Shown: positions 1 to 64,000 of the stretch, in pieces
Layout of the letters: the number at the start of each line of letters is the position of its first letter
How positions within the stretch are numbered: the stretch's first letter is position 1
DNA from: Alphaproteobacteria bacterium
GTDB lineage: Bacteria; Pseudomonadota; Alphaproteobacteria; UBA7887
Length of the DNA stretch: 64,000 nt
NCBI GenBank assembly: GCA_965214495.1
Contig: OZ243958.1
Location: 2,338,831-2,402,830, forward strand
Direction of reading: 5' to 3'
Notes under the pieces: generated by a model
Database searches by the model: none
What the model was told of the DNA's origin: nothing
Seen by the model: the letters and a program-made list of their open reading frames with translations, nothing else
Translations under genes and position numbers: made by a program

Positions 1-230
1 TCGGCGGTCTGTTACGCGCCTTCCGTTACGGTGCGCCCCCGCATGGCGGCATCGCGCCGGGCATCGACCGCATCGTCATGCTGCTGGCGCGCGAGCCGAA
101 CATCCGCGAGGTCATCCTGTTTCCGATGAACCAGCAGGCCGAAGACCTGCTGATGGGCGCGCCGGGGGAGGTTCCCGACGACCGGCTTCGCGAACTCCAC
201 ATCCGCCGCGCCCCGCCTCCCCGGAAGTAG
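1..230 (+). CDS. aspS: aspartate--tRNA ligase, C-terminal fragment (5' part lies outside window)
   Basis: Frame 3 translates to ...[46 protein letters not shown]..., the conserved class II AspRS C-terminal motif. Stop TAG at 228-230. Confidence 0.85.
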
Positions 231-239
231 CGACGGGAC

Positions 240-3200
240 TCACGAACAGCCGCTAGTACCGCCGCAGGTATCGCACTTCAGGCAGGCGCCGTTGCGGACC
301 AGCGTGAAATTGCCGCACTCCGTGCACGGATCGCCCTCATAGCCCTTGATGCGCGCCGCCGCGGCCCGGGTGGGAAGAACCGCAGCCGCCGGCGCAGCGG
401 TTTCATCGGCCGCCCCGCCGGCGGCGACCTGAAGCCGGCGGCGCACGAAGCCCGTGCTGACGTTCGGGGAAACCGCATCCGCGCCCGGATCTTCCTTGCC
501 CCGGCCCACCGCGTCAGGCAGCAGATCGTCGGGCCGGACATGGGCGAGATCGTCGCGGTCGAGATACGAAACCGCCAGTTCACGAAACACGTAATCGATG
601 ATCGACGTCGCCATGCGGATGCGGTCGTTGCCCGTGACCACGCCGGACGGCTCGAAACGCACGAAGGTGAACGCATCGACGAACTCGTCGAGCGGCACAC
701 CGTATTGCAGGCCGATGGAGATCGCGATGGCGAAATTGTTCATCAGGCTGCGGAACGCCGCGCCCTCCTTGTGCAGGTCGAGGAAGATCTCCCCCAGCTG
801 ACCGTCGTCATATTCGCCGGTGCGCAGATAGACCTTGTGGCCGCCGACCGTCGCCTTCTGCGTATAACCCTTGCGGCGATGCGGCAGGCGCGCGCGCTCC
901 TTCACGATCTCGCGGACGATCTCCCGCACCACCGGCCGGTGCGGCGTTTCCGTCTCTTCGTCTTCGGCCTCGGCCTCGCCGCCGCCGAAGAGCGCCGTGT
1001 TCAGCGGCTGGCTCAGCTTCGAGCCGTCGCGGTAGAGCGCGTTCGCCTTCAGGCCCAGCCGCCACGACAACAGATAGGCTTCGCGGCAATCCTCGACCGT
1101 CGCCGCGTTCGGCATGTTGATCGTCTTCGAGATGGCGCCCGACACGAAGGGTTGCGCGGCAGCCACCATGCGGATGTGCGCCCGCCAGTCGAGCGCGCGT
1201 GTGCCGCGCGGCCCGCACGGAGTCGCACAGTCGAATACCGGCAAATGCCGTTCTTGCAGGTGCGGCGCACCTTCCAGGCTCATCGCGCCGCAGCACCAGG
1301 CATTCGCGGCCTCGATTTCCGCCTCGCCGAAACCCAGCGCGGCGAGCGCGTCGAACCCGGGGTCGTCCAGACGCGCCGCGTCGATGCCGAGCGTTTCGAC
1401 GCAGAACGCTTCGCCGAGGGTCCAACGGTTGAAGGCATAGCGGATGTCGAAAGCGTCTCGGAGCGCCGCCTCGACCCGCGCGATTGCCGCGTCGTCGAAG
1501 CCTTTCTCCCTCAGGCGCGCGTGGTTGACGCCGGGCGCGCCGTCGAGCGTGCCTTTGCCCACGGCATGATCGACGATAGCGGCAATCTCCGCTTCGCCGT
1601 AGCCGAGCGCCGCCAGCGCCGACGGTACCGAGCGGTTGATGATCTTGAAGTAACCGCCGCCCGCGAGCTTCTTGAACTTGACCAGCGCGAAGTCGGGTTC
1701 GATCCCGGTGGTGTCGCAGTCCATCACCAGCCCGATGGTGCCGGTCGGCGCGATCGCCGTCGTCTGGGCGTTGCGGAAGCCATGCGTTTCGCCGAGCGCG
1801 AGTGCCTCGTCCCACGCCCGCGCCGCCGCCGCCACGAGGCCGGGGACCGGGCAGCGCTTCGAGTCGAGCGGCGCCGGAGCCGTGTGCAGCGCCTCGTAGC
1901 CTGCCGTCTCGCCGTGCGCCGCGCGCCGGTGGTTGCGGACCACCCGCAGCATCGAGCCGCGGTTGGCCGCCCAGGCCGGAAAACTGCCGCGCGATTCAGC
2001 CATCTCGGCCGAGGTCCGATAGGCGACCCCGGTCATCAGCGCAGTCAGCGCGCCGCACAGCGCTCGCCCGGCGTCGCTGTCATAGGGCAGGCCCGAAGCC
2101 ATCAGCAGGCCGCCGAGATTCGCGTAGCCGAGGCCGAGAGTGCGGAACGCCCACGATCGCTCGGCGATTTCGCGCGACGGGTATTGCGCCATCGCTACCG
2201 AGATTTCGAGCACGATCGTCCACAGCCGCGCTGCGTGGCAAAACCCGTCGATGTCGAACCCGCCGTCGGCCCCACGAAACGCGAGCAGGTTGAGCGAGGC
2301 AAGATTGCACGCCGTATCGTCGAGGAACATGTATTCCGAGCACGGGTTCGAGGCCCGGATGCGCCCCGATTCGGGGCAGGTGTGCCAGTCGTTGATAGTG
2401 GTGTCGAACTGGATGCCAGGGTCCGCGGACTGCCACGCCGCGACCGCCATCCGGTCCCACAACGCGCGCGCATCGACGGTTTCGGCGGCCGCGCCGTCGG
2501 TACGGCGCGTCAGTTGCCAGGGTTCGCCCGCAAGCGCCGCGCGCATGAAGTCGTCGGTCACGCGCACCGTGTTGTTGGCGTTCTGGCCGGAGACGGTGCG
2601 ATAGGCCTCCGAGTCCCAGTCGGTATCGTAAGTCGGGAACGCCATTTCGGCGTAGCCCTGGCGCGCGAACTGGAGTGCGCGCTGGATGCACGCTTCGGGA
2701 ACCTGCGCCCGGCGCGCGGTGCGAATCGCCTTGCGAAGCACCGGGTTGTCCGCCGGATCGCAGCGCGCCGCGCCGTCGGCCCGGCAGGCGCGCATGATCG
2801 CGTTGAGGGTGCGTTCGACGAGTTTCGAACCGGCGACCAGCGCCGCCACTTTCTGCTCTTCGAGCGCCTTCCAGTCGATGAACGCGCCGATGTCGGGGTG
2901 GTCGATGTCGACGACGACCATTTTCGCCGCCCGCCGCGTGGTCCCGCCGGACTTGATCGCGCCGGCGGCGCGGTCGCCGATCTTGAGGAAGCTCATCAGC
3001 CCCGACGACCGCCCCCCACCCGACAGCGGCTCGTTCTCGCCCCGAATGTTGGAGAAGTTGGAGCCGGTGCCGGAGCCGTATTTGAACAGCCGCGCCTCGC
3101 GCACCCACAGGTCCATGATGCCGCCGTCGCCCACCAGGTCGTCGGCGACGCTCTGGATGAAGCAGGCGTGCGGTTGCGGGCGCTCATAGGCCGAAGTCGA

Positions 3201-3749
3201 GCCAACGGTCTCGCCGGTGGCCTCATCGACGTAGTAGTGGCCCTGCGCCGGGCCGTCGATGCCGTAGGCCCAGTGCAGACCGGTGTTGAACCATTGCGGA
3301 CTGTTCGGCGCCGCTATCTGGCGGGCGAGCATGGAGCCGAGCTCGTCGCGGAACGCGCGCGCGTCGGCCTCGCCGTCGAAACAACCGCCCTTCCAGCCCC
3401 AATACGTCCAGGTCCCGGCGAGCCGGTCGAAAACCTCGCGGGCGCTGCGCTCGCCGTGTTCGGGCGAATCGGGCACGGCGCGGCGCCGCCACAGCCACTC
3501 CGGAACGCCGTCTTCGGGAACGGGTTCGGTAACTTCGGGCACGCCCGCTTTGCGGAAGTATTTCTGCGCCAGGATATCGACGGCGGTCTGCGACCAGTCG
3601 GCGGGCGCTTCAATGTCGTCGCGCCGATGGACGACCGATCCGTCGGGGTTGCGAATTTCGCTGGTCGCGCTCCGGAACGCGATGTCGGAGTAGGCCGAAG
3701 CGTTGCCACTGGTAAAAAAGCGCTCCACTCGCATGACCGAGACCACCAT
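240..3749 (-). CDS. nrdJ: class II adenosylcobalamin-dependent ribonucleoside-diphosphate reductase (long form)
   Basis: 1169-aa ORF with hallmark class II RNR segments ([23 protein letters not shown]-terminal Cys-rich [24 protein letters not shown] tail). A second in-frame ATG lies 5 codons downstream, so the start is ambiguous. Confidence 0.93.
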
Positions 3750-3777
3750 ATGTTGTGCTTAAGTGTTTCCGCAATAC

Positions 3778-3795
3778 CCCTCGGTCGCGACCGAG
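3778..3795 (-). terminator. candidate hairpin downstream of aminotransferase gene
   Basis: Perfect 18-nt palindrome CCTCGGTCGCGACCGAGG in the 93-bp gap between the convergent/tandem genes. No U-tract, which is common in high-GC genomes. Confidence 0.3.
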
Positions 3796-3842
3796 GCTGA
3801 AAGTTCGAAACCAGGACCAGGCTTGGCGGTTCGAAACCGGCG

Positions 3843-5042
3843 CTACGGGGCGCGGGGAGGCGGGACCGAGCGGCCGAGCCATTCGACCGCCGCCTGAACG
3901 CCGCCGCGCCCGTGCGGGACGCCCAAGGCGATCAAACCCATCTCCACCGCGCCCAACACGCCGAGAATCATCGGCGCGTTCACGTGACCCATATGCGCGA
4001 TTCGGAACGCCGAATTGCTGAGTTCCCCGATGCCGAACCCGAGCGTGACGTTGCACCGGTTGTCGCAATAGCGCCGCAGCGCCTCGGGCTCGTGGCCCGC
4101 GGCGAGGCGCACCGTGGTCACCGAATCGGCACGCTGTTCGGGCTCGGTCACATTGAACGTCAGCGCACCGCCCTCGGCCCAGGCGCCGACGGCGCGGCGC
4201 ACCGCTTCGGCGAGCAGCCGGTGGCGACGGAACACCGCCTCCAGCCCTTCCGCGAGGATCATATCGAGCGCCGCACGCAGGCCGAACAACAGATGCTCCG
4301 GCGGCGTGCCGCAATACTTCATGTAGTGCTCGTCGCCGCCGCGCGCCGTCCAGTCCCAGTAGCGTGTGCGCAGGCCGGCGGTCTTGTGCGCGGCGAGCGC
4401 TCGCGGGCCGGCGGCCGCGAAGCTCAGGCCGGGCGTCATCATCAGGCCCTTCTGCGAGCCGCCGACCGCCACGTCGACACCCCAGTCGTCCATCTCGAAC
4501 GGCATGGTGGCGAGCGAGGCGATGGCATCGACCATCAGCAGCGCCGGGTGCCCGGCCGCTTCGATGGCGCGGCGGATGGCGGGAACGTCGTTGACGACCC
4601 CCGATGCGGTATCGACCTGAACCATCAGCACCGCCTTGATCGCGCCTGCGGCGTCCGCACGCAGGCGGGCTTCGACGGCGCCCGGATCGACGGCGCGGCT
4701 CCACGAGCCGGGCAGCGTTTCGACCGCCACGCCGAGCGGCTTCGCCATCTCGCCCCAGCCGCCGGCGAAGCGGCCGCTTTCCAGCACCAGCACCCGGTCG
4801 CCCCGCGACAGGGTGTTGACCAGCGCCGCTTCCCACGCGCCGTGGCCGTTGGCAGCGTAGATGTAGCAGCGCCCGCTTGTGCGAAAGATCGCGGCGAGGT
4901 CGGCACGCAGGCTATCGGTCATCGCCACCAGCGGGCCGGCATAGATGTCGATCGCCGGCGCGTGCATCGCCCGTAGTACCGCCTCGGGCACCACGGTCGG
5001 GCCCGGGATGGCGAGAAAGTCGCGGCCGTTGCGAACGGTCAT
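3843..5042 (-). CDS. class V aminotransferase (serine--glyoxylate / alanine--glyoxylate aminotransferase family)
   Basis: 399-aa ORF with the class V PLP-fold layout (GGSQKGLMMTPGLS lysine region, N-terminal FLAIPGPTVVPEAVLRAM). Confidence 0.85.
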   Translation of the reverse strand: MTVRNGRDFLAIPGPTVVPEAVLRAMHAPAIDIYAGPLVAMTDSLRADLAAIFRTSGRCYIYAANGHGAWEAALVNTLSRGDRVLVLESGRFAGGWGEMAKPLGVAVETLPGSWSRAVDPGAVEARLRADAAGAIKAVLMVQVDTASGVVNDVPAIRRAIEAAGHPALLMVDAIASLATMPFEMDDWGVDVAVGGSQKGLMMTPGLSFAAAGPRALAAHKTAGLRTRYWDWTARGGDEHYMKYCGTPPEHLLFGLRAALDMILAEGLEAVFRRHRLLAEAVRRAVGAWAEGGALTFNVTEPEQRADSVTTVRLAAGHEPEALRRYCDNRCNVTLGFGIGELSNSAFRIAHMGHVNAPMILGVLGAVEMGLIALGVPHGRGGVQAAVEWLGRSVPPPRAP

Positions 5043-5628
5043 GGGCGGTTCACCCGCGCTCGGCGCCGCCGTCCCGGCGCCAGACTGAGGCTATCGCCTC
5101 CTTATCCGCCGCGCCACCGAACCCGCCGGCACGCGCGCTCCTGCTCGTTCATACCCTGCATCCATCGGTGCAGCGCGGCCACGCCGGCGCCCCGGCGACC
5201 GGTTGCGTCGAAGCGGAGCGCGCGGCCGTCCGGGCGGGGATTTCCACTCGGCCCGCCGTCCGGCCGGTAGCCGGCGAGGCATCTCGACCCGTGAAAGACG
5301 ACGAGGGCGGCGTCAGGATCTTCGCGGGCGCGGATTGTGTCCTTCTCGCCGCGGTGTTGGCCAGCGGCGGAGGAAGGGCCACCCCCACAGGCGGGGCGCG
5401 CACGACACAGGTCGGCGACTCGTCGACGTCTTGTGCGTCGTGATCCGCCCCCGAACATGCTTCCAGCAAAACTTCGATACCCCGCTTGCCAGGAACATCA
5501 GGCGGCCTTCCCGTCGGGACACGCAACCGGACGACGCGTCGGCGGCCCGGGCCGGACAGATCCTGCGCTGGAGACGCATCGGCGGAAAATCGTTTGCTCT
5601 GCTGGCGGTCTTCGCCCACAATGACCTC

Positions 5629-5901
5629 ATGATAGTCGCAAAATCCATCGTCGCAGCGGCCACCGGGCTGTTGACCTATGTCGGCGCGGGCTGCTTCTCG
5701 CCGACGATTCTGGAGGATGACGGCCAGGTGGTGATCCTGCGCTACGGGCCGTGGGCCACCGTGTCCGAAATCGGCGCCAAAGCCGAAAGCATCTGCGCCT
5801 CGTATGACCGGGAGGCCGAACTGGTCGTCGACGTGGAGTCGCTGGCGGAGCCGCACTTCCGCGAAGCGACGTTCGCGTGCGTCGACCTCGGGACTACGTG
5901 A
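5629..5901 (+). CDS. hypothetical small protein
   Basis: Internal ATG of a 232-aa high-GC ORF. The MIVAKSIVAAATG... part has lower local GC and plausible codon usage. No recognisable family. Confidence 0.25.
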   Translation: MIVAKSIVAAATGLLTYVGAGCFSPTILEDDGQVVILRYGPWATVSEIGAKAESICASYDREAELVVDVESLAEPHFREATFACVDLGTT

Positions 5902-6349
5902 CCGCTGACGCGAGGGCTGCGCCGAAGCGGCGGTCGGACCGTCCGGTGAGATAGTCGATCCTCGACACGCGGGCAGCGGCTCTGCCTGCGACAATTCCAT
6001 AACGAGCGTCCGAACACTCGCTCGTCCCGCCAAGATAAGCGCCCAACGGGTTCCAACCCGGTTCCACCCTGCGTCACGAACCGACGATGCCGCCGCCCTC
6101 CCACCTGATGGCGACCGTGGCGCCGCTCGGGATCGTCACTGGATCCTGACCCGCAATCTTCACCCGGCGGCGAACCCATCGATGAACGCGCGAAAACCCG
6201 TCATCGGAACAGGATCGAAACATTCTCCCCATCTATGGCCGACGCCAGAGTGGGTGTTCGTGTCCTGTCCCTACCCGCGCCTTCTTGATGCGTGTAGGGA
6301 CCACCGGGACGGTCGCATCCGCACTCATGCGAAGCCGTGACCGAGCGTT

Positions 6350-6596
6350 TCTCCCCATGTCGGGGGCACGCCTCAGTCCTTCGAGGGAAAGCTCCGGCCC
6401 CAGCAGCGCAAAGGCCCACTCGGCATAGAGCGGCTCTGCGACACCGCCATCGACCAGCAGGCCGATTAAGCGGCAGAAATGCCGCGATGCCGACCCCCTC
6501 CGCCAAGGCCGCCACCGTGAACGACACCAGCACCAGCGCGCTGCGCCCCGGATAGGCCGCAAGGAAGTATTTTGACAGTCCGATAGCCCGTCTCAT
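6350..6596 (-). pseudogene. N-terminal remnant of an MsbA/NdvA-like ABC exporter (frameshifted, truncated after ~80 aa)
   Basis: MRRAIGLSKYFLAAYPGRSALVLVSFTVAALAEGVGIAAFLPL then a frame switch to ...IGLLVDGGVAEPLYAEWAFALLGPELSLEGL. Together these are the canonical first TM segment of ABC exporter permease/ATPase fusions. No TMD or NBD follows. Confidence 0.45.
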
Positions 6597-6744
6597 ATTG
6601 CTGCCGGACCCGTGTTCACGAGAGGCTCAATTCGCAGATCGCAGGCATCCAATGCTCCGCCGGAACGGAAGAACGAATCCGGTTCCCCAACTCAAGCGCA
6701 TGGTTGCGATGACCGCCGGGAGAAGGAGGGTGGCGAGCGCTTGC

Positions 6745-7797
6745 TCACGACCCGCAACCGCCCTGGGCTTGCAGCCGTTCGCCGATGACGCCCATTACCC
6801 GCACCGTTTCAAGGCGGTCTTCGGCCGCGGCGACCGGAGGCAGGCCGCTGGCGCTGCGCTCGACGAACCCTGCGATGGGCCGGTCATGGGTCTTGCGGAA
6901 GCGGCCCGCGAGATAGCCGGCGCCGTTGGCGACGGCGCCCGAGGCGATCTGGGCAGCCTCGCCCAAAGCGGAAAGGCCGATCCCCGCGGGAGAACGGTTC
7001 GCCCGCTTGTAGTTCACCAGCACCTTGCTCTGCATGTCAATCTTCAGCACGCCGTCCGCGCCCCACAACTCCACCATGTAGGCGGAATGCCTGCTTGTAT
7101 AGGTCAGCACGACGCTGCAGGCTGCGCGCTCGCCCGCCAGTTCCAGGTGGTAGTCGTCGAAAGGCGACCAGGGGTATTGGGACAGGACCTTCCGGCCCCG
7201 GACCCGCACCTCCCGGATGGGGCCGACGAACGACCGGGCCAGATACACTACATGAGGGCCGGTCTCGCCTATCGACCCGCCGGGCAGCCGATGGGCGAAG
7301 TGGTCCGGGTCCGTCATCCACAGGGCGACGGGGGTGGAATAGAAGACCCGCATCCCCGTGAAGTCGCCGATGTCGCCGCGCGCGATCCGCCGGCGAGCCT
7401 CGACAACCGATGGGTGGCACAGGTCCGTATGGGCCACTTCCACCCGGCCCCGGGATGCCCGCTGGGCCTCGACGATCCTCTCGCACTCCTCCGCATTTAC
7501 GGCCAGAGGCTTCTCGATCAGGACCTGCGCATCCGCCTGCAAGGCCGCTACCGCCAGACCGGCGTGAGCGCCGGGCGGCGTGCAAATATCGACGAAGTCG
7601 GGACGCTCCCTCTCCAGCATCTGCCGCGCGTTGGCATAAGCCGCTGGAACTCCGAATTGCCGGCTCACCGCCTCGGCGCGGGAGCGGTCGATATCGCAGA
7701 CGGCGACGACCCTCACCTTGCGGCACAGCCGGCGCCAAGCCGGGAGGTGTTTATCGGTCGATATGAACCCGGCGCCTATGATGGCCGCTCTATACAT
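6745..7797 (-). CDS. Gfo/Idh/MocA family NAD(P)-dependent oxidoreductase (sugar dehydrogenase-like)
   Basis: N-terminal Rossmann MYRAAIIGAGFIS...HLPAW, then the EKP motif (VLIEKPLA) and C-terminal alpha/beta domain. Typical of sugar-nucleotide dehydrogenases in polysaccharide loci. Confidence 0.85.
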   Translation of the reverse strand: MYRAAIIGAGFISTDKHLPAWRRLCRKVRVVAVCDIDRSRAEAVSRQFGVPAAYANARQMLERERPDFVDICTPPGAHAGLAVAALQADAQVLIEKPLAVNAEECERIVEAQRASRGRVEVAHTDLCHPSVVEARRRIARGDIGDFTGMRVFYSTPVALWMTDPDHFAHRLPGGSIGETGPHVVYLARSFVGPIREVRVRGRKVLSQYPWSPFDDYHLELAGERAACSVVLTYTSRHSAYMVELWGADGVLKIDMQSKVLVNYKRANRSPAGIGLSALGEAAQIASGAVANGAGYLAGRFRKTHDRPIAGFVERSASGLPPVAAAEDRLETVRVMGVIGERLQAQGGCGS

Positions 7798-7872
7798 CCG
7801 CCGGCATCCCCGGCCCGCCCGGATAGAGCAGGCGGCTACGCAGACGCCACAGCTTGTTCCGCATGAGTGCGG

Positions 7873-8886
7873 TCACACGCCGTCCGCGCCCGCCGGGCCA
7901 TTCCGCCGGAACGGAAGAAGGAAGAAGCCGGTTCCCCAGCTCAGGTGCATGGTTGCGAGGACCGCCGGGAGGAGGAGCGCGGCGGGCTCGCGGCGGTGGA
8001 TGCCGACCGTCAGGGATCCGATCGTCAGGACGAAGAGCCAGGCAAGCGGCAGCGCCGCCGCCGCCTCCCAGGGGGCCCCGGCCGGAGCCAGGAGCGCCGA
8101 GACCGCCAGACCCGACACCAACAGCGGGGCGGCGAGATGCCGGAGCCGCAGCGACGCGGGGTGCTGCCGCAGCACCGACCTCTTCATCCGTCCGTAGTTG
8201 AAATATTGCCTGGCCAAGGCGCGCAGCGTGCCGCGGGGCTGGTATTCGACCGCGAGCTCGGGATCGAACCACACCGTCTCCCCGCGCCGCCGCAGCCGGT
8301 AGTTGATTTCGTAGTCCTCGTTGCCAGACAGGGCGACGTTGTAACTGCCCGCCGCCTCCAACGCTTCGCGTCGATAGACGCCAAGGTAGACGGTGTCGAC
8401 CGGCCCCGCGGGGCCGCCGAGCCGATAACGCGCGTCGCCTGCCCCGAGCGGCGTGGTCATCGCGACCGCCACCGCCCGCTCGAAGAACGTGGTCCCGACC
8501 GACCGTTGCCGGCCGCCCACATTCGCGGCCTCCGTTCCGTGAAGCGTCTCGACGGCGCGGCGCAGATATCCGGGCGGGAAAAACGAATGGGCGTCGCAAC
8601 GCGCGATCACACGCCCCTTTGCGATCCGCAGCGCTGCAACGATGCCGGGGATGTGCAACCTGTCGGGGTTGGGAATCAGCTTCACCGACGGGTAGAGCCG
8701 TCGAACGATCTCGGCGGTCGCGGGCGTGTCGGAGCCGTCGGCGACAACGATCTCCACCGGGCCCGCATAGTCCTGGGACAGCGCCGCATCGAGAGCCTTC
8801 GCGATGGTCGCTTCGGCGTTGCGGGCCGGTATGATAACCGACACTAGGGGGAGGCGAGTCGCGGCGGCTGCAACAGGCTGCTTCAT
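7873..8886 (-). CDS. family 2 glycosyltransferase with C-terminal membrane anchor
   Basis: LVSVIIPARNAEATIAKALDAALSQ...EIVVADGSDTPAT... (GT-A fold with a DGS-type motif) and hydrophobic helices at the C-terminus. Start set at the MKQ Met. The ORF track extends it to 8991. Confidence 0.85.
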   Translation of the reverse strand: MKQPVAAAATRLPLVSVIIPARNAEATIAKALDAALSQDYAGPVEIVVADGSDTPATAEIVRRLYPSVKLIPNPDRLHIPGIVAALRIAKGRVIARCDAHSFFPPGYLRRAVETLHGTEAANVGGRQRSVGTTFFERAVAVAMTTPLGAGDARYRLGGPAGPVDTVYLGVYRREALEAAGSYNVALSGNEDYEINYRLRRRGETVWFDPELAVEYQPRGTLRALARQYFNYGRMKRSVLRQHPASLRLRHLAAPLLVSGLAVSALLAPAGAPWEAAAALPLAWLFVLTIGSLTVGIHRREPAALLLPAVLATMHLSWGTGFFLLPFRRNGPAGADGV

Positions 8887-9595
8887 GCGATGATTTTGGA
8901 CATACCCTCTCGACTTGTCACGTCGTCTCGCTTCATACGGGGCGCGCTCCGAAAAGTCATTCGCCGGAGCACACTGCGCTGTTCGCGCCATGTTCTCGAT
9001 CGGCGGGTTCCTTCACCCCTTCCGGAGGGAGAACATTCACGGTCTCCACCGCGACCGTCAAACGAGACGGGCCGGCCGGCGTCTAGAGGCCCGGACGCCG
9101 CTTTGCGAAGACGGCGCCGACGGCGAACAGGAGTTCGCGCACTGGCGGTGGCGATACGCTCGCCGCCGCCCAATATCCTGCATACTAAGGCAAGACCGCC
9201 GATCCTTGGGGGTGGGCGTCGCGTGAAACTTATGCGGGCCGACCGCATGATCGTAACTGAGAGCGCCGGGTCGATACCAACACGGCGCCGACAACAACGG
9301 TAACCGCGAGGCCGCGCAGGATGACAGGGGCTCGGGCTCTCCCGCAGGCCGTCGGTGTTGGGCTTGAGGGCAACGCCGAGCGCTGCGACGGTCCTGCCCA
9401 AGGCGTTACGCCGCCGGCCTGCGCGACTTTTGTGATCGTCCCGGTCCCGGCCTTGCGCCCGCCGTTGCTGCGCAGCGCCGTCTTGACTATGCTGCATGGT
9501 GCGCCGGCTTCCTCGGCGATGCAGGCGAAGAACTTCGCCGTTTCCCTGAGAAAGCAGGAGCCGCTGAAGCCAGGCCCTGCATGCAGGAAATACCG

Positions 9596-9631
9596 CCCAA
9601 TGCGATTGTCGAACCCAATGCGATTGTCGAA
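9596..9631. repeat. perfect 18-bp tandem duplication (CCCAATGCGATTGTCGAA x2)
   Basis: Seen directly in the long GT2 / LRR-Wzy intergenic region. Confidence 0.7.
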
Positions 9632-9814
9632 CCCGATTCCCCTGGCGACTCCCGAGACATCGGCGTTCTCGTTGACAAAGGCAATCTCGGGTCGCAACGG
9701 CGGTATAGCCGTCAAGCGTATCGGCGGCCTCAAAGTTCATGGAACAGGTAGGGGCCGCATCAACCGTTCCCGGACTTCATCCTGCAGCACAACTGCCACG
9801 GCCGATAGAAGCAA

Positions 9815-12800
9815 GTGATCCTGTTCCGACATACGGCCTCGCTGGTGCGCCGCACCGAATCGCTTCAGGCCGCGCTGACCGCTGTCGCGTTCTGGACGCT
9901 GGCGGCGATAGCTCTGGCCGGCCTGCGGGATCTGCATCTTTGGGGGATGCCGCAGGTCGTGGGCGTCACCGCACGGGTGACCATGGCATGCGTAGCCGTT
10001 CTGGCGGGCCTGGCGGGAATCCGATGTCTGGCGGACCGGCCGAAGTCCGGCTTGCGCGCCTCGGTGCTGGGCGCAATAGGCGGAATGCCCGGCATGTTGT
10101 TGATCGGCGCGGTAGCCTCCTATCTGGCGATCGGCGTTGCCGTGATGGACGACGCGGACTGGACGCCGGACATGGCTGCGACAGTGCGGTATGCAGTCCT
10201 CTGTCTCGGTGTGCTCGTCGCCGCTGCGGTTGGCGGCCGCGCCATGCTGGAGCGGGTCGGGGCCGACCGGTTGTTGCGGGGCGTGCTTGTCGTCCTGATT
10301 GGGTGTTGCGCCCTCATTCTCGCTTCGCCGGTGCTGCGCGACCTCGGCGTCCTGGCGCCCTACAGAATCCCGTTCCGCCTGACCGGCGCTTTCACTAACC
10401 CCAACGACGCCGGCCTGGTCGCCTGCATGACGGCGGCTCTCGCCGCGGCGTTGCTGACCAATGGCGGGCCGCGCGGGCTCGGCTGGCTGGGCCTGGCCGC
10501 AGGCGTCGCCGCAGCCCTGGGGACGGCGTCCCGAACCGCTCTGGTCGTGCTCGGCGCGCTGGCGGTCCTGTTCCTGTTGCTCAACCTCCGCAGCAGACCG
10601 AGGGTTCTGGTTGCGACAGGCGTGGTATTGGCCGGGATCGCAGGATTTGTCGGCCTTGTGGGTTTCTCCGGCGGTCTTTCCGAATGGTCGAGGTTGCGGT
10701 CCGGCGCCACGCAAGAGGGAAGCCTGCTCTGCAATCCTTCGCCAACCGACAGGCGGGACTGCGCCGTCCTGCTGGCGGTGAGGGACACGCTGGCGGGGGA
10801 CATCGCCCTGAACTGGAGCCGCGCCCTGCCCGTCGAACGCTGGCAGGGCGTGACGACGGCCGGCCCGGAGGGGCGCGTTACCGAACTGCGTCTTGCGGGA
10901 CTGGGGTTGAACGGCCGCATTCCCCCGGAACTCGGCCGCCTGGACCGCCTGGAGTCGCTGTCCCTTCAGCGAAACCGGCTCACCGGGGGCATTCCGCCCG
11001 AACTGGGCGATCTGGCGAGCCTGCATCATCTGAATCTGGGCTTCAACGCCTTGACCGGAGCCGTCCCGCCGGAGCTGGCGAAGCCCAGGGACCTCTGGCG
11101 GCTACGGCTGAACCACAACCGCCTGACCGGGCCGCTCCCGGCCGCGCTCGGCGATCTCGGCCTGTCCGTCCTGCGCCTCCGGGGCAACGATTTCGACTCC
11201 ATTCCCCCCGGACTCGCCGCCGCCGACAGCGATTGGGCCGATGCGCAGCCTTGCCTGCCGCCGGCGCCGATGAACCGGGCATTGCTGGACGACTGCACAG
11301 CGCTGCTGGCGGCGAAGGAAGCGCTGGCCGGCGACGTCCCGCTCAACTGGCGCGCCGAGCTTCCCGTCGGCAAGTGGCAGGGCGTGACGGCGGGCGGTCC
11401 GGAGGGAGCCGTGACCGGGCTGGACCTCGGCAACAGGGGGCTGAACGGACGCATTCCCCCGGAACTCGGCAGGCTGAAGCGCCTCAGGACGCTGAACCTG
11501 GCCCGCAACCGGCTCACCGGCCCGATTCCGCCGGAGCTGGGACAGCTGACCGACCTGCGCGCATTGGCTCTGGACCGGAACGCCCTGACCGGCGCCGTCC
11601 CGGCGGAACTGGAACAACTCCCCGGACTCGCATCCCTGTGGTTGCGGGAGAACCGCTTCACCGGCCCCGTGCCGTCGGCGTTGTTCGACGTCCCCGAACA
11701 CGATCTCGGCCATTTCCTGTACTGCCTGCCGCCGCCGGCGCCCGGCCTGCCGCTATTCGACGACTGCGCGCTGCTGCTCGCGGTGAAAGAGACGCTGGCC
11801 GGCGACGCCCCGCTAAACTGGCGCGCGGCGCTTCCCGTAGGTTTGTGGCAAGGCGTGACCCTGGGCGGTCCGCAGGGGCGTGTGGCCGGGTTGGGCCTGC
11901 GCCGGAAGGGGCTGGACGGGCGCATTCCGCCGCAACTCGGCAAGCTGGAGGACCTCGAGTGGTTGGACCTGGCCGACAATCGGCTCACCGGCCCGGTTCC
12001 GCCGCAACTCGGCAAGCTGGAGGGCCTCAAGTGGTTGGATCTGGCCGACAATCGGCTCACCGGCCCGGTTCCGCCGGAGTGGGAGACTCTCATCCGGCTC
12101 GACGGCCTGCTGTTGGGAGGAAACAGTCTGGCCGGCCCCGTTCCGCCGCCGCTGCTCGATATCCCCGAACACGATCTCGGCCATTTGCTGTTCTGCTTTC
12201 CGCCGTTGCTGGCCGGCTCCGCCCTGCTTGAAGACTGCGAACGGCTGCTGGCGGCTAAAGGCGCACTGGCCGGCGATGCGCGGCTCAACTGGCGCCGTGC
12301 GCTGCCGATAGGCGAATGGCAGGGCGTGACTACAGGCGGCCCGCAAGGCCGGGTCGTCGCGCTGGAACTGCCACGAATGCGGCTGAACGGGCATATTCCC
12401 GCGGCGCTGGGAGGTCTCGCAGGTTTGCGAGCCCTGGAGCTTGACGCCAATGCGCTGACCGGCGCCATTCCGCCCGAGCTCGGGAAACTGGCCGATCTGG
12501 AAGCGCTCGGGCTTGCCGTCAACGCCCTGACCGGCCCGGTCCCTCCGGAACTGGGAAAGCTGCCCCACCTCAGGGAACTCCGGCTGGGCGGCAACCGCCT
12601 GACAGGCTCCCTGCCCCCGGGCCTGCGGGCGGCAGCAGTCGGGGGAGCGTCCTGCCCCGCCGCGCCTGCCGACAATCCCGCCCTGCGCGCCGACTGCGCG
12701 GTCCTGCTGGCGGCGAGGGACATCCTCGCCGGCGATGAGCGGCTCAACTGGAGCGAGCATGTCCCCATCGATTCCTGGCAGGGCGTTACGCTCGGCGGCT

Positions 12801-15800
12801 CGCCGAAGCGGGTGACGCGGCTCGAACTGTCCGGGTTGGATCTGAGCGGGCGCATCCCTTCGGAGTTGGGGCGGCTGAGCCGGCTCGTGATGTTGAACCT
12901 GAGCCGCAACCGGCTCACCGGCGGCATCCCGCCGGCATTGGGCGGACTGGACAAGCTCGAATCGCTTTTTCTCATGCGCAACTGGCTCACCGGCCCGGTG
13001 CCTCCCGAACTGGGGGCGTTGTCCGCTCTGGAGCGCCTGGTTCTCTCCTTCAACGCCTTGAGCGGCTCGATTCCGCCGGAACTGGGGAAGCTGCCGCATC
13101 TCAGGGAGTTGTGGCTGAAGCACAACCGCCTGACCGGCCCCGTGCCGCCGGAACTTGAAGGGCTGGACAATCTGGTCGTGCTGCGTCTCTCCGGCAACGA
13201 CCTGGACCGCCCCTACCCGCGGCGTCTTTTCAGGATCGCCGACCACGACCTCTTTCGCGACGGTCTGCGCCGCGGCCAGCCGCGAGGCGATGCGGGGGCG
13301 GCGGAGACGGCGGGCCGCCGGGAACCGGAGAGCGGCCCGCTTTGTCGTCCGGGTTCCGGAGGCGCCTCCGGCCTGGATGCCGACTGCGGCCTCCTGCTTG
13401 CGAACAGGGACATGCTGGCCGGCGGCGCGCCGCTCAACTGGAGCGAGCAGGTCCCCATCGACTTCTGGCGGGGCGTCACTGTCGGCGGCTCGCCGAAGCG
13501 CGTGACCGCCCTGGAATTGCCGCACGCGGGACTGGACGGGCGCCTGTTCGCGGCGCTCGGCGAATTGAACGGCCTCGTCGCCCTGGACCTGAGCGATAAC
13601 CGGCTCACCGGCCCCGCGCCGCCGGAACTGGAAAGGCTGGACAAGCTGGCCTTCCTGCGCCTCGCCGGCAACAATCTGGACCGGCCCTTCCCGCCGGCGC
13701 TCCGCAGGATTGCCGACCATGACCTGGACATGCCGGATTTCTGCCGGCCGCAGGCGATCGGTCCGGGCCTGCTCGCCGACTGCGCCCTCTTGTTGTCGGC
13801 AAGGGACACGCTCGCTGGCGATGCGCCGCTCAACTGGCGCCGCGATGCGCCGGTGGACGACTGGCAGGGGGTCGCCGTGGACCGTTCGCGCGGCCGGGTG
13901 GCGGCGCTGGACCTGACGCAGATGGGGTTGAACGGGCGCATTCCCGCGGAGCTGGGGCGGCTTGCCGGGCTCGTTTCGCTGCGCCTCAGCCGCAACCGGC
14001 TCGCCGGCGGCATCCCGCCCGAGCTCGGCAAGCTCGCCGGCCTGCGCGAGCTGGCCCTGGACGGCAACCTCCTGGCCGGCCCCGCGCCGCCGGAACTCGG
14101 CAAGCTGTCGAAGCTCATCGACCTGCGGCTGAACGGCAACCCCTTGACGGGCCCCACATCGGACCGCGGCCCGGACCTGCTCTGCCGGTCGTCGCTCGAA
14201 GGGCGCCTGCATGACGATTGCGCCCTGCTGCTGGAGATCCGGGACGAGCTGGCCGGCGATGTCGAACTGAACTGGAGCGAGGCGGTCCCGATCGACTATT
14301 GGCGGGGCGTTGCGATCGGCCTTGCCGCGGCCGCCGGCAAGGCCGGGGAAGGGACGCGCGTCATCGCCCTGGACCTGTCGCATATGGGGCTGAACGGGCG
14401 GATTCCGGCAAGGCTTGCGGCTCTGGACGCCCTTGCCGTCCTGCGTCTCGGCGATAACCGGCTTGCGGGGTCCATCCCGCCGGAACTGGGCGTCCTGGCC
14501 GGGCTGCGGACGCTGACCCTGGAGAACAACGCGCTGACAGGCAAGATCCCGCCGGAACTGGGCGCGTTGAAGGCGCTCGTTTCGCTGCGCCTCGGCGGTA
14601 ACGAACTCGCCGGCCGCACGCGGCAATTCGCCACCCTGGCCAACCTGCGCGTGCTCGCGCTGGAAAACAACCTGCTGACGGGCAATATCCATCCGCGGCT
14701 TGGCGGCCTTGAGCATCTGGAAGAACTGCTGCTGGAGAACAATCGCCTGCACGGAAAGATCCCCAGGGAACTCCACCGGTTGTCCCGCCTCGCGGTCCTC
14801 CGCCTGGGCGGCAACGCCCTTGCAGGCTGCATCGGGCGCGGCGCGGGTGCGGCGCGGGTGCGGCGCAACGACCTCGCTTCCGCCGACCTGCTCTGCGAAT
14901 CGCCGCCCTGGTCCAAGCCGGGCCTGTTCGACGATGGCGCGAGCCTGATGCGCCTGCGCGACATCCTTGCCGGCAATGCGGTGCTGGACTGGAGCTACGA
15001 GCGGCCCGTTGCGTCCTGGGAGGGCGTCACCATCGGAAACAGCGGCCGCGTCGCCGCACTGGACCTGCAGGACAGGAACCTGACCGGGCGGATCCCCGCG
15101 GAATTGGGCGAACTGCGCCATCTCCGGCGGCTGAGGCTCGACGGCAACCGTCTCACCGGCCCCATCCCCCCCGAACTGGGGAAACTGACACGGCTGGCCA
15201 TGCTGTCGCTGGAGGGCAACCGCCTGACAGGCGCCATCCCGCCGGAGGTCGCCAATCTGCCGAATCTCAGGCAATTATGGTTGGCCGACAACCGGCTCAC
15301 CGGTTCCATCCCGTTCGAATGGGCCCGTGTCCGGGGTGTCTCCCTGGCCGTCGCCGGCAACGACCTGGACAGCTGCATGGCGTGGGAACTGCGCAGCCTG
15401 CGCAGCAGCGATATCGATCACGGCACCGTCTGCACTTTCTTTATGAATCGCAGACCGTTCCTTTGGAGGCTCGGTTTTGAGAAGGCCATGGAGGCGCCCG
15501 TCTTCGGCCATGGCTTCTGGGCGCTGAAATATCTGGAAGGCGCTCCCCTCACCCATAGCGGCTTGCTGCCGGATCCTCACAATCTGTATATAAACTTGCT
15601 GGGAGAGGCCGGTATCGTCCCTCTGCTACTGTTTCTGTCCGCCATCGTCTTGCTTCTGCGCACACAATGGGTCACGCCGAAGTCGCTTGCCCGGGATGCG
15701 GCAGTGGCTTGGGTCATCGTCATCGTCCTGTATTGCATGACCTTCGCGCATCTGTTCGGCAACAAAGCATTCATGCTTATGGCCGGGTTGAGCGTCGCGA

Positions 15801-15847
15801 TAGGGGCGGTGCGGAATGCCGGAGACCGACGCCCTGAGAAAGCGTGA
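9815..15847 (+). CDS. giant O-antigen ligase/polymerase-family (Wzy_C/WaaL-like) membrane protein with a ~1550-aa periplasmic insertion of nine plant-type LRR modules
   Basis: The N-terminal ~300 aa are polytopic and carry the first Wzy_C half (...FTNPNDAGLVACMTAALAAALL...GTASRTALVVLGALAVLFLLL). The C-terminal ~160 aa carry the second half (RPFLWRLGFEKAMEAPVFGHGFWALKYLEGAPLTHSGLLPDPHNLYINLLGEAGIVPLLLFL, i.e. the R...FGxG...HNxYLxxLxExGixGlllfl signature) plus further TM helices. Between them lie nine modules of D-C-x-x-L-L-x-x-[KR]-[DE]-x-L-A-G-D-x-x-L-N-W...W-[QR]-G-V-T...GRV caps followed by 24-residue LxxLxxLxLxxNxLTGxIPPELGx repeats. TTG/ATG start uncertain. Confidence 0.8.
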   Translation: MILFRHTASLVRRTESLQAALTAVAFWTLAAIALAGLRDLHLWGMPQVVGVTARVTMACVAVLAGLAGIRCLADRPKSGLRASVLGAIGGMPGMLLIGAVASYLAIGVAVMDDADWTPDMAATVRYAVLCLGVLVAAAVGGRAMLERVGADRLLRGVLVVLIGCCALILASPVLRDLGVLAPYRIPFRLTGAFTNPNDAGLVACMTAALAAALLTNGGPRGLGWLGLAAGVAAALGTASRTALVVLGALAVLFLLLNLRSRPRVLVATGVVLAGIAGFVGLVGFSGGLSEWSRLRSGATQEGSLLCNPSPTDRRDCAVLLAVRDTLAGDIALNWSRALPVERWQGVTTAGPEGRVTELRLAGLGLNGRIPPELGRLDRLESLSLQRNRLTGGIPPELGDLASLHHLNLGFNALTGAVPPELAKPRDLWRLRLNHNRLTGPLPAALGDLGLSVLRLRGNDFDSIPPGLAAADSDWADAQPCLPPAPMNRALLDDCTALLAAKEALAGDVPLNWRAELPVGKWQGVTAGGPEGAVTGLDLGNRGLNGRIPPELGRLKRLRTLNLARNRLTGPIPPELGQLTDLRALALDRNALTGAVPAELEQLPGLASLWLRENRFTGPVPSALFDVPEHDLGHFLYCLPPPAPGLPLFDDCALLLAVKETLAGDAPLNWRAALPVGLWQGVTLGGPQGRVAGLGLRRKGLDGRIPPQLGKLEDLEWLDLADNRLTGPVPPQLGKLEGLKWLDLADNRLTGPVPPEWETLIRLDGLLLGGNSLAGPVPPPLLDIPEHDLGHLLFCFPPLLAGSALLEDCERLLAAKGALAGDARLNWRRALPIGEWQGVTTGGPQGRVVALELPRMRLNGHIPAALGGLAGLRALELDANALTGAIPPELGKLADLEALGLAVNALTGPVPPELGKLPHLRELRLGGNRLTGSLPPGLRAAAVGGASCPAAPADNPALRADCAVLLAARDILAGDERLNWSEHVPIDSWQGVTLGGSPKRVTRLELSGLDLSGRIPSELGRLSRLVMLNLSRNRLTGGIPPALGGLDKLESLFLMRNWLTGPVPPELGALSALERLVLSFNALSGSIPPELGKLPHLRELWLKHNRLTGPVPPELEGLDNLVVLRLSGNDLDRPYPRRLFRIADHDLFRDGLRRGQPRGDAGAAETAGRREPESGPLCRPGSGGASGLDADCGLLLANRDMLAGGAPLNWSEQVPIDFWRGVTVGGSPKRVTALELPHAGLDGRLFAALGELNGLVALDLSDNRLTGPAPPELERLDKLAFLRLAGNNLDRPFPPALRRIADHDLDMPDFCRPQAIGPGLLADCALLLSARDTLAGDAPLNWRRDAPVDDWQGVAVDRSRGRVAALDLTQMGLNGRIPAELGRLAGLVSLRLSRNRLAGGIPPELGKLAGLRELALDGNLLAGPAPPELGKLSKLIDLRLNGNPLTGPTSDRGPDLLCRSSLEGRLHDDCALLLEIRDELAGDVELNWSEAVPIDYWRGVAIGLAAAAGKAGEGTRVIALDLSHMGLNGRIPARLAALDALAVLRLGDNRLAGSIPPELGVLAGLRTLTLENNALTGKIPPELGALKALVSLRLGGNELAGRTRQFATLANLRVLALENNLLTGNIHPRLGGLEHLEELLLENNRLHGKIPRELHRLSRLAVLRLGGNALAGCIGRGAGAARVRRNDLASADLLCESPPWSKPGLFDDGASLMRLRDILAGNAVLDWSYERPVASWEGVTIGNSGRVAALDLQDRNLTGRIPAELGELRHLRRLRLDGNRLTGPIPPELGKLTRLAMLSLEGNRLTGAIPPEVANLPNLRQLWLADNRLTGSIPFEWARVRGVSLAVAGNDLDSCMAWELRSLRSSDIDHGTVCTFFMNRRPFLWRLGFEKAMEAPVFGHGFWALKYLEGAPLTHSGLLPDPHNLYINLLGEAGIVPLLLFLSAIVLLLRTQWVTPKSLARDAAVAWVIVIVLYCMTFAHLFGNKAFMLMAGLSVAIGAVRNAGDRRPEKA
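10757..15470 (+). repeat. intragenic array of nine tandem LRR modules (~400-700 bp each, diverged at DNA level, with near-identical 72-bp sub-repeats e.g. 11946-12089)
   Basis: Periodic protein motifs and repeated DNA strings, e.g. cggctcaccggcccggttccgccg recurring. Mirror ORFs on the opposite strand are by-products. Confidence 0.8.
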
Positions 15848-15850
15848 CCA

Positions 15851-17101
15851 TTGACCGGGAACAAGCTCCATGTTGGCTTCGCGCTGACCAACCTGAACGG
15901 CGGCGGCGCGGAGCGCGTCACACTCGACCTTGCGGCGGCACTCATCGCGCGCGGACACCGGGCAGACCTGGTCATCCCAAGCCTCGCGGGAGACTACCGG
16001 GCCGCGATTCCCCGCGGCGCGCGGCTGTATCGGGGGCGGTTTCCTCACACCGACAGGACGTTCCTGCGGGAGGTTCGCCGGGCGGGTGTCGAAGTGGAAG
16101 CGATGACCGTCAACCCATTCGGAGTCGCGCGGAGTTGGCTGGTCCTCGCCTGGAAACACCTTGGCATACGGGTGCAGCGCAAGCGTTCCCACTATGCTTC
16201 GGTCTATGTTTTGAACCGTTACCTCCGCGAAGCGTGTCCCGATGTGCTGGTATCGGGGTCGCGGGGCGCCAACGCCGCCGCGGTCTGCGCCACGGAGTTG
16301 ACGCGCCGGGCGGTTCCCGTGGTGGTCACGGTGCATAACAACATTGCCGCCGCTTATGAACCAGAATGGCTGGCCGCCGCCCGGAGTCTCTATCCGCTGG
16401 CCGACGCGGTGGTGGCGGTGTCCAAGGGCGCGGCGGAGTCTGTGCGACGGTCTGTGGGCGTGGACGCCGGGAGTATTCACACTATCTACAACCCCATCCC
16501 CGCTGACGGCATATGGCGCCTGGCGCAGGAGGAAGTCACACACCCCTGGTTTGCGGGCGGCGAGCCGCCGGTGATTCTGAGCGTCGGGCGTGAGGCGCCC
16601 CAGAAGGACTACCCCACCCTGGTGGAGGCGTTTGTGATAGCGAGACGCAAGGCGGCCGCACGGCTGGTTATCCTCGGCAAGCTCTCGGCACCCTACCGGG
16701 AAAAGCTCAAGTCCTTGGCGCGGGGCCATGGCGCGGAGGAAGACCTCGGTTTCATGGACTTCGACGAGAACCCGTTCCGCTACATGCGGCGGGCGGCGCT
16801 CCTTGCGCTCTCCTCGCGCTGGGAGGGCCTGCCGACGGTGATCCTGGAGGCGCTGGCCTGCGGCACGCCGGTGGTCAGCACCGACACGCCCTACGGCCCG
16901 CGCGAGATCCTTGGGCAGTGGGGCGAGTTGCCGCCGGTGGGCGACGCACCGGCGCTGGCGCGGGCGCTGGTCGCGACGCTGCGCGGCGAGCACCCACCGG
17001 AGGAAGCCTTGCGCGCGCGCGCCGCCGAGTTCTCCCCCGAGAAGGCCGCCGACGCCTACGAAGCACTATTCCGAAAGCTGGCGAGGGGGCGAGCACGGTG
17101 A
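15851..17101 (+). CDS. family 4 (GT-B, RfaB-like) glycosyltransferase, tandem paralogue 1
   Basis: TTG start 3 nt after the giant gene's stop. Carries the GT4 EX7E-type C-terminal domain (RWEGLPTVILEALACGTPVVSTD). ~416 aa. Confidence 0.9.
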   Translation: MTGNKLHVGFALTNLNGGGAERVTLDLAAALIARGHRADLVIPSLAGDYRAAIPRGARLYRGRFPHTDRTFLREVRRAGVEVEAMTVNPFGVARSWLVLAWKHLGIRVQRKRSHYASVYVLNRYLREACPDVLVSGSRGANAAAVCATELTRRAVPVVVTVHNNIAAAYEPEWLAAARSLYPLADAVVAVSKGAAESVRRSVGVDAGSIHTIYNPIPADGIWRLAQEEVTHPWFAGGEPPVILSVGREAPQKDYPTLVEAFVIARRKAAARLVILGKLSAPYREKLKSLARGHGAEEDLGFMDFDENPFRYMRRAALLALSSRWEGLPTVILEALACGTPVVSTDTPYGPREILGQWGELPPVGDAPALARALVATLRGEHPPEEALRARAAEFSPEKAADAYEALFRKLARGRAR

Positions 17102-18357
17102 GATCGGATAGACTCCAAGTCTGCATCACGGTAACCAGTCTGGCCGGCGGCGGAGTAGAGCGCAACATTCTCCGTCTGGCACGGTCACTCATCGAACGAG
17201 GACATCGGGTGGACTTGGTGATCCCCCGGTTCGCAGGAGACTACCTGGCGGCGATACCCGGTGAAATGCGTATCTGGCGGGCGCGGATGCCCGGCACCGA
17301 TAGGGCGTTCTTGCGAAAGGTCCGGCGGGCAGGAATCGAGGTGGAGGCGATGACCGTCAACCCCGTCGGCGCTGCGTGTGCCTGGCTGGCTCTCGCCCGG
17401 AAGCATCCCGGGATACCGGTCATACGCGGCAGCGGCATGCGCTCCATCTATCCCTACGCCCATGTTCTGGCTCGCTACCTTCGCGAGGAACGGCCCGACG
17501 TGCTGGTGTCGGCGCATATGGGCCCCAACGCCGTTGCGGTCTGCGCCGCCGAACTGACGGACCGGGCCGTTTCGACGGTGATCACTGTGCGCAATAACGT
17601 CGCCGCCGGCTATGCGCCGCATTGGTTGGCAGCGGCCCGGACGCTCTATCCGCTTGCCGACGCCGTGGTGTCGGTGTCCAGGGGTGTGGCGGAGTCTGTG
17701 CGGCGGTTCGTGGGCATGGATGCCGACCGTGTCCACACCATCTACCACCCCATCCCTGCAGACAGCATATGGCGCCTGGCGCAGGAGGAAGTCACGCACC
17801 CCTGGTTCGCGGGCGGCGAGCCGCCGGTGATTCTGAGTGTCGGGCGCGAGGCGTTGCAGAAAGATCGCCCCACGTTGGTGAAGGCGTTCGGTTTGGCGCG
17901 GCGCGAGGTGAATGCGCGGCTGGTGATCCTCGGCAAGCTGTCGGCCGCCTACCGGGAAAGGCTGCGGTCCCTGGCGCGGAGCCATGGCGCAGCCGAGGAC
18001 CTGGGCTTCGTGGACTTCGACGAGAACCCGTTCCGCTACATGCGGCGGGCGGCGCTCTTTGCGCTGTCCTCGCGCTGGGAGGGCCTGCCGACGGTGGTCA
18101 TCGAGGCGCTGGCCTGCGGCACGCCGGTGGTCAGCACCGATGCGCCCTACGGCCCGCGCGAGATCCTTGGGGGGTGGGGCGGGTTGCCGCCGGTGGGCGA
18201 CGCGCCGGCGCTGGCGCGGGCGCTGGTTGCGACGCTGCGCGGCGAGCACCCGCCGGAAGAAGCCTTGCGTGCGCGCGCCGCCGACTTTTCCGATGACAAG
18301 GCCACTGACGCCTACGAAGCGCTGTTCGAGAAGCTGGTGAGAGAGCGCGCGCGGTGA
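17098..18357 (+). CDS. family 4 glycosyltransferase, tandem paralogue 2
   Basis: GTG start overlaps the paralogue-1 stop (GTGA). The N-terminus VRSDRLQVCITVTSLAGGGVERNILRL parallels paralogues 1 and 3. Confidence 0.9.
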   Translation: MRSDRLQVCITVTSLAGGGVERNILRLARSLIERGHRVDLVIPRFAGDYLAAIPGEMRIWRARMPGTDRAFLRKVRRAGIEVEAMTVNPVGAACAWLALARKHPGIPVIRGSGMRSIYPYAHVLARYLREERPDVLVSAHMGPNAVAVCAAELTDRAVSTVITVRNNVAAGYAPHWLAAARTLYPLADAVVSVSRGVAESVRRFVGMDADRVHTIYHPIPADSIWRLAQEEVTHPWFAGGEPPVILSVGREALQKDRPTLVKAFGLARREVNARLVILGKLSAAYRERLRSLARSHGAAEDLGFVDFDENPFRYMRRAALFALSSRWEGLPTVVIEALACGTPVVSTDAPYGPREILGGWGGLPPVGDAPALARALVATLRGEHPPEEALRARAADFSDDKATDAYEALFEKLVRERAR

Positions 18358-19649
18358 GGCAGGACAAGCTTCAAGTCAGCTTCCTGCTGACCGGCATGAA
18401 CGGTGGCGGGGCGGAGCGCAGTATTCTCCGATTGGCCCGGTCGCTTATTGAGCGCGGGCACCGGGCAGATCTGGTGATCCCCAAATTCGCGGGAGACTAC
18501 CGGGCTGCGGTCCCCAGCGGAATGCGCGTCTGGCGGGCGCGGCTTCCCGGCACCGACAGGAATCTGCTGCGGGAGGTGCAGCGGGCGGGAACCGAGGTGA
18601 AGGCGATGACTGTCAACCCCATCGGTGTCGCCCGCACTTGGCTGGCTCTCGCCGGGAAAGGCTTCAACCTGCCCGTTCGAAGTCATCACCGCATCGCTGC
18701 GTATGCATACATGATCGCCACGTACGTTCGTGAGGCGCGTCCTGATGTGCTGGTGTCAGCGCTGCCGGGCGCCGACACCGCCGCTGTCTGCGCCGCGGCG
18801 TTGACGGACCGGGCCGTTCCTGTGGTGGTCACGGTGCGCATCAACATCGTCGCCGACTATACGCCGGAATGGCTGGCCGCTTGCCGAACCCTCTATCCGC
18901 GGGCCGATGCGGTGGTGACGATATCCCGAGGCGTGGGCGAGTCCGTGCGGCAATCGATGGGGGTGGATGCCGGGCGCGTTCGCACCATCTACAACGGCGT
19001 TCCTGTCGACAGCATACGACAGCTGGCGCAGGATGAAGTCACGCACCCGTGGTTCGCAGACGGCGAGCCGCCGGTGATCCTGAGCGTCGGGCGCGAGGCG
19101 TTGCAGAAAGATCACCCCACGTTGGTGAAGGCGTTCGGTTTGGCGCGGCGCGAGGTGAACGCGCGGCTGGTGATCCTCGGCAAGCTGTCGGCCGCCTACC
19201 GGGAAAGGCTCAAGTCCCTGGCGCGGAGCCATGGCGCGGAGGAGGACCTGGGCTTCGTGGACTTCGACGAGAACCCGTTCCGCTACATGCGGCGTGCGGC
19301 GCTCTTTGCGCTCTCCTCGCGCTGGGAGGGCCTGTCGATGGTGGTCATCGAGGCGCTGGCCTGCGGCACGCCGGTGGTCAGCACCGATGCGCCCTACGGC
19401 CCGCGCGAGATCCTGGGCGGGTGGGGCGACCTGCCGCCGGTGGGCGACGCGCCGGCGCTGGCGCGGGCGCTCGTCGCGACGCTGCGCGGCGAGCACCCGC
19501 CGGAGGAAGCCTTGCGCACGCGCGCCGCCGACTTTTCCGATGACAAGGCCGCCAACGCCTATGTCGCGCTGTTCCGGGAGCTGGTGCAGGAGCGCGCGGT
19601 GAAGCCGGATACACTTCCTGTCATTCCGGGAGAACCGGCGCAGCCATGA
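18354..19649 (+). CDS. family 4 glycosyltransferase, tandem paralogue 3
   Basis: GTG start overlaps the paralogue-2 stop. The C-terminal half is almost identical at DNA level to paralogue 2. Confidence 0.9.
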   Translation: MRQDKLQVSFLLTGMNGGGAERSILRLARSLIERGHRADLVIPKFAGDYRAAVPSGMRVWRARLPGTDRNLLREVQRAGTEVKAMTVNPIGVARTWLALAGKGFNLPVRSHHRIAAYAYMIATYVREARPDVLVSALPGADTAAVCAAALTDRAVPVVVTVRINIVADYTPEWLAACRTLYPRADAVVTISRGVGESVRQSMGVDAGRVRTIYNGVPVDSIRQLAQDEVTHPWFADGEPPVILSVGREALQKDHPTLVKAFGLARREVNARLVILGKLSAAYRERLKSLARSHGAEEDLGFVDFDENPFRYMRRAALFALSSRWEGLSMVVIEALACGTPVVSTDAPYGPREILGGWGDLPPVGDAPALARALVATLRGEHPPEEALRTRAADFSDDKAANAYVALFRELVQERAVKPDTLPVIPGEPAQP

Positions 19650-21019
19650 CGCCGCAAGAGCCGGACAGGCCGGCCGGCCCGCGCACGACCGGCGGACAGG
19701 ATGCGGCCATCGTGTTCGCAACCCAGGCCGGCAGGGTCGTGTTCGGCGTGGCGATCCAGAGCCTCCTGGCCTACACGCTGTTGCCGGAAGGGCGGGGCAG
19801 CTTCGCCGTATGCGTCGTGTTCGCTCACGTTCTCGCCGTGCTCTTCACACCGGGGGCGCGGGAAGGCGCGCAATATTTCGTCATGACAGGGCAGGCGTCG
19901 GTTTCGGAAGGGACCGCCTCCGCCCTGGCGGTCTGCCTCGCCGGCGGGGCTCTGGCGGTCGCCCTGGCGGCCCCGTTCGTCCACAGCGAAACAGCGTTCT
20001 TCCAGCAGGCGGAGCCGAGCGCCTTCTATCTGGCGTTGGCGCTGGTTCCCGTCATGGCGTTCTCGGGTGCGCTGGAGCGCCAACTCGCCGCGCTCCGGCG
20101 TTTCGGGCATCTCGCGGCGTTCACCCTGCTCCATGTCGCCGTGAACGTTCTTGCGCTCCTGGTTCTCGTGCCGGTTTGGGAACTCGGGGTGGACGGCGCG
20201 ATCCTGGCGGCCGCCGCCGCGCACGGTTTTTCGGTGGCGTTACCAATATGGTATCTGCGGCGCCGCCATGGACTGGTTCCGACGAACCCGTTCCGCGCCG
20301 TCTCGTCGCGAATCGTCGGCTACGGGCTGCGATTCCACGCCGCAGGCATAGGCATCGCGCTGGAAATGAGTGCGGGCATCCTCATTCTCGGGCTTTTCGC
20401 CAGCCCGGCGGAAATCGGCCTGTTCGCAACCGCGAGCATCCTCATGTTTCGACTGAAAATGATCTCGGACTCGGTCGGCAGCGCGCTGCTGCCCCGTATC
20501 GCCGGCAGCGGCCGCCCGGAACTGACGGCGCTCTGCCTGCGGCTCGTTCTGTGCGCCACCGCGGCCGCGTGTCTCGCCGTGCTGGCGGTAAGCGCGCCGC
20601 TGGTCCGGATCCTCTTCTCCGAAGCCTTCCTGCCGGCGGTCCCGCTGCTGTGGATTATCGCCCTCGGAGTGCTCGCCTGTGCCGGCGCCGGCATACTCGG
20701 AACCTACTTCAAGGCTATCGACCGCCCGGGCATCTGCTCTTGGGCTGTCTCCCTGGGAGTGGCGGCGAATCTCCTTGCGATTCCCCTGCTCTACCCGGCG
20801 GTCGGCGTCGCGGCCGCGGCTTGGGGGCTGACCCTGGGCATGGCCTGCCGGCTCGTCCTTCTCGCGGCGGCGTTCGCAAGACAGGCCCGAATGACCCGGT
20901 TCTCAATCTGGCTGCCGCAGGCCGGCGATGCGGTCTCCGCCTGGCAAGCGGTCCGGGCTGCGCTCGGCGCCCGAACGCTTCGCGAGGCGGTATTCGACAA
21001 TCGCCGGCCGGGGTGTTGA
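19646..21019 (+). CDS. Wzx-like polysaccharide flippase (MOP/PST family polysaccharide biosynthesis protein)
   Basis: ATG overlaps the GT4-3 stop (ATGA). 457 aa with ~12 predicted TM helices. N-terminal ...LLAYTLLPEGRGSFAV... matches the PST-family LLAR-L-PE-G signature. Confidence 0.85.
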   Translation: MTPQEPDRPAGPRTTGGQDAAIVFATQAGRVVFGVAIQSLLAYTLLPEGRGSFAVCVVFAHVLAVLFTPGAREGAQYFVMTGQASVSEGTASALAVCLAGGALAVALAAPFVHSETAFFQQAEPSAFYLALALVPVMAFSGALERQLAALRRFGHLAAFTLLHVAVNVLALLVLVPVWELGVDGAILAAAAAHGFSVALPIWYLRRRHGLVPTNPFRAVSSRIVGYGLRFHAAGIGIALEMSAGILILGLFASPAEIGLFATASILMFRLKMISDSVGSALLPRIAGSGRPELTALCLRLVLCATAAACLAVLAVSAPLVRILFSEAFLPAVPLLWIIALGVLACAGAGILGTYFKAIDRPGICSWAVSLGVAANLLAIPLLYPAVGVAAAAWGLTLGMACRLVLLAAAFARQARMTRFSIWLPQAGDAVSAWQAVRAALGARTLREAVFDNRRPGC

Positions 21020-21287
21020 GGCATGAACATCCTCCGGCCGATCCCCATGAGGATGCTGCCGCGCGGGCCGCGGGGCGACAGGAAGTTGCGCCGACGGTTG
21101 CCAGCGGCAGATGCCGCACGAGTCCAGCGCGGAATTGCGGAGTCCGTCAGGGTGTGCGGGTTCGCCATGGCCTCGTCGCTCAAATTAACCTTGCCCGTTC
21201 CGCGCCGCGCCCTTTGACGGCGGGACAGACAATCCGGGCGCGGCAGCCGGAATCGATGCTTCTACCATAGAACGGACAGTAAGAACC

Positions 21288-22412
21288 ATGACGGGCCCCT
21301 CCAATACTCGCGGAAAAATCAAAATTGCCTATGTGATATCGACACTTTGGAGATGCGGCCCATCCATTCAGCTAAAAAACATCTTGCGGCATATGGATTA
21401 CGACAGATTCGAGGTGTCCATAATAACTCTTTCTCCCGAAAGGAAAGATGACTCCCTCATAGGTGAGATTGAATGTCTTCCTCCAAGGATATACCCGCTT
21501 AATATGAGTAGAATTCTCGGATTATTCCGGATGAAAAAACGCTTCCAAGACATAATTGAGTTAATCCATCCGGATCTGATACATAGCTCCGGTTGGCGAA
21601 GCGACACTCTCGTATCGAAATTGAATCGGTCCGCCGTCTGGATTGCAACGTGCAGAAACATTCCCGATATCGACTATCCCTTGGAGTTCGGGAAATATCC
21701 AGGAGCATATATGGCAAGAAGCCATCTAAGGGCTCTGGGAAGATGCGGCAATGTTGTATGCTGCTCGAATTCCATGAAGGCTGAATATGAACAACGCTAT
21801 GGTATGAAAGACGCTTTGGTAGTCCCGAATGGAGTAGAGCTGCCCCAGGATATCGCCAGTGCGTGTGCAGAAAGAAATGGGAACTTCAGAGGCGTGACGG
21901 TAGGCCGGTTGGTTCCTCGGAAGAATGTTCGGTATTTATGTGAGGTTTTCAAGAGACTGGATAACAACAATACAAGGTTGACCGTTATCGGGGATGGACC
22001 GGAATACGGCGATCTTACACGTTATGAAGACAATAGAATATCGCTCGTCGGGCATCGGGGCGAAGACGATGTGTACAGATATCTGCACGGGTCCGACTTC
22101 TTTATGAGCGCGTCATTAGGAGAAGGATTGCCGAATGCCGTATTGGAAGCATTGTCGATGGGGCTTCCCTGTGTGCTTTCCGACATCGGCCCGCATCTCG
22201 AATTGAGGGATGCCATGCCGCCCGGAAGCGTAGAGATTTTCTCCCTGTCCGATCCTCCCGATGCGGTTGCATATAGATTGAAGGACTATTTGGCGACTAT
22301 TGCGAGCCTGCCAAGGGAACAGATCAGGCAGCGAACCGTGGAGAAATACTCGGCGAAAAGGATGTCACAGCGCTATCAGGCATTGTATTCAAGCATCCGA
22401 GCGGCCGCCTGA
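21288..22412 (+). CDS. family 4 glycosyltransferase, compositionally foreign (low GC)
   Basis: 374-aa GT4 (…GEGLPNAVLEALSMGLPCVLSD…). Strikingly AT-richer than its surroundings, with a different codon style. Preceded by a 268-bp gap. Confidence 0.85.
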   Translation: MTGPSNTRGKIKIAYVISTLWRCGPSIQLKNILRHMDYDRFEVSIITLSPERKDDSLIGEIECLPPRIYPLNMSRILGLFRMKKRFQDIIELIHPDLIHSSGWRSDTLVSKLNRSAVWIATCRNIPDIDYPLEFGKYPGAYMARSHLRALGRCGNVVCCSNSMKAEYEQRYGMKDALVVPNGVELPQDIASACAERNGNFRGVTVGRLVPRKNVRYLCEVFKRLDNNNTRLTVIGDGPEYGDLTRYEDNRISLVGHRGEDDVYRYLHGSDFFMSASLGEGLPNAVLEALSMGLPCVLSDIGPHLELRDAMPPGSVEIFSLSDPPDAVAYRLKDYLATIASLPREQIRQRTVEKYSAKRMSQRYQALYSSIRAAA

Positions 22413-22689
22413 GCATGATCGCTTCTTTCACCGTTAGTCCGAGGGGGCGGGAAAGGCTGCCGATGAGAAAGGTGAAGAGGGTTGCCGGGCGTTCGACCCT
22501 AACGAGGCTTACCGCGGAACCCGAACCGCCGGCGCTCCCGGGGTTTCGACGAGGAGCCGTTCGTCCTTTCACACCACGATACCGGAGGGTTTGGTATCAA
22601 GGGGGGTTTCGCCGCTGCCCGCGTGCAGAGGCGTGGAGAGGGCGACGGCTGCCGGGCTCTCCGGCGGAGAGGCCCCAGCGGGAATTTGG

Positions 22690-22990
22690 AGAATCGCTCG
22701 CCCGGACCGTTGAAGAGGCAATAGCGCACGCGCTGTTGCACGGGGGCGAGACGCAGGTGTGGGGCGACGCGGGCTATCGGGGGGGCGGCAAGCGCGAGGA
22801 GAACCGGGGGGCGGCGGAGAGGCGCAAGGCGTCGGTGCGGGCGAAGGGGGGAGCATCCGTTCCTGTATGTGAAAGCACCATTTCGGCTATGCGAAGCTGC
22901 GCTACCGGGGGCTGGCGAAGAACCGGCAGCGCATCGCCGTGCTGCTCGGGTTGGCCAACCTGCTCATCGCCGGGCGCTATGCTGCCGGCT
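22690..22990 (+). pseudogene. IS5-family transposase C-terminal remnant (frameshifted, internally deleted)
   Basis: ...ALLHGGETQVWGDAGYRGGGKREENRG... then in other frames ...EHPFLYVK.. and ..HHFGYAKLRYRGLAKNRQRIAVLLGLANLLIAGRYAAG*. These reproduce the IS5 DDE-tail consensus (LHGxExxVxGDxGYxG ... EHPF ... FGYxKxRYRGLAKN). Confidence 0.55.
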
Positions 22991-23233
22991 GAGGCAGGGC
23001 CCGTCTGTCCGCCACCGCCGCAAGGCGGGACGGGGCATTTGGCCCAGTCTTCGAGCGGTGCTCACCCCCTCTTTCGACACGAAAAGACATGGCTGCGCCT
23101 GTCGAACAGTTGTCGGCCTTTCCCGCACGAACCGAATACGCCCCGCGCAAGCCAAAACCTGGTATGTTCAGACCTTCCCTAACGACCGACGGCAGGTGGC
23201 GACGGCAATGACACGGCCCATGAAGAGCGCGGC

Positions 23234-25234
23234 ATGTGCGGCATAGCCGGTTTTCTTGGAACAGGACCTCTCTCGCCGGAGGCGGCGTCATCGACCGCCC
23301 GCGGGATGGCGGACCGGCTGGCGCATCGCGGTCCCGACGATGCCGGGGTCTGGCTGGATCCCGGGGCAGGGGCCGCTCTCGCGCATCGCCGTCTGGCGGT
23401 CGTCGATCTTTCGCCGGCCGGCCACCAGCCAATGCGGTCCGCTTCCGGGCAACGGGTGATCGTCTTCAATGGCGAGATCTACAACCATCGGGACCTCAGA
23501 CGCCAGCTCGACTCCGATCGTCAGGAGATCTCCTGGCGGGGGCATTCCGATACGGAAACGCTGCTGGCCGCCATCGAGTGCTGGGGACTGGAGGAGGCGT
23601 TGCGGGCATCCGCCGGCATGTTCGCCCTTGCCCTCTGGGATCGCCAAGACCGGACCCTCTGGCTGGCCCGCGACCGGGCCGGAGAAAAGCCGCTCTACTA
23701 CGGCTGGCAGAACGGCGTGTTCCTGTTCGGCTCCGAGTTGAAGGCGCTCGCGGCGCATCCCGCATTTGCGGGAGACATCGACCGAGGCGCACTCGCCCAG
23801 CTCCTGCGCCATGGCTATGTTTCGTCCCCCTGGTCCATATACGAAGGCATTCGCAAGCTGCCGCCGGGTACATGCCTCAGGATAGCCGTCGGCGCTGCAG
23901 GCCGGCAGGGGGGCGATCTGCCCGAGCCGCGGCCGTACTGGTCGTTGCAGGACGCGATAGCCGCGGGCCGGGCCGGACCGTTCCAGGGCGCTCCCGAAGA
24001 AGCGGTTGATGTCCTGAACGACCTGTTGCTGCGGTCGGTTAGCCGGCAGATGGTCGCGGACGTTCCGCTTGGCGCGTTCCTGTCCGGCGGGATCGATTCC
24101 TCGACCGTCGTGGCATTGATGCAGGCGCAATCCACGCGGCCGGTGCGGACGTTCACCATTGGATTCGATGAGGCCGAATACAACGAAGCGCCATACGCCA
24201 AGGCAGTGGCGAGCCACTTGGGAACCGAACATACGGAGCTGTACGTCTCGGCGCACCAGGCGCTGGACGTCGTTCCGCGCCTGCCGAACCTTTTCGACGA
24301 GCCCTTTGCCGATCCCTCGCAGATTCCGACCTTTCTTGTAGCCGGGATGGCGCGCCGGCATGTGACCGTGGCCCTGTCCGGGGACGGCGGCGACGAGCTG
24401 TTCGGCGGCTACCATCTGTATTCTCGGACGCTACGATACTGGCGCCGGTTGTCCAACGCGCCGTTGCCGCTGCGCCGCCTCCGCGAGGGCGCGCTCCGGG
24501 CCCTCGCTGCGGTCTCGGGCACTACACTGGGGGAGCGCCTGCTTCGCCGGCTGCCCCCAATCTACGGTTGGCGCTGGACACCCGACAGGCTCGGCAAGCT
24601 GGCGGCCATGGTCACCTGCCGGACGCAGGAAGAGTTCTATTGGCAAGGCCGCTCGTCCTGGCCGAATCCGCACGCGATCATGCACGGAACGTCCCTGTCG
24701 GGAGCCGTCATGAACGAACCGGCAAGCTGTGTGGGTGCGTTGGAATTCGCGGAGTGGATGATGGCGGCCGATACTCTGAACTATCTTCCCGACGACATTC
24801 TGGTCAAGGTTGACCGGGCGGCGATGGCCGTCAGCCTTGAGACGCGCGCGCCGTTTCTGGACCACGATGTCGTGGAATTTGTCTGGCGGCTGCCGTTGTC
24901 GTTGAGGATCCGCGGCGCCGAGAGCAAGTGGATTCTTCGGCAGGTACTCCGCAAGTACCTGCCGATGCGGCTCGTCGATCGTCCGAAGGCGGGATTCGGT
25001 GTGCCGCTCGCCTCGTGGTTGCGCGGCCCCCTCCGGGACTGGGCGGAGGCATTGCTCGACGAACGCCGGCTGCGGGAGGAAGGGTTTTTCGATCCCGGTC
25101 CGGTTCGCCGGACGTGGCTTGCATTCCTGAAAGCGCACGATGAGTACGCCGGTTTGGCGCAACGCCTCTGGAACATCCTGATGTTCCAGGCGTGGCTGGA
25201 ACGTTCTCCCCGGTGCGGGCCGCGAGAGCCCTGA
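23234..25234 (+). CDS. asnB: asparagine synthase (glutamine-hydrolysing)
   Basis: MCGIAGF N-terminal nucleophile, class II GATase domain, SGGIDSS PP-loop. 666 aa. Confidence 0.92.
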   Translation: MCGIAGFLGTGPLSPEAASSTARGMADRLAHRGPDDAGVWLDPGAGAALAHRRLAVVDLSPAGHQPMRSASGQRVIVFNGEIYNHRDLRRQLDSDRQEISWRGHSDTETLLAAIECWGLEEALRASAGMFALALWDRQDRTLWLARDRAGEKPLYYGWQNGVFLFGSELKALAAHPAFAGDIDRGALAQLLRHGYVSSPWSIYEGIRKLPPGTCLRIAVGAAGRQGGDLPEPRPYWSLQDAIAAGRAGPFQGAPEEAVDVLNDLLLRSVSRQMVADVPLGAFLSGGIDSSTVVALMQAQSTRPVRTFTIGFDEAEYNEAPYAKAVASHLGTEHTELYVSAHQALDVVPRLPNLFDEPFADPSQIPTFLVAGMARRHVTVALSGDGGDELFGGYHLYSRTLRYWRRLSNAPLPLRRLREGALRALAAVSGTTLGERLLRRLPPIYGWRWTPDRLGKLAAMVTCRTQEEFYWQGRSSWPNPHAIMHGTSLSGAVMNEPASCVGALEFAEWMMAADTLNYLPDDILVKVDRAAMAVSLETRAPFLDHDVVEFVWRLPLSLRIRGAESKWILRQVLRKYLPMRLVDRPKAGFGVPLASWLRGPLRDWAEALLDERRLREEGFFDPGPVRRTWLAFLKAHDEYAGLAQRLWNILMFQAWLERSPRCGPREP

Positions 25235-26079
25235 CCTCTCCACCGATTCGGGGGTGCCTTCAACCGCCCGCAGAAACGGGGCAAGTCCAGCCTGTCATTG
25301 GGGAACCCTAGCAATGCAATCGGGCAGGGTTTTGCGCAGTTCGCCCGTGGAGCGCGCACCGAACTCCACCATGACCTCGGGCCGCACCAACCCGGTCTCC
25401 TCGAACAGCGGCTCGAATGCTGCGGTGAACCCGGCACGCACAAGCCCGGCCTCGACAACCGGGCGTGCCCGATCCCGGACCCACTCTGTCAGGCGGAGAC
25501 AGCGACACACCGCCCTTGAAGATCAGATTCCCGGCGAACGGCGCATCGAACAACACCCCGGGGTCGTGACCACCCAGATGCCCTTCTCCAGGAGATACGC
25601 CTGGTGGCTGCTGTTCCGCTCCACTACCTCCAGAGCGTCCGCGCCTGCCGTCGAGTGCAGTCGGCGGTTGGGACCGGAGGTGAGATATACCGCGCGCACC
25701 GGATTCTGCGTGGTCAGCCCAAGGCAGTTGGCCTTGGCCGCGGCACCGCTACGCGGCATGATCGTTTCGTCCCACGTCTGCGACAGCGCGGCGAGAGCCT
25801 TGGTGACACAGAACAGCCGGACACAGCGGCGCCGCCTCCGGCAGGGCTTCTGCCTGCTCCATTCCGGCCTCGCAGAGGCTGATCTGGACGAAGCCCTGGC
25901 GCGCTACCGCACGCCACCGAACAGGGTAGCTGGTTCGACCGGCATCCGCATCTCAATGGGCGGCAGGGGCCGGTGCAGGGACAACATCTTCATCAATCGA
26001 CGCCGGCGCCCGCCCAAATACGAGGCGGCCGCCCTCTGCGGGATCGCCGGCGGATTCACCGCCCGGCGCGGCTTTGTTG

Positions 26080-26156
<77 letters not shown>

Positions 26157-26211
26157 GCAACAGGCATGGGCCAGGGCATTGGCGGGGCCCGGGCGCACCG
26201 GGCGATGGGTT

Positions 26212-26330
26212 GGCTTGGCAGCGACCTGCTCTCCCGCGCCTTAAGACGCAGTACCATCGGCGCTGCGGGCTTTCACTGCCGAGTTCGGGATGGGATCGGG
26301 TGTTTCACCCGCGCCATGACCGCCAAGCCA
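26212..26330 (-). rRNA. 5S ribosomal RNA
   Basis: Minus strand reads ...GGCGGTCATGGCGCGGGTGAAACACCCGATCCCATCCCGAACTCGGCAGTGAAAGCCCGCAGCGCCGATGGTACTGCGTCTTAAGGCGCGGGAGAGCAGGTCGCTGCCAAGC, a canonical 5S. Confidence 0.9.
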
Positions 26331-26424
26331 ACGCATCGTCCGGATGCGTCCTTGCTTTCCCGATTGCGCGCGTCTTCGCCGGCGGCGCCCGCCCTGTTCG
26401 AGGGCGCGGATCTGGAGCCGTTCG

Positions 26425-26943
<519 letters not shown>

Positions 26944-26944
26944 C

Positions 26945-27213
26945 GGATAGCGGAACTCCGGCCCGCCGGGCACCAGCGGGTCGCCCCACGGAATCAGCAC
27001 GCTGTAGCGATAGTCCGGCGAGATCGCCGGGTTCGGCCCGCCGCCGCGGGCGAGGGGGACAGGTTCGAAGCCGACCAGCGGCGAAGCGGCGCGCGCACCC
27101 CTGCTGCGCCCGGTTCCGAGAAACCCTACCGCCGCTGCCGCACCGCCGGCCAGAACGGTCCGCCGCGTGAGACGGGCTGCGAGAACTTTCACGAACGGTT
27201 CGCCGCCGCTCAT
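26945..27213 (-). pseudogene. N-terminal fragment of a PhoX/DUF839-type Tat-secreted phosphatase, truncated by the rRNA fragment
   Basis: [33 protein letters not shown] (twin-arginine signal) then [10 protein letters not shown]...[20 protein letters not shown], the PhoX N-terminal signature. The next codons are translated rRNA. Confidence 0.5.
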
Positions 27214-27226
27214 CGCGCCTCCTCCT

Positions 27227-28240
27227 CTACATATATTCTCCGATCAGCGACTCGGCGATCTGCACCGTGTTGAGTGCGGCTCCCTTGCGCAGATTGTCGG
27301 CGACCACCCACAGGTTGAGCGCCCAGGGGACCGTCGGATCCGCGCGCACGCGGCTGACGAAAACGTCGAACTCGCCGACGCAGTCCACCGGCGTCGCGTA
27401 GCGTTCCTCTTCGGGTTCGTCGATCAGTCGCACTCCGGGTGCGTTGGCGAGCGCGGCGCGGGCTTCCTCGACCTCGATCGGGGTTTCGAACTCCACGTTC
27501 ACCGCCTCGGCGTGGCCGACGAACACCGGCACGCGCACGCAGGTTGCGGAAACGACGATCTCCGGATCCAGGATTTTCTGCGTCTCCTGAACCATCTTGC
27601 GCTCTTCGCCGGTCGAGCCGTCGTCCAGAAACCGGTCGATCTGCGGAATGGCGTTGAAGGCGATGCGGCGCGAGAACGACTGCGGCCGGTGCTCTTCCTG
27701 GAAATAGACCTTGCGGGTCTGGTCGAACAGTTCGTCCATGGCCGCCTTGCCGGCGCCGGAAACCGACTGATAGGTCGCCACCACCACGCGCTTGATGCGG
27801 GCGATGTCGTGCAGGGGCTTCAGCGCCACCACCATCTGGATGGTCGAGCAGTTGGGGTTGGCGACGATGTTGTGGGCGCGAAAGCCGTCAAGCGCCTCCG
27901 GGTTGACCTCCGGCACCACGAGTGGCACGTCCGGTTCCATGCGGAAGCGCGAACTGTTGTCCACAACCACACAACCGGCGGCAGCGGCGACCGGCGCGTA
28001 GATATCGGAGACCTTCGAGCCGGGGGAAAACAGGCCGAGATCGACGCCCTCGAAATCGAAATCGTCGAGCGGACGAACCTTGAGCACGTCCCTGTCGCCG
28101 AACGAGACTTCGCGGCCGACCGACCGTTCGGACGCCAGCGCGAACACCTCGTCGGCGGGGAAATTGCGCTCCGCGAGGATGGCGAGGATCTCCCGCCCGA
28201 CATTGCCGGTGGCGCCCGCCACCGCGACTCGATATCCCAT
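27227..28240 (-). CDS. asd: aspartate-semialdehyde dehydrogenase
   Basis: [17 protein letters not shown]..., active-site NCSTI motif, 337 aa. Confidence 0.95.
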
Positions 28241-28290
28241 CGTTTTCCGCTGCGGCCTCCGTGCTATACTGGCCCGGCGGAGGGTCGCCC

Positions 28291-28644
28291 ATGGCCGAGA
28301 AACTCACCCGTTACGCCGAATTCTGGCCGTATTACCTCGCCGAGCACAGCCGCCCGGCCAACCGCGCGTTGCACTATTTCGGCAGCGGCCTCGGACTCGC
28401 CCTGCTCGCGTCTGCGGCCGCGCTTCAGGACTGGCGCTTCCTCCCGGCGGCGGTCGTGGCGGGTTACGCCTTCGCGTGGGTGGGCCATTTCTTCATCGAG
28501 CGCAACCGCCCCGCCACGTTCGACTATCCGCTGTGGTCGTTCTTCAGCGATTTCCGTATGTTGGGGTTCGCGGTCGCCGGGCGCTTGGGGCGCGAACTCG
28601 CGCGCCATGGGATCACGCCGTCAGAGCCTCCAGCGCGCCGATAA
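28291..28644 (+). CDS. DUF962/Mpo1-like membrane protein
   Basis: [31 protein letters not shown]...[18 protein letters not shown]. The HFxxExNxPAT core is typical of the family. Confidence 0.7.
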
Positions 28645-29725
28645 CCGCATCGCCCATTGCTTTCGTCGATACCGGCGTCATACCCTCCTGCACGATGTCG
28701 GCGGTGCGCAGACCGTCGGCGAGCACGCCGTCGATCGCCTTTTCGACCAGATCGGCCTCCCCGGCCAGATCGAACGAATAGCGCAGCATCATCGAGAACG
28801 ACGTCAGCATGGCGATCGGGTTGGCCTTGCCGTCGCCGGCGATATCGGGCGCCGAGCCGTGCACCGGTTCGTAGAGTGCCCGCCGACTCCCGGTCGCGTC
28901 GGCGGCGCCGAGACTGGCGGACGGCAGCATCCCCAGAGAGCCGGTGAGCATCGCGGCGCAGTCCGAGAGGATATCGGCGAACAGGTTGCCGCTGACCATG
29001 ACGTCGAACTGAGCCGGGTTGCGCACCAACTGCATGGCGGCGTTGTCGGCATACATGTGGCGCAGTTCGACGTCGGCATAGTCTCGGTCGCGCAGCGCCT
29101 GCATGTCCTCGCGCCACATCTGGCCGCTCTCCATGACGTTGGCCTTCTCGACCGAATGCACGAGGCCGCGCCGTTTGCGCGCGAGTTCGAAGGCGACGCG
29201 CCCGACGCGCTCGACCTCCGGAGTCGTATAGACCTCGGTATTGACGCCGCGGCGTGTGCCGTCGGCGCGGGTCTCGACGCCGCGCGGTTCGCCGAAATAG
29301 ATGCCGCCGGTGAGTTCGCGCACGATCATGATGTCGAGGCCGCGCACGACCTCGGGTTTCAGCGTCGAGGCCTCCACCAGCGGGTCGAACACCACGGCCG
29401 GGCGCAGGTTGGCGAACAGGTCCATGTCCTTGCGCAGACGCAACAGGCCGCGTTCGGGCTTCACCGAAAAGTCGAGATCATCCCATTTCGGGCCGCCGAC
29501 GGCGCCGAACAGAACCGCGTCCGCCGCCATCGCCAGATCCATCGTCGCATCGGTGATCGGCGCGCCATATTCATCGTAAGATCCGCCGCCGACCAACGCT
29601 TCCTCGGTCTCGAAGCCCACCGCCTCCCGCGCGCCGAACCAGTCGATGACCTTGCGCGTCTCGTTCATCACTTCGGGGCCGATGCCGTCGCCGGGCAGCA
29701 GCAGCAATTTCCGGTTGCGCGCCAT
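28613..29725 (-). CDS. leuB: 3-isopropylmalate dehydrogenase
   Basis: [14 protein letters not shown]..., NLFGDILSD-type motif (NLFADILSD). 370 aa. Confidence 0.95.
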
Positions 29726-29747
29726 GTGGTTTCCCCCTCCGCGTCGC

Positions 29748-30359
29748 TCAGCTGTACAACCAGGGCTGACCCGCGCGCTGGCCGGTCTCGAACGACCCGA
29801 TCGCCGCCGCTTTCTCCAGAGTCAGGCCGATATCGTCGAGACCTTCGAGAAGGCAATGGCTGCGGAACGGGTCGATCTCGAACCCGATCCGCGTGCCGTC
29901 GGGCGTGACGACCGTTCCGGCCTCCAGATCGACGGTGAAGCGCGCATTGCCGCCCCGCTCCGCCTGATCGAGCAGCGACTCGACCGTCTCCTCCGGCAGC
30001 GTGACCGGCAGGATGCCGTTCTTGAAGCAGTTGTTGTAGAAGATGTCGGCGAAGCTCGGCGCAATGACGCAGCGGACGCCGAAGTCGAGCAGCGCCCAGG
30101 GGGCGTGCTCGCGGCTCGACCCGCAGCCGAAATTCTCGCCCGCGATCAGGATCGTCGCATCGCGCCACGGCGGCCGGTTGAGCACGAAGTCCGGGTTCTC
30201 GGCGCCGTCCGGCGCGTAGCGCAAATCGTTGAACAGATTGGCGCCGAGACCGGTGCGCGCGATGGTCTTGAGAAACTGCTTGGGGATGATCCGGTCGGTA
30301 TCGACGTTGATCATGCGCAGGGGCGCGGCGACCCCTGTCAGGGTTCGGAACGGTTGCAT
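29748..30359 (-). CDS. leuD: 3-isopropylmalate dehydratase small subunit
   Basis: [31 protein letters not shown]... 203 aa. The longer ORF-track extension overlaps leuC out of frame. Confidence 0.9.
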
Positions 30360-30385
30360 GAGCCTCTCCGTCGTCGGCAGGCGGT

Positions 30386-31798
30386 TCAGACGAAGTCGCG
30401 GACGTCGGCCAGCCGGCCGGCGACGGCGGCGGCGGCGGCCATCGCCGGGCTCACCAGATGAGTGCGTCCGCCGCGCCCCTGGCGGCCCTCGAAATTGCGG
30501 TTCGAGGTCGAAGCGCAGCGCTCGCCCGGCTCCAGACGGTCGGCATTCATCGCCAGGCACATCGAGCAACCGGGTTCGCGCCACTCGAAGCCGGCCTCGA
30601 GGAACACGCGGTCGAGCCCTTCCGACTCCGCCTGTTCCTTGACCAGGCCCGAGCCCGGCACGACCATCGCGCCGACTCCGGCGGCCACCTTGCGGCCGCG
30701 CGCCACTGCGGCCGCGGCGCGCAGGTCTTCGATGCGGCCGTTCGTGCAACTGCCGATGAACACGCGGTCGACCGCGATCTCGGCGAGCGGCGTGTCGGGT
30801 CGCAGGTCCATATATTCGAGAGAGCGCTCCATGGCGGCGCGTGTGCGCCCGTCCTCCTCCCGCGCCGGGTCCGGCACCACCCCGGTGATGGGGGCGACGT
30901 CTTGCGGGCTTGTTCCCCACGTCACATGCGGCGCCAGGTCCGCTGCAGCCAACACGACTTCCTTGTCGAAGACGGCGCCGTCGTCGCTCGGCAGCGTGCG
31001 CCAGAGGGCTTCCGCCTGTTCCCACGCGCCGCCCTTCGGCGCCATCGGCCGGCCCCGGAGCCAGGCGAAGGTGGTTTCGTCGGGCGCGATCAGCCCGGCG
31101 CGCGCGCCGGCCTCGATCGACATGTTGCACACCGTCATACGGCCTTCCATCGACAGACTGCGGATCGCCGACCCCGCATATTCGATGACATGGCCGGTCC
31201 CGCCGGCGGTCCCGATGCGTCCGATAATGCCGAGGATCACGTCCTTGGCGGTCACTCCCGGCGGCAGCGCGCCATCGATGGTCACTCGCATGTTCCCCGG
31301 TCGGCGCTGGATCAGCGTCTGGGTGGCCAGAACGTGTTCGACCTCGCTGGTGCCGATCCCGAAGGCGAGCGCGCCGAAGGCGCCGTGCGTGGCCGTGTGG
31401 CTGTCACCGCACACGATGGTGGTCCCCGGCAGCGTGAAACCCTGCTCGGGTCCGATGATGTGCACGATGCCCTGCCTCATGTCGGTGATCGGCAGGTAGG
31501 GAACCCCGAACTCGGCGCAATTCTTCTCCAGCGTTTCGACCTGGATGCGCGAGACCTCGTCGGCGATGCCGGCTTCGCGGTCGGCCGCGACGGTGGGGAT
31601 GTTGTGATCGGCGACCGCGAGCGTAGCCTCGGTCCGGCGCACCTTGCGCCCGGCCTGGCGCAAGCCCTCGAAAGCCTGCGGGCTGGTAACTTCGTGCACC
31701 AGATGCCGGTCGATGTAGAGCAGCGACGTGCCGTCATCCTGCGAGTCGACCAGGTGACTACGCCAGATCTTGTCGAACAGCGTGCGCGGCGCGGCCAT
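30386..31798 (-). CDS. leuC: 3-isopropylmalate dehydratase large subunit
   Basis: [17 protein letters not shown]...aconitase-family Cys ligands (CGDSHT, GSCTNGR). 470 aa. Confidence 0.95.
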
Positions 31799-31801
31799 GG
31801 A

Positions 31802-32221
31802 TCAGGCTTCCGCGCTCGGCGCGTCGTCCGAGGCGGCCCGACGCGCGCCGCGACCGCGATCCTCGCGCTTTTCCGCGATGCGCGCGGCCTTGCCGGTGCG
31901 CCCGCGCAGATAATAGAGCTTGGCACGGCGCACGGCGCCGCGGCGCATCAGTTCGATGCGCTCGACCAACGGCGAATAGAGCGGAAACACACGTTCGACC
32001 CCTTCGCCGTAAGACAGTTTACGCACCGTGAAGTTCGAGTTGATGCCCTTGTTGGAGCGCGCGATGCAGACGCCTTCGAACGCTTGCAGGCGCGACCGGT
32101 TGCCCTCGACCACGCGCACGCTGACGCGCACCGTATCGCCCGGCGAGAAAGCGGGAATCTCCCGCGATTCCATCAGTTTGGCGATCTGTTCCCGTTCGAA
32201 CCGTTCGATTACGTTCATCAC
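31802..32221 (-). CDS. rplS: 50S ribosomal protein L19
   Basis: [15 protein letters not shown]...[31 protein letters not shown]... Start may be the second Met. Confidence 0.9.
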
Positions 32222-32236
32222 CGTCGTCCCGATCCT

Positions 32237-32959
32237 CTAGACACGGCCGGCCTGCGTTGTGTCCCGTTGCCGGGACCGCCACAGGTCGGGCCGCCGCACC
32301 CGAGTCGCCCGCCGGCGCTCGCTCCGGCGCCAGTCGCGAATGGCGGCGTGGTCGCCGGACAGCAACACCGCCGGCACGTCGCGGCCTTCCCAGCACCGCG
32401 GGCGCGTGTAATGCGGGTATTCCAGCAGCCCCGCCCCGAAACTCTCTTCTTCCAACCCGGCAGCCTTGCCCATGACGCCGGGCAGCAGCCTCACGCACGC
32501 GTCGATCACCGCCATTGCCGCGATCTCTCCGCCCGCAAGGACGAAATCGCCGACGCTCGCCTCCTCGAGATCGCGCGCCTCGACGACACGCTGATCGACC
32601 CCCTCGAAGCGCCCGCATAGCAGCACGACCTCGCGCAGGCCGGCCCAGCGTTCCACGGTCGCCTGATCGACAGAGCGCCCGCGCGGAGTCAGACACACTC
32701 GCGCTTGGCCCCCCGGCGCGGCAACGGAATCGATCGCCGCCGCCAGCACGTCGGCGCGCATTACCATTCCCGGACCACCGCCGAACGGCGCGTCGTCAAC
32801 AGTCCGGTGCTTATCGCGCGCGAAAGCGCGAATGTCCACCGTTTCGAGACGCCACCGACCCGCTTTCAGCGCTTTTCCGGCCAAGCCCTCGGAGAGCGGC
32901 CCGGGGAACATGCCCGGATAGAGGGTCAGCACGCGCGCGGTCCACGCCGGCGCGGTCAT
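32237..32959 (-). CDS. trmD: tRNA (guanine37-N1)-methyltransferase
   Basis: SPOUT-fold TrmD motifs ([24 protein letters not shown]). 240 aa. Conserved rpsP-rimM-trmD-rplS gene order. Confidence 0.9.
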
Positions 32960-33492
32960 GGTCCGGTGTCCGGGGGGCGGGTCTCCAGCCCCGGCAGGCC
33001 CGGCGGCGGGTCGATCACCAGGCGTCCTTCGGCGAGCGCCACTTCCGGCACCGTCTCGCGGGTGAACGGCAGTAGGAACGGGCCGTCACGACCGGCGATC
33101 TCGATCACGTCGCCGGCGCCGAAATCATGTACGGCGGCGACCGTTCCGATCGTTGATCCGCTCGCCAGAGCCGCAGCGAGTCCGATCAGGTCCGCATGAT
33201 AGTATTCGTCTGGACCGGCAGCCGGCAGATCGGCGCGATCGATGTAGAGCCGCGTTCCCTTCAGCGCTTCGGCCGCAGCGCGATCGGCGACACCTTCGAT
33301 TCGGACGATGGCGGTGCGCGGGCGCTCCTCGAGTATGGTGAGGCGAATCGGGCGGCCGAACTCGTCCTCGAGCGCCGGAAAACCGGCGACGGCGGCAGGC
33401 TCTGCGGTGAACGCCCTCAGCCGAACCGCGCCGCGCAAGCCCTTGGCGCCGGCGAACGCGGCAACGCAGACCCGATCGGCGGGCAGCGTCAC
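32956..33492 (-). CDS. rimM: ribosome maturation factor RimM
   Basis: 178 aa, position between rpsP and trmD, PRC-barrel C-terminus. Confidence 0.88.
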
Positions 33493-33830
33493 CCGCTTCC
33501 TTGCTGCGCCGCTTCCAGGCGCTCGTGGGCCTTCGCGCGGGGTTGGCCCTTGATCGGATTGCGGCGTTCCGGCGGCATCGGAGTGATTTCCGCTTCGCCG
33601 AGAAACTTCGCGACCCGGTCGCTCGGTTGCGCGCCGCGGTCAAGCCAGTATCTGATCCGCTCGGCCTTCAGTTCCACCCTGCCGGAAGCGTCTTTCGGCT
33701 GAAGGGGGTGGTAAACGCCGACACGTTCGATGAAGCGTCCATCCCGCGGACTACGCGAATCCGCGACCACGATACGGTAGTGTGGGCGTTTTCTGGCGCC
33801 GGCGCGGGCCAGGCGAATCCGTAACGTCAT
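33489..33830 (-). CDS. rpsP: 30S ribosomal protein S16
   Basis: [42 protein letters not shown]... Confidence 0.93.
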
Positions 33831-33855
33831 TCGATTCTTCTTTCCTGCGAAGTTC

Positions 33856-35229
33856 TCAGGGACGCACGCCGGGGATGGACAAGTTACCCGTCATGCCGGG
33901 CAGGCTGGCGCCGGCGAATCCGCGTTTGCCCATCTTCTTCATGCGTTTCGTCATTAGCTGCATGTCCTTGAACTGCTTCAGCAGCCGGTTGACGTCGGGC
34001 ACCCCGACGCCGGCGCCGGCGGCGATGCGTCGCTTGCGCGACCCGTTGAGCAGCTTCACATTGGCCCGCTCGCGCGCGGTCATCGACGAAATGATTGCTT
34101 CCTGACGGCGTATCTGACCGTCGTCGATCCGCGCCTCGGCGAGCTGACGCTTGATCTTGCCGACGCCCGGCAACAGACCCAACATTCCGTCCATGCCGCC
34201 CATCTTGCGCAACTGCCGCAGTTGCGCGGCGAGATCGTTCAGATCGACGCGGCCCGCGGCCAGCCTGCGCGCGAGTTTTTCGGCCTCTTCTTCCTCGAAG
34301 CTTTCCGTCGCCTTCTCGACCAGGGAGACGACGTCGCCCATGCCGAGGATACGCGAGGCGACGCGGTCGGGGTGAAAATCCTCAAGCGCGTCGAGAGTTT
34401 CTCCCGTGCCGACCAGTTTGATCGGGCAGCCCGTTACCGCCCTCATGCTGAGTGCCGCGCCGCCGCGGCCGTCACCGTCGATACGGGTGAGCACGATCCC
34501 GGTAACTCCGGCGCGCTCCTTGAAGGTGCTGGCGATGTTGACGGCGTCCTGCCCGGTCAGGGCATCGGCGACAAGCAGAACCTCGACCGGGTCGACGGCG
34601 GCACGGACGGCCGCGAGTTCGGCCATCAGCGCTTCGTCGATGTGCAACCGCCCGGCAGTGTCGAGCAGCACGACGTCGTAACCGCCCAGCCGCGCTGCCT
34701 CCATCGCCCGTCCGGCGATCGCCTCAGCCTGCTGCCCGGCGACGATCGGCAGCGCATCGACCCCGGCCTGAGCCGCGAGCTGAGCGAGCTGTTCCTGTGC
34801 CGCCGGGCGGCTTACGTCGAGCGAGGCGACCATCGCTTTCTTGCGGTCGCGAACCGAGAGACGCTTGGCAAGCTTCGCCGTCGTCGTCGTCTTGCCGGAG
34901 CCTTGCAGGCCCACCATCATCAACGCCGCTGGCGGGCGCGCCGCCAGCGAGACCGCCGACGGCTCGGCGCCGAGCATCTCGACGAGGCGGTCGCGCACGA
35001 CCTTGACGACCATCTGACCGGGCGTGACGCTCTTGAGAACCTGAGCGCCGACCGCGCTTTCGCGCACGTCGCCGATGAACGACTTCACGACCGGCAGCGC
35101 GACGTCGGCTTCGAGCAGCGCTATACGGATGTCGCGCAGCGCGCCGGTCACGTCGCCTTCGGACAACGCACCCCGTTTCGTCAGCCGGGCGAAGACCTCG
35201 CCGAGCCTGCCGGAAAGTGTATCGAACAT
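33856..35229 (-). CDS. ffh: signal recognition particle protein Ffh
   Basis: [16 protein letters not shown]..., [14 protein letters not shown] domain [10 protein letters not shown] (LQGSGKTTT), Met-rich M domain at the C-terminus. Confidence 0.93.
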
Positions 35230-35437
35230 CGCGATATGCACCCGAAACGCCGCGCGGCAACGGCTCATGCGAGCGCCCGCGACAAGGCGGCGGCCACTAT
35301 CGGCCGTGTGCGGCGGATGTCAAGGCGATGCCGTCGTTCGCTCCGGGTGAGACGCCGCCGGAAACGGTGGCCGTCCATTTGCGGCGCCGCGCGGGCGTGC
35401 TATTTCGGCGGCAGCGGGGCGGGTATGGGGATACGCC

Positions 35438-35827
35438 GTGTGGGGCCAGCATCTGATCGTCGACATGGCCGGTTGCGATTCCACCGCCGTCGGCGACCGC
35501 ACGACGATCGCCCGCTTTTGCCGCGATCTGGTCGCGGCTATCGGAATGACTGCGCACGGCGAGCCGCTCATCGAGCACTTTGCGGCGCACATGCCGGACG
35601 TCGCCGGTTACTCGCTCGTCCAGTTGATCGAAACGTCGAGCATTACCGGGCATTTCGTCGAGGCGCGCAACGAAGCCTATCTCGACGTTTTCTCGTGCCG
35701 GCCGTTTTCCGACGACGCGGCGCTCGCTGTTTGCCGGCGCTATTTCAGGCCGGCCGCGTGGTCAACCACGGTCCTGCAGCGCCAGGCCGGCCAGGCCTCC
35801 CTCGTCGAAAATCGCACGAAGACCTGA
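35438..35827 (+). CDS. S-adenosylmethionine decarboxylase-family proenzyme (pyruvoyl-dependent, small bacterial type)
   Basis: GQHLIVDMAGCD...LIETSSITGHFVEARNEAYLDVFSC matches the AdoMetDC ES(H/S)xxxHT.PE..y..DvFtC core. Confidence 0.7.
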   Translation: MWGQHLIVDMAGCDSTAVGDRTTIARFCRDLVAAIGMTAHGEPLIEHFAAHMPDVAGYSLVQLIETSSITGHFVEARNEAYLDVFSCRPFSDDAALAVCRRYFRPAAWSTTVLQRQAGQASLVENRTKT

Positions 35828-35852
35828 AACCGCGGCCGGGAGTCGAGGCCGT

Positions 35853-36725
35853 TCAATCGAAAGCGGCAACGCCGCGACGCAGACGCGCCGCGCGAAGGGT
35901 GTTGGCGAGCAGACACGCGATCGTCATCGGGCCGACCCCGCCGGGCACCGGCGTGATGGCGCCGGCGACGGCCACCGCTTCGTCGAAGGCAACGTCGCCG
36001 GCGATACGGCGCTTGCCACCGGGGGCCGCGATGCGGTTGATGCCCACGTCGATGACCGCTGCGCCCGGCTTGAGCCAATCCCCGCGCACCATCCCCGGCC
36101 GACCGGCCGCCGCCACGACGACATCGGCGCGGCGGCACAGGCCTGCGAGATCGCGAGTGCGCGAATGGGCGAGAGTGACGGTCGCATCGGCGGCGAGCAG
36201 GAGCAGCCCCATCGGCTTGCCGACGATCGTCGAGCGCCCGATGACCAGCGCCTCGGCCCCCGCCAGCGCGACGCCGGCAGAGGCGAGCAGACGCATCGCC
36301 CCCTGCGGCGTGCAGGGGACCATTCCCGGCAGGCCGGCAATCAGGCGTCCGGCGTTTACCGGGTGAAAGCCGTCGACATCCTTGGCCGGGTCGATCGCCA
36401 TGACGACTCGCGCCGGATCGATCTGTGCAGGCAGCGGTAGCTGAACCAGGATGCCGTCCACCTCGGGGTCGTCGTTGAGTCGCTCGATCAGGCCAAGCAA
36501 CACCGCTTCCCTGGTCTCGCCCACCAGTCGATGTTCGATCCCCCTCATGCCCGCTTCAGCCAGTGCCGCGGTCTTGCTGCGGACGTAGATCCGGCTTGCC
36601 GGATCGTCACCGACCAGCACCACGGCAAGCCGGGGGGGAGCGTCCAACGTGGCCGCCTCGCGCGCGACGTCGCGACGCAGCGCGGCCGCGATCAGCCTGC
36701 CGTCGATGACGCGCGCCTGACTCAT
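35853..36725 (-). CDS. folD: bifunctional methylenetetrahydrofolate dehydrogenase/cyclohydrolase
   Basis: [12 protein letters not shown]..., ...YVRSKTAA..., [24 protein letters not shown]. Start at the MSQ Met. Confidence 0.9.
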
Positions 36726-36808
36726 GGGCCTTGCGCATAGCCGACGATCGCGCTTTGTCAACTGCGCCCCTCTGCGCTAGGTAAAGACGTGCGGTTCCGC
36801 CGGCATGG

Positions 36809-36882
36809 TGGGGCGTAGCCAAGCGGTAAGGCAACGGGTTTTGATCCCGTGATCCCTGGTTCGAATCCAGGCGCCCCAGCCA
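36809..36882 (+). tRNA. tRNA-Gln (UUG)
   Basis: TGGGGCGTAGCCAAGCGGTAAGGCAACGGGTTTTGATCCCGTGATCCCTGGTTCGAATCCAGGCGCCCCAGCCA. Cloverleaf with anticodon TTG, similar to E. coli tRNA-Gln. Confidence 0.9.
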
Positions 36883-36962
36883 CGCTTAATTCCTCTGCCG
36901 GGATCGTCTATCATCGATCTTGGCCGACCCGCACTCGTCTCGGGCCGGCGAACGGAAGCGCG

Positions 36963-37343
36963 ATGGCGACACCCGATTCCGAAAACAGATGGCGGCCGGC
37001 ACTGAACGGCGAGGATGACGACGATCGCGACGCCGGCGGAGGCGGGCGGCCGGACGTTGGCGTCATCACTCGCGTCAAACCGAAGACGAAAAAGCCGTCG
37101 ATGTATAAGGTGCTGATGCTCAACGACGACTACACACCGATGGAATTCGTCGTTTACATCCTGGAACGTTTCTTCAAGAAATCGCACGAAGAGGCAACCC
37201 GGATCATGCTGCACGTTCATCAGCGTGGTGTCGGCATCTGCGGGGTCTATTCCTACGAGGTGGCGGAGAGCAAGGTGACACAGGTGATGGATTGCGCGCG
37301 GCGGAACCAGCATCCGCTGCAATGCACCCTCGAAAAGGACTGA
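36963..37343 (+). CDS. clpS: ATP-dependent Clp protease adaptor ClpS
   Basis: ...[64 protein letters not shown]... Confidence 0.9.
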
Positions 37344-37372
37344 CGGCGAGACGCGGCAGGAGGCGCCAGCCC

Positions 37373-39703
37373 ATGCTATCGAAAACACTTGAGGAATCGC
37401 TCCACCGTGCCCTCGCCCATGCTGACGCGCGACAGCAGGAGTTCACCACGCTGGAGCATCTGCTGCTGTCGCTGACCGAAGATCAGGATTCGGTCGCCGT
37501 GCTGCGAGCGTGCGGCGTGGATATCGACGCATTGCGCAGTGCGCTGACCGAATTTCTCGATAGCGACGAGGCCGGACCGGCAGCCGACGGGGACAACGCC
37601 GGCGCCAGGCCGACCGCGAGTTTCCAGCGGGTCGTCCAGCGTGCGGTGCATCACGTCCAGATGTCGGGGCGGGAAGAAGTCACGGGCGCCAACGTATTGG
37701 TGGCGATATTCTCCGAGCGCGAATCGCACGCCGTCTATTTTCTGCAACAGCAGGATATGTCGCGTCTCGATGCGGTGAGCTACATCAGCCACGGCATCGC
37801 CAAGGCAGCCGGCCGGTCGGAACAGCGCCCGCCGGCCGGCGCCGACGGCGAGGAAGACGGCGACAAGGCGGCGAAGCAGGGCAGCGCGGCGCTCGACGCC
37901 TATTGCGTCGATCTCAACCAGAAGTCGCGCGACGGGCGCGTCGATCCGCTCATCGGACGCAGCGAAGAAGTGGAACGCACCGTGCAGGTGCTGTGCCGGC
38001 GAACCAAGAACAATCCGCTGTTCGTCGGCGAGCCCGGAGTCGGCAAAACGGCGATCGCCGAGGGCCTCGCCAAACGCATCGTCGATGGCGAAGTGCCGGA
38101 GGTGTTGAGCGACGCCACCATCTTCGCGCTCGACATGGGGGCGTTGCTCGCCGGAACCCGCTATCGCGGCGATTTCGAGGAACGGGTCAAGGCGGTGCTC
38201 GCCGAACTCGAGCGTCACGACGGCGCTATCCTGTTCGTCGATGAAATCCACACGGTGATCGGCGCCGGCGCGACCTCGGGCGGCGCCATGGATGCGTCGA
38301 ACCTGCTCAAACCGGCGCTGCAAAGCGGCGCCCTGCGTTGCATGGGTTCCACGACCTACAAGGAATATCGCAACTATTTCGAGAAGGATCGGGCGCTGGT
38401 GCGTCGGTTCCAGAAGATCGATATCGACGAACCGTCGGTCGAGGATGCGGTCAAGATCCTCGAGGGGCTCAAGCCCTATTACGAGGAATATCACGGTATC
38501 GAATATACCGGCGACGCGCTGCGTTCGGCCGTCACCCTCTCCCACCGCTACATCGGCGATCGCAAGCTGCCCGACAAGGCGATCGACGTCATAGACGAAG
38601 TGGGTGCGGCGCAGGCGCTGTTGCCCGAGGCCGAGCGGCGGAAAACGATCGACGAAGACGAGATCGAGCGCGTGATCGCGAAGATCGCACGTATCCCGCC
38701 CAAGAGCGTCAGCCGTAACGACAAGGAAATGCTGGCGTCATTGACGACCAATCTGAAGACTGTCGTCTTCGGTCAGGATTCCGCGATCGGGGCGTTGGCG
38801 GACGCGATCAAGCTGTCGCGCGCCGGCTTGCGCGAACCCGAGAAACCGATCGGCAACTATCTGTTCTCGGGGCCGACCGGAGTCGGCAAGACCGAGGTGG
38901 CGCGCCAGCTCGCGTTGATCATGGGGATCGAGCTGATCCGGTTCGACATGTCGGAATATATGGAGCGCCACACCGTCTCGCGGTTGATCGGCGCGCCGCC
39001 GGGCTATGTCGGCTTCGATCAGGGCGGCTTGCTCACCGACGCTGTCGACCAGCACCCGCACGCGGTGCTGCTGCTCGACGAGATCGAGAAAGCGCACCCG
39101 GACCTGTTCAACATCCTGTTGCAGGTAATGGATCACGGCAAACTCACCGATCACAACGGCAAGATGGTGAATTTCCGCAACGTGATCCTGATCATGACCA
39201 CCAATGCGGGCGCGGTCGAGCTGGCCAAACCGGCGATCGGATTCGGCCGCGAGGCGCGGGTCGGCGACGATCGGGAAGCGATCGACCGCATGTTCTCGCC
39301 CGAGTTCCGCAACCGTCTCGACGCGGTTATCGGCTTCTCCAACCTGTCGCCCGAGGTCGTGCACCGCGTGGTCGACAAATTCGTCGTGCAGCTCGAAGGC
39401 CAGTTGGCAGACCGCGCGGTCACCATCGAACTGACCGACGCCGCGCGCCGGTGGCTGGCCGAGAAGGGGTACGACAAGCTCTATGGCGCCCGGCCGCTGG
39501 CGCGGGTAATCCAGGAGCATGTCAAGAAGCCGCTCGCTGACGCCTTGCTGTTCGGCGAATTGTCGAACGGCGGCCACGTCAAGGTGCGTGTCAAGGACGG
39601 TAAGGCCGCTTTCGACATCATTCCCGCGCCGCCCGCCCCTTGCGCGCCGGAGGACCCGGACGGGAGCGAGAGCGGCCGCAAGGTGCCCGAACCCGTTACC
39701 TGA
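37373..39703 (+). CDS. clpA: ATP-dependent Clp protease ATP-binding subunit ClpA
   Basis: N-domain [17 protein letters not shown], two AAA+ modules ([30 protein letters not shown]). Located immediately after clpS. Confidence 0.95.
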
Positions 39704-40865
39704 CGTCGGCTCCGGCGTTGTCTCCGGCGAGCGAGTCGTAGAGCGCCAGCGTCGCCCGGCACATGGCGTCGGCGGTAAAACGCGAGAGCACGTGACGGCG
39801 ACCCGCCGCACCCATCGCGGCCCATCGCTCCGGCGCATCCAACGCACGGTCCAGAGCGGCCGCCAGGGCGCCCGGGTCGTTCGGCGGAACCAGCCAGCCG
39901 GTCTCGCCGTGCCGGACCGTTTCCCGCGAACCGCCGTGGTCGCTGGCGATGATCGGGCGCGCCATCGCCTGCGCCTCCGCCGCGACCCGGCCGAACGCTT
40001 CCGGTTCGGTGGACGCGGAGACGACGAGATCGGCCAGGGCGCAGGCCGCCGGCATGTCGGCGCAGGGTCCGACGAGGCGCACCCGCTCCGCCAGACCGTA
40101 GCGCGCGATCGACGTTTCGAGCTCGGCGCGGTAGCGGCCTCGCCCCTGATCGTCGCCGACCAGCACGCAGCGCATCTCGCGGTGGCGCAACCGGGCGAGC
40201 GCGGCGATGAGAACCGCCTGCCCCTTCCAGCGTGTCAGCCGTCCCGGCAGCAGGATTAAGGGGCCGTCGCCGTCGAGACGCCAGGAATTCCGCAGCGCCG
40301 CCGTTCGCGCCGGCGCCACCGCTCCAAGATCGAATCGCACGGTATCGACGCCGCGCGGGATGATCCGGATCCGCTCCGGGGGCACGCCATAAACGGCGTG
40401 CAGATGCCGGGCGATATGCTCGGAAATCGCGATCACCCGGTCGCCGCGGGCCATGACCGCGTTCCAGGCGCGCTTGAGAGGGCCGCGATGACCGTAGGTA
40501 CCGTGAAACGTGGTGACGAAACGACGTTCGCTGCGCCGCGCCGCCGCCTCGGCGCTCCATGCCGGGGCGCGGGAGCGTGCGTGAACGATATCGACGCGCT
40601 GCGACCGGATGACCCCGGCAAGCGCGCGCGCGTTGCGCCATAGGCGCGCCGGGTTCTTGCTGTCGAGCGGCAACGCGATGTGACGCGCACCGGCGGCCTG
40701 GAGTTCGGCCAGCCTCGGCCCGCCGGAGGACGCGACCAACGCCGTCGCTCCGGCGGCGGCGAGCGCCGCGGCGATCTCGATCGCCCCTTGCGCGACGCCG
40801 CCGGCGCCGAGATGCGGCAGCACCTGGAGCACGACCGGCCCTGTCCTGGTTCCGCGTTGATTCAT
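39696..40865 (-). CDS. family 4 glycosyltransferase (RfaG-like), separate from the main cluster
   Basis: VLQVLPHLGAGGVAQGAIEIA... and the C-terminal EPEAFGRVAAEAQAMARPIIASDHGGSRETV GT4 motif. Start set at the MNQ Met. Confidence 0.85.
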   Translation of the reverse strand: MNQRGTRTGPVVLQVLPHLGAGGVAQGAIEIAAALAAAGATALVASSGGPRLAELQAAGARHIALPLDSKNPARLWRNARALAGVIRSQRVDIVHARSRAPAWSAEAAARRSERRFVTTFHGTYGHRGPLKRAWNAVMARGDRVIAISEHIARHLHAVYGVPPERIRIIPRGVDTVRFDLGAVAPARTAALRNSWRLDGDGPLILLPGRLTRWKGQAVLIAALARLRHREMRCVLVGDDQGRGRYRAELETSIARYGLAERVRLVGPCADMPAACALADLVVSASTEPEAFGRVAAEAQAMARPIIASDHGGSRETVRHGETGWLVPPNDPGALAAALDRALDAPERWAAMGAAGRRHVLSRFTADAMCRATLALYDSLAGDNAGADVR

Positions 40866-40926
40866 CGCCCCCGTTGACCATATAACGGATCGAGTTCTCC
40901 GTGATGCGAACCGGGAGGTCGTAACG

Positions 40927-41646
40927 ATGGCATTCGAACGCAGGCCCGCGATGGCGCGCGTGGATACCCGAGCCAGGGCCGACATCGACGAGGGCCTGCG
41001 CGCCTTCATGCTCAAGGTTTACAACTACATGTGCCTCGGTCTCGGCGTGACCGGCGCGGTAGCCCTGTTCACGGCGAGTTCCGGGACGATGTTGGCGGCT
41101 ATCTACGGCACGCCGCTGCAATGGCTGGTCATGCTGTCGCCGCTGGCCTTCATCCTGATCCTGAGCTTCGGCATCAACAGGCTCAGCCCCGGCGCGTGCC
41201 AGGCGCTGTTCTGGGCGTTCGCGGCAGTCATGGGGCTGTCCATGGCGTCGATCTTCCTGGTCTTCACGGGAAGCAGCATCGCGCGGGTGTTCTTCGTCAC
41301 CGCCGCCGCGTTCGGCGGCCTCAGCCTTTACGGCTACACGACCAGAAAGAATCTGAGCGGCATGGGGTCGTTCCTGATCATGGGCCTGATCGGCATCCTC
41401 CTCGCCATGCTGGTCAATATCTTCCTCGAATCGTCGGCGCTGCAGTTCGCGATCTCGGTGATCGGAGTCTTGGTCTTCGCCGGCCTGACCGCTTACGATA
41501 CGCAGCGCATCAAGCTGAGCTACTACGCTGCCGACGGCACCGCGGTGGCCGAGAAGAAGGCGATTTACGGCGCTCTCAGCCTGTATCTCCACTTCATCAA
41601 CATGTTCTACTTCCTGCTGATGCTGTTCGGCGGCAACCGCGAATAG
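40927..41646 (+). CDS. Bax inhibitor-1/YccA family inner-membrane protein
   Basis: FMLKVYNYMCLGLGVTG..., seven hydrophobic segments, C-terminal ...LYLHFINMFYFLLMLFGGNRE typical of BI-1/YccA. Confidence 0.85.
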   Translation: MAFERRPAMARVDTRARADIDEGLRAFMLKVYNYMCLGLGVTGAVALFTASSGTMLAAIYGTPLQWLVMLSPLAFILILSFGINRLSPGACQALFWAFAAVMGLSMASIFLVFTGSSIARVFFVTAAAFGGLSLYGYTTRKNLSGMGSFLIMGLIGILLAMLVNIFLESSALQFAISVIGVLVFAGLTAYDTQRIKLSYYAADGTAVAEKKAIYGALSLYLHFINMFYFLLMLFGGNRE

Positions 41647-41664
41647 GCGAGGCGTCCGAGTGCG

Positions 41665-41700
41665 GGATCCCGGCGCGCGCGACGCCGCGCGCCGGGATCC
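41665..41700 (+). terminator. candidate intrinsic terminator hairpin after BI-1 gene
   Basis: Perfect 15-bp inverted repeat GGATCCCGGCGCGCG / CGCGCGCCGGGATCC with a 6-nt loop, 19 nt after the stop. Followed by TCGACCTTT. Confidence 0.45.
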
Positions 41701-41787
41701 TCGACCTTTCGGAGGCTGCGGGTATCATGCCGTCCGAAGTCGTGTGACACGACCGGATCGGGCCCGGCCTCGGGAGAGAAATCGACC

Positions 41788-42249
41788 GTGACGATCATGG
41801 TTCTCGATACGCTCAAGGCCGCCAAGGTGCTCACCGCGGCCGGCGCGGCTCAACCTCTGGCCGAAGCCATCGTATCGACGGTGAACGACGCCATCTCCGA
41901 CAACGTCGCCACCAAGGGCGATATCGAAAAACTCCAGGGCAGTATCGAGAATCTCGAAGGCGATATCGAAGACCTCCGAGGCGAGGTCAAAGATATCAGG
42001 AGCGATATCAAAGATCTTCGCGATAACGGTGCCACCAAAGCCGATATCGATAGCCTGCGCGAAACCAGCGCCACCAAGGCCGATATCGACAACCTTCGCG
42101 AAACCAGCGCCACCAAAGCCGATATCTCCAACCTCGAAGCGCGCATGTATCGCGCGCTGTGGATGCAGGCGGGCGGCATCGTCGCGGCGATCACCGCGCT
42201 GGCAGGCATCGCCGTGGCATTCGCCAATCTGATCGCCGGAACGGTTTGA
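41788..42249 (+). CDS. DUF1640-family coiled-coil protein with C-terminal transmembrane anchor
   Basis: MTIMVLDTLKAAKVLTAAGAAQPLAEAIVS..., ATKADI(D/S)xLRETS repeated three times (39-bp DNA repeats), hydrophobic tail GGIVAAITALAGIAVAFANLIAG. Confidence 0.7.
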   Translation: MTIMVLDTLKAAKVLTAAGAAQPLAEAIVSTVNDAISDNVATKGDIEKLQGSIENLEGDIEDLRGEVKDIRSDIKDLRDNGATKADIDSLRETSATKADIDNLRETSATKADISNLEARMYRALWMQAGGIVAAITALAGIAVAFANLIAGTV

Positions 42250-42383
42250 TCCCAGGCGCGTCCGACGCCTGAACGCTACCGGCGCACTGGCGCTCGCCGG
42301 AAGCGAAACGCCGCGCGGGCTTGCCGGCCCTCGCCACCGCCGCCACAATGACAGCGTCGCAGCGATCGTCGCCGGGAGGCGTC

Positions 42384-44282
42384 ATGGCCGTTCGCTACCA
42401 TGAAGAATATGCCCGCGCGTTGACCGATCCACGGGCGTTCTGGGCCGAACAGGCGGAGCGCATCGACTGGGTGGAGCGCTGGGACCGGATACTGGACGAC
42501 CGCAATCCGCCATTCTACCGGTGGTTCGCCGGCGCAAAGGTCAACACCTGCCACAACGCGCTCGACCGCCACGTCGACTCCGGTCGCGCGGAACAAACCG
42601 CGTTGATCTATGACAGCCCCGTCACCGGAACCGTGCGCCGCTATACCTATCGCGAACTCCGCGACGCGGTGGCGCTGTTCGCCGGTGCGCTGGCGGCGCT
42701 CGGTGTCGTCCGCGGCGACCGCGTGCTGATCTACATGCCTATGGTGCCGCAGGCGGTGATCGCCATGCTTGCCTGTGCGCGCCTTGGAGCGATTCATTCG
42801 GTAGTGTTCGGCGGGTTCGCGGCGCGCGAGCTGGCCGTCCGCATCGACGACGCCGAACCGCGCGTGATCGTCGCCGGCAGTTGCGGCATCGAACCCGGCC
42901 GGATCGTCGCCTACAAGCCGTTGCTGGACGAAGCGATCGAGCTCGCCGCACACAAGCCCGAACGCTGCATCGTCCTTCAGCGCGAGCAGGCCGAGGCGAC
43001 GCTGGTTCCCGGGCGCGACCTGAGCTGGGAGGAGGCCGAGGCCGGCGCCGCACCGCATCCCTGCATCCCCGTCGCCGCCACCGACCCGCTCTATATCCTC
43101 TACACGTCGGGCACCACCGGCGTGCCGAAGGGCGTGGTGCGCGACAATGGCGGATACCTCGTCGCGCTGGCCTATTCGATGCGCGCGATCTACGACGCCG
43201 AACCCGGCGACGTGTTCTGGTCGGCGAGCGACGTGGGATGGGTGGTCGGCCACTCCTACATCGTCTATGCGCCGCTGATCCACGGCTGCGCGACAGTGCT
43301 CTACGAGGGCAAGCCGGTCGGAACGCCCGATGCAGGGGCGTTCTGGCGGGTGATTGCGCAGCACGGCGTCAAAACGCTGTTCACCGCACCGACGGCGTTC
43401 CGCGCCATCCGCCGCGAAGACCCGGTCGCCGAATTGCTTGCGGGCCACGACCTCGGACGCTTCGAGTCGCTGTTCCTCGCCGGCGAACGGCTCGATCCCG
43501 ACACCCTCGCCTGGGCGCAACGCGTTTTGAACGTCCCGGTCATCGACCACTGGTGGCAGACCGAAACCGGCTGGCCGATCTGCGCCGATTGCGCCGGGCT
43601 GGAGCTGATGCCCGTCAAGCCTGGCTCGGCGACCGTGCCGGTGCCGGGTTTTCGCGTGCGCGCGCTCGACGAATCCGGCGGCGAGGTCGAGCGCGGGAAG
43701 ATCGGTGCGCTAACCATCGAACTGCCGATGCCGCCGGGCTGCCTGTCCACCCTGTGGCGGAACGACGACGGATATATCGACTCCTATCTCGGCGAGTTCC
43801 CCGGCCACTACCAGTCGGGCGACGCCGGCTATATCGACGAAGACGGCTATGTTTTCGTCATGTCGCGCACCGATGACATCATCAATGTCGCGGGCCACCG
43901 CCTTTCGACCGGCGGCATGGAAGAGGTGCTCGCACAGCACCCCGATGTTGCCGAATGCGCGGTGATCGGCGCCGCCGATCCGCTCAAGGGCGAACTGCCT
44001 GTGGGGATGATCGTTTTGCAATCCGGCGTTGACCGGCCACACGCCGAGATCGCGGGAGAGGTCGTACAATTGGTGCGCCGGCACATTGGCCCGGTTGCCG
44101 CGTTCCGCACCGCGGTGGTCGTCAAACGGCTGCCGAAGACGCGCTCGGGCAAGATCCTGCGCGGCACACTGAAGAAGATCGCGGACGGCAGTGACTGGAC
44201 CATGCCGGCCACGGTCGATGACCCGGCGATCTTCGGCGAAATCGCCGACGACCTGCGAAACGCCGGCTATCCGCGCGCGTGA
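42384..44282 (+). CDS. propionate--CoA ligase / acetyl-CoA synthetase-family AMP-forming ligase
   Basis: MAVRYHEEYARALTDPRAFWAEQAERIDWV... (PrpE-type N-terminus), YTSGTTGVPKG AMP-binding motif, C-terminal ...SGKILRG. Confidence 0.85.
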   Translation: MAVRYHEEYARALTDPRAFWAEQAERIDWVERWDRILDDRNPPFYRWFAGAKVNTCHNALDRHVDSGRAEQTALIYDSPVTGTVRRYTYRELRDAVALFAGALAALGVVRGDRVLIYMPMVPQAVIAMLACARLGAIHSVVFGGFAARELAVRIDDAEPRVIVAGSCGIEPGRIVAYKPLLDEAIELAAHKPERCIVLQREQAEATLVPGRDLSWEEAEAGAAPHPCIPVAATDPLYILYTSGTTGVPKGVVRDNGGYLVALAYSMRAIYDAEPGDVFWSASDVGWVVGHSYIVYAPLIHGCATVLYEGKPVGTPDAGAFWRVIAQHGVKTLFTAPTAFRAIRREDPVAELLAGHDLGRFESLFLAGERLDPDTLAWAQRVLNVPVIDHWWQTETGWPICADCAGLELMPVKPGSATVPVPGFRVRALDESGGEVERGKIGALTIELPMPPGCLSTLWRNDDGYIDSYLGEFPGHYQSGDAGYIDEDGYVFVMSRTDDIINVAGHRLSTGGMEEVLAQHPDVAECAVIGAADPLKGELPVGMIVLQSGVDRPHAEIAGEVVQLVRRHIGPVAAFRTAVVVKRLPKTRSGKILRGTLKKIADGSDWTMPATVDDPAIFGEIADDLRNAGYPRA

Positions 44283-44701
44283 GCGCTGCGACCGGCCCGC
44301 GCAACCTGCGCGTTTACGGCGTTCTGATGCGCGCCGGCCGCGCCCTGATGGCCGCCGAGCGCGTGATGGCCCGTGACGTCCTCAAATTCCCCGGCGGCGC
44401 GGTCGAGGCCGGCGAGACTCCGGAAACCGCGCTGGTCCGCGAGTTCGACGAGGAAACCGGACTGGCGATTACCGTCACGGCGTTGTTGCACGCGCCGGGC
44501 ACGCTGTTCAGCCCGTGGACGTTGCAGCCCTACACGCCGCTGTTCTACGCTGTCGGCGCGACCGGCGCGCCGCGGGCACCTGCGCATGAGGCCTTGATTC
44601 TGTCTTTCATGACCCCCGCGGAAGCGCTCGCCGCCAGCCGCATGGCCGACCCCGACCGACTCGCGCTGGCTCGGGCCGCGGCACTGGGAGAACGCTCATG
44701 A
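44279..44701 (+). CDS. NUDIX hydrolase
   Basis: GTG overlaps the ligase stop. NUDIX box GGAVEAGETPETALVREFDEETGL. Confidence 0.8.
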   Translation: MSAATGPRNLRVYGVLMRAGRALMAAERVMARDVLKFPGGAVEAGETPETALVREFDEETGLAITVTALLHAPGTLFSPWTLQPYTPLFYAVGATGAPRAPAHEALILSFMTPAEALAASRMADPDRLALARAAALGERS

Positions 44702-44722
44702 CCTTGGACGTGCTGATCCGCG
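44686..44722. repeat. left copy of imperfect direct repeat (NUDIX stop/amidohydrolase start: GGGAGAACGCTCATGACCTTGGACGTGCTGATCCGCG)
   Basis: 35/37 identical to 48833-48869. Encodes a stub MTLDVLIRG... of the amidohydrolase N-terminus. Confidence 0.7.
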
Positions 44723-45009
44723 GCGCCCGCGGTGTTCGTCTCATCCAACGTCAGGGACTACGCCGTCGATGACAAGACAACCGTCACGGACGATATCCGA
44801 CCGGAGTTTGAGGCCGTCGGCCCCTCGAGTACACCCCCAACATGGGTGCGGCCAGATCTCTCCTGGGACTGTAGAGCCGTTTCCCGGCTGACACTCGGCG
44901 TAAAAGCTTCGGATCCGGATTGCGCGGCATCGCTCGCGCTGGGAATGTCGCGGCTGCCGGTTTACGGAAGAACGTCGCGAAGCAGGTGTCCAAGGTAAGG
45001 AATTGAACG

Positions 45010-45171
45010 ATGGCCAAAGGCGGTAACAAAGGTGGTGGTGGCAAGAGCGGGAGTAGAAAAGGCGGCGGCGGCAAGGGCGGCGCCCGCGGAGGCGGTGGAA
45101 ATCCGAATTTCCCGTCCCGAACGGGCCGGCCGTCGGGCAGCGGCAGAGGGAACAATCCGCCGAAGAAGTAG
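45010..45171 (+). CDS. small glycine-rich basic protein (53 aa; KGG-repeat-like, intrinsically disordered)
   Basis: Not in the ORF track (<60 aa). Strong SD TAAGGAA 7 nt upstream of ATG. MAKGGNKGGGGKSGSRKGGGGKGGARGGGGNPNFPSRTGRPSGSGRGNNPPKK*. Confidence 0.45.
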   Translation: MAKGGNKGGGGKSGSRKGGGGKGGARGGGGNPNFPSRTGRPSGSGRGNNPPKK

Positions 45172-45679
45172 AAGGCGAAAATCCTGCGGCCTATCCGGTG
45201 ACGTCGACGAGTTCCACGCGAGCCTGTCTGTGCGCCAGCGGCGGGCGGGCTTCCGACAGGTCGGTGATCGGATAGGTCCGTGAAAAAAACGGGTGGATGC
45301 GCGCGGTGTCGGGCATGGGGAGGAATGCGTGCTTCTCGTCGACGCTGTCCTCGCGGCACAGACCGAGACGGGGCAACGCGCCACGGCTGTCGCGGGACGG
45401 CGCTTGCATCGCTTGGTCCAACCCGGTCGCGCCCGTAGCCGCGTCGACCGCGCCGTCGTCGGGCGGCACGGGAAGCGTGAACACGCGCGCCGGGCCGTCC
45501 CGTCTCGGCGGGACCTGCGCGTTCTCCCGGAGCCCAAGATGACCCGGTGCTACCACTCGTATTTGGGCGCCGGTTCAGGAGAAGACACGTGTTCGTTGAA
45601 CGTTATGGCCGGCTCCACGATATCGCCCAGACGGTGATCCAGGAACTGACCCCCAACGGGGTCGAAGTGGACACCTCAA

Positions 45680-46940
45680 AAAGCGTGGTGTTCTGGATGT
45701 TGACGTGATTCATTCGAGATAGCAGGCTGGGAGGATGGTTTTGATGCGACAGTTTGGGCTTTACTGGAGCATTTGGGGAGGCTGTCGTCGACCGACGACC
45801 CGCTCGAGGCGCTGGCGAAGGTGGTGGACTTTGAAGTTTTTCGCGCGCCGCTGGAGGCAGCGTTGGGCTATTCGGACGGCTCCAGGGGCGGTCGCCCGCC
45901 TTACGATCCGGTGGTGATGTTCAAAATCCTGATCCTGGCAGCCCGGCACATGGTGAGCGACGAACAGATGGAGTTCCTGATCCGCGACCGCCTGAGCTGG
46001 CTTCGCTTCCTGGGTTTCGACCTGGGAGCACGGACCCCGGATCGCAATACCATCTGGACTTTCCGCGAGCGCCTGGTTCGGGCCGGGGCGACGGATGCCT
46101 TGTTCGCCACCTTCGATCGCGAGCTTCGCCGTGCGGGCTATCTGGCGATGGGCGGCCAGATCGTCGATGCGACGCTGGTGTCGGCGCCGAGGCAGCGCCA
46201 CACGGAGCCGGAGAAGGAAGTGATCGGGTCGGGCAAGAGCAGCGACGAGATTTGGGTGGACCAACCGGCGAAGGCGGCGCAGAAGGACACGCAAGCGCGC
46301 TGGACGGTGAAGACCGGGCGGCGCCGGAACCCGCCCGGATCGCGGCAACGCCAGCCCGATATCGCGATCCCGGTGTTCGGCTACAAGAACCACATCGTCA
46401 TCGACCGCAGATACGGCTTCATCCGCAGCTTCGCGGTGACCGATGCCGCCTGCCATGACGGTCAGATGCTGCGTCATTTGATTACCAGCGACAATCTGGC
46501 CGCCGGTGTGTGGGCTGACAGTGCTTATCGCTCCCGGGCCAACGAGGCCTGGCTGGCGGACAGGGGGCGGGTCTCCCACATCCACCGCAAGAAGCCCAGG
46601 GGCCGACCCATGCCCGGAACAACCGCTCGGGCCAACGCTCGCAAGTCGGCTGTCCGCGCGCAGGTGGAGCATGTCTTCGCCCACCGGAAGGAGCGCATGG
46701 GCCTGTTCATCCGCACCATCGGCATCGAGCGGGCCAGGACCCGGATTGGATTGGCCAACCTCGTCTGCAACATTCAGCGTCTGCTGTTCCACGAGCGCAA
46801 AGCCGTCATGGCATGAGTCTGCGCGGATAGCCGCAAAGCACCCCCCTCTCACACGACTATTGCGATCCAGTCAGCCCATCAACACCCTGAAATACGCCCA
46901 AACACCCAACAAGACCCCGAAAACCGCCTAAATCCACTCC
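45680..46940 (+). mobile_element. IS5-family insertion sequence (approximate ends)
   Basis: Transposase ORF plus candidate imperfect terminal inverted repeats (GTTCTGGATGTTGACG near 45683-45700 versus the reverse complement of CCGCCTAAATCCAC near 46924-46937). Confidence 0.45.
45773..46816 (+). CDS. IS5-family DDE transposase
   Basis: ...GRPPYDPVVMFKILILAARHMVSDEQMEFLIRDRLSWLRFLGFDL...FGYKNHIVIDRRYGFIRSFAVTDAACHDGQML...VWADSAYRS... TTG start. The expected MRQ-type N-terminus (ATG at 45744) is out of frame, so the N-terminus may be frameshifted. Confidence 0.8.
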   Translation: MGRLSSTDDPLEALAKVVDFEVFRAPLEAALGYSDGSRGGRPPYDPVVMFKILILAARHMVSDEQMEFLIRDRLSWLRFLGFDLGARTPDRNTIWTFRERLVRAGATDALFATFDRELRRAGYLAMGGQIVDATLVSAPRQRHTEPEKEVIGSGKSSDEIWVDQPAKAAQKDTQARWTVKTGRRRNPPGSRQRQPDIAIPVFGYKNHIVIDRRYGFIRSFAVTDAACHDGQMLRHLITSDNLAAGVWADSAYRSRANEAWLADRGRVSHIHRKKPRGRPMPGTTARANARKSAVRAQVEHVFAHRKERMGLFIRTIGIERARTRIGLANLVCNIQRLLFHERKAVMA

Positions 46941-47750
46941 TCACCGCATGTTATTGGAGGTGTCCGAGTGACTGGCGATGATTTCGCGAAATAATTCGTT
47001 GGCGGCATCCAGCAGAGCGAAAGTGTCGTCACCGCCGGGCTCGGCGATGTTCTTCTCGGAGGCAGCGAATTCAGTTTCCATGAACCGATCAAGCATGCCG
47101 ATACGAGGTCCGTCACCGATGTCGCTCCGCCTAGCCTTGCGTGCCACCAGTTCATCGATGACCTGACCGAGTTCGTGACTCAGTTCAAGCCCGGAGCGCA
47201 GGCCCGGGAGGTCCATTGGCGGTACATCTGCGCGCGTACGCAGCCAGAAAAGGGCGAGCGCAGGGCGCAGGGCGTAGAAGTACCTCTTCAGGCGCACCGT
47301 TTCACGCCCCTTGATTGCTTCCTCGTATTGTGAACGGCCAAGATGAAGGTAGTGATACCGGGCCGGACGATGGAATCGGGTACATGCCGAGAGATCGCGA
47401 AGCCTCGCTATACAAGCCGGGCTCTCCCGATAGCGAATCGGCGAAGTCAGCCATTCGGTGAGCACCGGATTGGCCTTGAGCAGTAGTTGTAACGCCTTCC
47501 TGATATCCCATCCGTTGACGTCGAGGGCATCTTCAATGGGGTATTCGATCACATCGCGGCGTACGTCGATAGAGAGATACCAATCACGCGGCCGCGCATA
47601 GAGGAAGCGCACATCGTAATCGCTGTCGGGAGACGGAAACCCCCACGCGCGGCTGCCGGACTCCACAGCAAGAAGGATACGTACGGACTCGCTGTGCTCA
47701 ATCTCGGAAAGTTTGTCGTCGATGCGACGGCGGATACGCGGATCGATCAC
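46941..47750 (-). CDS. COG3541/PF10127-type predicted nucleotidyltransferase
   Basis: ...ILLAVESGSRAWGFPSPDSDYDVRFLYARP... (GS-x-AYG-x-SDxD motif of the family). 269 aa, lower GC than the flanks. Confidence 0.7.
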   Translation of the reverse strand: MIDPRIRRRIDDKLSEIEHSESVRILLAVESGSRAWGFPSPDSDYDVRFLYARPRDWYLSIDVRRDVIEYPIEDALDVNGWDIRKALQLLLKANPVLTEWLTSPIRYRESPACIARLRDLSACTRFHRPARYHYLHLGRSQYEEAIKGRETVRLKRYFYALRPALALFWLRTRADVPPMDLPGLRSGLELSHELGQVIDELVARKARRSDIGDGPRIGMLDRFMETEFAASEKNIAEPGGDDTFALLDAANELFREIIASHSDTSNNMR

Positions 47751-47775
47751 GGGACAGCCTCGGTGAATACGTCGC

Positions 47776-48480
47776 TCATACCAAACACAATTCCAACAAA
47801 CAAATATAGTGATGTTTCGGGATCAGCGCGAGGGAGCGACGGCATAACCGCGCTGTGTCATGGTCGTGATGACGCTGGGCCGGCCGGTCAGCCATTGCCA
47901 TTCCATCCAGCATGCCTCCTTCAGGGCCGCAACATCCTTGAACACCCGACTCGCGAAGCGGTTCGATTTTAGAAACAGAACGATCTGCTCCATCGAGTTG
48001 CGTTCCGGGCTGTAGGGCACCAGGTGCGCGTTTACGGACGCCGTGTTCGCTCTGTCCGCCACATGCGCGACGCCAACGCCCCGCGCACGCGGCGATGAAC
48101 AGACAGACATAACCGTAGCGATGATCGCGCGCGATCTGGAGGCGCTGCTTGCGATGCGCCCACACTCGCGTCGTCATTCCCTTCTGCCCGATGCGCGCCT
48201 CGTCCTGAAACCAGACCTCGACCGGTCCCGCCGGCGCCGCCGGACTAAGCGCCGACCCCAGCAACTCCTCAAACGCCCGCTGTCTTGGGGTTGATCGGTC
48301 GCCACGAGACAAAGCGAAACTCCGCCCTTCGGAGCATTATGCGGACGCCGTTCTCCTTATGGATCACCCCGAAGGCCTCCTCGACCTTCCGCACGCGCCA
48401 GGGCGTCACCCCGTGCCGCTCACGGCTCGGACCCGCCTCGGTCCACGCGCCGATCCCGCCGATTCGCGCCGCTGCCAACC
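47776..48480 (-). pseudogene. IS630-family transposase, frameshifted/truncated
   Basis: Pieces in three frames: ...IMLRRAEFRFVSWRPINPK... (N-terminal region), VEVWFQDEARIGQKGMTTRVWAHRKQRL (DDE region), ...YSPERNSMEQIVLFLKSNRFASRVF... (C-terminal DDE-E region). Confidence 0.6.
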
Positions 48481-48542
48481 GACCCGCGCTAACGTAGCGC
48501 GGGCGGCGGCAACTCCAGGTCCACGCCGTTGGCCAGTCCAAA

Positions 48543-48710
48543 CTACGAGCAGGCGATGCTCGCGAGGTTTCGGGAATCCGGCCTGCGCCCGACGGCATCG
48601 CGCAGAATCGCCCCCGCCTCTTCTTCCATGGGACGACCGTGGTCTGCCGCCTGGACGTGGAGCCTCCTCTTCGTGTCGTCGTCGAGGTTGCGGATCGTGA
48701 TGCCCGCCAT
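48543..48710 (-). pseudogene. FitA/VapB-like ribbon-helix-helix antitoxin, C-terminally frameshifted; no cognate PIN toxin present
   Basis: MAGITIRNLDDDTKRRLHVQAADHGRPMEEEAGAILRDAV... then a premature stop. The expected ...GVDLELPP... tail continues out of frame, and the downstream sequence is IS630 debris. Confidence 0.5.
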
Positions 48711-48832
48711 GACGATGTCCTCCGTTCGTCCATCAGCCCAATTTAGGCATCGGCTGTGATGCTATCCAGACACCGTTCGGCGCGGGCGTTGCGGGCCTGC
48801 GCGGCTCTGCTCTACGCTGTCGCCGCAGCCTC

Positions 48833-48869
48833 GGGAGAACGCTCATGACTCTGGACGTGCTGATCCGCG
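48833..48869. repeat. right copy of imperfect direct repeat bounding the 4.1-kb insertion
   Basis: GGGAGAACGCTCATGACTCTGGACGTGCTGATCCGCG, preceded by a compressed copy of the NUDIX 3' end (…LYAVAAASGERS*). Confidence 0.7.
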
Positions 48870-50575
48870 ACGCGACCGTGGTCGATGGCTCCGGCGCGCC
48901 GCGCTACCGCGCCGATGTCGGGGTCGCCGGCGGGCGCATCGCCGAAATCGGCCGCATCCGCGCCCCGGCGGCGCAGACGATCGACGCGGAAGGGCTGATC
49001 CTCGCGCCGGGCTTCATCGACGGACACACCCACATGGACGCTCAGGTCGCGTGGGATCCACTCGGTAGCTGCTCGTGCTGGCACGGCGTCACCAGTGTGA
49101 TCATGGGCAATTGCGGCTTCGCCCTGGCCCCCTGCCGCCCGGACGAGCGCGAGTGGATCGCCCGCTGCCTGGAAGCGGTCGAGGATATTCCCGTCGCCGC
49201 CATGATGGCGGGCATCGACTGGACCTGGGAGAGCTTCCCGGACTATCTCGCGACCGTCGAGCGCCTGCCGAAGGGGATCAACTACGGCGCTTATCTCGGG
49301 CATTCCGCGCTGCGCATGTATGTGATGGGCGAACGAGCGCTCGAGGAAACCGCGACCGACGACGATCTCGCCGCCATGCGCTCCGCTGTCGGCGAGGCGC
49401 TGCGCGCCGGCGCGATGGGGCTTTCGACATCGCGCGCGACCACCCACGTCACACCCGACGGAACCCCGGTGCCGAGCCGCATCGCCGACTGGCGCGAGAT
49501 CGACGCGCTGGTGGGCGCGATGGCGGAACTGAACGCCGGAATCTTCCAGATCGGCCCCGACATTTCCGGCGGCGAGGCGCAGCGCGCGTTTCTCGACCGT
49601 CTGCGCACGGTCGCGCTCGACAGCGGACGCCCCGTCATGTTCGGCACGATCTCCACACGCCAGGGCGCCGACCCGCTGCCATGGGAATATCAACTGGACT
49701 ACATCGACGAAACGGTCGCCGCCGGCGGGCGCATGTTCGGCCAGACCACGACGCGGCCGATCAACGCGGTGTTCTCGCTCAAGTCCTATCTGCCCTTCGA
49801 CGGCCTGCCGGAGTGGCGGGAACTGCGCGCGGAACCGCTCGAGCGCCAGAAACACCGCCTGCGCGACCCCGAAACCCGCGCGCGCCTGGTCGCCGCGGAA
49901 CGCGCGATGAAACCGCTCGGCGGCGACGAATTCCAGGGCGGCGGCGCCGCGACCACCGACCCGCGCAAACCGGATTACGGGAATCTCTACGCGTTGTGCG
50001 GCACGGACTGGAACGATCCGACCGTCGCCGAGCTTGCCGAACGACGCGGCGTGGACCCGGTCGGCGTAATGATCGACCTGATGCTCGACGACGAGAACCA
50101 GATTTTCGTCCAGCCGCTGGTCAACGAAACGCCGGCCGCCGTGCACGGAATGCTGCGGCACCCGCGCACTCTCGCCACCTTCTCCGATTCCGGCGCCCAT
50201 GTCTGCCAGGAGATGGGCGCATCGCTGCAAACGCACATGCTGAGCTACTGGGTGCGCGACAAGCAGGCGTTCACGCTGGAAGAAGCGGTGCGCATGTTGA
50301 CCTTCGACAACGCGCTGGCCTGGGAATTGCCCGACCGCGGGCTGGTGCGCCGCGGCTACGCCGCCGATCTGGTTCTGTTCGAGGAGGCGCGAATAAAACC
50401 GCGCCTGCCGACCGTGGAAAACGACCTGCCCGGCGGTGCACGCCGGCTGGTGCAGAAGGCCGACGGCATCGCCGCGACGCTGGTCAACGGCGTCGTGACC
50501 CAGACCTGGGGCGAAGCGACCGGCGAAACGCCGGGTGACCTGCTGAAGGGTCCGTGGCTCCGGGATATCGCCTGA
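48845..50575 (+). CDS. D-aminoacylase-family amidohydrolase (N-acyl-D-amino-acid deacylase-like)
   Basis: MTLDVLIRDATVVDGSGAP...ILAPGFIDGHTHMD... metal-dependent amidohydrolase fold. 576 aa. Confidence 0.9.
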   Translation: MTLDVLIRDATVVDGSGAPRYRADVGVAGGRIAEIGRIRAPAAQTIDAEGLILAPGFIDGHTHMDAQVAWDPLGSCSCWHGVTSVIMGNCGFALAPCRPDEREWIARCLEAVEDIPVAAMMAGIDWTWESFPDYLATVERLPKGINYGAYLGHSALRMYVMGERALEETATDDDLAAMRSAVGEALRAGAMGLSTSRATTHVTPDGTPVPSRIADWREIDALVGAMAELNAGIFQIGPDISGGEAQRAFLDRLRTVALDSGRPVMFGTISTRQGADPLPWEYQLDYIDETVAAGGRMFGQTTTRPINAVFSLKSYLPFDGLPEWRELRAEPLERQKHRLRDPETRARLVAAERAMKPLGGDEFQGGGAATTDPRKPDYGNLYALCGTDWNDPTVAELAERRGVDPVGVMIDLMLDDENQIFVQPLVNETPAAVHGMLRHPRTLATFSDSGAHVCQEMGASLQTHMLSYWVRDKQAFTLEEAVRMLTFDNALAWELPDRGLVRRGYAADLVLFEEARIKPRLPTVENDLPGGARRLVQKADGIAATLVNGVVTQTWGEATGETPGDLLKGPWLRDIA

Positions 50576-50609
50576 ACGCGGAGGGGGGCCAGCGCGACGC
50601 GTCTTCCTG

Positions 50610-51326
50610 TCATCCCCGGCCGATATAAGGCTGCGTGATCGGCAGAATGACGGTGCTCAGCATGTTGACGCCGGAGTCCATGCTCGCCATCGTCACCGCC
50701 GCCTTGCCGATGTCGGCCAAGGGTATCGTGCCCTCGCGCGCCGCGATCTCCTCGCGTCCGCGCCAAATGTCGGTGGCGACGTTGCCGGGATGGATGATTC
50801 CGGCGGCGATCCCGTACTCGCGCCCGTCGAGCGCCAGCGACCGCGTGAGCCCTTCGAGCCCGAATTTGCTCGCGGTATAGGGTGCCCCATGAGGGCGCGA
50901 CATCTGCGCCGAAATGCTGCCGATGTTGATAATCCGCCCCGAACGCTGCGGGATCATGTGGCGGAACGCGGCGCGCGCGCACAGGAACGCGCCGGTCAGG
51001 TTGACGTCGATGACCTTGCGCCATGTCGCCGGGTCGAGTTCGTGGGTCGGCCCCGGCGCCGACATGCCGGCGTTGTTGACCAGCACATCGATCCGTCCAT
51101 GCCGCGCCGCAACATCGTCGAACAGGCCGTCGACCCGGACGTCGTCGGTTACGTCGCATTCCGCCGCTTCGACCGCGCCGTCGATCTCCGCCGACGCGGC
51201 CTCGAGCGGCGCGCGCCGACGCCCGACGACGACCACCCGCGCCCCGGCGCCGGCGATCGCCGCGGCGATCGCCTTTCCGATGCCGCTGCCGCCCCCGGTT
51301 ACGATGGCGATTTTTCCGTCGAGCAT
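50610..51326 (-). CDS. SDR-family oxidoreductase
   Basis: IAIVTGGGSGIGKA (TGxxxGIG), NNAG, Y-x3-K catalytic pair (YTASK). Confidence 0.9.
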   Translation of the reverse strand: MLDGKIAIVTGGGSGIGKAIAAAIAGAGARVVVVGRRRAPLEAASAEIDGAVEAAECDVTDDVRVDGLFDDVAARHGRIDVLVNNAGMSAPGPTHELDPATWRKVIDVNLTGAFLCARAAFRHMIPQRSGRIINIGSISAQMSRPHGAPYTASKFGLEGLTRSLALDGREYGIAAGIIHPGNVATDIWRGREEIAAREGTIPLADIGKAAVTMASMDSGVNMLSTVILPITQPYIGRG

Positions 51327-51415
51327 TGTGTCCTCCCCCGTTTGCGTGATCGTCGGGTCTTGCCTGCGCGATTCGCGACCCTCGCGCGCCGAGCCGTGAC
51401 CGATACTCGCGCGCC

Positions 51416-51874
51416 ATGACGGCCGACGACTCCTTCACCATCGCGCGCCCGCCGGACGGCTTCAAGCTCTACGAAGCCCGCGACGGACGGTTCAGCGAAC
51501 GCTTGGGGCCGTATTTCGTCAAGGGCCGCGGGACCGGCCTTGCGATGGGCTTTCGCGTCCTCGACCACCATACAAATCGCAACGGCGTCGCGCATGGCGG
51601 CGCCCTCATGGCGTTCGCCGACACGCTGTGCGGCAATGTCGCGGCGCGCGCGGCGGATTACGCCTCGGCCACGGTGTCGCTGAACGGCAGTTTTCTCAGG
51701 CCGGTTCCGGCCGGCGCCTGGGTGGACGGCGCGGCACACGTGCTGAGGGTCGGGCGCCGCAGCGTGTTTCTGCGCGCCGAACTCGCTGCAAACGGCGTAT
51801 TGTCGTTTACTGCCGAAGGCATCTGGCAACGCATGGACCCGCGCCCTCGCGGCGACGCAAAGGAGGAAAAATGA
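51416..51874 (+). CDS. PaaI/YbgC-type hotdog-fold thioesterase
   Basis: ...NRNGVAHGGALMAFADTLCG... matches the PaaI HGG-x-x-x-x-ADT motif. Confidence 0.8.
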   Translation: MTADDSFTIARPPDGFKLYEARDGRFSERLGPYFVKGRGTGLAMGFRVLDHHTNRNGVAHGGALMAFADTLCGNVAARAADYASATVSLNGSFLRPVPAGAWVDGAAHVLRVGRRSVFLRAELAANGVLSFTAEGIWQRMDPRPRGDAKEEK

Positions 51875-52509
51875 TCCACGAACTGCGCATGTACACCTGC
51901 AAGCCGGGAACCGTCGGCAAGGTGCTCGAAGCGAGCGGCACGGTCGCCCGCCGGATTCGCCAAGGCGACAAATACGGCGTTCTGGAGGGCCATTTCTCCA
52001 CCGAGATCGGCGCGCTCAACCGGTTCGTCCATTTGTGGCGCTACGACAGCATGGCCGAAATGACCCGCCTGCGCGGCGAACTCGGCGGTCTCGAAGCATG
52101 GCGAACCGAATATGTTCCATTGATTCGCCCGCATCTGCTCGACCAGACCGTGCGCATCCTCAACCCGATGCGCGAGATGACGATGCCGGAGGGCGAGAGC
52201 AACATCTACGAACTGCGCGTCTATCGTCTGCCGCCGGGCGGCGCCGCGCCGTGGGCGCAGGCGATGCTCCAGGCGCTCCCGGCACGCGAGAAATACTCGA
52301 AGAACGTCGGCCTGTGGGTGTCGATGCTGCCGGACCCCAACGAGGTCGTGCATCTTTGGGCCTATCCGGATTTCGGGGCGCGCATGGAGGCGCGTCGCGC
52401 CTCTCAGGCGGATCCCGACTGGCAGGCGTTTCTGAGCGCGAACGTCCCGGCCCTCCAGGGAATGAGTTCGACGCTCATGCTCCCGTCGGTCTGGTCGCCA
52501 CGGAAATAG
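51871..52509 (+). CDS. NIPSNAP-family protein (tandem NIPSNAP domains)
   Basis: MIHELRMYTCKPG... and a second NIYELRVYRLPPG... repeat. ATG overlaps the previous stop (ATGA). Confidence 0.8.
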   Translation: MIHELRMYTCKPGTVGKVLEASGTVARRIRQGDKYGVLEGHFSTEIGALNRFVHLWRYDSMAEMTRLRGELGGLEAWRTEYVPLIRPHLLDQTVRILNPMREMTMPEGESNIYELRVYRLPPGGAAPWAQAMLQALPAREKYSKNVGLWVSMLPDPNEVVHLWAYPDFGARMEARRASQADPDWQAFLSANVPALQGMSSTLMLPSVWSPRK

Positions 52510-52514
52510 CGGCG

Positions 52515-53244
52515 TCAGGGTGCCTCGGCTCCGAGGGCGCGGGCAAGGTCCGGGAACGTATCGACGATGATGTCGTGGTCGTCGTCCGGCGTCGGATCGG
52601 GCGGGCCTTGCGCGCCCCATTCCTCGGGTCGGCGAACGAACGCCGTTCTGAATCCGGCTCGCTTCGCCGCGCGCAGGTCGAAATTGTGGCAGGCCACCAT
52701 GCAACACGCCGACGGCGGAAGCTGCAACCAGCGCGCTGCGGTCTCGTAGGCGGCCGGCAGAACCTTGTATTTGCCGATCATCTCGCAAGACAGCACCGTG
52801 TCCCACGCGAGGCCGTTGCGCCTCGCGGTGTCTGTGACGATGCGAACGCTGAGCAGCGTGAAGGACGCGCAAAGATAGCGCGCGCGCAGGCGCGGCAGAG
52901 TCGGCGGGAAATCGGGCCAGCAGGCGAGGCCGTGGACGGCGTCCCACCAGATCGCACGCCGTTCCGCGGCCGTGGCGGCGCCGAGACCGTTGACAGCGAG
53001 TATCTCGTCGAGTGCGAGTCGGTGTGCATCGTCGAACGTGTAGGCAGGCGGCCCGGTCTCGCCCTGGTTGAGAACGTAACCGAGCGACTTGCGGCGCAGA
53101 TCGTTGGCCGTCGCGGCCCAGTCGCGCGCGACTCCGTGCTTCTTGCCGAGTGCCGCCAGCGCGGCCGAGAAGCCGGAATGCCAGTCGAGAATCGTGCCGC
53201 CGGTATCGAACGTCAGGGCCTCGATACCGTCAAATTCACGCACC
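52515..53244 (-). CDS. HAD-superfamily hydrolase (haloacid dehalogenase-like)
   Basis: GTG start with SD GGAGAGGAAG. ...IEALTFDTGGTILDW... motif I-like region. Overlaps the upstream enoyl-CoA hydratase gene by 8 nt. Confidence 0.75.
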
Positions 53245-54081
53245 GCTTCCTCTCCCGGACGCTGCGGCGAAACGGGGACGGCGTTTTTCGACGAACGCGC
53301 GCACGGCCTCGCGGTGATCGTCGGTGCGCGCGGCGCGCACCAGCACATCGGCCTCGCGGTCGAGCGCGGCGAGGAAGTCCAGTTGCAGCGCACGATCGAG
53401 ATTGTCCTTGATCCCCGCCAGCGCATCGCGGGGGCCGGCGGCGAGCTCCCGTGCGAAGGCCATCGTTTCCGCCATCAACGCGTCGTCGTCGAAGACGCGG
53501 TTGACGAGGCCGATGCGTTCGCAGGTTTCAACATCGATCCGGGCAGCGGTGAACATGAGTTCGCGTGCACGGCCTGTTCCGACGAGGCGGGTGAGCAGCC
53601 AATTGATTCCGTAGTCGCCCGTCAGGCCGATGCGGGCGTAACCGGTCGAGACGAAGGCCGAGCGGGCGGCGAAACGCATGTCGCAGGCGAGCGCGAGCGC
53701 CAGCCCGGCACCCGCAGCCGGCCCCGGCAGCGCGGCGAGCGTCGGCTTGCGCAAACCGATCAGCGCCCCGGTGAGCGTGCGCTGACGATGGCGCAGGTCG
53801 GCCGCCGCATCGTCGAGGCCGCGCGGCTTCGAACCGGCCCGGTCGTCCATCGCCTTCACGTCGCCGCCGGCGCAAAAAGCCCCGCCCGCGCCGGTAATCA
53901 ACACTGCGCCCACATCCTCCGACTCGCCGAATGCCGCGATCATGCGCCGCAGCGCCGGAGTCAACGCGGACGAGAGCGCGTTGCGCGCCTCGGGCCGGTT
54001 CAGCGTGATGACGCCGACGCCATCTTCGATGCACGCCAGCAATTGGTCACTGCCGGTATCGATTTGTGATGGCTCGTTCAT
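53236..54081 (-). CDS. enoyl-CoA hydratase/isomerase family protein
   Basis: ...GVITLNRPEARNAL..., ...ITGAGGAFCAGGDVK..., crotonase fold. 281 aa. Confidence 0.88.
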   Translation of the reverse strand: MNEPSQIDTGSDQLLACIEDGVGVITLNRPEARNALSSALTPALRRMIAAFGESEDVGAVLITGAGGAFCAGGDVKAMDDRAGSKPRGLDDAAADLRHRQRTLTGALIGLRKPTLAALPGPAAGAGLALALACDMRFAARSAFVSTGYARIGLTGDYGINWLLTRLVGTGRARELMFTAARIDVETCERIGLVNRVFDDDALMAETMAFARELAAGPRDALAGIKDNLDRALQLDFLAALDREADVLVRAARTDDHREAVRAFVEKRRPRFAAASGRGSGA

Positions 54082-54344
54082 GTCGCCTCCGCCGAAACGT
54101 TCGGCGCGAGCAATACCTGACCGGACAAGCTGCGTTTCGACAACCGCTGGTCCGCAACGACGCGCCCGACACCTGGCGACGATCGATCACCGAGAGCGTC
54201 GCCGACCCGTGTCACCCTATACGCCGGGCCCCTCGCGGCGCAAGCGCTTGTCCCCGGCGCGGGCGGGCGGCATATGCCGTTGCAGGCCGCCGAGCATACG
54301 CACGGCGGCTTGTCCCCGGCGCGGGCGGGCGGCATAGTGGCCGG

Positions 54345-54902
54345 ATGAGGAGGATCAACCCGGTGTGGCCAGGGTCAGGCGCGCGGCGCTGGTCCAGGGC
54401 GGACGACATTGTGCCGGTGCGTCCCTGCGCCTGGCCGGGATGCATCGCCTCGGGGGATTACCGCGCCCCGAAGTCTCGAACGACTCTGCGCGAGTTCCAG
54501 TGGTTTTGTCTCGATCATGTGCGCCTGTACAACGCCGACTGGAACTATTTCGATGGCCTCGACGCCGAACAGATCGAGGAGATTCGCCGGCGCGACGCAA
54601 CATGGCACCGGCCGACATGGCCGCTCGCAGGACGTGCGCGCACGGCGTGGGCTTCCGCGGACTCGTTCGAGGCAACCGGGGAGGACGCACCGTCGGCCAA
54701 GCCCGTCTCGCCCGAACGTGAGCGAGCGCTGGCTTCGCTCGGCCTCGACGGTGAGGCCTCGCACAATGACGTGAAAGCGCGCTATAAGACGCTCGCAAAG
54801 CGTCACCATCCTGATACGAACGGCGGGTGCAAGCGCGCCGAGGAACGGCTGAAGGCGATCAACGAAGCCTACGCCTATCTGCAAAACAGCGACGGGGCGT
54901 GA
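54345..54902 (+). CDS. J-domain (DnaJ-like) protein
   Basis: C-terminal J domain ...VKARYKTLAKRHHPDTNGG...AEERLKAINEAYAYL with the HPD tripeptide. N-terminal Cys-rich region. Confidence 0.7.
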   Translation: MRRINPVWPGSGARRWSRADDIVPVRPCAWPGCIASGDYRAPKSRTTLREFQWFCLDHVRLYNADWNYFDGLDAEQIEEIRRRDATWHRPTWPLAGRARTAWASADSFEATGEDAPSAKPVSPERERALASLGLDGEASHNDVKARYKTLAKRHHPDTNGGCKRAEERLKAINEAYAYLQNSDGA

Positions 54903-54947
54903 CGGCGCGCCGTTCCCCCGATCTTCACACACGCGGACACGGACCCG

Positions 54948-55949
54948 ATGGCCCCACAGATCGCCGCCGACGCGGCTTCCAGAGCCGATCGTCTGCCCGA
55001 TATCGAGATCTCCGTGCGCCAGGCGTTCGGGATTGACAGCGACATGCTCGCGCCCGGTTTCTCGGAGGCGGACGAACATGTTCCCGACATCGACGACGCC
55101 TACCGCTTCGACCGCGAGACCACTCTGGCGATCCTTGCCGGCTTCGCCCACAACCGGCGATTGATGATCCAAGGCTATCACGGTACCGGGAAATCGACCC
55201 ACATCGAACAGGTGGCGGCGCGCCTCAACTGGCCGACTGTGCGCGTCAATCTCGACAGCCACATCAGCCGCATCGATCTGGTCGGCAAGGACGCGATCGT
55301 GTTGCGCGACGGCCAGCAAATTACCGAGTTCCGCGAGGGCCTGTTGCCGTGGGCGCTGCAAAACCCGACGGCGCTGGTCTTCGACGAATACGACGCCGGG
55401 CGCCCGGACGTCATGTTCGTCATCCAGCGCGTGCTCGAAGTGGACGGCAAGCTCACCCTTCTGGACCGTAACCGGGTCATCCGCCCGCACCCGGCATTCC
55501 GTTTGTTCGCGACCACCAACACGGTCGGCCTCGGCGACACCACCGGCCTCTATCACGGGACGCAACAGATCAACCAGGGTCAGATGGACCGCTGGAATAT
55601 CGTCGCGACGCTGAACTATCTGCCGGTCGAGGCGGAGATCGACATCGTGCTTGCCAAGGTGCCGCAGTTTGCCGACGAGGAGGGGCGCAGGCGCGTCGCG
55701 GCAATGGTGGAGCTCGCCAACATGACCCGCTCCGGCTTCATCAACGGAGATATCTCGACCGTCATGTCGCCGCGCACCGTCATTACCTGGGCCGAGAACT
55801 CCCGGATTTTCGACGATCAGTCCTTCGGCTTCCGCGTGACTTTCCTCAACAAGTGCGACGAAGCCGAGCGGCAGCTGGTCGCCGAATATTACCAGCGCTG
55901 CATGGGCGAGGAATTGCGCGAATCAGCCGCCCTGGTCGCGGTCAATTAG
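54948..55949 (+). CDS. cobS: aerobic cobaltochelatase subunit CobS (AAA+ ATPase)
   Basis: ...[24 protein letters not shown]... Walker A, MoxR-like AAA+ fold, ~330 aa. Immediately upstream of cobT. Confidence 0.92.
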
Positions 55950-55959
55950 GAAAGGCGAC

Positions 55960-57816
55960 GTGAACCGCTACGACGAAGCGCCGTCGGAGGCGTTCAAGCT
56001 CGCCGTCGCCGGCGCCACACGCGCCCTGGCGCGCGATCGCGAGCTGGAGGTGACCTTCGCCGCCAACGGGCCGCGGCTGGAGCAGGACCGCATTCTATTG
56101 ACCCCGCCGTCGCGGGAGATGCAGGTGGAGGAAATCCATCAGATCCGCGGCGAAGCGGATGCGTTGGCGCTGCGCCGGCGTTTCCACGACGACAGCGTGC
56201 ACCGCGCTCGGCGCCCGCCCGGTCAGGCCGCGCAATCGATCTACGACAGCCTGGAACAGGCCCGTTGCGAAGCGCTCGGCGCCCTGCGCATGGCGGGGGT
56301 CAAGCGGAATCTGGAGGCCGCCGTCGAGGCCCGGTGCCGCGAACAGCATTTTCAGGACGTCCAGCACCGGTCCGACGCGCCGATCGTCGATGTCGTCAAT
56401 CTTCTGGCGCGCGAGCGCCTGACCGGCGCGCCGCCACCCGAGGCCGCGCGCTACATGTGCGACCTGTGGCGCCCATGGCTCGCCGAACGTGCCGACGACG
56501 ATTTCAAGACTCTCGCACGAGTCGTCGAGGATCAGGAAGCGTTCGCCGAAACCCTGCGCCGGCTGATCGCGCACCTCGAGTTCGCCGACGAGCACGAGAA
56601 CGATCCGGCCAGCCTCGACTCGGAAGCCGAGTCGGAGGACGACGCCGAGGAACGACTCGATTCCGAATCCGAGGGCGAGTCGACGGAGGAGGAGTCCGAC
56701 GCCGAGGCCAGCCCCGGCGGTGAGCGCGACGATTCGGAGGCGGAAGATACGACCGAGGGCGAGGTCGAGGGTGCCGAGGAAACCACCGCGAGCGGTGGCG
56801 ACGAGACCGCCGCCGAGAGCGAGCCATGGCGGCCGCCTTGGGACCGCAGCAACGACTCCAGAACCGCCTACCGCGCCTTTACCACCGAGTTCGACGAAGT
56901 GGTGGATGCCGCAGACCTGTCGGAGCCCGAAGAGCTCACCCGCCTGCGCGGCCATCTGGACCAGCAATTGGCGGCGCTGCAGGGGATCATCACCCGCCTT
57001 GCCAACCGACTGCAACGACGCCTGCTCGCCCGGCAAAGGCGGTCGTGGGAGTTCGATCTCGAAGAAGGCATCCTGGATTCCGCGCGCCTCGCCCGCATCA
57101 TCACCAATCCGAGCTATCCCCTGTCCTACAAGCGGGAGAAGGAAACCACGTTTCGCGACACGGTAGTGACCCTGTTGCTCGACAATTCGGGATCGATGCG
57201 CGGGCGGCCGATTTCAGTCGCGGCGATGAGCGCCGACATTCTGGCACGGACGCTGGAACGCTGCGCGGTCAAGGTCGAGATCCTCGGTTTCACTACCCGC
57301 GCGTGGAAGGGCGGGCGAGCACGCGAAAGCTGGCTCGCTTCCGGCAAATCGGCCGATCCCGGGCGCCTGAACGATCTGCGCCACATCATTTACAAGGCGG
57401 CCGATACGCCGTGGCGGCGGGCGCGCAAAAACCTCGGTCTGATGCTGCGCGAGGGCCTGCTGAAGGAGAACATCGACGGCGAGGCACTGATCTGGGCACA
57501 CGGCCGATTGCTCGAACGCTCCGAACAACGTCGCATTCTGATGGTGATCTCCGACGGCGCACCGGTCGATGACTCGACCTTGTCGGTGAATACGGGGAAC
57601 TATCTCGACCGCCATCTGCGCGAAGTGATCGCCTGGATCGAGGCGATGTCGCCGGTCGAACTCGTGGCGATCGGTATCGGCCACGATGTCACGCGCTACT
57701 ATCGTCGCGCGGTCACCATCGTCGATGCCGAGCAGCTCGGCGGCATGATGACCGAGAAACTCGCGGAATTGTTCGAGGAAGGCCCCGCCAACAAGAACTA
57801 CCGGCTCGCCGGCTGA
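55960..57816 (+). CDS. cobT: aerobic cobaltochelatase subunit CobT
   Basis: Characteristic acidic stretch ([31 protein letters not shown]...) and a C-terminal vWA/MIDAS domain (LLLDNSGSM). Confidence 0.9.
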
Positions 57817-57843
57817 GTCGGACCGGCTCGCCGGAAGGCGGAT

Positions 57844-58449
57844 TCACTCCTTGCTCCCCCGCGGTTCCTCGCCACCCAGAGCGTCGAGCTGCGCCTGCAT
57901 GCGTGATAGTTGGGCGCGCAGTTCGTCCAGCTCAGACGGCACAGCTCGAGTTGGCTCGGGATCCGGATGGCCGTTGCCGGCCTTGCCCTGAGCGAACGGC
58001 CCGAAGGTCGACAGCGTGCGCTGGAAGATCGCCATGTTCCGTTCGCCGAGCTCCCGCATGGTCTGAATCGGGAAGAACTCACCGAAGGCGTTCTCGAGGT
58101 TGCGCCGCATCTGCTTCTGGTTGTCGGCGAAACTGTCCATCGCCGCTTCGAGATAGGATGGCACGAGGGTGCGCAGACCGTCGTCGTAGTAGCCGATCAA
58201 CTGACGCAAGAAACCGATCGGCAACAGGTTCTCACCCTTCGTCTCCTGCTCGAAGATGATCTGCGTGAGCACGGCGCGCGTGATGTCTTCGCCGGATTTG
58301 GCGTCGTGGACGACGAAATCGCGCCCTTCCTTGACCATGGCGCAGAGGTCTTCGAGTGTTACGTAGCTCGACGTGTCGGTGTTGTAGAGGCGCCGATTGG
58401 CGTATTTCTTGATGATCACCGTAGCCGAGTCGTTCCTGTTCCTGGCCAT
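57844..58449 (-). CDS. phaR: polyhydroxyalkanoate synthesis repressor PhaR
   Basis: ...IKKYANRRLYNTDTSSYVTLEDLCAMVKEGRDFVVHDAKSGEDITRAVLTQIIFEQE... 201 aa. Confidence 0.9.
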   Translation of the reverse strand: MARNRNDSATVIIKKYANRRLYNTDTSSYVTLEDLCAMVKEGRDFVVHDAKSGEDITRAVLTQIIFEQETKGENLLPIGFLRQLIGYYDDGLRTLVPSYLEAAMDSFADNQKQMRRNLENAFGEFFPIQTMRELGERNMAIFQRTLSTFGPFAQGKAGNGHPDPEPTRAVPSELDELRAQLSRMQAQLDALGGEEPRGSKE

Positions 58450-58553
58450 GCCGCACCCAGGCTCCGTTCATGCCCCGCCGAGCGATGGCACTATAGCGCG
58501 ACCGTCGCCGCGCGGAAACATGCGCGCGCTGGCATACCGCCGCACCGGCACCT

Positions 58554-59910
58554 ATGTTCCCGATCATGGTGGGAAAAGTGGACCCGGCGACGCTGGCCCG
58601 CGCCTGTCTCGATCTGTGGGAGCGGCAGGTCGAGACAGTGTCGGTCTCCGACCGGGCCGTATTCTTCGCGACGGTCCTCGCCGGCGATGACGCGTCCACA
58701 GCAGCCTTGCGCGGAGCGACGGATGCCGCCGTTCTATCCCGGTCTGGCGGCGAGCCTGTGGCTCGGCGCTCTGGCCAATCTACCGGCAGCGCGGGCGGGC
58801 CGGGCCCGGTGGGCGCCGCCGCTCGCGACGGAGGGGGCTGAACTCGCCGCGCGCCTCGCCGCCGTCGAACCCCAAGCGCTCGTTCGCGCTCTCGGCGCCG
58901 AGGCGCGGACGCGCTTCGACGAATTCCTCACCGGGATCGAATCCTATCGGATCCATCCGCATCGCCGGGCGGCGACCGAGTGGCCGGTGCGCTGGCAGCG
59001 CGGCACAACTGCGCTGCGCGAACACTATCCGTCGGTGCGAGGACGGCCCGTCCTGATCGTGCCGTCGCTGATCAACCGCTCCTCGATCCTCGATCTCGCG
59101 CCGGAGCGCAGCCTGACCCGCCTCCTTGCCGCCCGCGGATTGCGCCCTCTGGTCGTCGACTGGGGAGAACCGGGCGCCGCGGAATGCGCGTTTTCGCTCA
59201 CCGACTACGTTGTATGCCGTCTGGAGCCGGCGCTCGCCGCCGCACGCCACATGGCCGGCGGTCCGGTCTCGGTGGTTGGCTATTGCATGGGCGGTCTGCT
59301 GGCGCTCGCACTGGCACAACGGCGCAGGGAGTCGGTGTCCGGGCTGGCGCTGCTCGCGACGCCGTGGGACTTCCACGCGGCGGATGCCGGCTGGACGGCG
59401 CTGCTGCCGGTGTTGGAAACCTGTCTCTCGGCGCGGATCGAGCGTGAGGGCGTCCTGCCGGCGGGTGCGCTTCAGGCGCTGTTCGCGATCGCGCAGCCCG
59501 AGCGGATCGCCGCCAAATTCCGCGTCTTTGCAACACTCGCCCCGGACGACCCGGCAGCGGTCGCCTTCGTCGAAGTGGAGGACTGGATCAATGACGGCAT
59601 ACCATTGGCCGGCGCGGTCGCGCGTGAATGCCTGTTCGACTGGTATGGTCGCAATGCGACCGCGGGCGGGCGCTGGTCGATCGGCGGCGCCGCCGTGGAC
59701 CCGGCAGCGGTTTCGTTGCCCGCGCTCGTTTTCGTGCCGGCGCGCGACCGCATAGTGCCGCCCGAATCCGCCGCGGCGCTGGCGGCCGCGTTGCCTTGTG
59801 CGCGCCGGTTGCAACCGCGCTCGGGGCATATCGGCATGGTAGTCGGCCGGCAGGCGCAGGGGGAATGCTTTCGTCCGCTGGCCGACTGGCTTCTCGCGGT
59901 CGCGAAATGA
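58554..59910 (+). CDS. phaC: PHA synthase PhaC-family protein (class III-like), possibly frameshifted near 58.7-58.8 kb
   Basis: The frame from 58723 gives ...RPVLIVPSLINRSSILDLAPERSL...PLVVDWGEPG... and the lipase box GYCMGG. The frame from the ATG at 58554 gives MFPIMVGKVDPATLARACLDLWERQ..., which resembles the PhaC N-terminal DPATW..W.RQ region but stops at 58841. The two frames do not join without a shift. Confidence 0.6.
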
Positions 59911-59977
59911 CGATCGGGCGCTGCGCGGCGGGGCGTTATGAAGCGCACTTCAGGATCATGTCGCAAAGGAAGAGGTC

Positions 59978-60703
59978 ATGACCGAACGGGTCGCCATCGT
60001 TACCGGCGGCACACGAGGAATCGGCGCCGCGGTCTCGCGGGCGCTGGATTCCGAGGGCTACCGGGTTGCCGCCGTCTATGCCGGAAACGACGAGCGCGCA
60101 GGCGCATTCAATGCGGAAACCGGCGTCCCGACCTACAGGTGGGATGTATCGGACTTCGCAGCGTGCGAAGCCGGCGTCGGCCGAATTGCCGCCGACCTCG
60201 GGCCGATCGAGGTGCTGGTCAACAATGCGGGCATCACACGCGACGGCACCATGCACCGCATGACCCGCGATATGTGGCAAGCGGTGATCGACACCAATAT
60301 CGGCTCGTGCTTCAACATGGCGCGCTGTGTCATCGATGGCATGAGAGAGCGCGGCTTCGGGCGTATCGTGAATATCGGCTCGATCAACGGCCAGGCCGGA
60401 CAATACGGTCAGGTGAACTACGCAGCGGCCAAGTCGGGCATCCACGGCTTCACCAAGGCACTGGCGCAGGAGGGCGCAGCGAAGGGCATCACGGTGAACG
60501 CCATCGCGCCGGGCTATATCGACACCGACATGGTCGCCGCGGTGCCCGAGCGGGTGCTGAAACGCATCGTCGAGCGCATCCCCGTCGGGCGACTCGGCAG
60601 GGCGGAAGAGATTGCGCGCGCGGTGGTGTTCCTCGTCGCCGACGACGCAGGCTTCATCACCGGTTCGACCCTGTCCATCAACGGCGGTCAGCACATGTAT
60701 TGA
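59978..60703 (+). CDS. phbB: acetoacetyl-CoA reductase
   Basis: MTERVAIVTGGTRGIGAA..., NNAGITRD, Y-x3-K (YAAAK). 241 aa. Follows phaC. Confidence 0.92.
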   Translation: MTERVAIVTGGTRGIGAAVSRALDSEGYRVAAVYAGNDERAGAFNAETGVPTYRWDVSDFAACEAGVGRIAADLGPIEVLVNNAGITRDGTMHRMTRDMWQAVIDTNIGSCFNMARCVIDGMRERGFGRIVNIGSINGQAGQYGQVNYAAAKSGIHGFTKALAQEGAAKGITVNAIAPGYIDTDMVAAVPERVLKRIVERIPVGRLGRAEEIARAVVFLVADDAGFITGSTLSINGGQHMY

Positions 60704-60735
60704 GCGCTCATCGCGAGCCGAATCGGGAGTCCCGT

Positions 60736-61722
60736 ATGCGTGCCGTGGTGTGCCGGACCCTCGGGCCGCCCGACACGCTGGCTGTCGAGGATATCCCCGC
60801 GCCGAGGCCGCGCCCCGGCGAGGCGTCGATCCGCGTCTCTCACGCCGGCGTGAATTTCCCCGACAAGCTGATGGTCGCGGGCCTGTATCAGCACAAGCCG
60901 CCACTGCCTTTCGTGCCGGGTATGGAAGTGTCGGGCGAAATCGTCGAAATGGCTTCTCTTCCGGGCGCGCCTCTGGCCCACGACCTGCGGCCCGGCATGA
61001 AGGTCGTCGCCGGTGTGCGCGGCGGCGGCTACGCGGAGAGCGTGACCGCGCCGCTGGCGCAGGTCAGACCGGTTCCCGGCGGGTTGAGCGACGTCGAGGC
61101 GGCAGCCTGGCCGGTCGCAGCGCAGACCGCCTGGGTTGCGCTGGTCGAGCGCGGCCGGCTCGGGGCGGGCGAGCGCGTACTCGTCCTCGGCGCGGGCGGC
61201 GGTGTCGGTCTCGCGGCGGTGCAACTCGCCTCGGCGAGCGGCGCGACGGTCATCGCGGCCGCGAGCACGGCGGAGAAGCGCGCCGCCGCGGCGACGGCGG
61301 GAGCCCATCGCACGATCGCGCCCGACGGCGACCTCAAGGCCGCGGTTCTGCCGCTGACCGGCGGTCGCGGCGTCGATCTGGTTTACGATCCGGTCGGCGG
61401 AGACCTGTTCGGCCGGGCGATCCGGACCCTGGTGTGGGGCGGGCGCTATCTCGTCGTCGGCTTCGCTTCGGGGCGCATTCCGTCGCTGGCGATCAACCTG
61501 GCCCTCATCAAGGGGCTGTCGGTGATCGGCGTGCGCGCCGGCGAGCAGATCCGGCAGGATCCGCCAAGCGGTCCGCGCATCCACCGCGCCATCGAGTCTC
61601 TCGCCGCACGCGGCAGGCTGACCCCGCGCATCCACGCCGTCCTTCCGCTCGACCGCGCGGCGGACGCGCTCGACAGACTCGGCCGCCGCGAGGTCATCGG
61701 CAAGATCGTTCTTTCCACGTAG
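60736..61722 (+). CDS. NADPH:quinone oxidoreductase (zinc-independent MDR family)
   Basis: MRAVVCRTLGPPDTLAVEDIPAPRP..., GAGGGVGLAAVQLA cofactor site. 328 aa. Confidence 0.85.
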   Translation: MRAVVCRTLGPPDTLAVEDIPAPRPRPGEASIRVSHAGVNFPDKLMVAGLYQHKPPLPFVPGMEVSGEIVEMASLPGAPLAHDLRPGMKVVAGVRGGGYAESVTAPLAQVRPVPGGLSDVEAAAWPVAAQTAWVALVERGRLGAGERVLVLGAGGGVGLAAVQLASASGATVIAAASTAEKRAAAATAGAHRTIAPDGDLKAAVLPLTGGRGVDLVYDPVGGDLFGRAIRTLVWGGRYLVVGFASGRIPSLAINLALIKGLSVIGVRAGEQIRQDPPSGPRIHRAIESLAARGRLTPRIHAVLPLDRAADALDRLGRREVIGKIVLST

Positions 61723-61733
61723 CGCGGCGCCCC

Positions 61734-62114
61734 TCAATCTTTGGTTTCGAGCGCCTCCAGAAACGGCATGTCGAGCGGTAGAACGGCGCCGAGCCATAAC
61801 GCGAAACGCCCGTGATCCGCGACGTCGTCCCCGGTTCGCGGATGCACCAGAACCGTCAGACCGTTCCGGTTCAGCATCAGCCACGGGACGAAAGCCGGAA
61901 ACAGCGGCGTGTCGAACGCCACCTGGTACATGGGTTGTGGATGCGGGCCGACAGGGGAGTCGCGCCAGCGTCCGAGCCTGACGGCGAATCGGGCCTCGAT
62001 CGCCGTGCGCAACGCCGCCGCGCGCTCCCGGCTTTCGCCGTCGGGATAATAAACGTGGGCATGATAGCCCTCGATGCGGCCGGCATCGACCGTCGCTCCT
62101 CCGTCGCTGCTCAT
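61734..62114 (-). CDS. DOPA 4,5-dioxygenase-family protein (YgiD-like)
   Basis: ...EGYHAHVYY... signature. 126 aa. Confidence 0.75.
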   Translation of the reverse strand: MSSDGGATVDAGRIEGYHAHVYYPDGESRERAAALRTAIEARFAVRLGRWRDSPVGPHPQPMYQVAFDTPLFPAFVPWLMLNRNGLTVLVHPRTGDDVADHGRFALWLGAVLPLDMPFLEALETKD

Positions 62115-62220
62115 GGTGCGAACTCCCTTTGGGGGGCGAGCCAGCCGGACGCCAGCGCGGCCGAGGCGATTGAACCGGCCGCTTGCACCCTCTCGCGCCG
62201 ACGCATATCTATTCCGTCAT

Positions 62221-62296
62221 GCCGCCTTAGCTCAGCCGGTAGAGCATCGCATTCGTAATGCGAGGGTCGCAAGTTCGAATCTTGCAGGCGGCACCA
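62221..62296 (+). tRNA. tRNA-Thr (CGU)
   Basis: GCCGCCTTAGCTCAGCCGGTAGAGCATCGCATTCGTAATGCGAGGGTCGCAAGTTCGAATCTTGCAGGCGGCACCA. Anticodon CGT. Confidence 0.9.
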
Positions 62297-62323
62297 GCCC
62301 TCTCGCACCAACAAATACAGCCG

Positions 62324-62797
62324 TCAATCGTCGCGGTATGTTTTCTCCAGCCGCTCATGACGCTCCTGCGCTTCGATCGACAGGGTGGCGATCGGCCTCG
62401 CTTCCAACCGTTTGAGACCGATGGGTTCGCCCGTCTCTTCGCAATAGCCGTAACTGCCGTCGTCGATCCGGCCCAGGGCGGCGTCGATCTTGGTCAGCAG
62501 TTTGCGCGCGCGGTCGCGAGTCCGTAACGCGATCAGACGTTCGCTTTCGGCCGAAGCGCGGTCGGCGAGATCGGGCTCCGGCTCGCTGCCGTTCTGCAAA
62601 AGCGCGATGGCTTCGCGCGATTCGGCGAGAACATCGGCCCGCCAGCGAAGCAATTTGCGGCGAAAATACGTGCGCTGGCGCGGCCCCATGAAGGTTTCGT
62701 CCGAACATGGGCGATAACCGTCGGGCAGCGCCGGCTCCGTGGCCGGCGTGCTCACCTGCCCGTCCGGAGGGCCGGCGGCCGTGCTCGGTGCGGACAT
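62324..62797 (-). CDS. dksA: RNA polymerase-binding transcription factor DksA
   Basis: ...YRPCSDETFMGPRQRTYFRRKLLRWRADVL...LRTRDRARKLLTKIDAALGRIDDGSYGYCEETGEPIGLKRLEARPIATLSIEAQERHE... Start at the MSAPS Met. The ORF-track extension is a high-GC artefact. Confidence 0.85.
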   Translation of the reverse strand: MSAPSTAAGPPDGQVSTPATEPALPDGYRPCSDETFMGPRQRTYFRRKLLRWRADVLAESREAIALLQNGSEPEPDLADRASAESERLIALRTRDRARKLLTKIDAALGRIDDGSYGYCEETGEPIGLKRLEARPIATLSIEAQERHERLEKTYRDD

Positions 62798-63065
62798 GCA
62801 GCCCCTGTCGTGGTCGAAACGTCGGCGCGCAGTATATGAATCGGCCCGTTGCACCGCAACGAAGACCTGCGCACGGGCAGCGCTCCGCACCATACGTCGC
62901 GGAACGGGGCGCTGCCGGCTGAGGGAACTCCCCGGTCTTCGAATGGCGGCATCCTGATATAAGGCGGGGCAGGATCGGATTCGCACGACCTCGCCAGAGT
63001 CCGTTCCGCGAACGCCATTCCCGGATGACAGGATGCGTCGGCGCATGACTGCCGCACTTCCCGCC

Positions 63066-64000
63066 TTCGTCTGACATGCATCTGCTCGCCGCCGCGCCGG
63101 GAGCCGTTGTCGACGGTTCGGAAGCCGTGGATCTCGGCCAAACGCCGGGCGACATCGTGGTGTTGAGCGCCGCAGATACGGAACTCGCGGCGCTTTCGGC
63201 AGCGCATGAGGGCCATCCGACGCTGCGGCTCGCCAACCTGTTGCGGCTCGGCCACCATATGTCGGTCGATCTCTACGTCGAGACCGTGATCGCGCAGGCG
63301 CGGCTGGTCGTCGTCCGCCTGCTCGGCGGCGCCGCCTACTGGCCTTACGGTATCGAGCGCGTCGCCCGGTGCTGCCGCGATAACGGGGTCGCGCTTGCCG
63401 TTCTGCCGGGCGACGATCAGCCGGACCCGGAACTGGCCGCGCTGTGCACCCTCCCGGTCGCGGCCTGGCAACGCCTGTGGCGGTATTGCGTGCACGGCGG
63501 CGCGGCAAATTTCCGTAACTTCCTGCGCTACGCCGCGCATCTGCTCGGCGAACCGGCGATGTGGGTCGAACCGGCGCCGCTGCTGCGCGCCGGCCTCTAT
63601 CGTCGAGCCGCCGCCGGTCCGGATCGGCCGGTCGCGGCGCTGGTGTTCTATCGGGCGCTTTTCCAGGCCGGTCATCTTGCGCCCGTCGAAGCGCTGATCT
63701 CGGCGCTCTCCCGGCGCGGCCTCGACGTATTGGCCGCCTGGGTGTCGAGCCTTCGGGACCCGGTCGCGGCCGGCACGCTGACGGCGCTGTTCGCCGACAC
63801 ACCACCGGACGTGGTCCTGAACGCGACCGGGTTCGCCGTCTCCCGGCCCGGCGAGCCGCGCGCCGCCTCGCCCTTCGACGGCCTCGACGCGCCGGTGTTG
63901 CAGGTCGTGTTCGCCGGCGGCGCGGAAGCGGCATGGCGAGCGGGAACCAACGGCCTGTCGGCGCGAGACATCGCCATGAACGTGGCTCTGCCCGAAGTGG
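63066..64000 (+). CDS. cobN: cobaltochelatase subunit CobN, N-terminal part (3' end outside window)
   Basis: MHLLAAAPGAVVDGSEAVDLGQTPGDIVVLSAADTELAALSAAH... is the canonical CobN N-terminus. cobS and cobT lie upstream in the same window. Confidence 0.85.

Follow-up and report, generated by a model that had tools for sequence, protein, structure and literature searches.

How did 4.1 kb of unrelated DNA come to lie between two genes that overlap end to end in a related genome, and did that DNA bring with it the repeats that now bound it? The question concerns a prpE–NUDIX–amidohydrolase operon in the window, the 64,000-nucleotide stretch of an uncultured Alphaproteobacteria genome analyzed here. 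A sequence-only reading had proposed a single mobile element of 4.1 kb, carrying a target copy of its own and flanked by imperfect target duplications. We lean instead, by a modest degree, toward a duplicated junction that acted as a neutral landing pad and was filled piecemeal, the repeats being a feature of the locus rather than target duplications left by the DNA that now fills it.

The operon begins on the forward strand with a prpE-like propionate/acetate-CoA ligase gene (42321..44282; PF00501, PF13193 and PF16177), which matches NF007815 at E 2e-225, yet under that model's cut-off, and is syntenic with the related loci L001, L002, L100, L101 and L103. An intact NUDIX hydrolase gene follows on the same strand (44279..44701; PF00293), and homologues with 75–85% identity adjoin prpE in relatives. 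Its stop codon (TGA) overlaps an ATG at 44698 that opens a copy of about 10 codons of the amidohydrolase start (44698–44735, MTLDVLIRGA...), as the earlier reading had it; the open reading frame of this left copy translates to MTLDVLIRGARGVRLIQRQGLRRR, ending in a stop. The left junction copy as a whole (44675..44735, forward strand; defined by repeat search, shuffle-tested alignment and translation) comprises the last 8 NUDIX codons, a Shine-Dalgarno GGGAGAA, the ATGA overlap and a dead amidohydrolase remnant of about 10–13 codons, alignable to roughly +38 nt with a 2-nt gap allowed. The true amidohydrolase start lies past the 4.1-kb insert at 48845, in an intact forward-strand gene (48845..50575; Amidohydro_3, PF07969, E 4e-36; N-acyl-D-amino-acid deacylase-like) with 85% amino acid identity to L001 and L002.

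Directly before this start lies the second, diverged copy of the junction that the earlier reading had noted. Positions 44675–44726 pair with 48822–48873 (52 nt, 87% identity) and, more distally, 44514–44559 with 48781–48826 (46 nt, about 77–78% identity). The offsets between copies are 4147 and 4267, respectively, a difference that reflects the loss of 120 bp from the NUDIX 3′ end in the right copy. The junction core, GGGAGAACGCTCATGAC..TGGACGTGCTGATCCGCG, is identical at 35 of 37 positions, exactly as first counted, and none of 2,000 shuffles, which averaged 15 and peaked at 28, reached the score of 74 obtained for the junction alignment. Two repetitive gene regions aside, the window has no other repeat of 40 nt or more. 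The right copy (48775..48844, forward strand) is a decayed NUDIX 3′ relic, confirming the compressed relic described previously; it scores 44 against the window's own NUDIX gene (shuffle mean 20, maximum 38; 0/2000), and nucleotides 48806–48847, read by eye in the NUDIX frame, give LYAVAAASGERS and a stop. On these alignments, we take the two junction copies to be truly homologous.

The DNA between the copies is foreign or mobile junk made of four or more unrelated pieces, some of them inserted into others. Leftmost is a spacer of obscure origin (44736..45668), with no matches in Pfam, NCBIfam or PADLOC either for the stretch or for its genes. It holds the small Gly-rich gene already predicted, which we find to be Gly/Lys-rich (45010–45171, forward strand) and to have eight weak relatives with the motif NPN[FWY]PS[RT]TG.PSG.GRGNN.PKK, as well as an orphan ORF (45191–45556, reverse strand) whose sole database match is its own genome. 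Next comes an IS5-family insertion sequence of 1,297 bp, probably defective (45669..46965, forward strand; recognized by inverted repeats and transposase profile). Its 19-nt terminal inverted repeats, GGACACCTC..., at 45669–45687 and 46947–46965, are 79% complementary; its termini match the ends of related copies (GGGCACCTCC), and the flanking 4-mers AAGT and GAGT agree at 3 of 4 positions. The transposase (45773–46816; DUF772, PF05598, and DDE_Tnp_1, PF01609) scores 212 bits with NF033581 against a cut-off of 140, as expected from the earlier identification, and is additionally frameshifted after MRQFGL (ATG 45744) relative to 358-aa references, where a sequencing error is possible.

This IS5 copy has inserted into the 3′ end of the gene for the predicted COG3541 nucleotidyltransferase, here RlaP (46941..47750, reverse strand; PF10127, E 3e-79), so that the last 8–9 codons and the stop are supplied by the IS5 end and only the variable C-terminal tail is replaced. 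The PF10127 match (266.8 bits) spans residues 6–255 of 269, the full-length domain; the gene has a low GC content of 58.5%, and its homologues, of 255–283 aa and at best 75% identical, are found elsewhere, in island-like contexts.

The IS630 transposase, also rightly described as being in pieces, survives as reverse-strand remnants in at least three frames (47823..48478; NF033545 and tblastn). Two fragments match NF033545 (E 1e-7, 31.5 bits, model 126–191; E 3e-4, 20.2 bits, model 254–296; cut-off 100), profile matches to DDE_3 and HTH_33 are weak, and tblastn with the HTH_32/33 transposase of L114 recovers 48478–48284 and 48267–48046 at E 1e-27. The coding remnant is internally deleted: it is a remnant, not an element. 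It starts about 10 nt past the natural stop of a FitA/VapB-like ribbon-helix-helix antitoxin pseudogene (48489..48710, reverse strand; PF22513, 63.8 bits against a cut-off of 27, and frame analysis), where a toxin gene would be expected. No PIN toxin ORF adjoins the antitoxin, in keeping with the original description; the frameshift described there proved to be an in-frame stop at codon 56, after codon 55, past which the usual C-terminus FGLANGVDLELPP runs on in the same frame. The toxin–antitoxin module is thus dead, and IS630 debris has replaced vapC. A composite transposon was considered and rejected, as the insert holds one IS5 copy and one IS630 remnant, with no second copy of either in the window.

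Could this assembly have arrived as a single mosaic element with its own diverged junction copy, by one-step homologous (Campbell-type) or site-specific integration? The geometry is what one would expect from a single crossover of a circle with about 250 bp of junction homology, and the lower GC reported between the repeats holds for 46.6–48.2 kb (56–61%, against 67–71% in the flanks), though not for the remainder of the insert. The GC content also differs among the cargo pieces (58% versus 65–70%). Against a single element, the cargo consists of debris of unrelated origin, nested piece within piece: neither an integrase or recombinase nor a relaxase was found among the main ORFs of both strands at 44.7–48.8 kb, no unassigned stretch is long enough for an integrase gene, and searches of the insert for tRNAs and known RNA families were negative.

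Comparison with relatives, which are other species or genera of uncultured Alphaproteobacteria rather than conspecific strains, bears more directly on the origin of the repeats. L001 shows the predicted empty site, reading ...GGGAGAATGCTCATGACC..., in which prpE, NUDIX and amidohydrolase form an uninterrupted series with the ATGA overlap; an empty site is compatible with single-element insertion, and it bears out the view that the operon of the window is interrupted. L100 has the direct ATGA junction too, but its amidohydrolase is internally deleted. Elsewhere the junction is split: by a convergent gene for a lipoprotein of about 395 aa in L002, L107, L108 and L112; by a 325-bp gap without a gene in L101 and L102; and in L103 by a 277-aa ORF and a HIRAN gene, beyond which 100 nt of the amidohydrolase 5′ end remain. 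L116 appears by eye to have such a 5′ remnant followed by other DNA, with an alignment that is not significant (508/2000 shuffles). Between the cargo of the window and that of the relatives at this junction we found no resemblance, the spacer giving only a 37–38-nt low-complexity match in its Gly-rich region. Because the DNA at this junction differs from one related genome to another, we regard the locus as an ordinary variable hotspot, recurrent in this clade and a product of ordinary genome plasticity, rather than as one exotic mobile element.

Split relatives with a retained amidohydrolase have, upstream of that gene, the same block of NUDIX origin. In the window, this block has the form GTTGCGG-N16-TCTACGCTGTCGC, with GTTGCGG at 48788–48794 and TCTACGCTGTCGC at 48811–48823, followed by a Shine-Dalgarno GGGAGAA at 48833–48839 and then ATGA. 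Neither motif changes between the window, the L002 group and the L101 group, whereas the 16-nt spacer varies in sequence at a fixed length. Despite unrelated cargos, the relic of the window is 84% identical over 38 nt to those of L002, L107 and L108, and 78% identical over 46 nt to that of L101. Since the junctions of other genomes are split by other cargo or none and still carry the block, the repeat structure appears to belong to the locus and not to its present cargo, which is why neither the target duplications nor the element with its own target copy found support, and why the repeats were probably not brought in by what now lies between them. Within the 45-nt block region, moreover, the relic shows L100-like states at both positions where the NUDIX gene of the window is unique (35/43 identities with L100, but 33/43 with the NUDIX gene of the window itself), which places this region before recent NUDIX changes in the window. 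Together with the 120-bp deletion and 77% distal identity, which speak against a recent clean event, the shared block and its L100-like states lead us to consider one-step integration of a single element unlikely.

The sequence immediately around the start codon looks younger. Here 37 of 40 nt are identical between the two window copies, and both share GAC GTG (Leu-Asp-Val), seen in no relative, where GAT/GAC CTG/CTC is found instead. These shared window-specific substitutions count in favor of a single-element insertion; more generally, they point either to a duplication that postdates the divergence from L001 and L002 or to later gene conversion. A window-specific event coinciding with the arrival of some of the cargo may therefore have taken place. 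The left sides of L002 and L101 show no significant amidohydrolase remnant, and the trees, a near-trichotomy at about 17.5% nucleotide distance, fit either one ancient split or parallel splits.

A different route would be allelic replacement, in which double homologous recombination in the flanking core genes brought in the whole split allele, from the left remnant through cargo and relic to the amidohydrolase, out of another lineage, and the repeats were inherited from the donor. Such integrase-independent recombination in flanking core genes is the mechanism proposed for chromosomal hotspots (Oliveira, Touchon, Cury & Rocha 2017, PMC5635113), and it would account both for different cargo between the same flanking genes across genomes and for the loss of synteny in the window directly past the end of the amidohydrolase gene. 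In sliding windows, however, the amidohydrolase shows an even 78–88% identity to L001, L002 and L101, with no imported-looking tract; the NUDIX and amidohydrolase copies on either side of the insert have substitutions peculiar to the window in common, pointing to long co-residence or gene conversion; and no candidate donor was found. We judge this route quite improbable.

Why should two short blocks stay invariant while cargo and spacer diverge? The relic block may represent a −35/−10 pair (TTGCGG, 18 nt, TACGCT) and may now serve as the amidohydrolase promoter, the one mildly novel point of the locus; a sigma-70 consensus scan found no site at the block. More speculatively, junction duplication could be a recurrent, selectable route by which a coupled operon is opened to foreign DNA with both genes kept, the stranded NUDIX 3′ fragment having been exapted as promoter of the separated amidohydrolase. 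We offer this only as a tentative possibility; if true, it would explain two blocks held at fixed spacing. The block could also be a native amidohydrolase promoter or leader whose likeness to NUDIX is coincidental, as its hexamers are conserved while its spacer varies, much as in a regulatory element, and the L002 and L101 relics resemble their own NUDIX genes marginally or not significantly (91/2000 and 541/2000 shuffles). But the window relic aligns to NUDIX over 54 columns with none of 2,000 shuffles as good, the alignment extends beyond the block on its upstream side, collinear with the junction copy, and the same position in L001 and L100 is functional NUDIX coding sequence, the L100 gene containing both blocks exactly. 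More distant amidohydrolase loci, for their part, have unrelated upstream regions. A native, non-NUDIX origin of the block is accordingly very unlikely in our assessment.

Under the landing-pad history that we favor, the ancestor would have been a prpE–NUDIX–amidohydrolase operon with NUDIX and amidohydrolase translationally coupled through the ATGA overlap. About 250 bp, from NUDIX codon ~75 to amidohydrolase codon ~10–13, would then have been duplicated, by a small tandem duplication or by a duplicative or homology-driven (Campbell-type) insertion. The left copy keeps NUDIX complete and the right copy keeps the ribosome-binding site, start codon and probably promoter of the amidohydrolase; all DNA between them would be dispensable, a neutral gap and harmless landing pad. 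In this lineage, a low-GC RlaP segment, a vapBC-like pair and the small Gly-rich gene would have arrived first. An IS630 element then destroyed vapC and decayed, and an IS5-family element entered the RlaP 3′ end and was later frameshifted, two steps that the cargo itself shows. The right NUDIX relic would have decayed and lost its 120 bp, with the two −35/−10-like blocks conserved across lineages.

Parts of the locus resemble known systems to different degrees. The antitoxin shares its N-terminal ribbon-helix-helix domain (PF22513) and typical C-terminal tail with VapBC/FitAB type II modules, and departs from them in its premature stop and in having IS630 debris where the PIN toxin gene should be. 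The IS5 transposase gene is 66–73% identical in nucleotides to annotated copies on Sphingomonadaceae plasmids such as pCADAB1 of Sphingomonas sp. ERG5 and pSWIT02 of Rhizorhabdus wittichii, with the same DUF772 and DDE_Tnp_1 domains, and its inverted repeats, like those of IS5-group copies, begin GG(A/G)CACC(T/C)CC. In the ERG5 copy, the target duplication is 4 bp long (ACCT); the window copy differs from these plasmid copies in its frameshift after codon 6 and in flanking 4-mers matched at 3 of 4 positions, and it accounts for 1.3 kb of the 4.1 kb, unrelated to the long flanking repeats. Those direct repeats represent over 200 bp of host junction, duplicated and since diverged, with no tRNA present; one copy is common to genomes with other cargo.

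Cargo flanked by direct repeats of a homologous segment recalls Campbell-type single-crossover integration, yet the analysis turned up neither a circular form nor a donor, nor any replication or transfer functions, and the repeats are unequal (a 120-bp deletion, 77–92% identity), one being common to genomes with other cargo. The integrase-independent chromosomal hotspots of gene turnover between core genes (PMC5635113) offer a further comparison. Unlike those, the present locus interrupts an operon where two translationally coupled genes meet in an ATGA overlap, and is bounded by a duplicated junction copy; elevated recombination in flanking genes was not detected here, and our comparison spans species and genera of uncultured Alphaproteobacteria instead of strains of one species. 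Like them, it has high cargo turnover and no integrase or tRNA, and in different genomes one conserved pair of genes encloses unrelated accessory genes, insertion sequences and degraded elements.

The prpE-like acyl-CoA ligase gene (42321-44282, +) and the NUDIX gene (44279-44701, +) are followed, about 4.1 kb beyond NUDIX, by the Amidohydro_3 gene (48845-50575, +). An ATG at 44698 overlaps the NUDIX stop and, on translation, encodes MTLDVLIRGA before running into unrelated codons and a stop. A repeat search of the window returned two collinear direct repeats, one of 52 nt (44675-44726 versus 48822-48873, 87% identical, offset 4147) and one of 46 nt (44514-44559 versus 48781-48826, 78% identical, offset 4267); given the difference between the offsets, the right copy is the NUDIX 3' end minus 120 bp, joined directly to the start of the true amidohydrolase. 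The sequence-only reading had described two imperfect junction copies with a 35/37 core, and aligning both copies bore this out: the alignment scores 74, and none of 2,000 shuffles exceeded 28. The relic, a decayed NUDIX 3' stretch directly before the amidohydrolase (48775-48844, +), scores 44 against the NUDIX gene, where shuffles reached at most 38 (0/2,000 reaching the score), and its peptide, LYAVAAASGERS followed by a stop, was recovered as described, by eye from the nucleotide text. The likeness of the junction copies to each other and of the relic to NUDIX is thus far above chance; the feature is real and had been correctly observed. For annotation, neither the 30-nt amidohydrolase start behind NUDIX nor the 'LYAVAAASGERS' relic is a gene, both being scars of the duplication, and the amidohydrolase has probably lost co-transcription with prpE-NUDIX.

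Across the 64-kb window the junction duplication is the sole long repeat, two repetitive gene regions excepted. Strong repetition marks 10700-15300, where units of 157-300 nt recur in as many as 16 diverged copies and probably belong to a single giant repeat protein, and 15800-19000, where a unit of some 1,250 bp occurs three times in tandem at 70-77% identity.

Scanning genomes with the amidohydrolase and searching proteins with NUDIX retrieved relatives about 80-85% identical, which are uncultured Alphaproteobacteria. No conspecific genome came out of exact-protein look-ups with the window NUDIX, the window amidohydrolase and the retrieved protein P0001 (100% identical), which were empty, and the NUDIX metagenome scan gave only relatives at most 53% identical over most of their length. 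One related locus, L001, has the empty site, its NUDIX and amidohydrolase joined directly (...GGGAGAATGCTCATGACC...) as expected of relatives lacking the insertion; L100 is also joined directly. The junction is split by a convergent gene for a lipoprotein of about 395 aa in four loci (L002, L107, L108 and L112), by a 325-bp gap without a gene in L101 and L102, and in L103 by a 277-aa ORF together with a HIRAN gene, behind which 100 nt remain of the amidohydrolase 5' end. In L116 a remnant-like stretch of the amidohydrolase 5' end, seen by eye and not significant, follows NUDIX and gives way to other DNA. The cargos at these junctions are all unlike the window cargo, the roughly 4.1 kb between the two copies. 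Because different cargos occupy one junction, it is a recurrent breakpoint in the clade.

Apparent amidohydrolase 5' remnants after NUDIX, first seen by eye in L107, L002, L101 and L103, were dropped after shuffle tests (442, 10, 1,198 and 234 of 2,000, respectively, the L002 match lying in the wrong register). The L116 remnant is in register, yet its local score is not significant by shuffle test, and the same test gave no significance to a NUDIX relic before the translocated amidohydrolase of locus L003. The window cargo holds no trace of the lipoprotein gene seen in relatives, the sole match being to low-complexity GGC repeats. That gene is broken by an in-frame stop in L002 (8400-9587, -), either as a pseudogene or through a long-read assembly error, and is intact in L107 (395 aa); one copy has a faint TbpB_B_D match.

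The amidohydrolase gene appears dispensable in the clade. It is nearly all deleted in L100 (8468-8596 of that locus), where an internal deletion leaves 42 codons, some 30 N-terminal ones joined in frame to 12 C-terminal ones, and in L103 (9661-9763), where roughly 100 nt survive at the 5' end. Several loci carry a second amidohydrolase paralogue, about 38-50% identical, 4-6 kb downstream. The window amidohydrolase is four residues longer at its C-terminus than those of L002 and L101, and synteny with all relatives stops right at its stop codon (50575), past which lie RecQ in L100, L101, L103 and L107 and a convergent short-chain dehydrogenase in the window. From its translation, we take a further window gene on that side to be a PaaI-like thioesterase. 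On the other side of the operon, between the Bax1-I gene and prpE, 41647-42372 is a window-specific insertion with a 153-codon ORF (41788-42249) that has 39-nt (13-aa) tandem repeats (...ATKADID.LRE.S...); the same gene pair is 20-70 nt apart in L002 and L100-L103.

The age of the duplication can be read in more than one way. The window's two copies are 37/40 identical over 40 nt around the start codon and have GAC GTG in common, which is absent from all relatives compared. Had the duplication been ancient, the non-coding left remnant, the dead amidohydrolase start within the left copy (44675-44735), should have decayed, and in the L002, L107 and L101 genomes shuffle tests do not detect it. 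Its retention in the window, together with the shared GAC GTG, therefore implies either that the duplication postdates the window's split from L001 and L002 or that gene conversion homogenised the proximal part. The 'old-looking' and 'young-looking' parts meet precisely at the 120-bp deletion. Trees of prpE plus NUDIX and of the amidohydrolase give a near-trichotomy at about 17.5% nucleotide distance, which fits a single ancient split with later reversion via repeat recombination as well as it fits a set of parallel events.

Upstream of the amidohydrolase, the window shares GTTGCGG-N16-TCTACGCTGTCGC with the L002 and L101 groups. The two blocks do not vary among the three, and the spacer differs in sequence at constant length; the DNA upstream of the relic block cannot be aligned. 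The window relic is 84% identical over 38 nt and 78% over 46 nt to those of the other groups, its alignment with NUDIX spans 54 columns, and both blocks are present exactly inside the functional NUDIX gene of L100. At two positions unique to the window NUDIX the relic shows the L100-like state, and it is 35/43 identical to the L100 NUDIX versus 33/43 to the window's own, so this stretch of relic seems to predate the recent changes in the window NUDIX. Judged from sequence, TTGCGG and TACGCT, 18 nt apart, are a likely -35/-10 pair, and such blocks would stay under selection because the amidohydrolase is uncoupled from the operon; no promoter turned up in the relic in a sigma-70 consensus scan. 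Exaptation of the relic as the amidohydrolase promoter is a modestly interesting idea: if the block is a promoter, this would be a tidy case of coding sequence reused as regulatory sequence.

The cargo is an assemblage of separate pieces and not a single element, and its IS5, IS630 and antitoxin genes are dead or damaged. We found no integrase, tRNA, Rfam family or defence system (PADLOC) in it. IS630-type transposase fragments lie in several frames at 47823-48478, as broken up as had been claimed. They start about 10 nt past the natural stop of a FitA/VapB-like ribbon-helix-helix antitoxin gene (48489-48710), at the expected place of the PIN toxin gene, which is indeed missing; the antitoxin C-terminus is not frameshifted, as had been thought, there being an in-frame stop after codon 55 with the usual tail running on in the same frame. 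Two further ORFs occupy 44736-45668. The previously noted small Gly-rich protein is a 53-codon Gly/Lys-rich gene (45010-45171) with a good ribosome-binding site, and the other, of 121 codons, has no relatives found outside its own genome. The 53-aa protein has no Pfam match; with eight weak relatives (E < 1e-3) it makes up a small unnamed family that shares the C-terminal motif NPN[FWY]PS[RT]TG.PSG.GRGNN.PKK, present in 2-4 copies in some members.

The IS5-family element (45669-46965, 1,297 bp) has 19-nt terminal inverted repeats (GGACACCTC...) that agree with the ends (GGGCACCTCC...) of related IS5 copies carried by Sphingomonadaceae plasmids, and is flanked by the 4-mers AAGT and GAGT; plasmid DNA matches are confined to this part of the cargo. 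Its transposase is of the proposed family (212 bits in the NCBIfam IS5 model, cut-off 140), with the reading frame apparently broken past MRQFGL relative to 358-aa references. The COG3541 nucleotidyltransferase also stands, as an RlaP gene (46941-47750, -; PF10127, 267 bits) whose extreme 3' end holds the IS5 copy, which supplies the final RlaP codons and stop. A longer, 299-aa RlaP reconstructed across the insertion was rejected, because homologues end near residues 260-283, with variable tails. The lower GC ascribed to the whole interval is clear only around RlaP (58.5% for the gene), and the apparent GTGGTAG coupling between RlaP and the orphan 121-codon ORF is probably fortuitous, as GC differs (58% versus 70%). 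The closest RlaP homologues are 75% identical, one of them in an island that also carries a type ISP restriction enzyme and IS630. The closest relatives (the L117 context; proteins P0137, P0140 and P0142) have island-like surroundings, beside a type ISP restriction-modification enzyme, an AAA_15/AAA_21 ATPase, DUF4268 and IS630, and some homologues are fused to DUF429 (PF04250); these contexts and fusions may hint at an accessory role in defence or RNA repair.

We propose that a junction duplication of about 250 bp, arising by small tandem duplication or by duplicative or homology-driven insertion, would have left both genes intact and opened a neutral space in which insertion sequences and other foreign DNA built up stepwise. 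First to arrive would have been RlaP, vapBC and the Gly-rich gene; IS630 would then have destroyed vapC, and IS5 would later have entered RlaP, all of them decaying afterwards. The sequence-only interpretation was partly right: a single element bringing its own copy of the target is possible for the initial event and lacks support for the present cargo. The biology here is ordinary and leaves current understanding unchallenged. It offers a clean small example of hotspot formation within an operon, where a duplicated junction spares both flanking genes and the neutral space takes up cargo that differs between lineages. Integrase-free hotspots between core genes have been described (PMC5635113), and the junction behaves in the same way, though at a small scale and within an operon.
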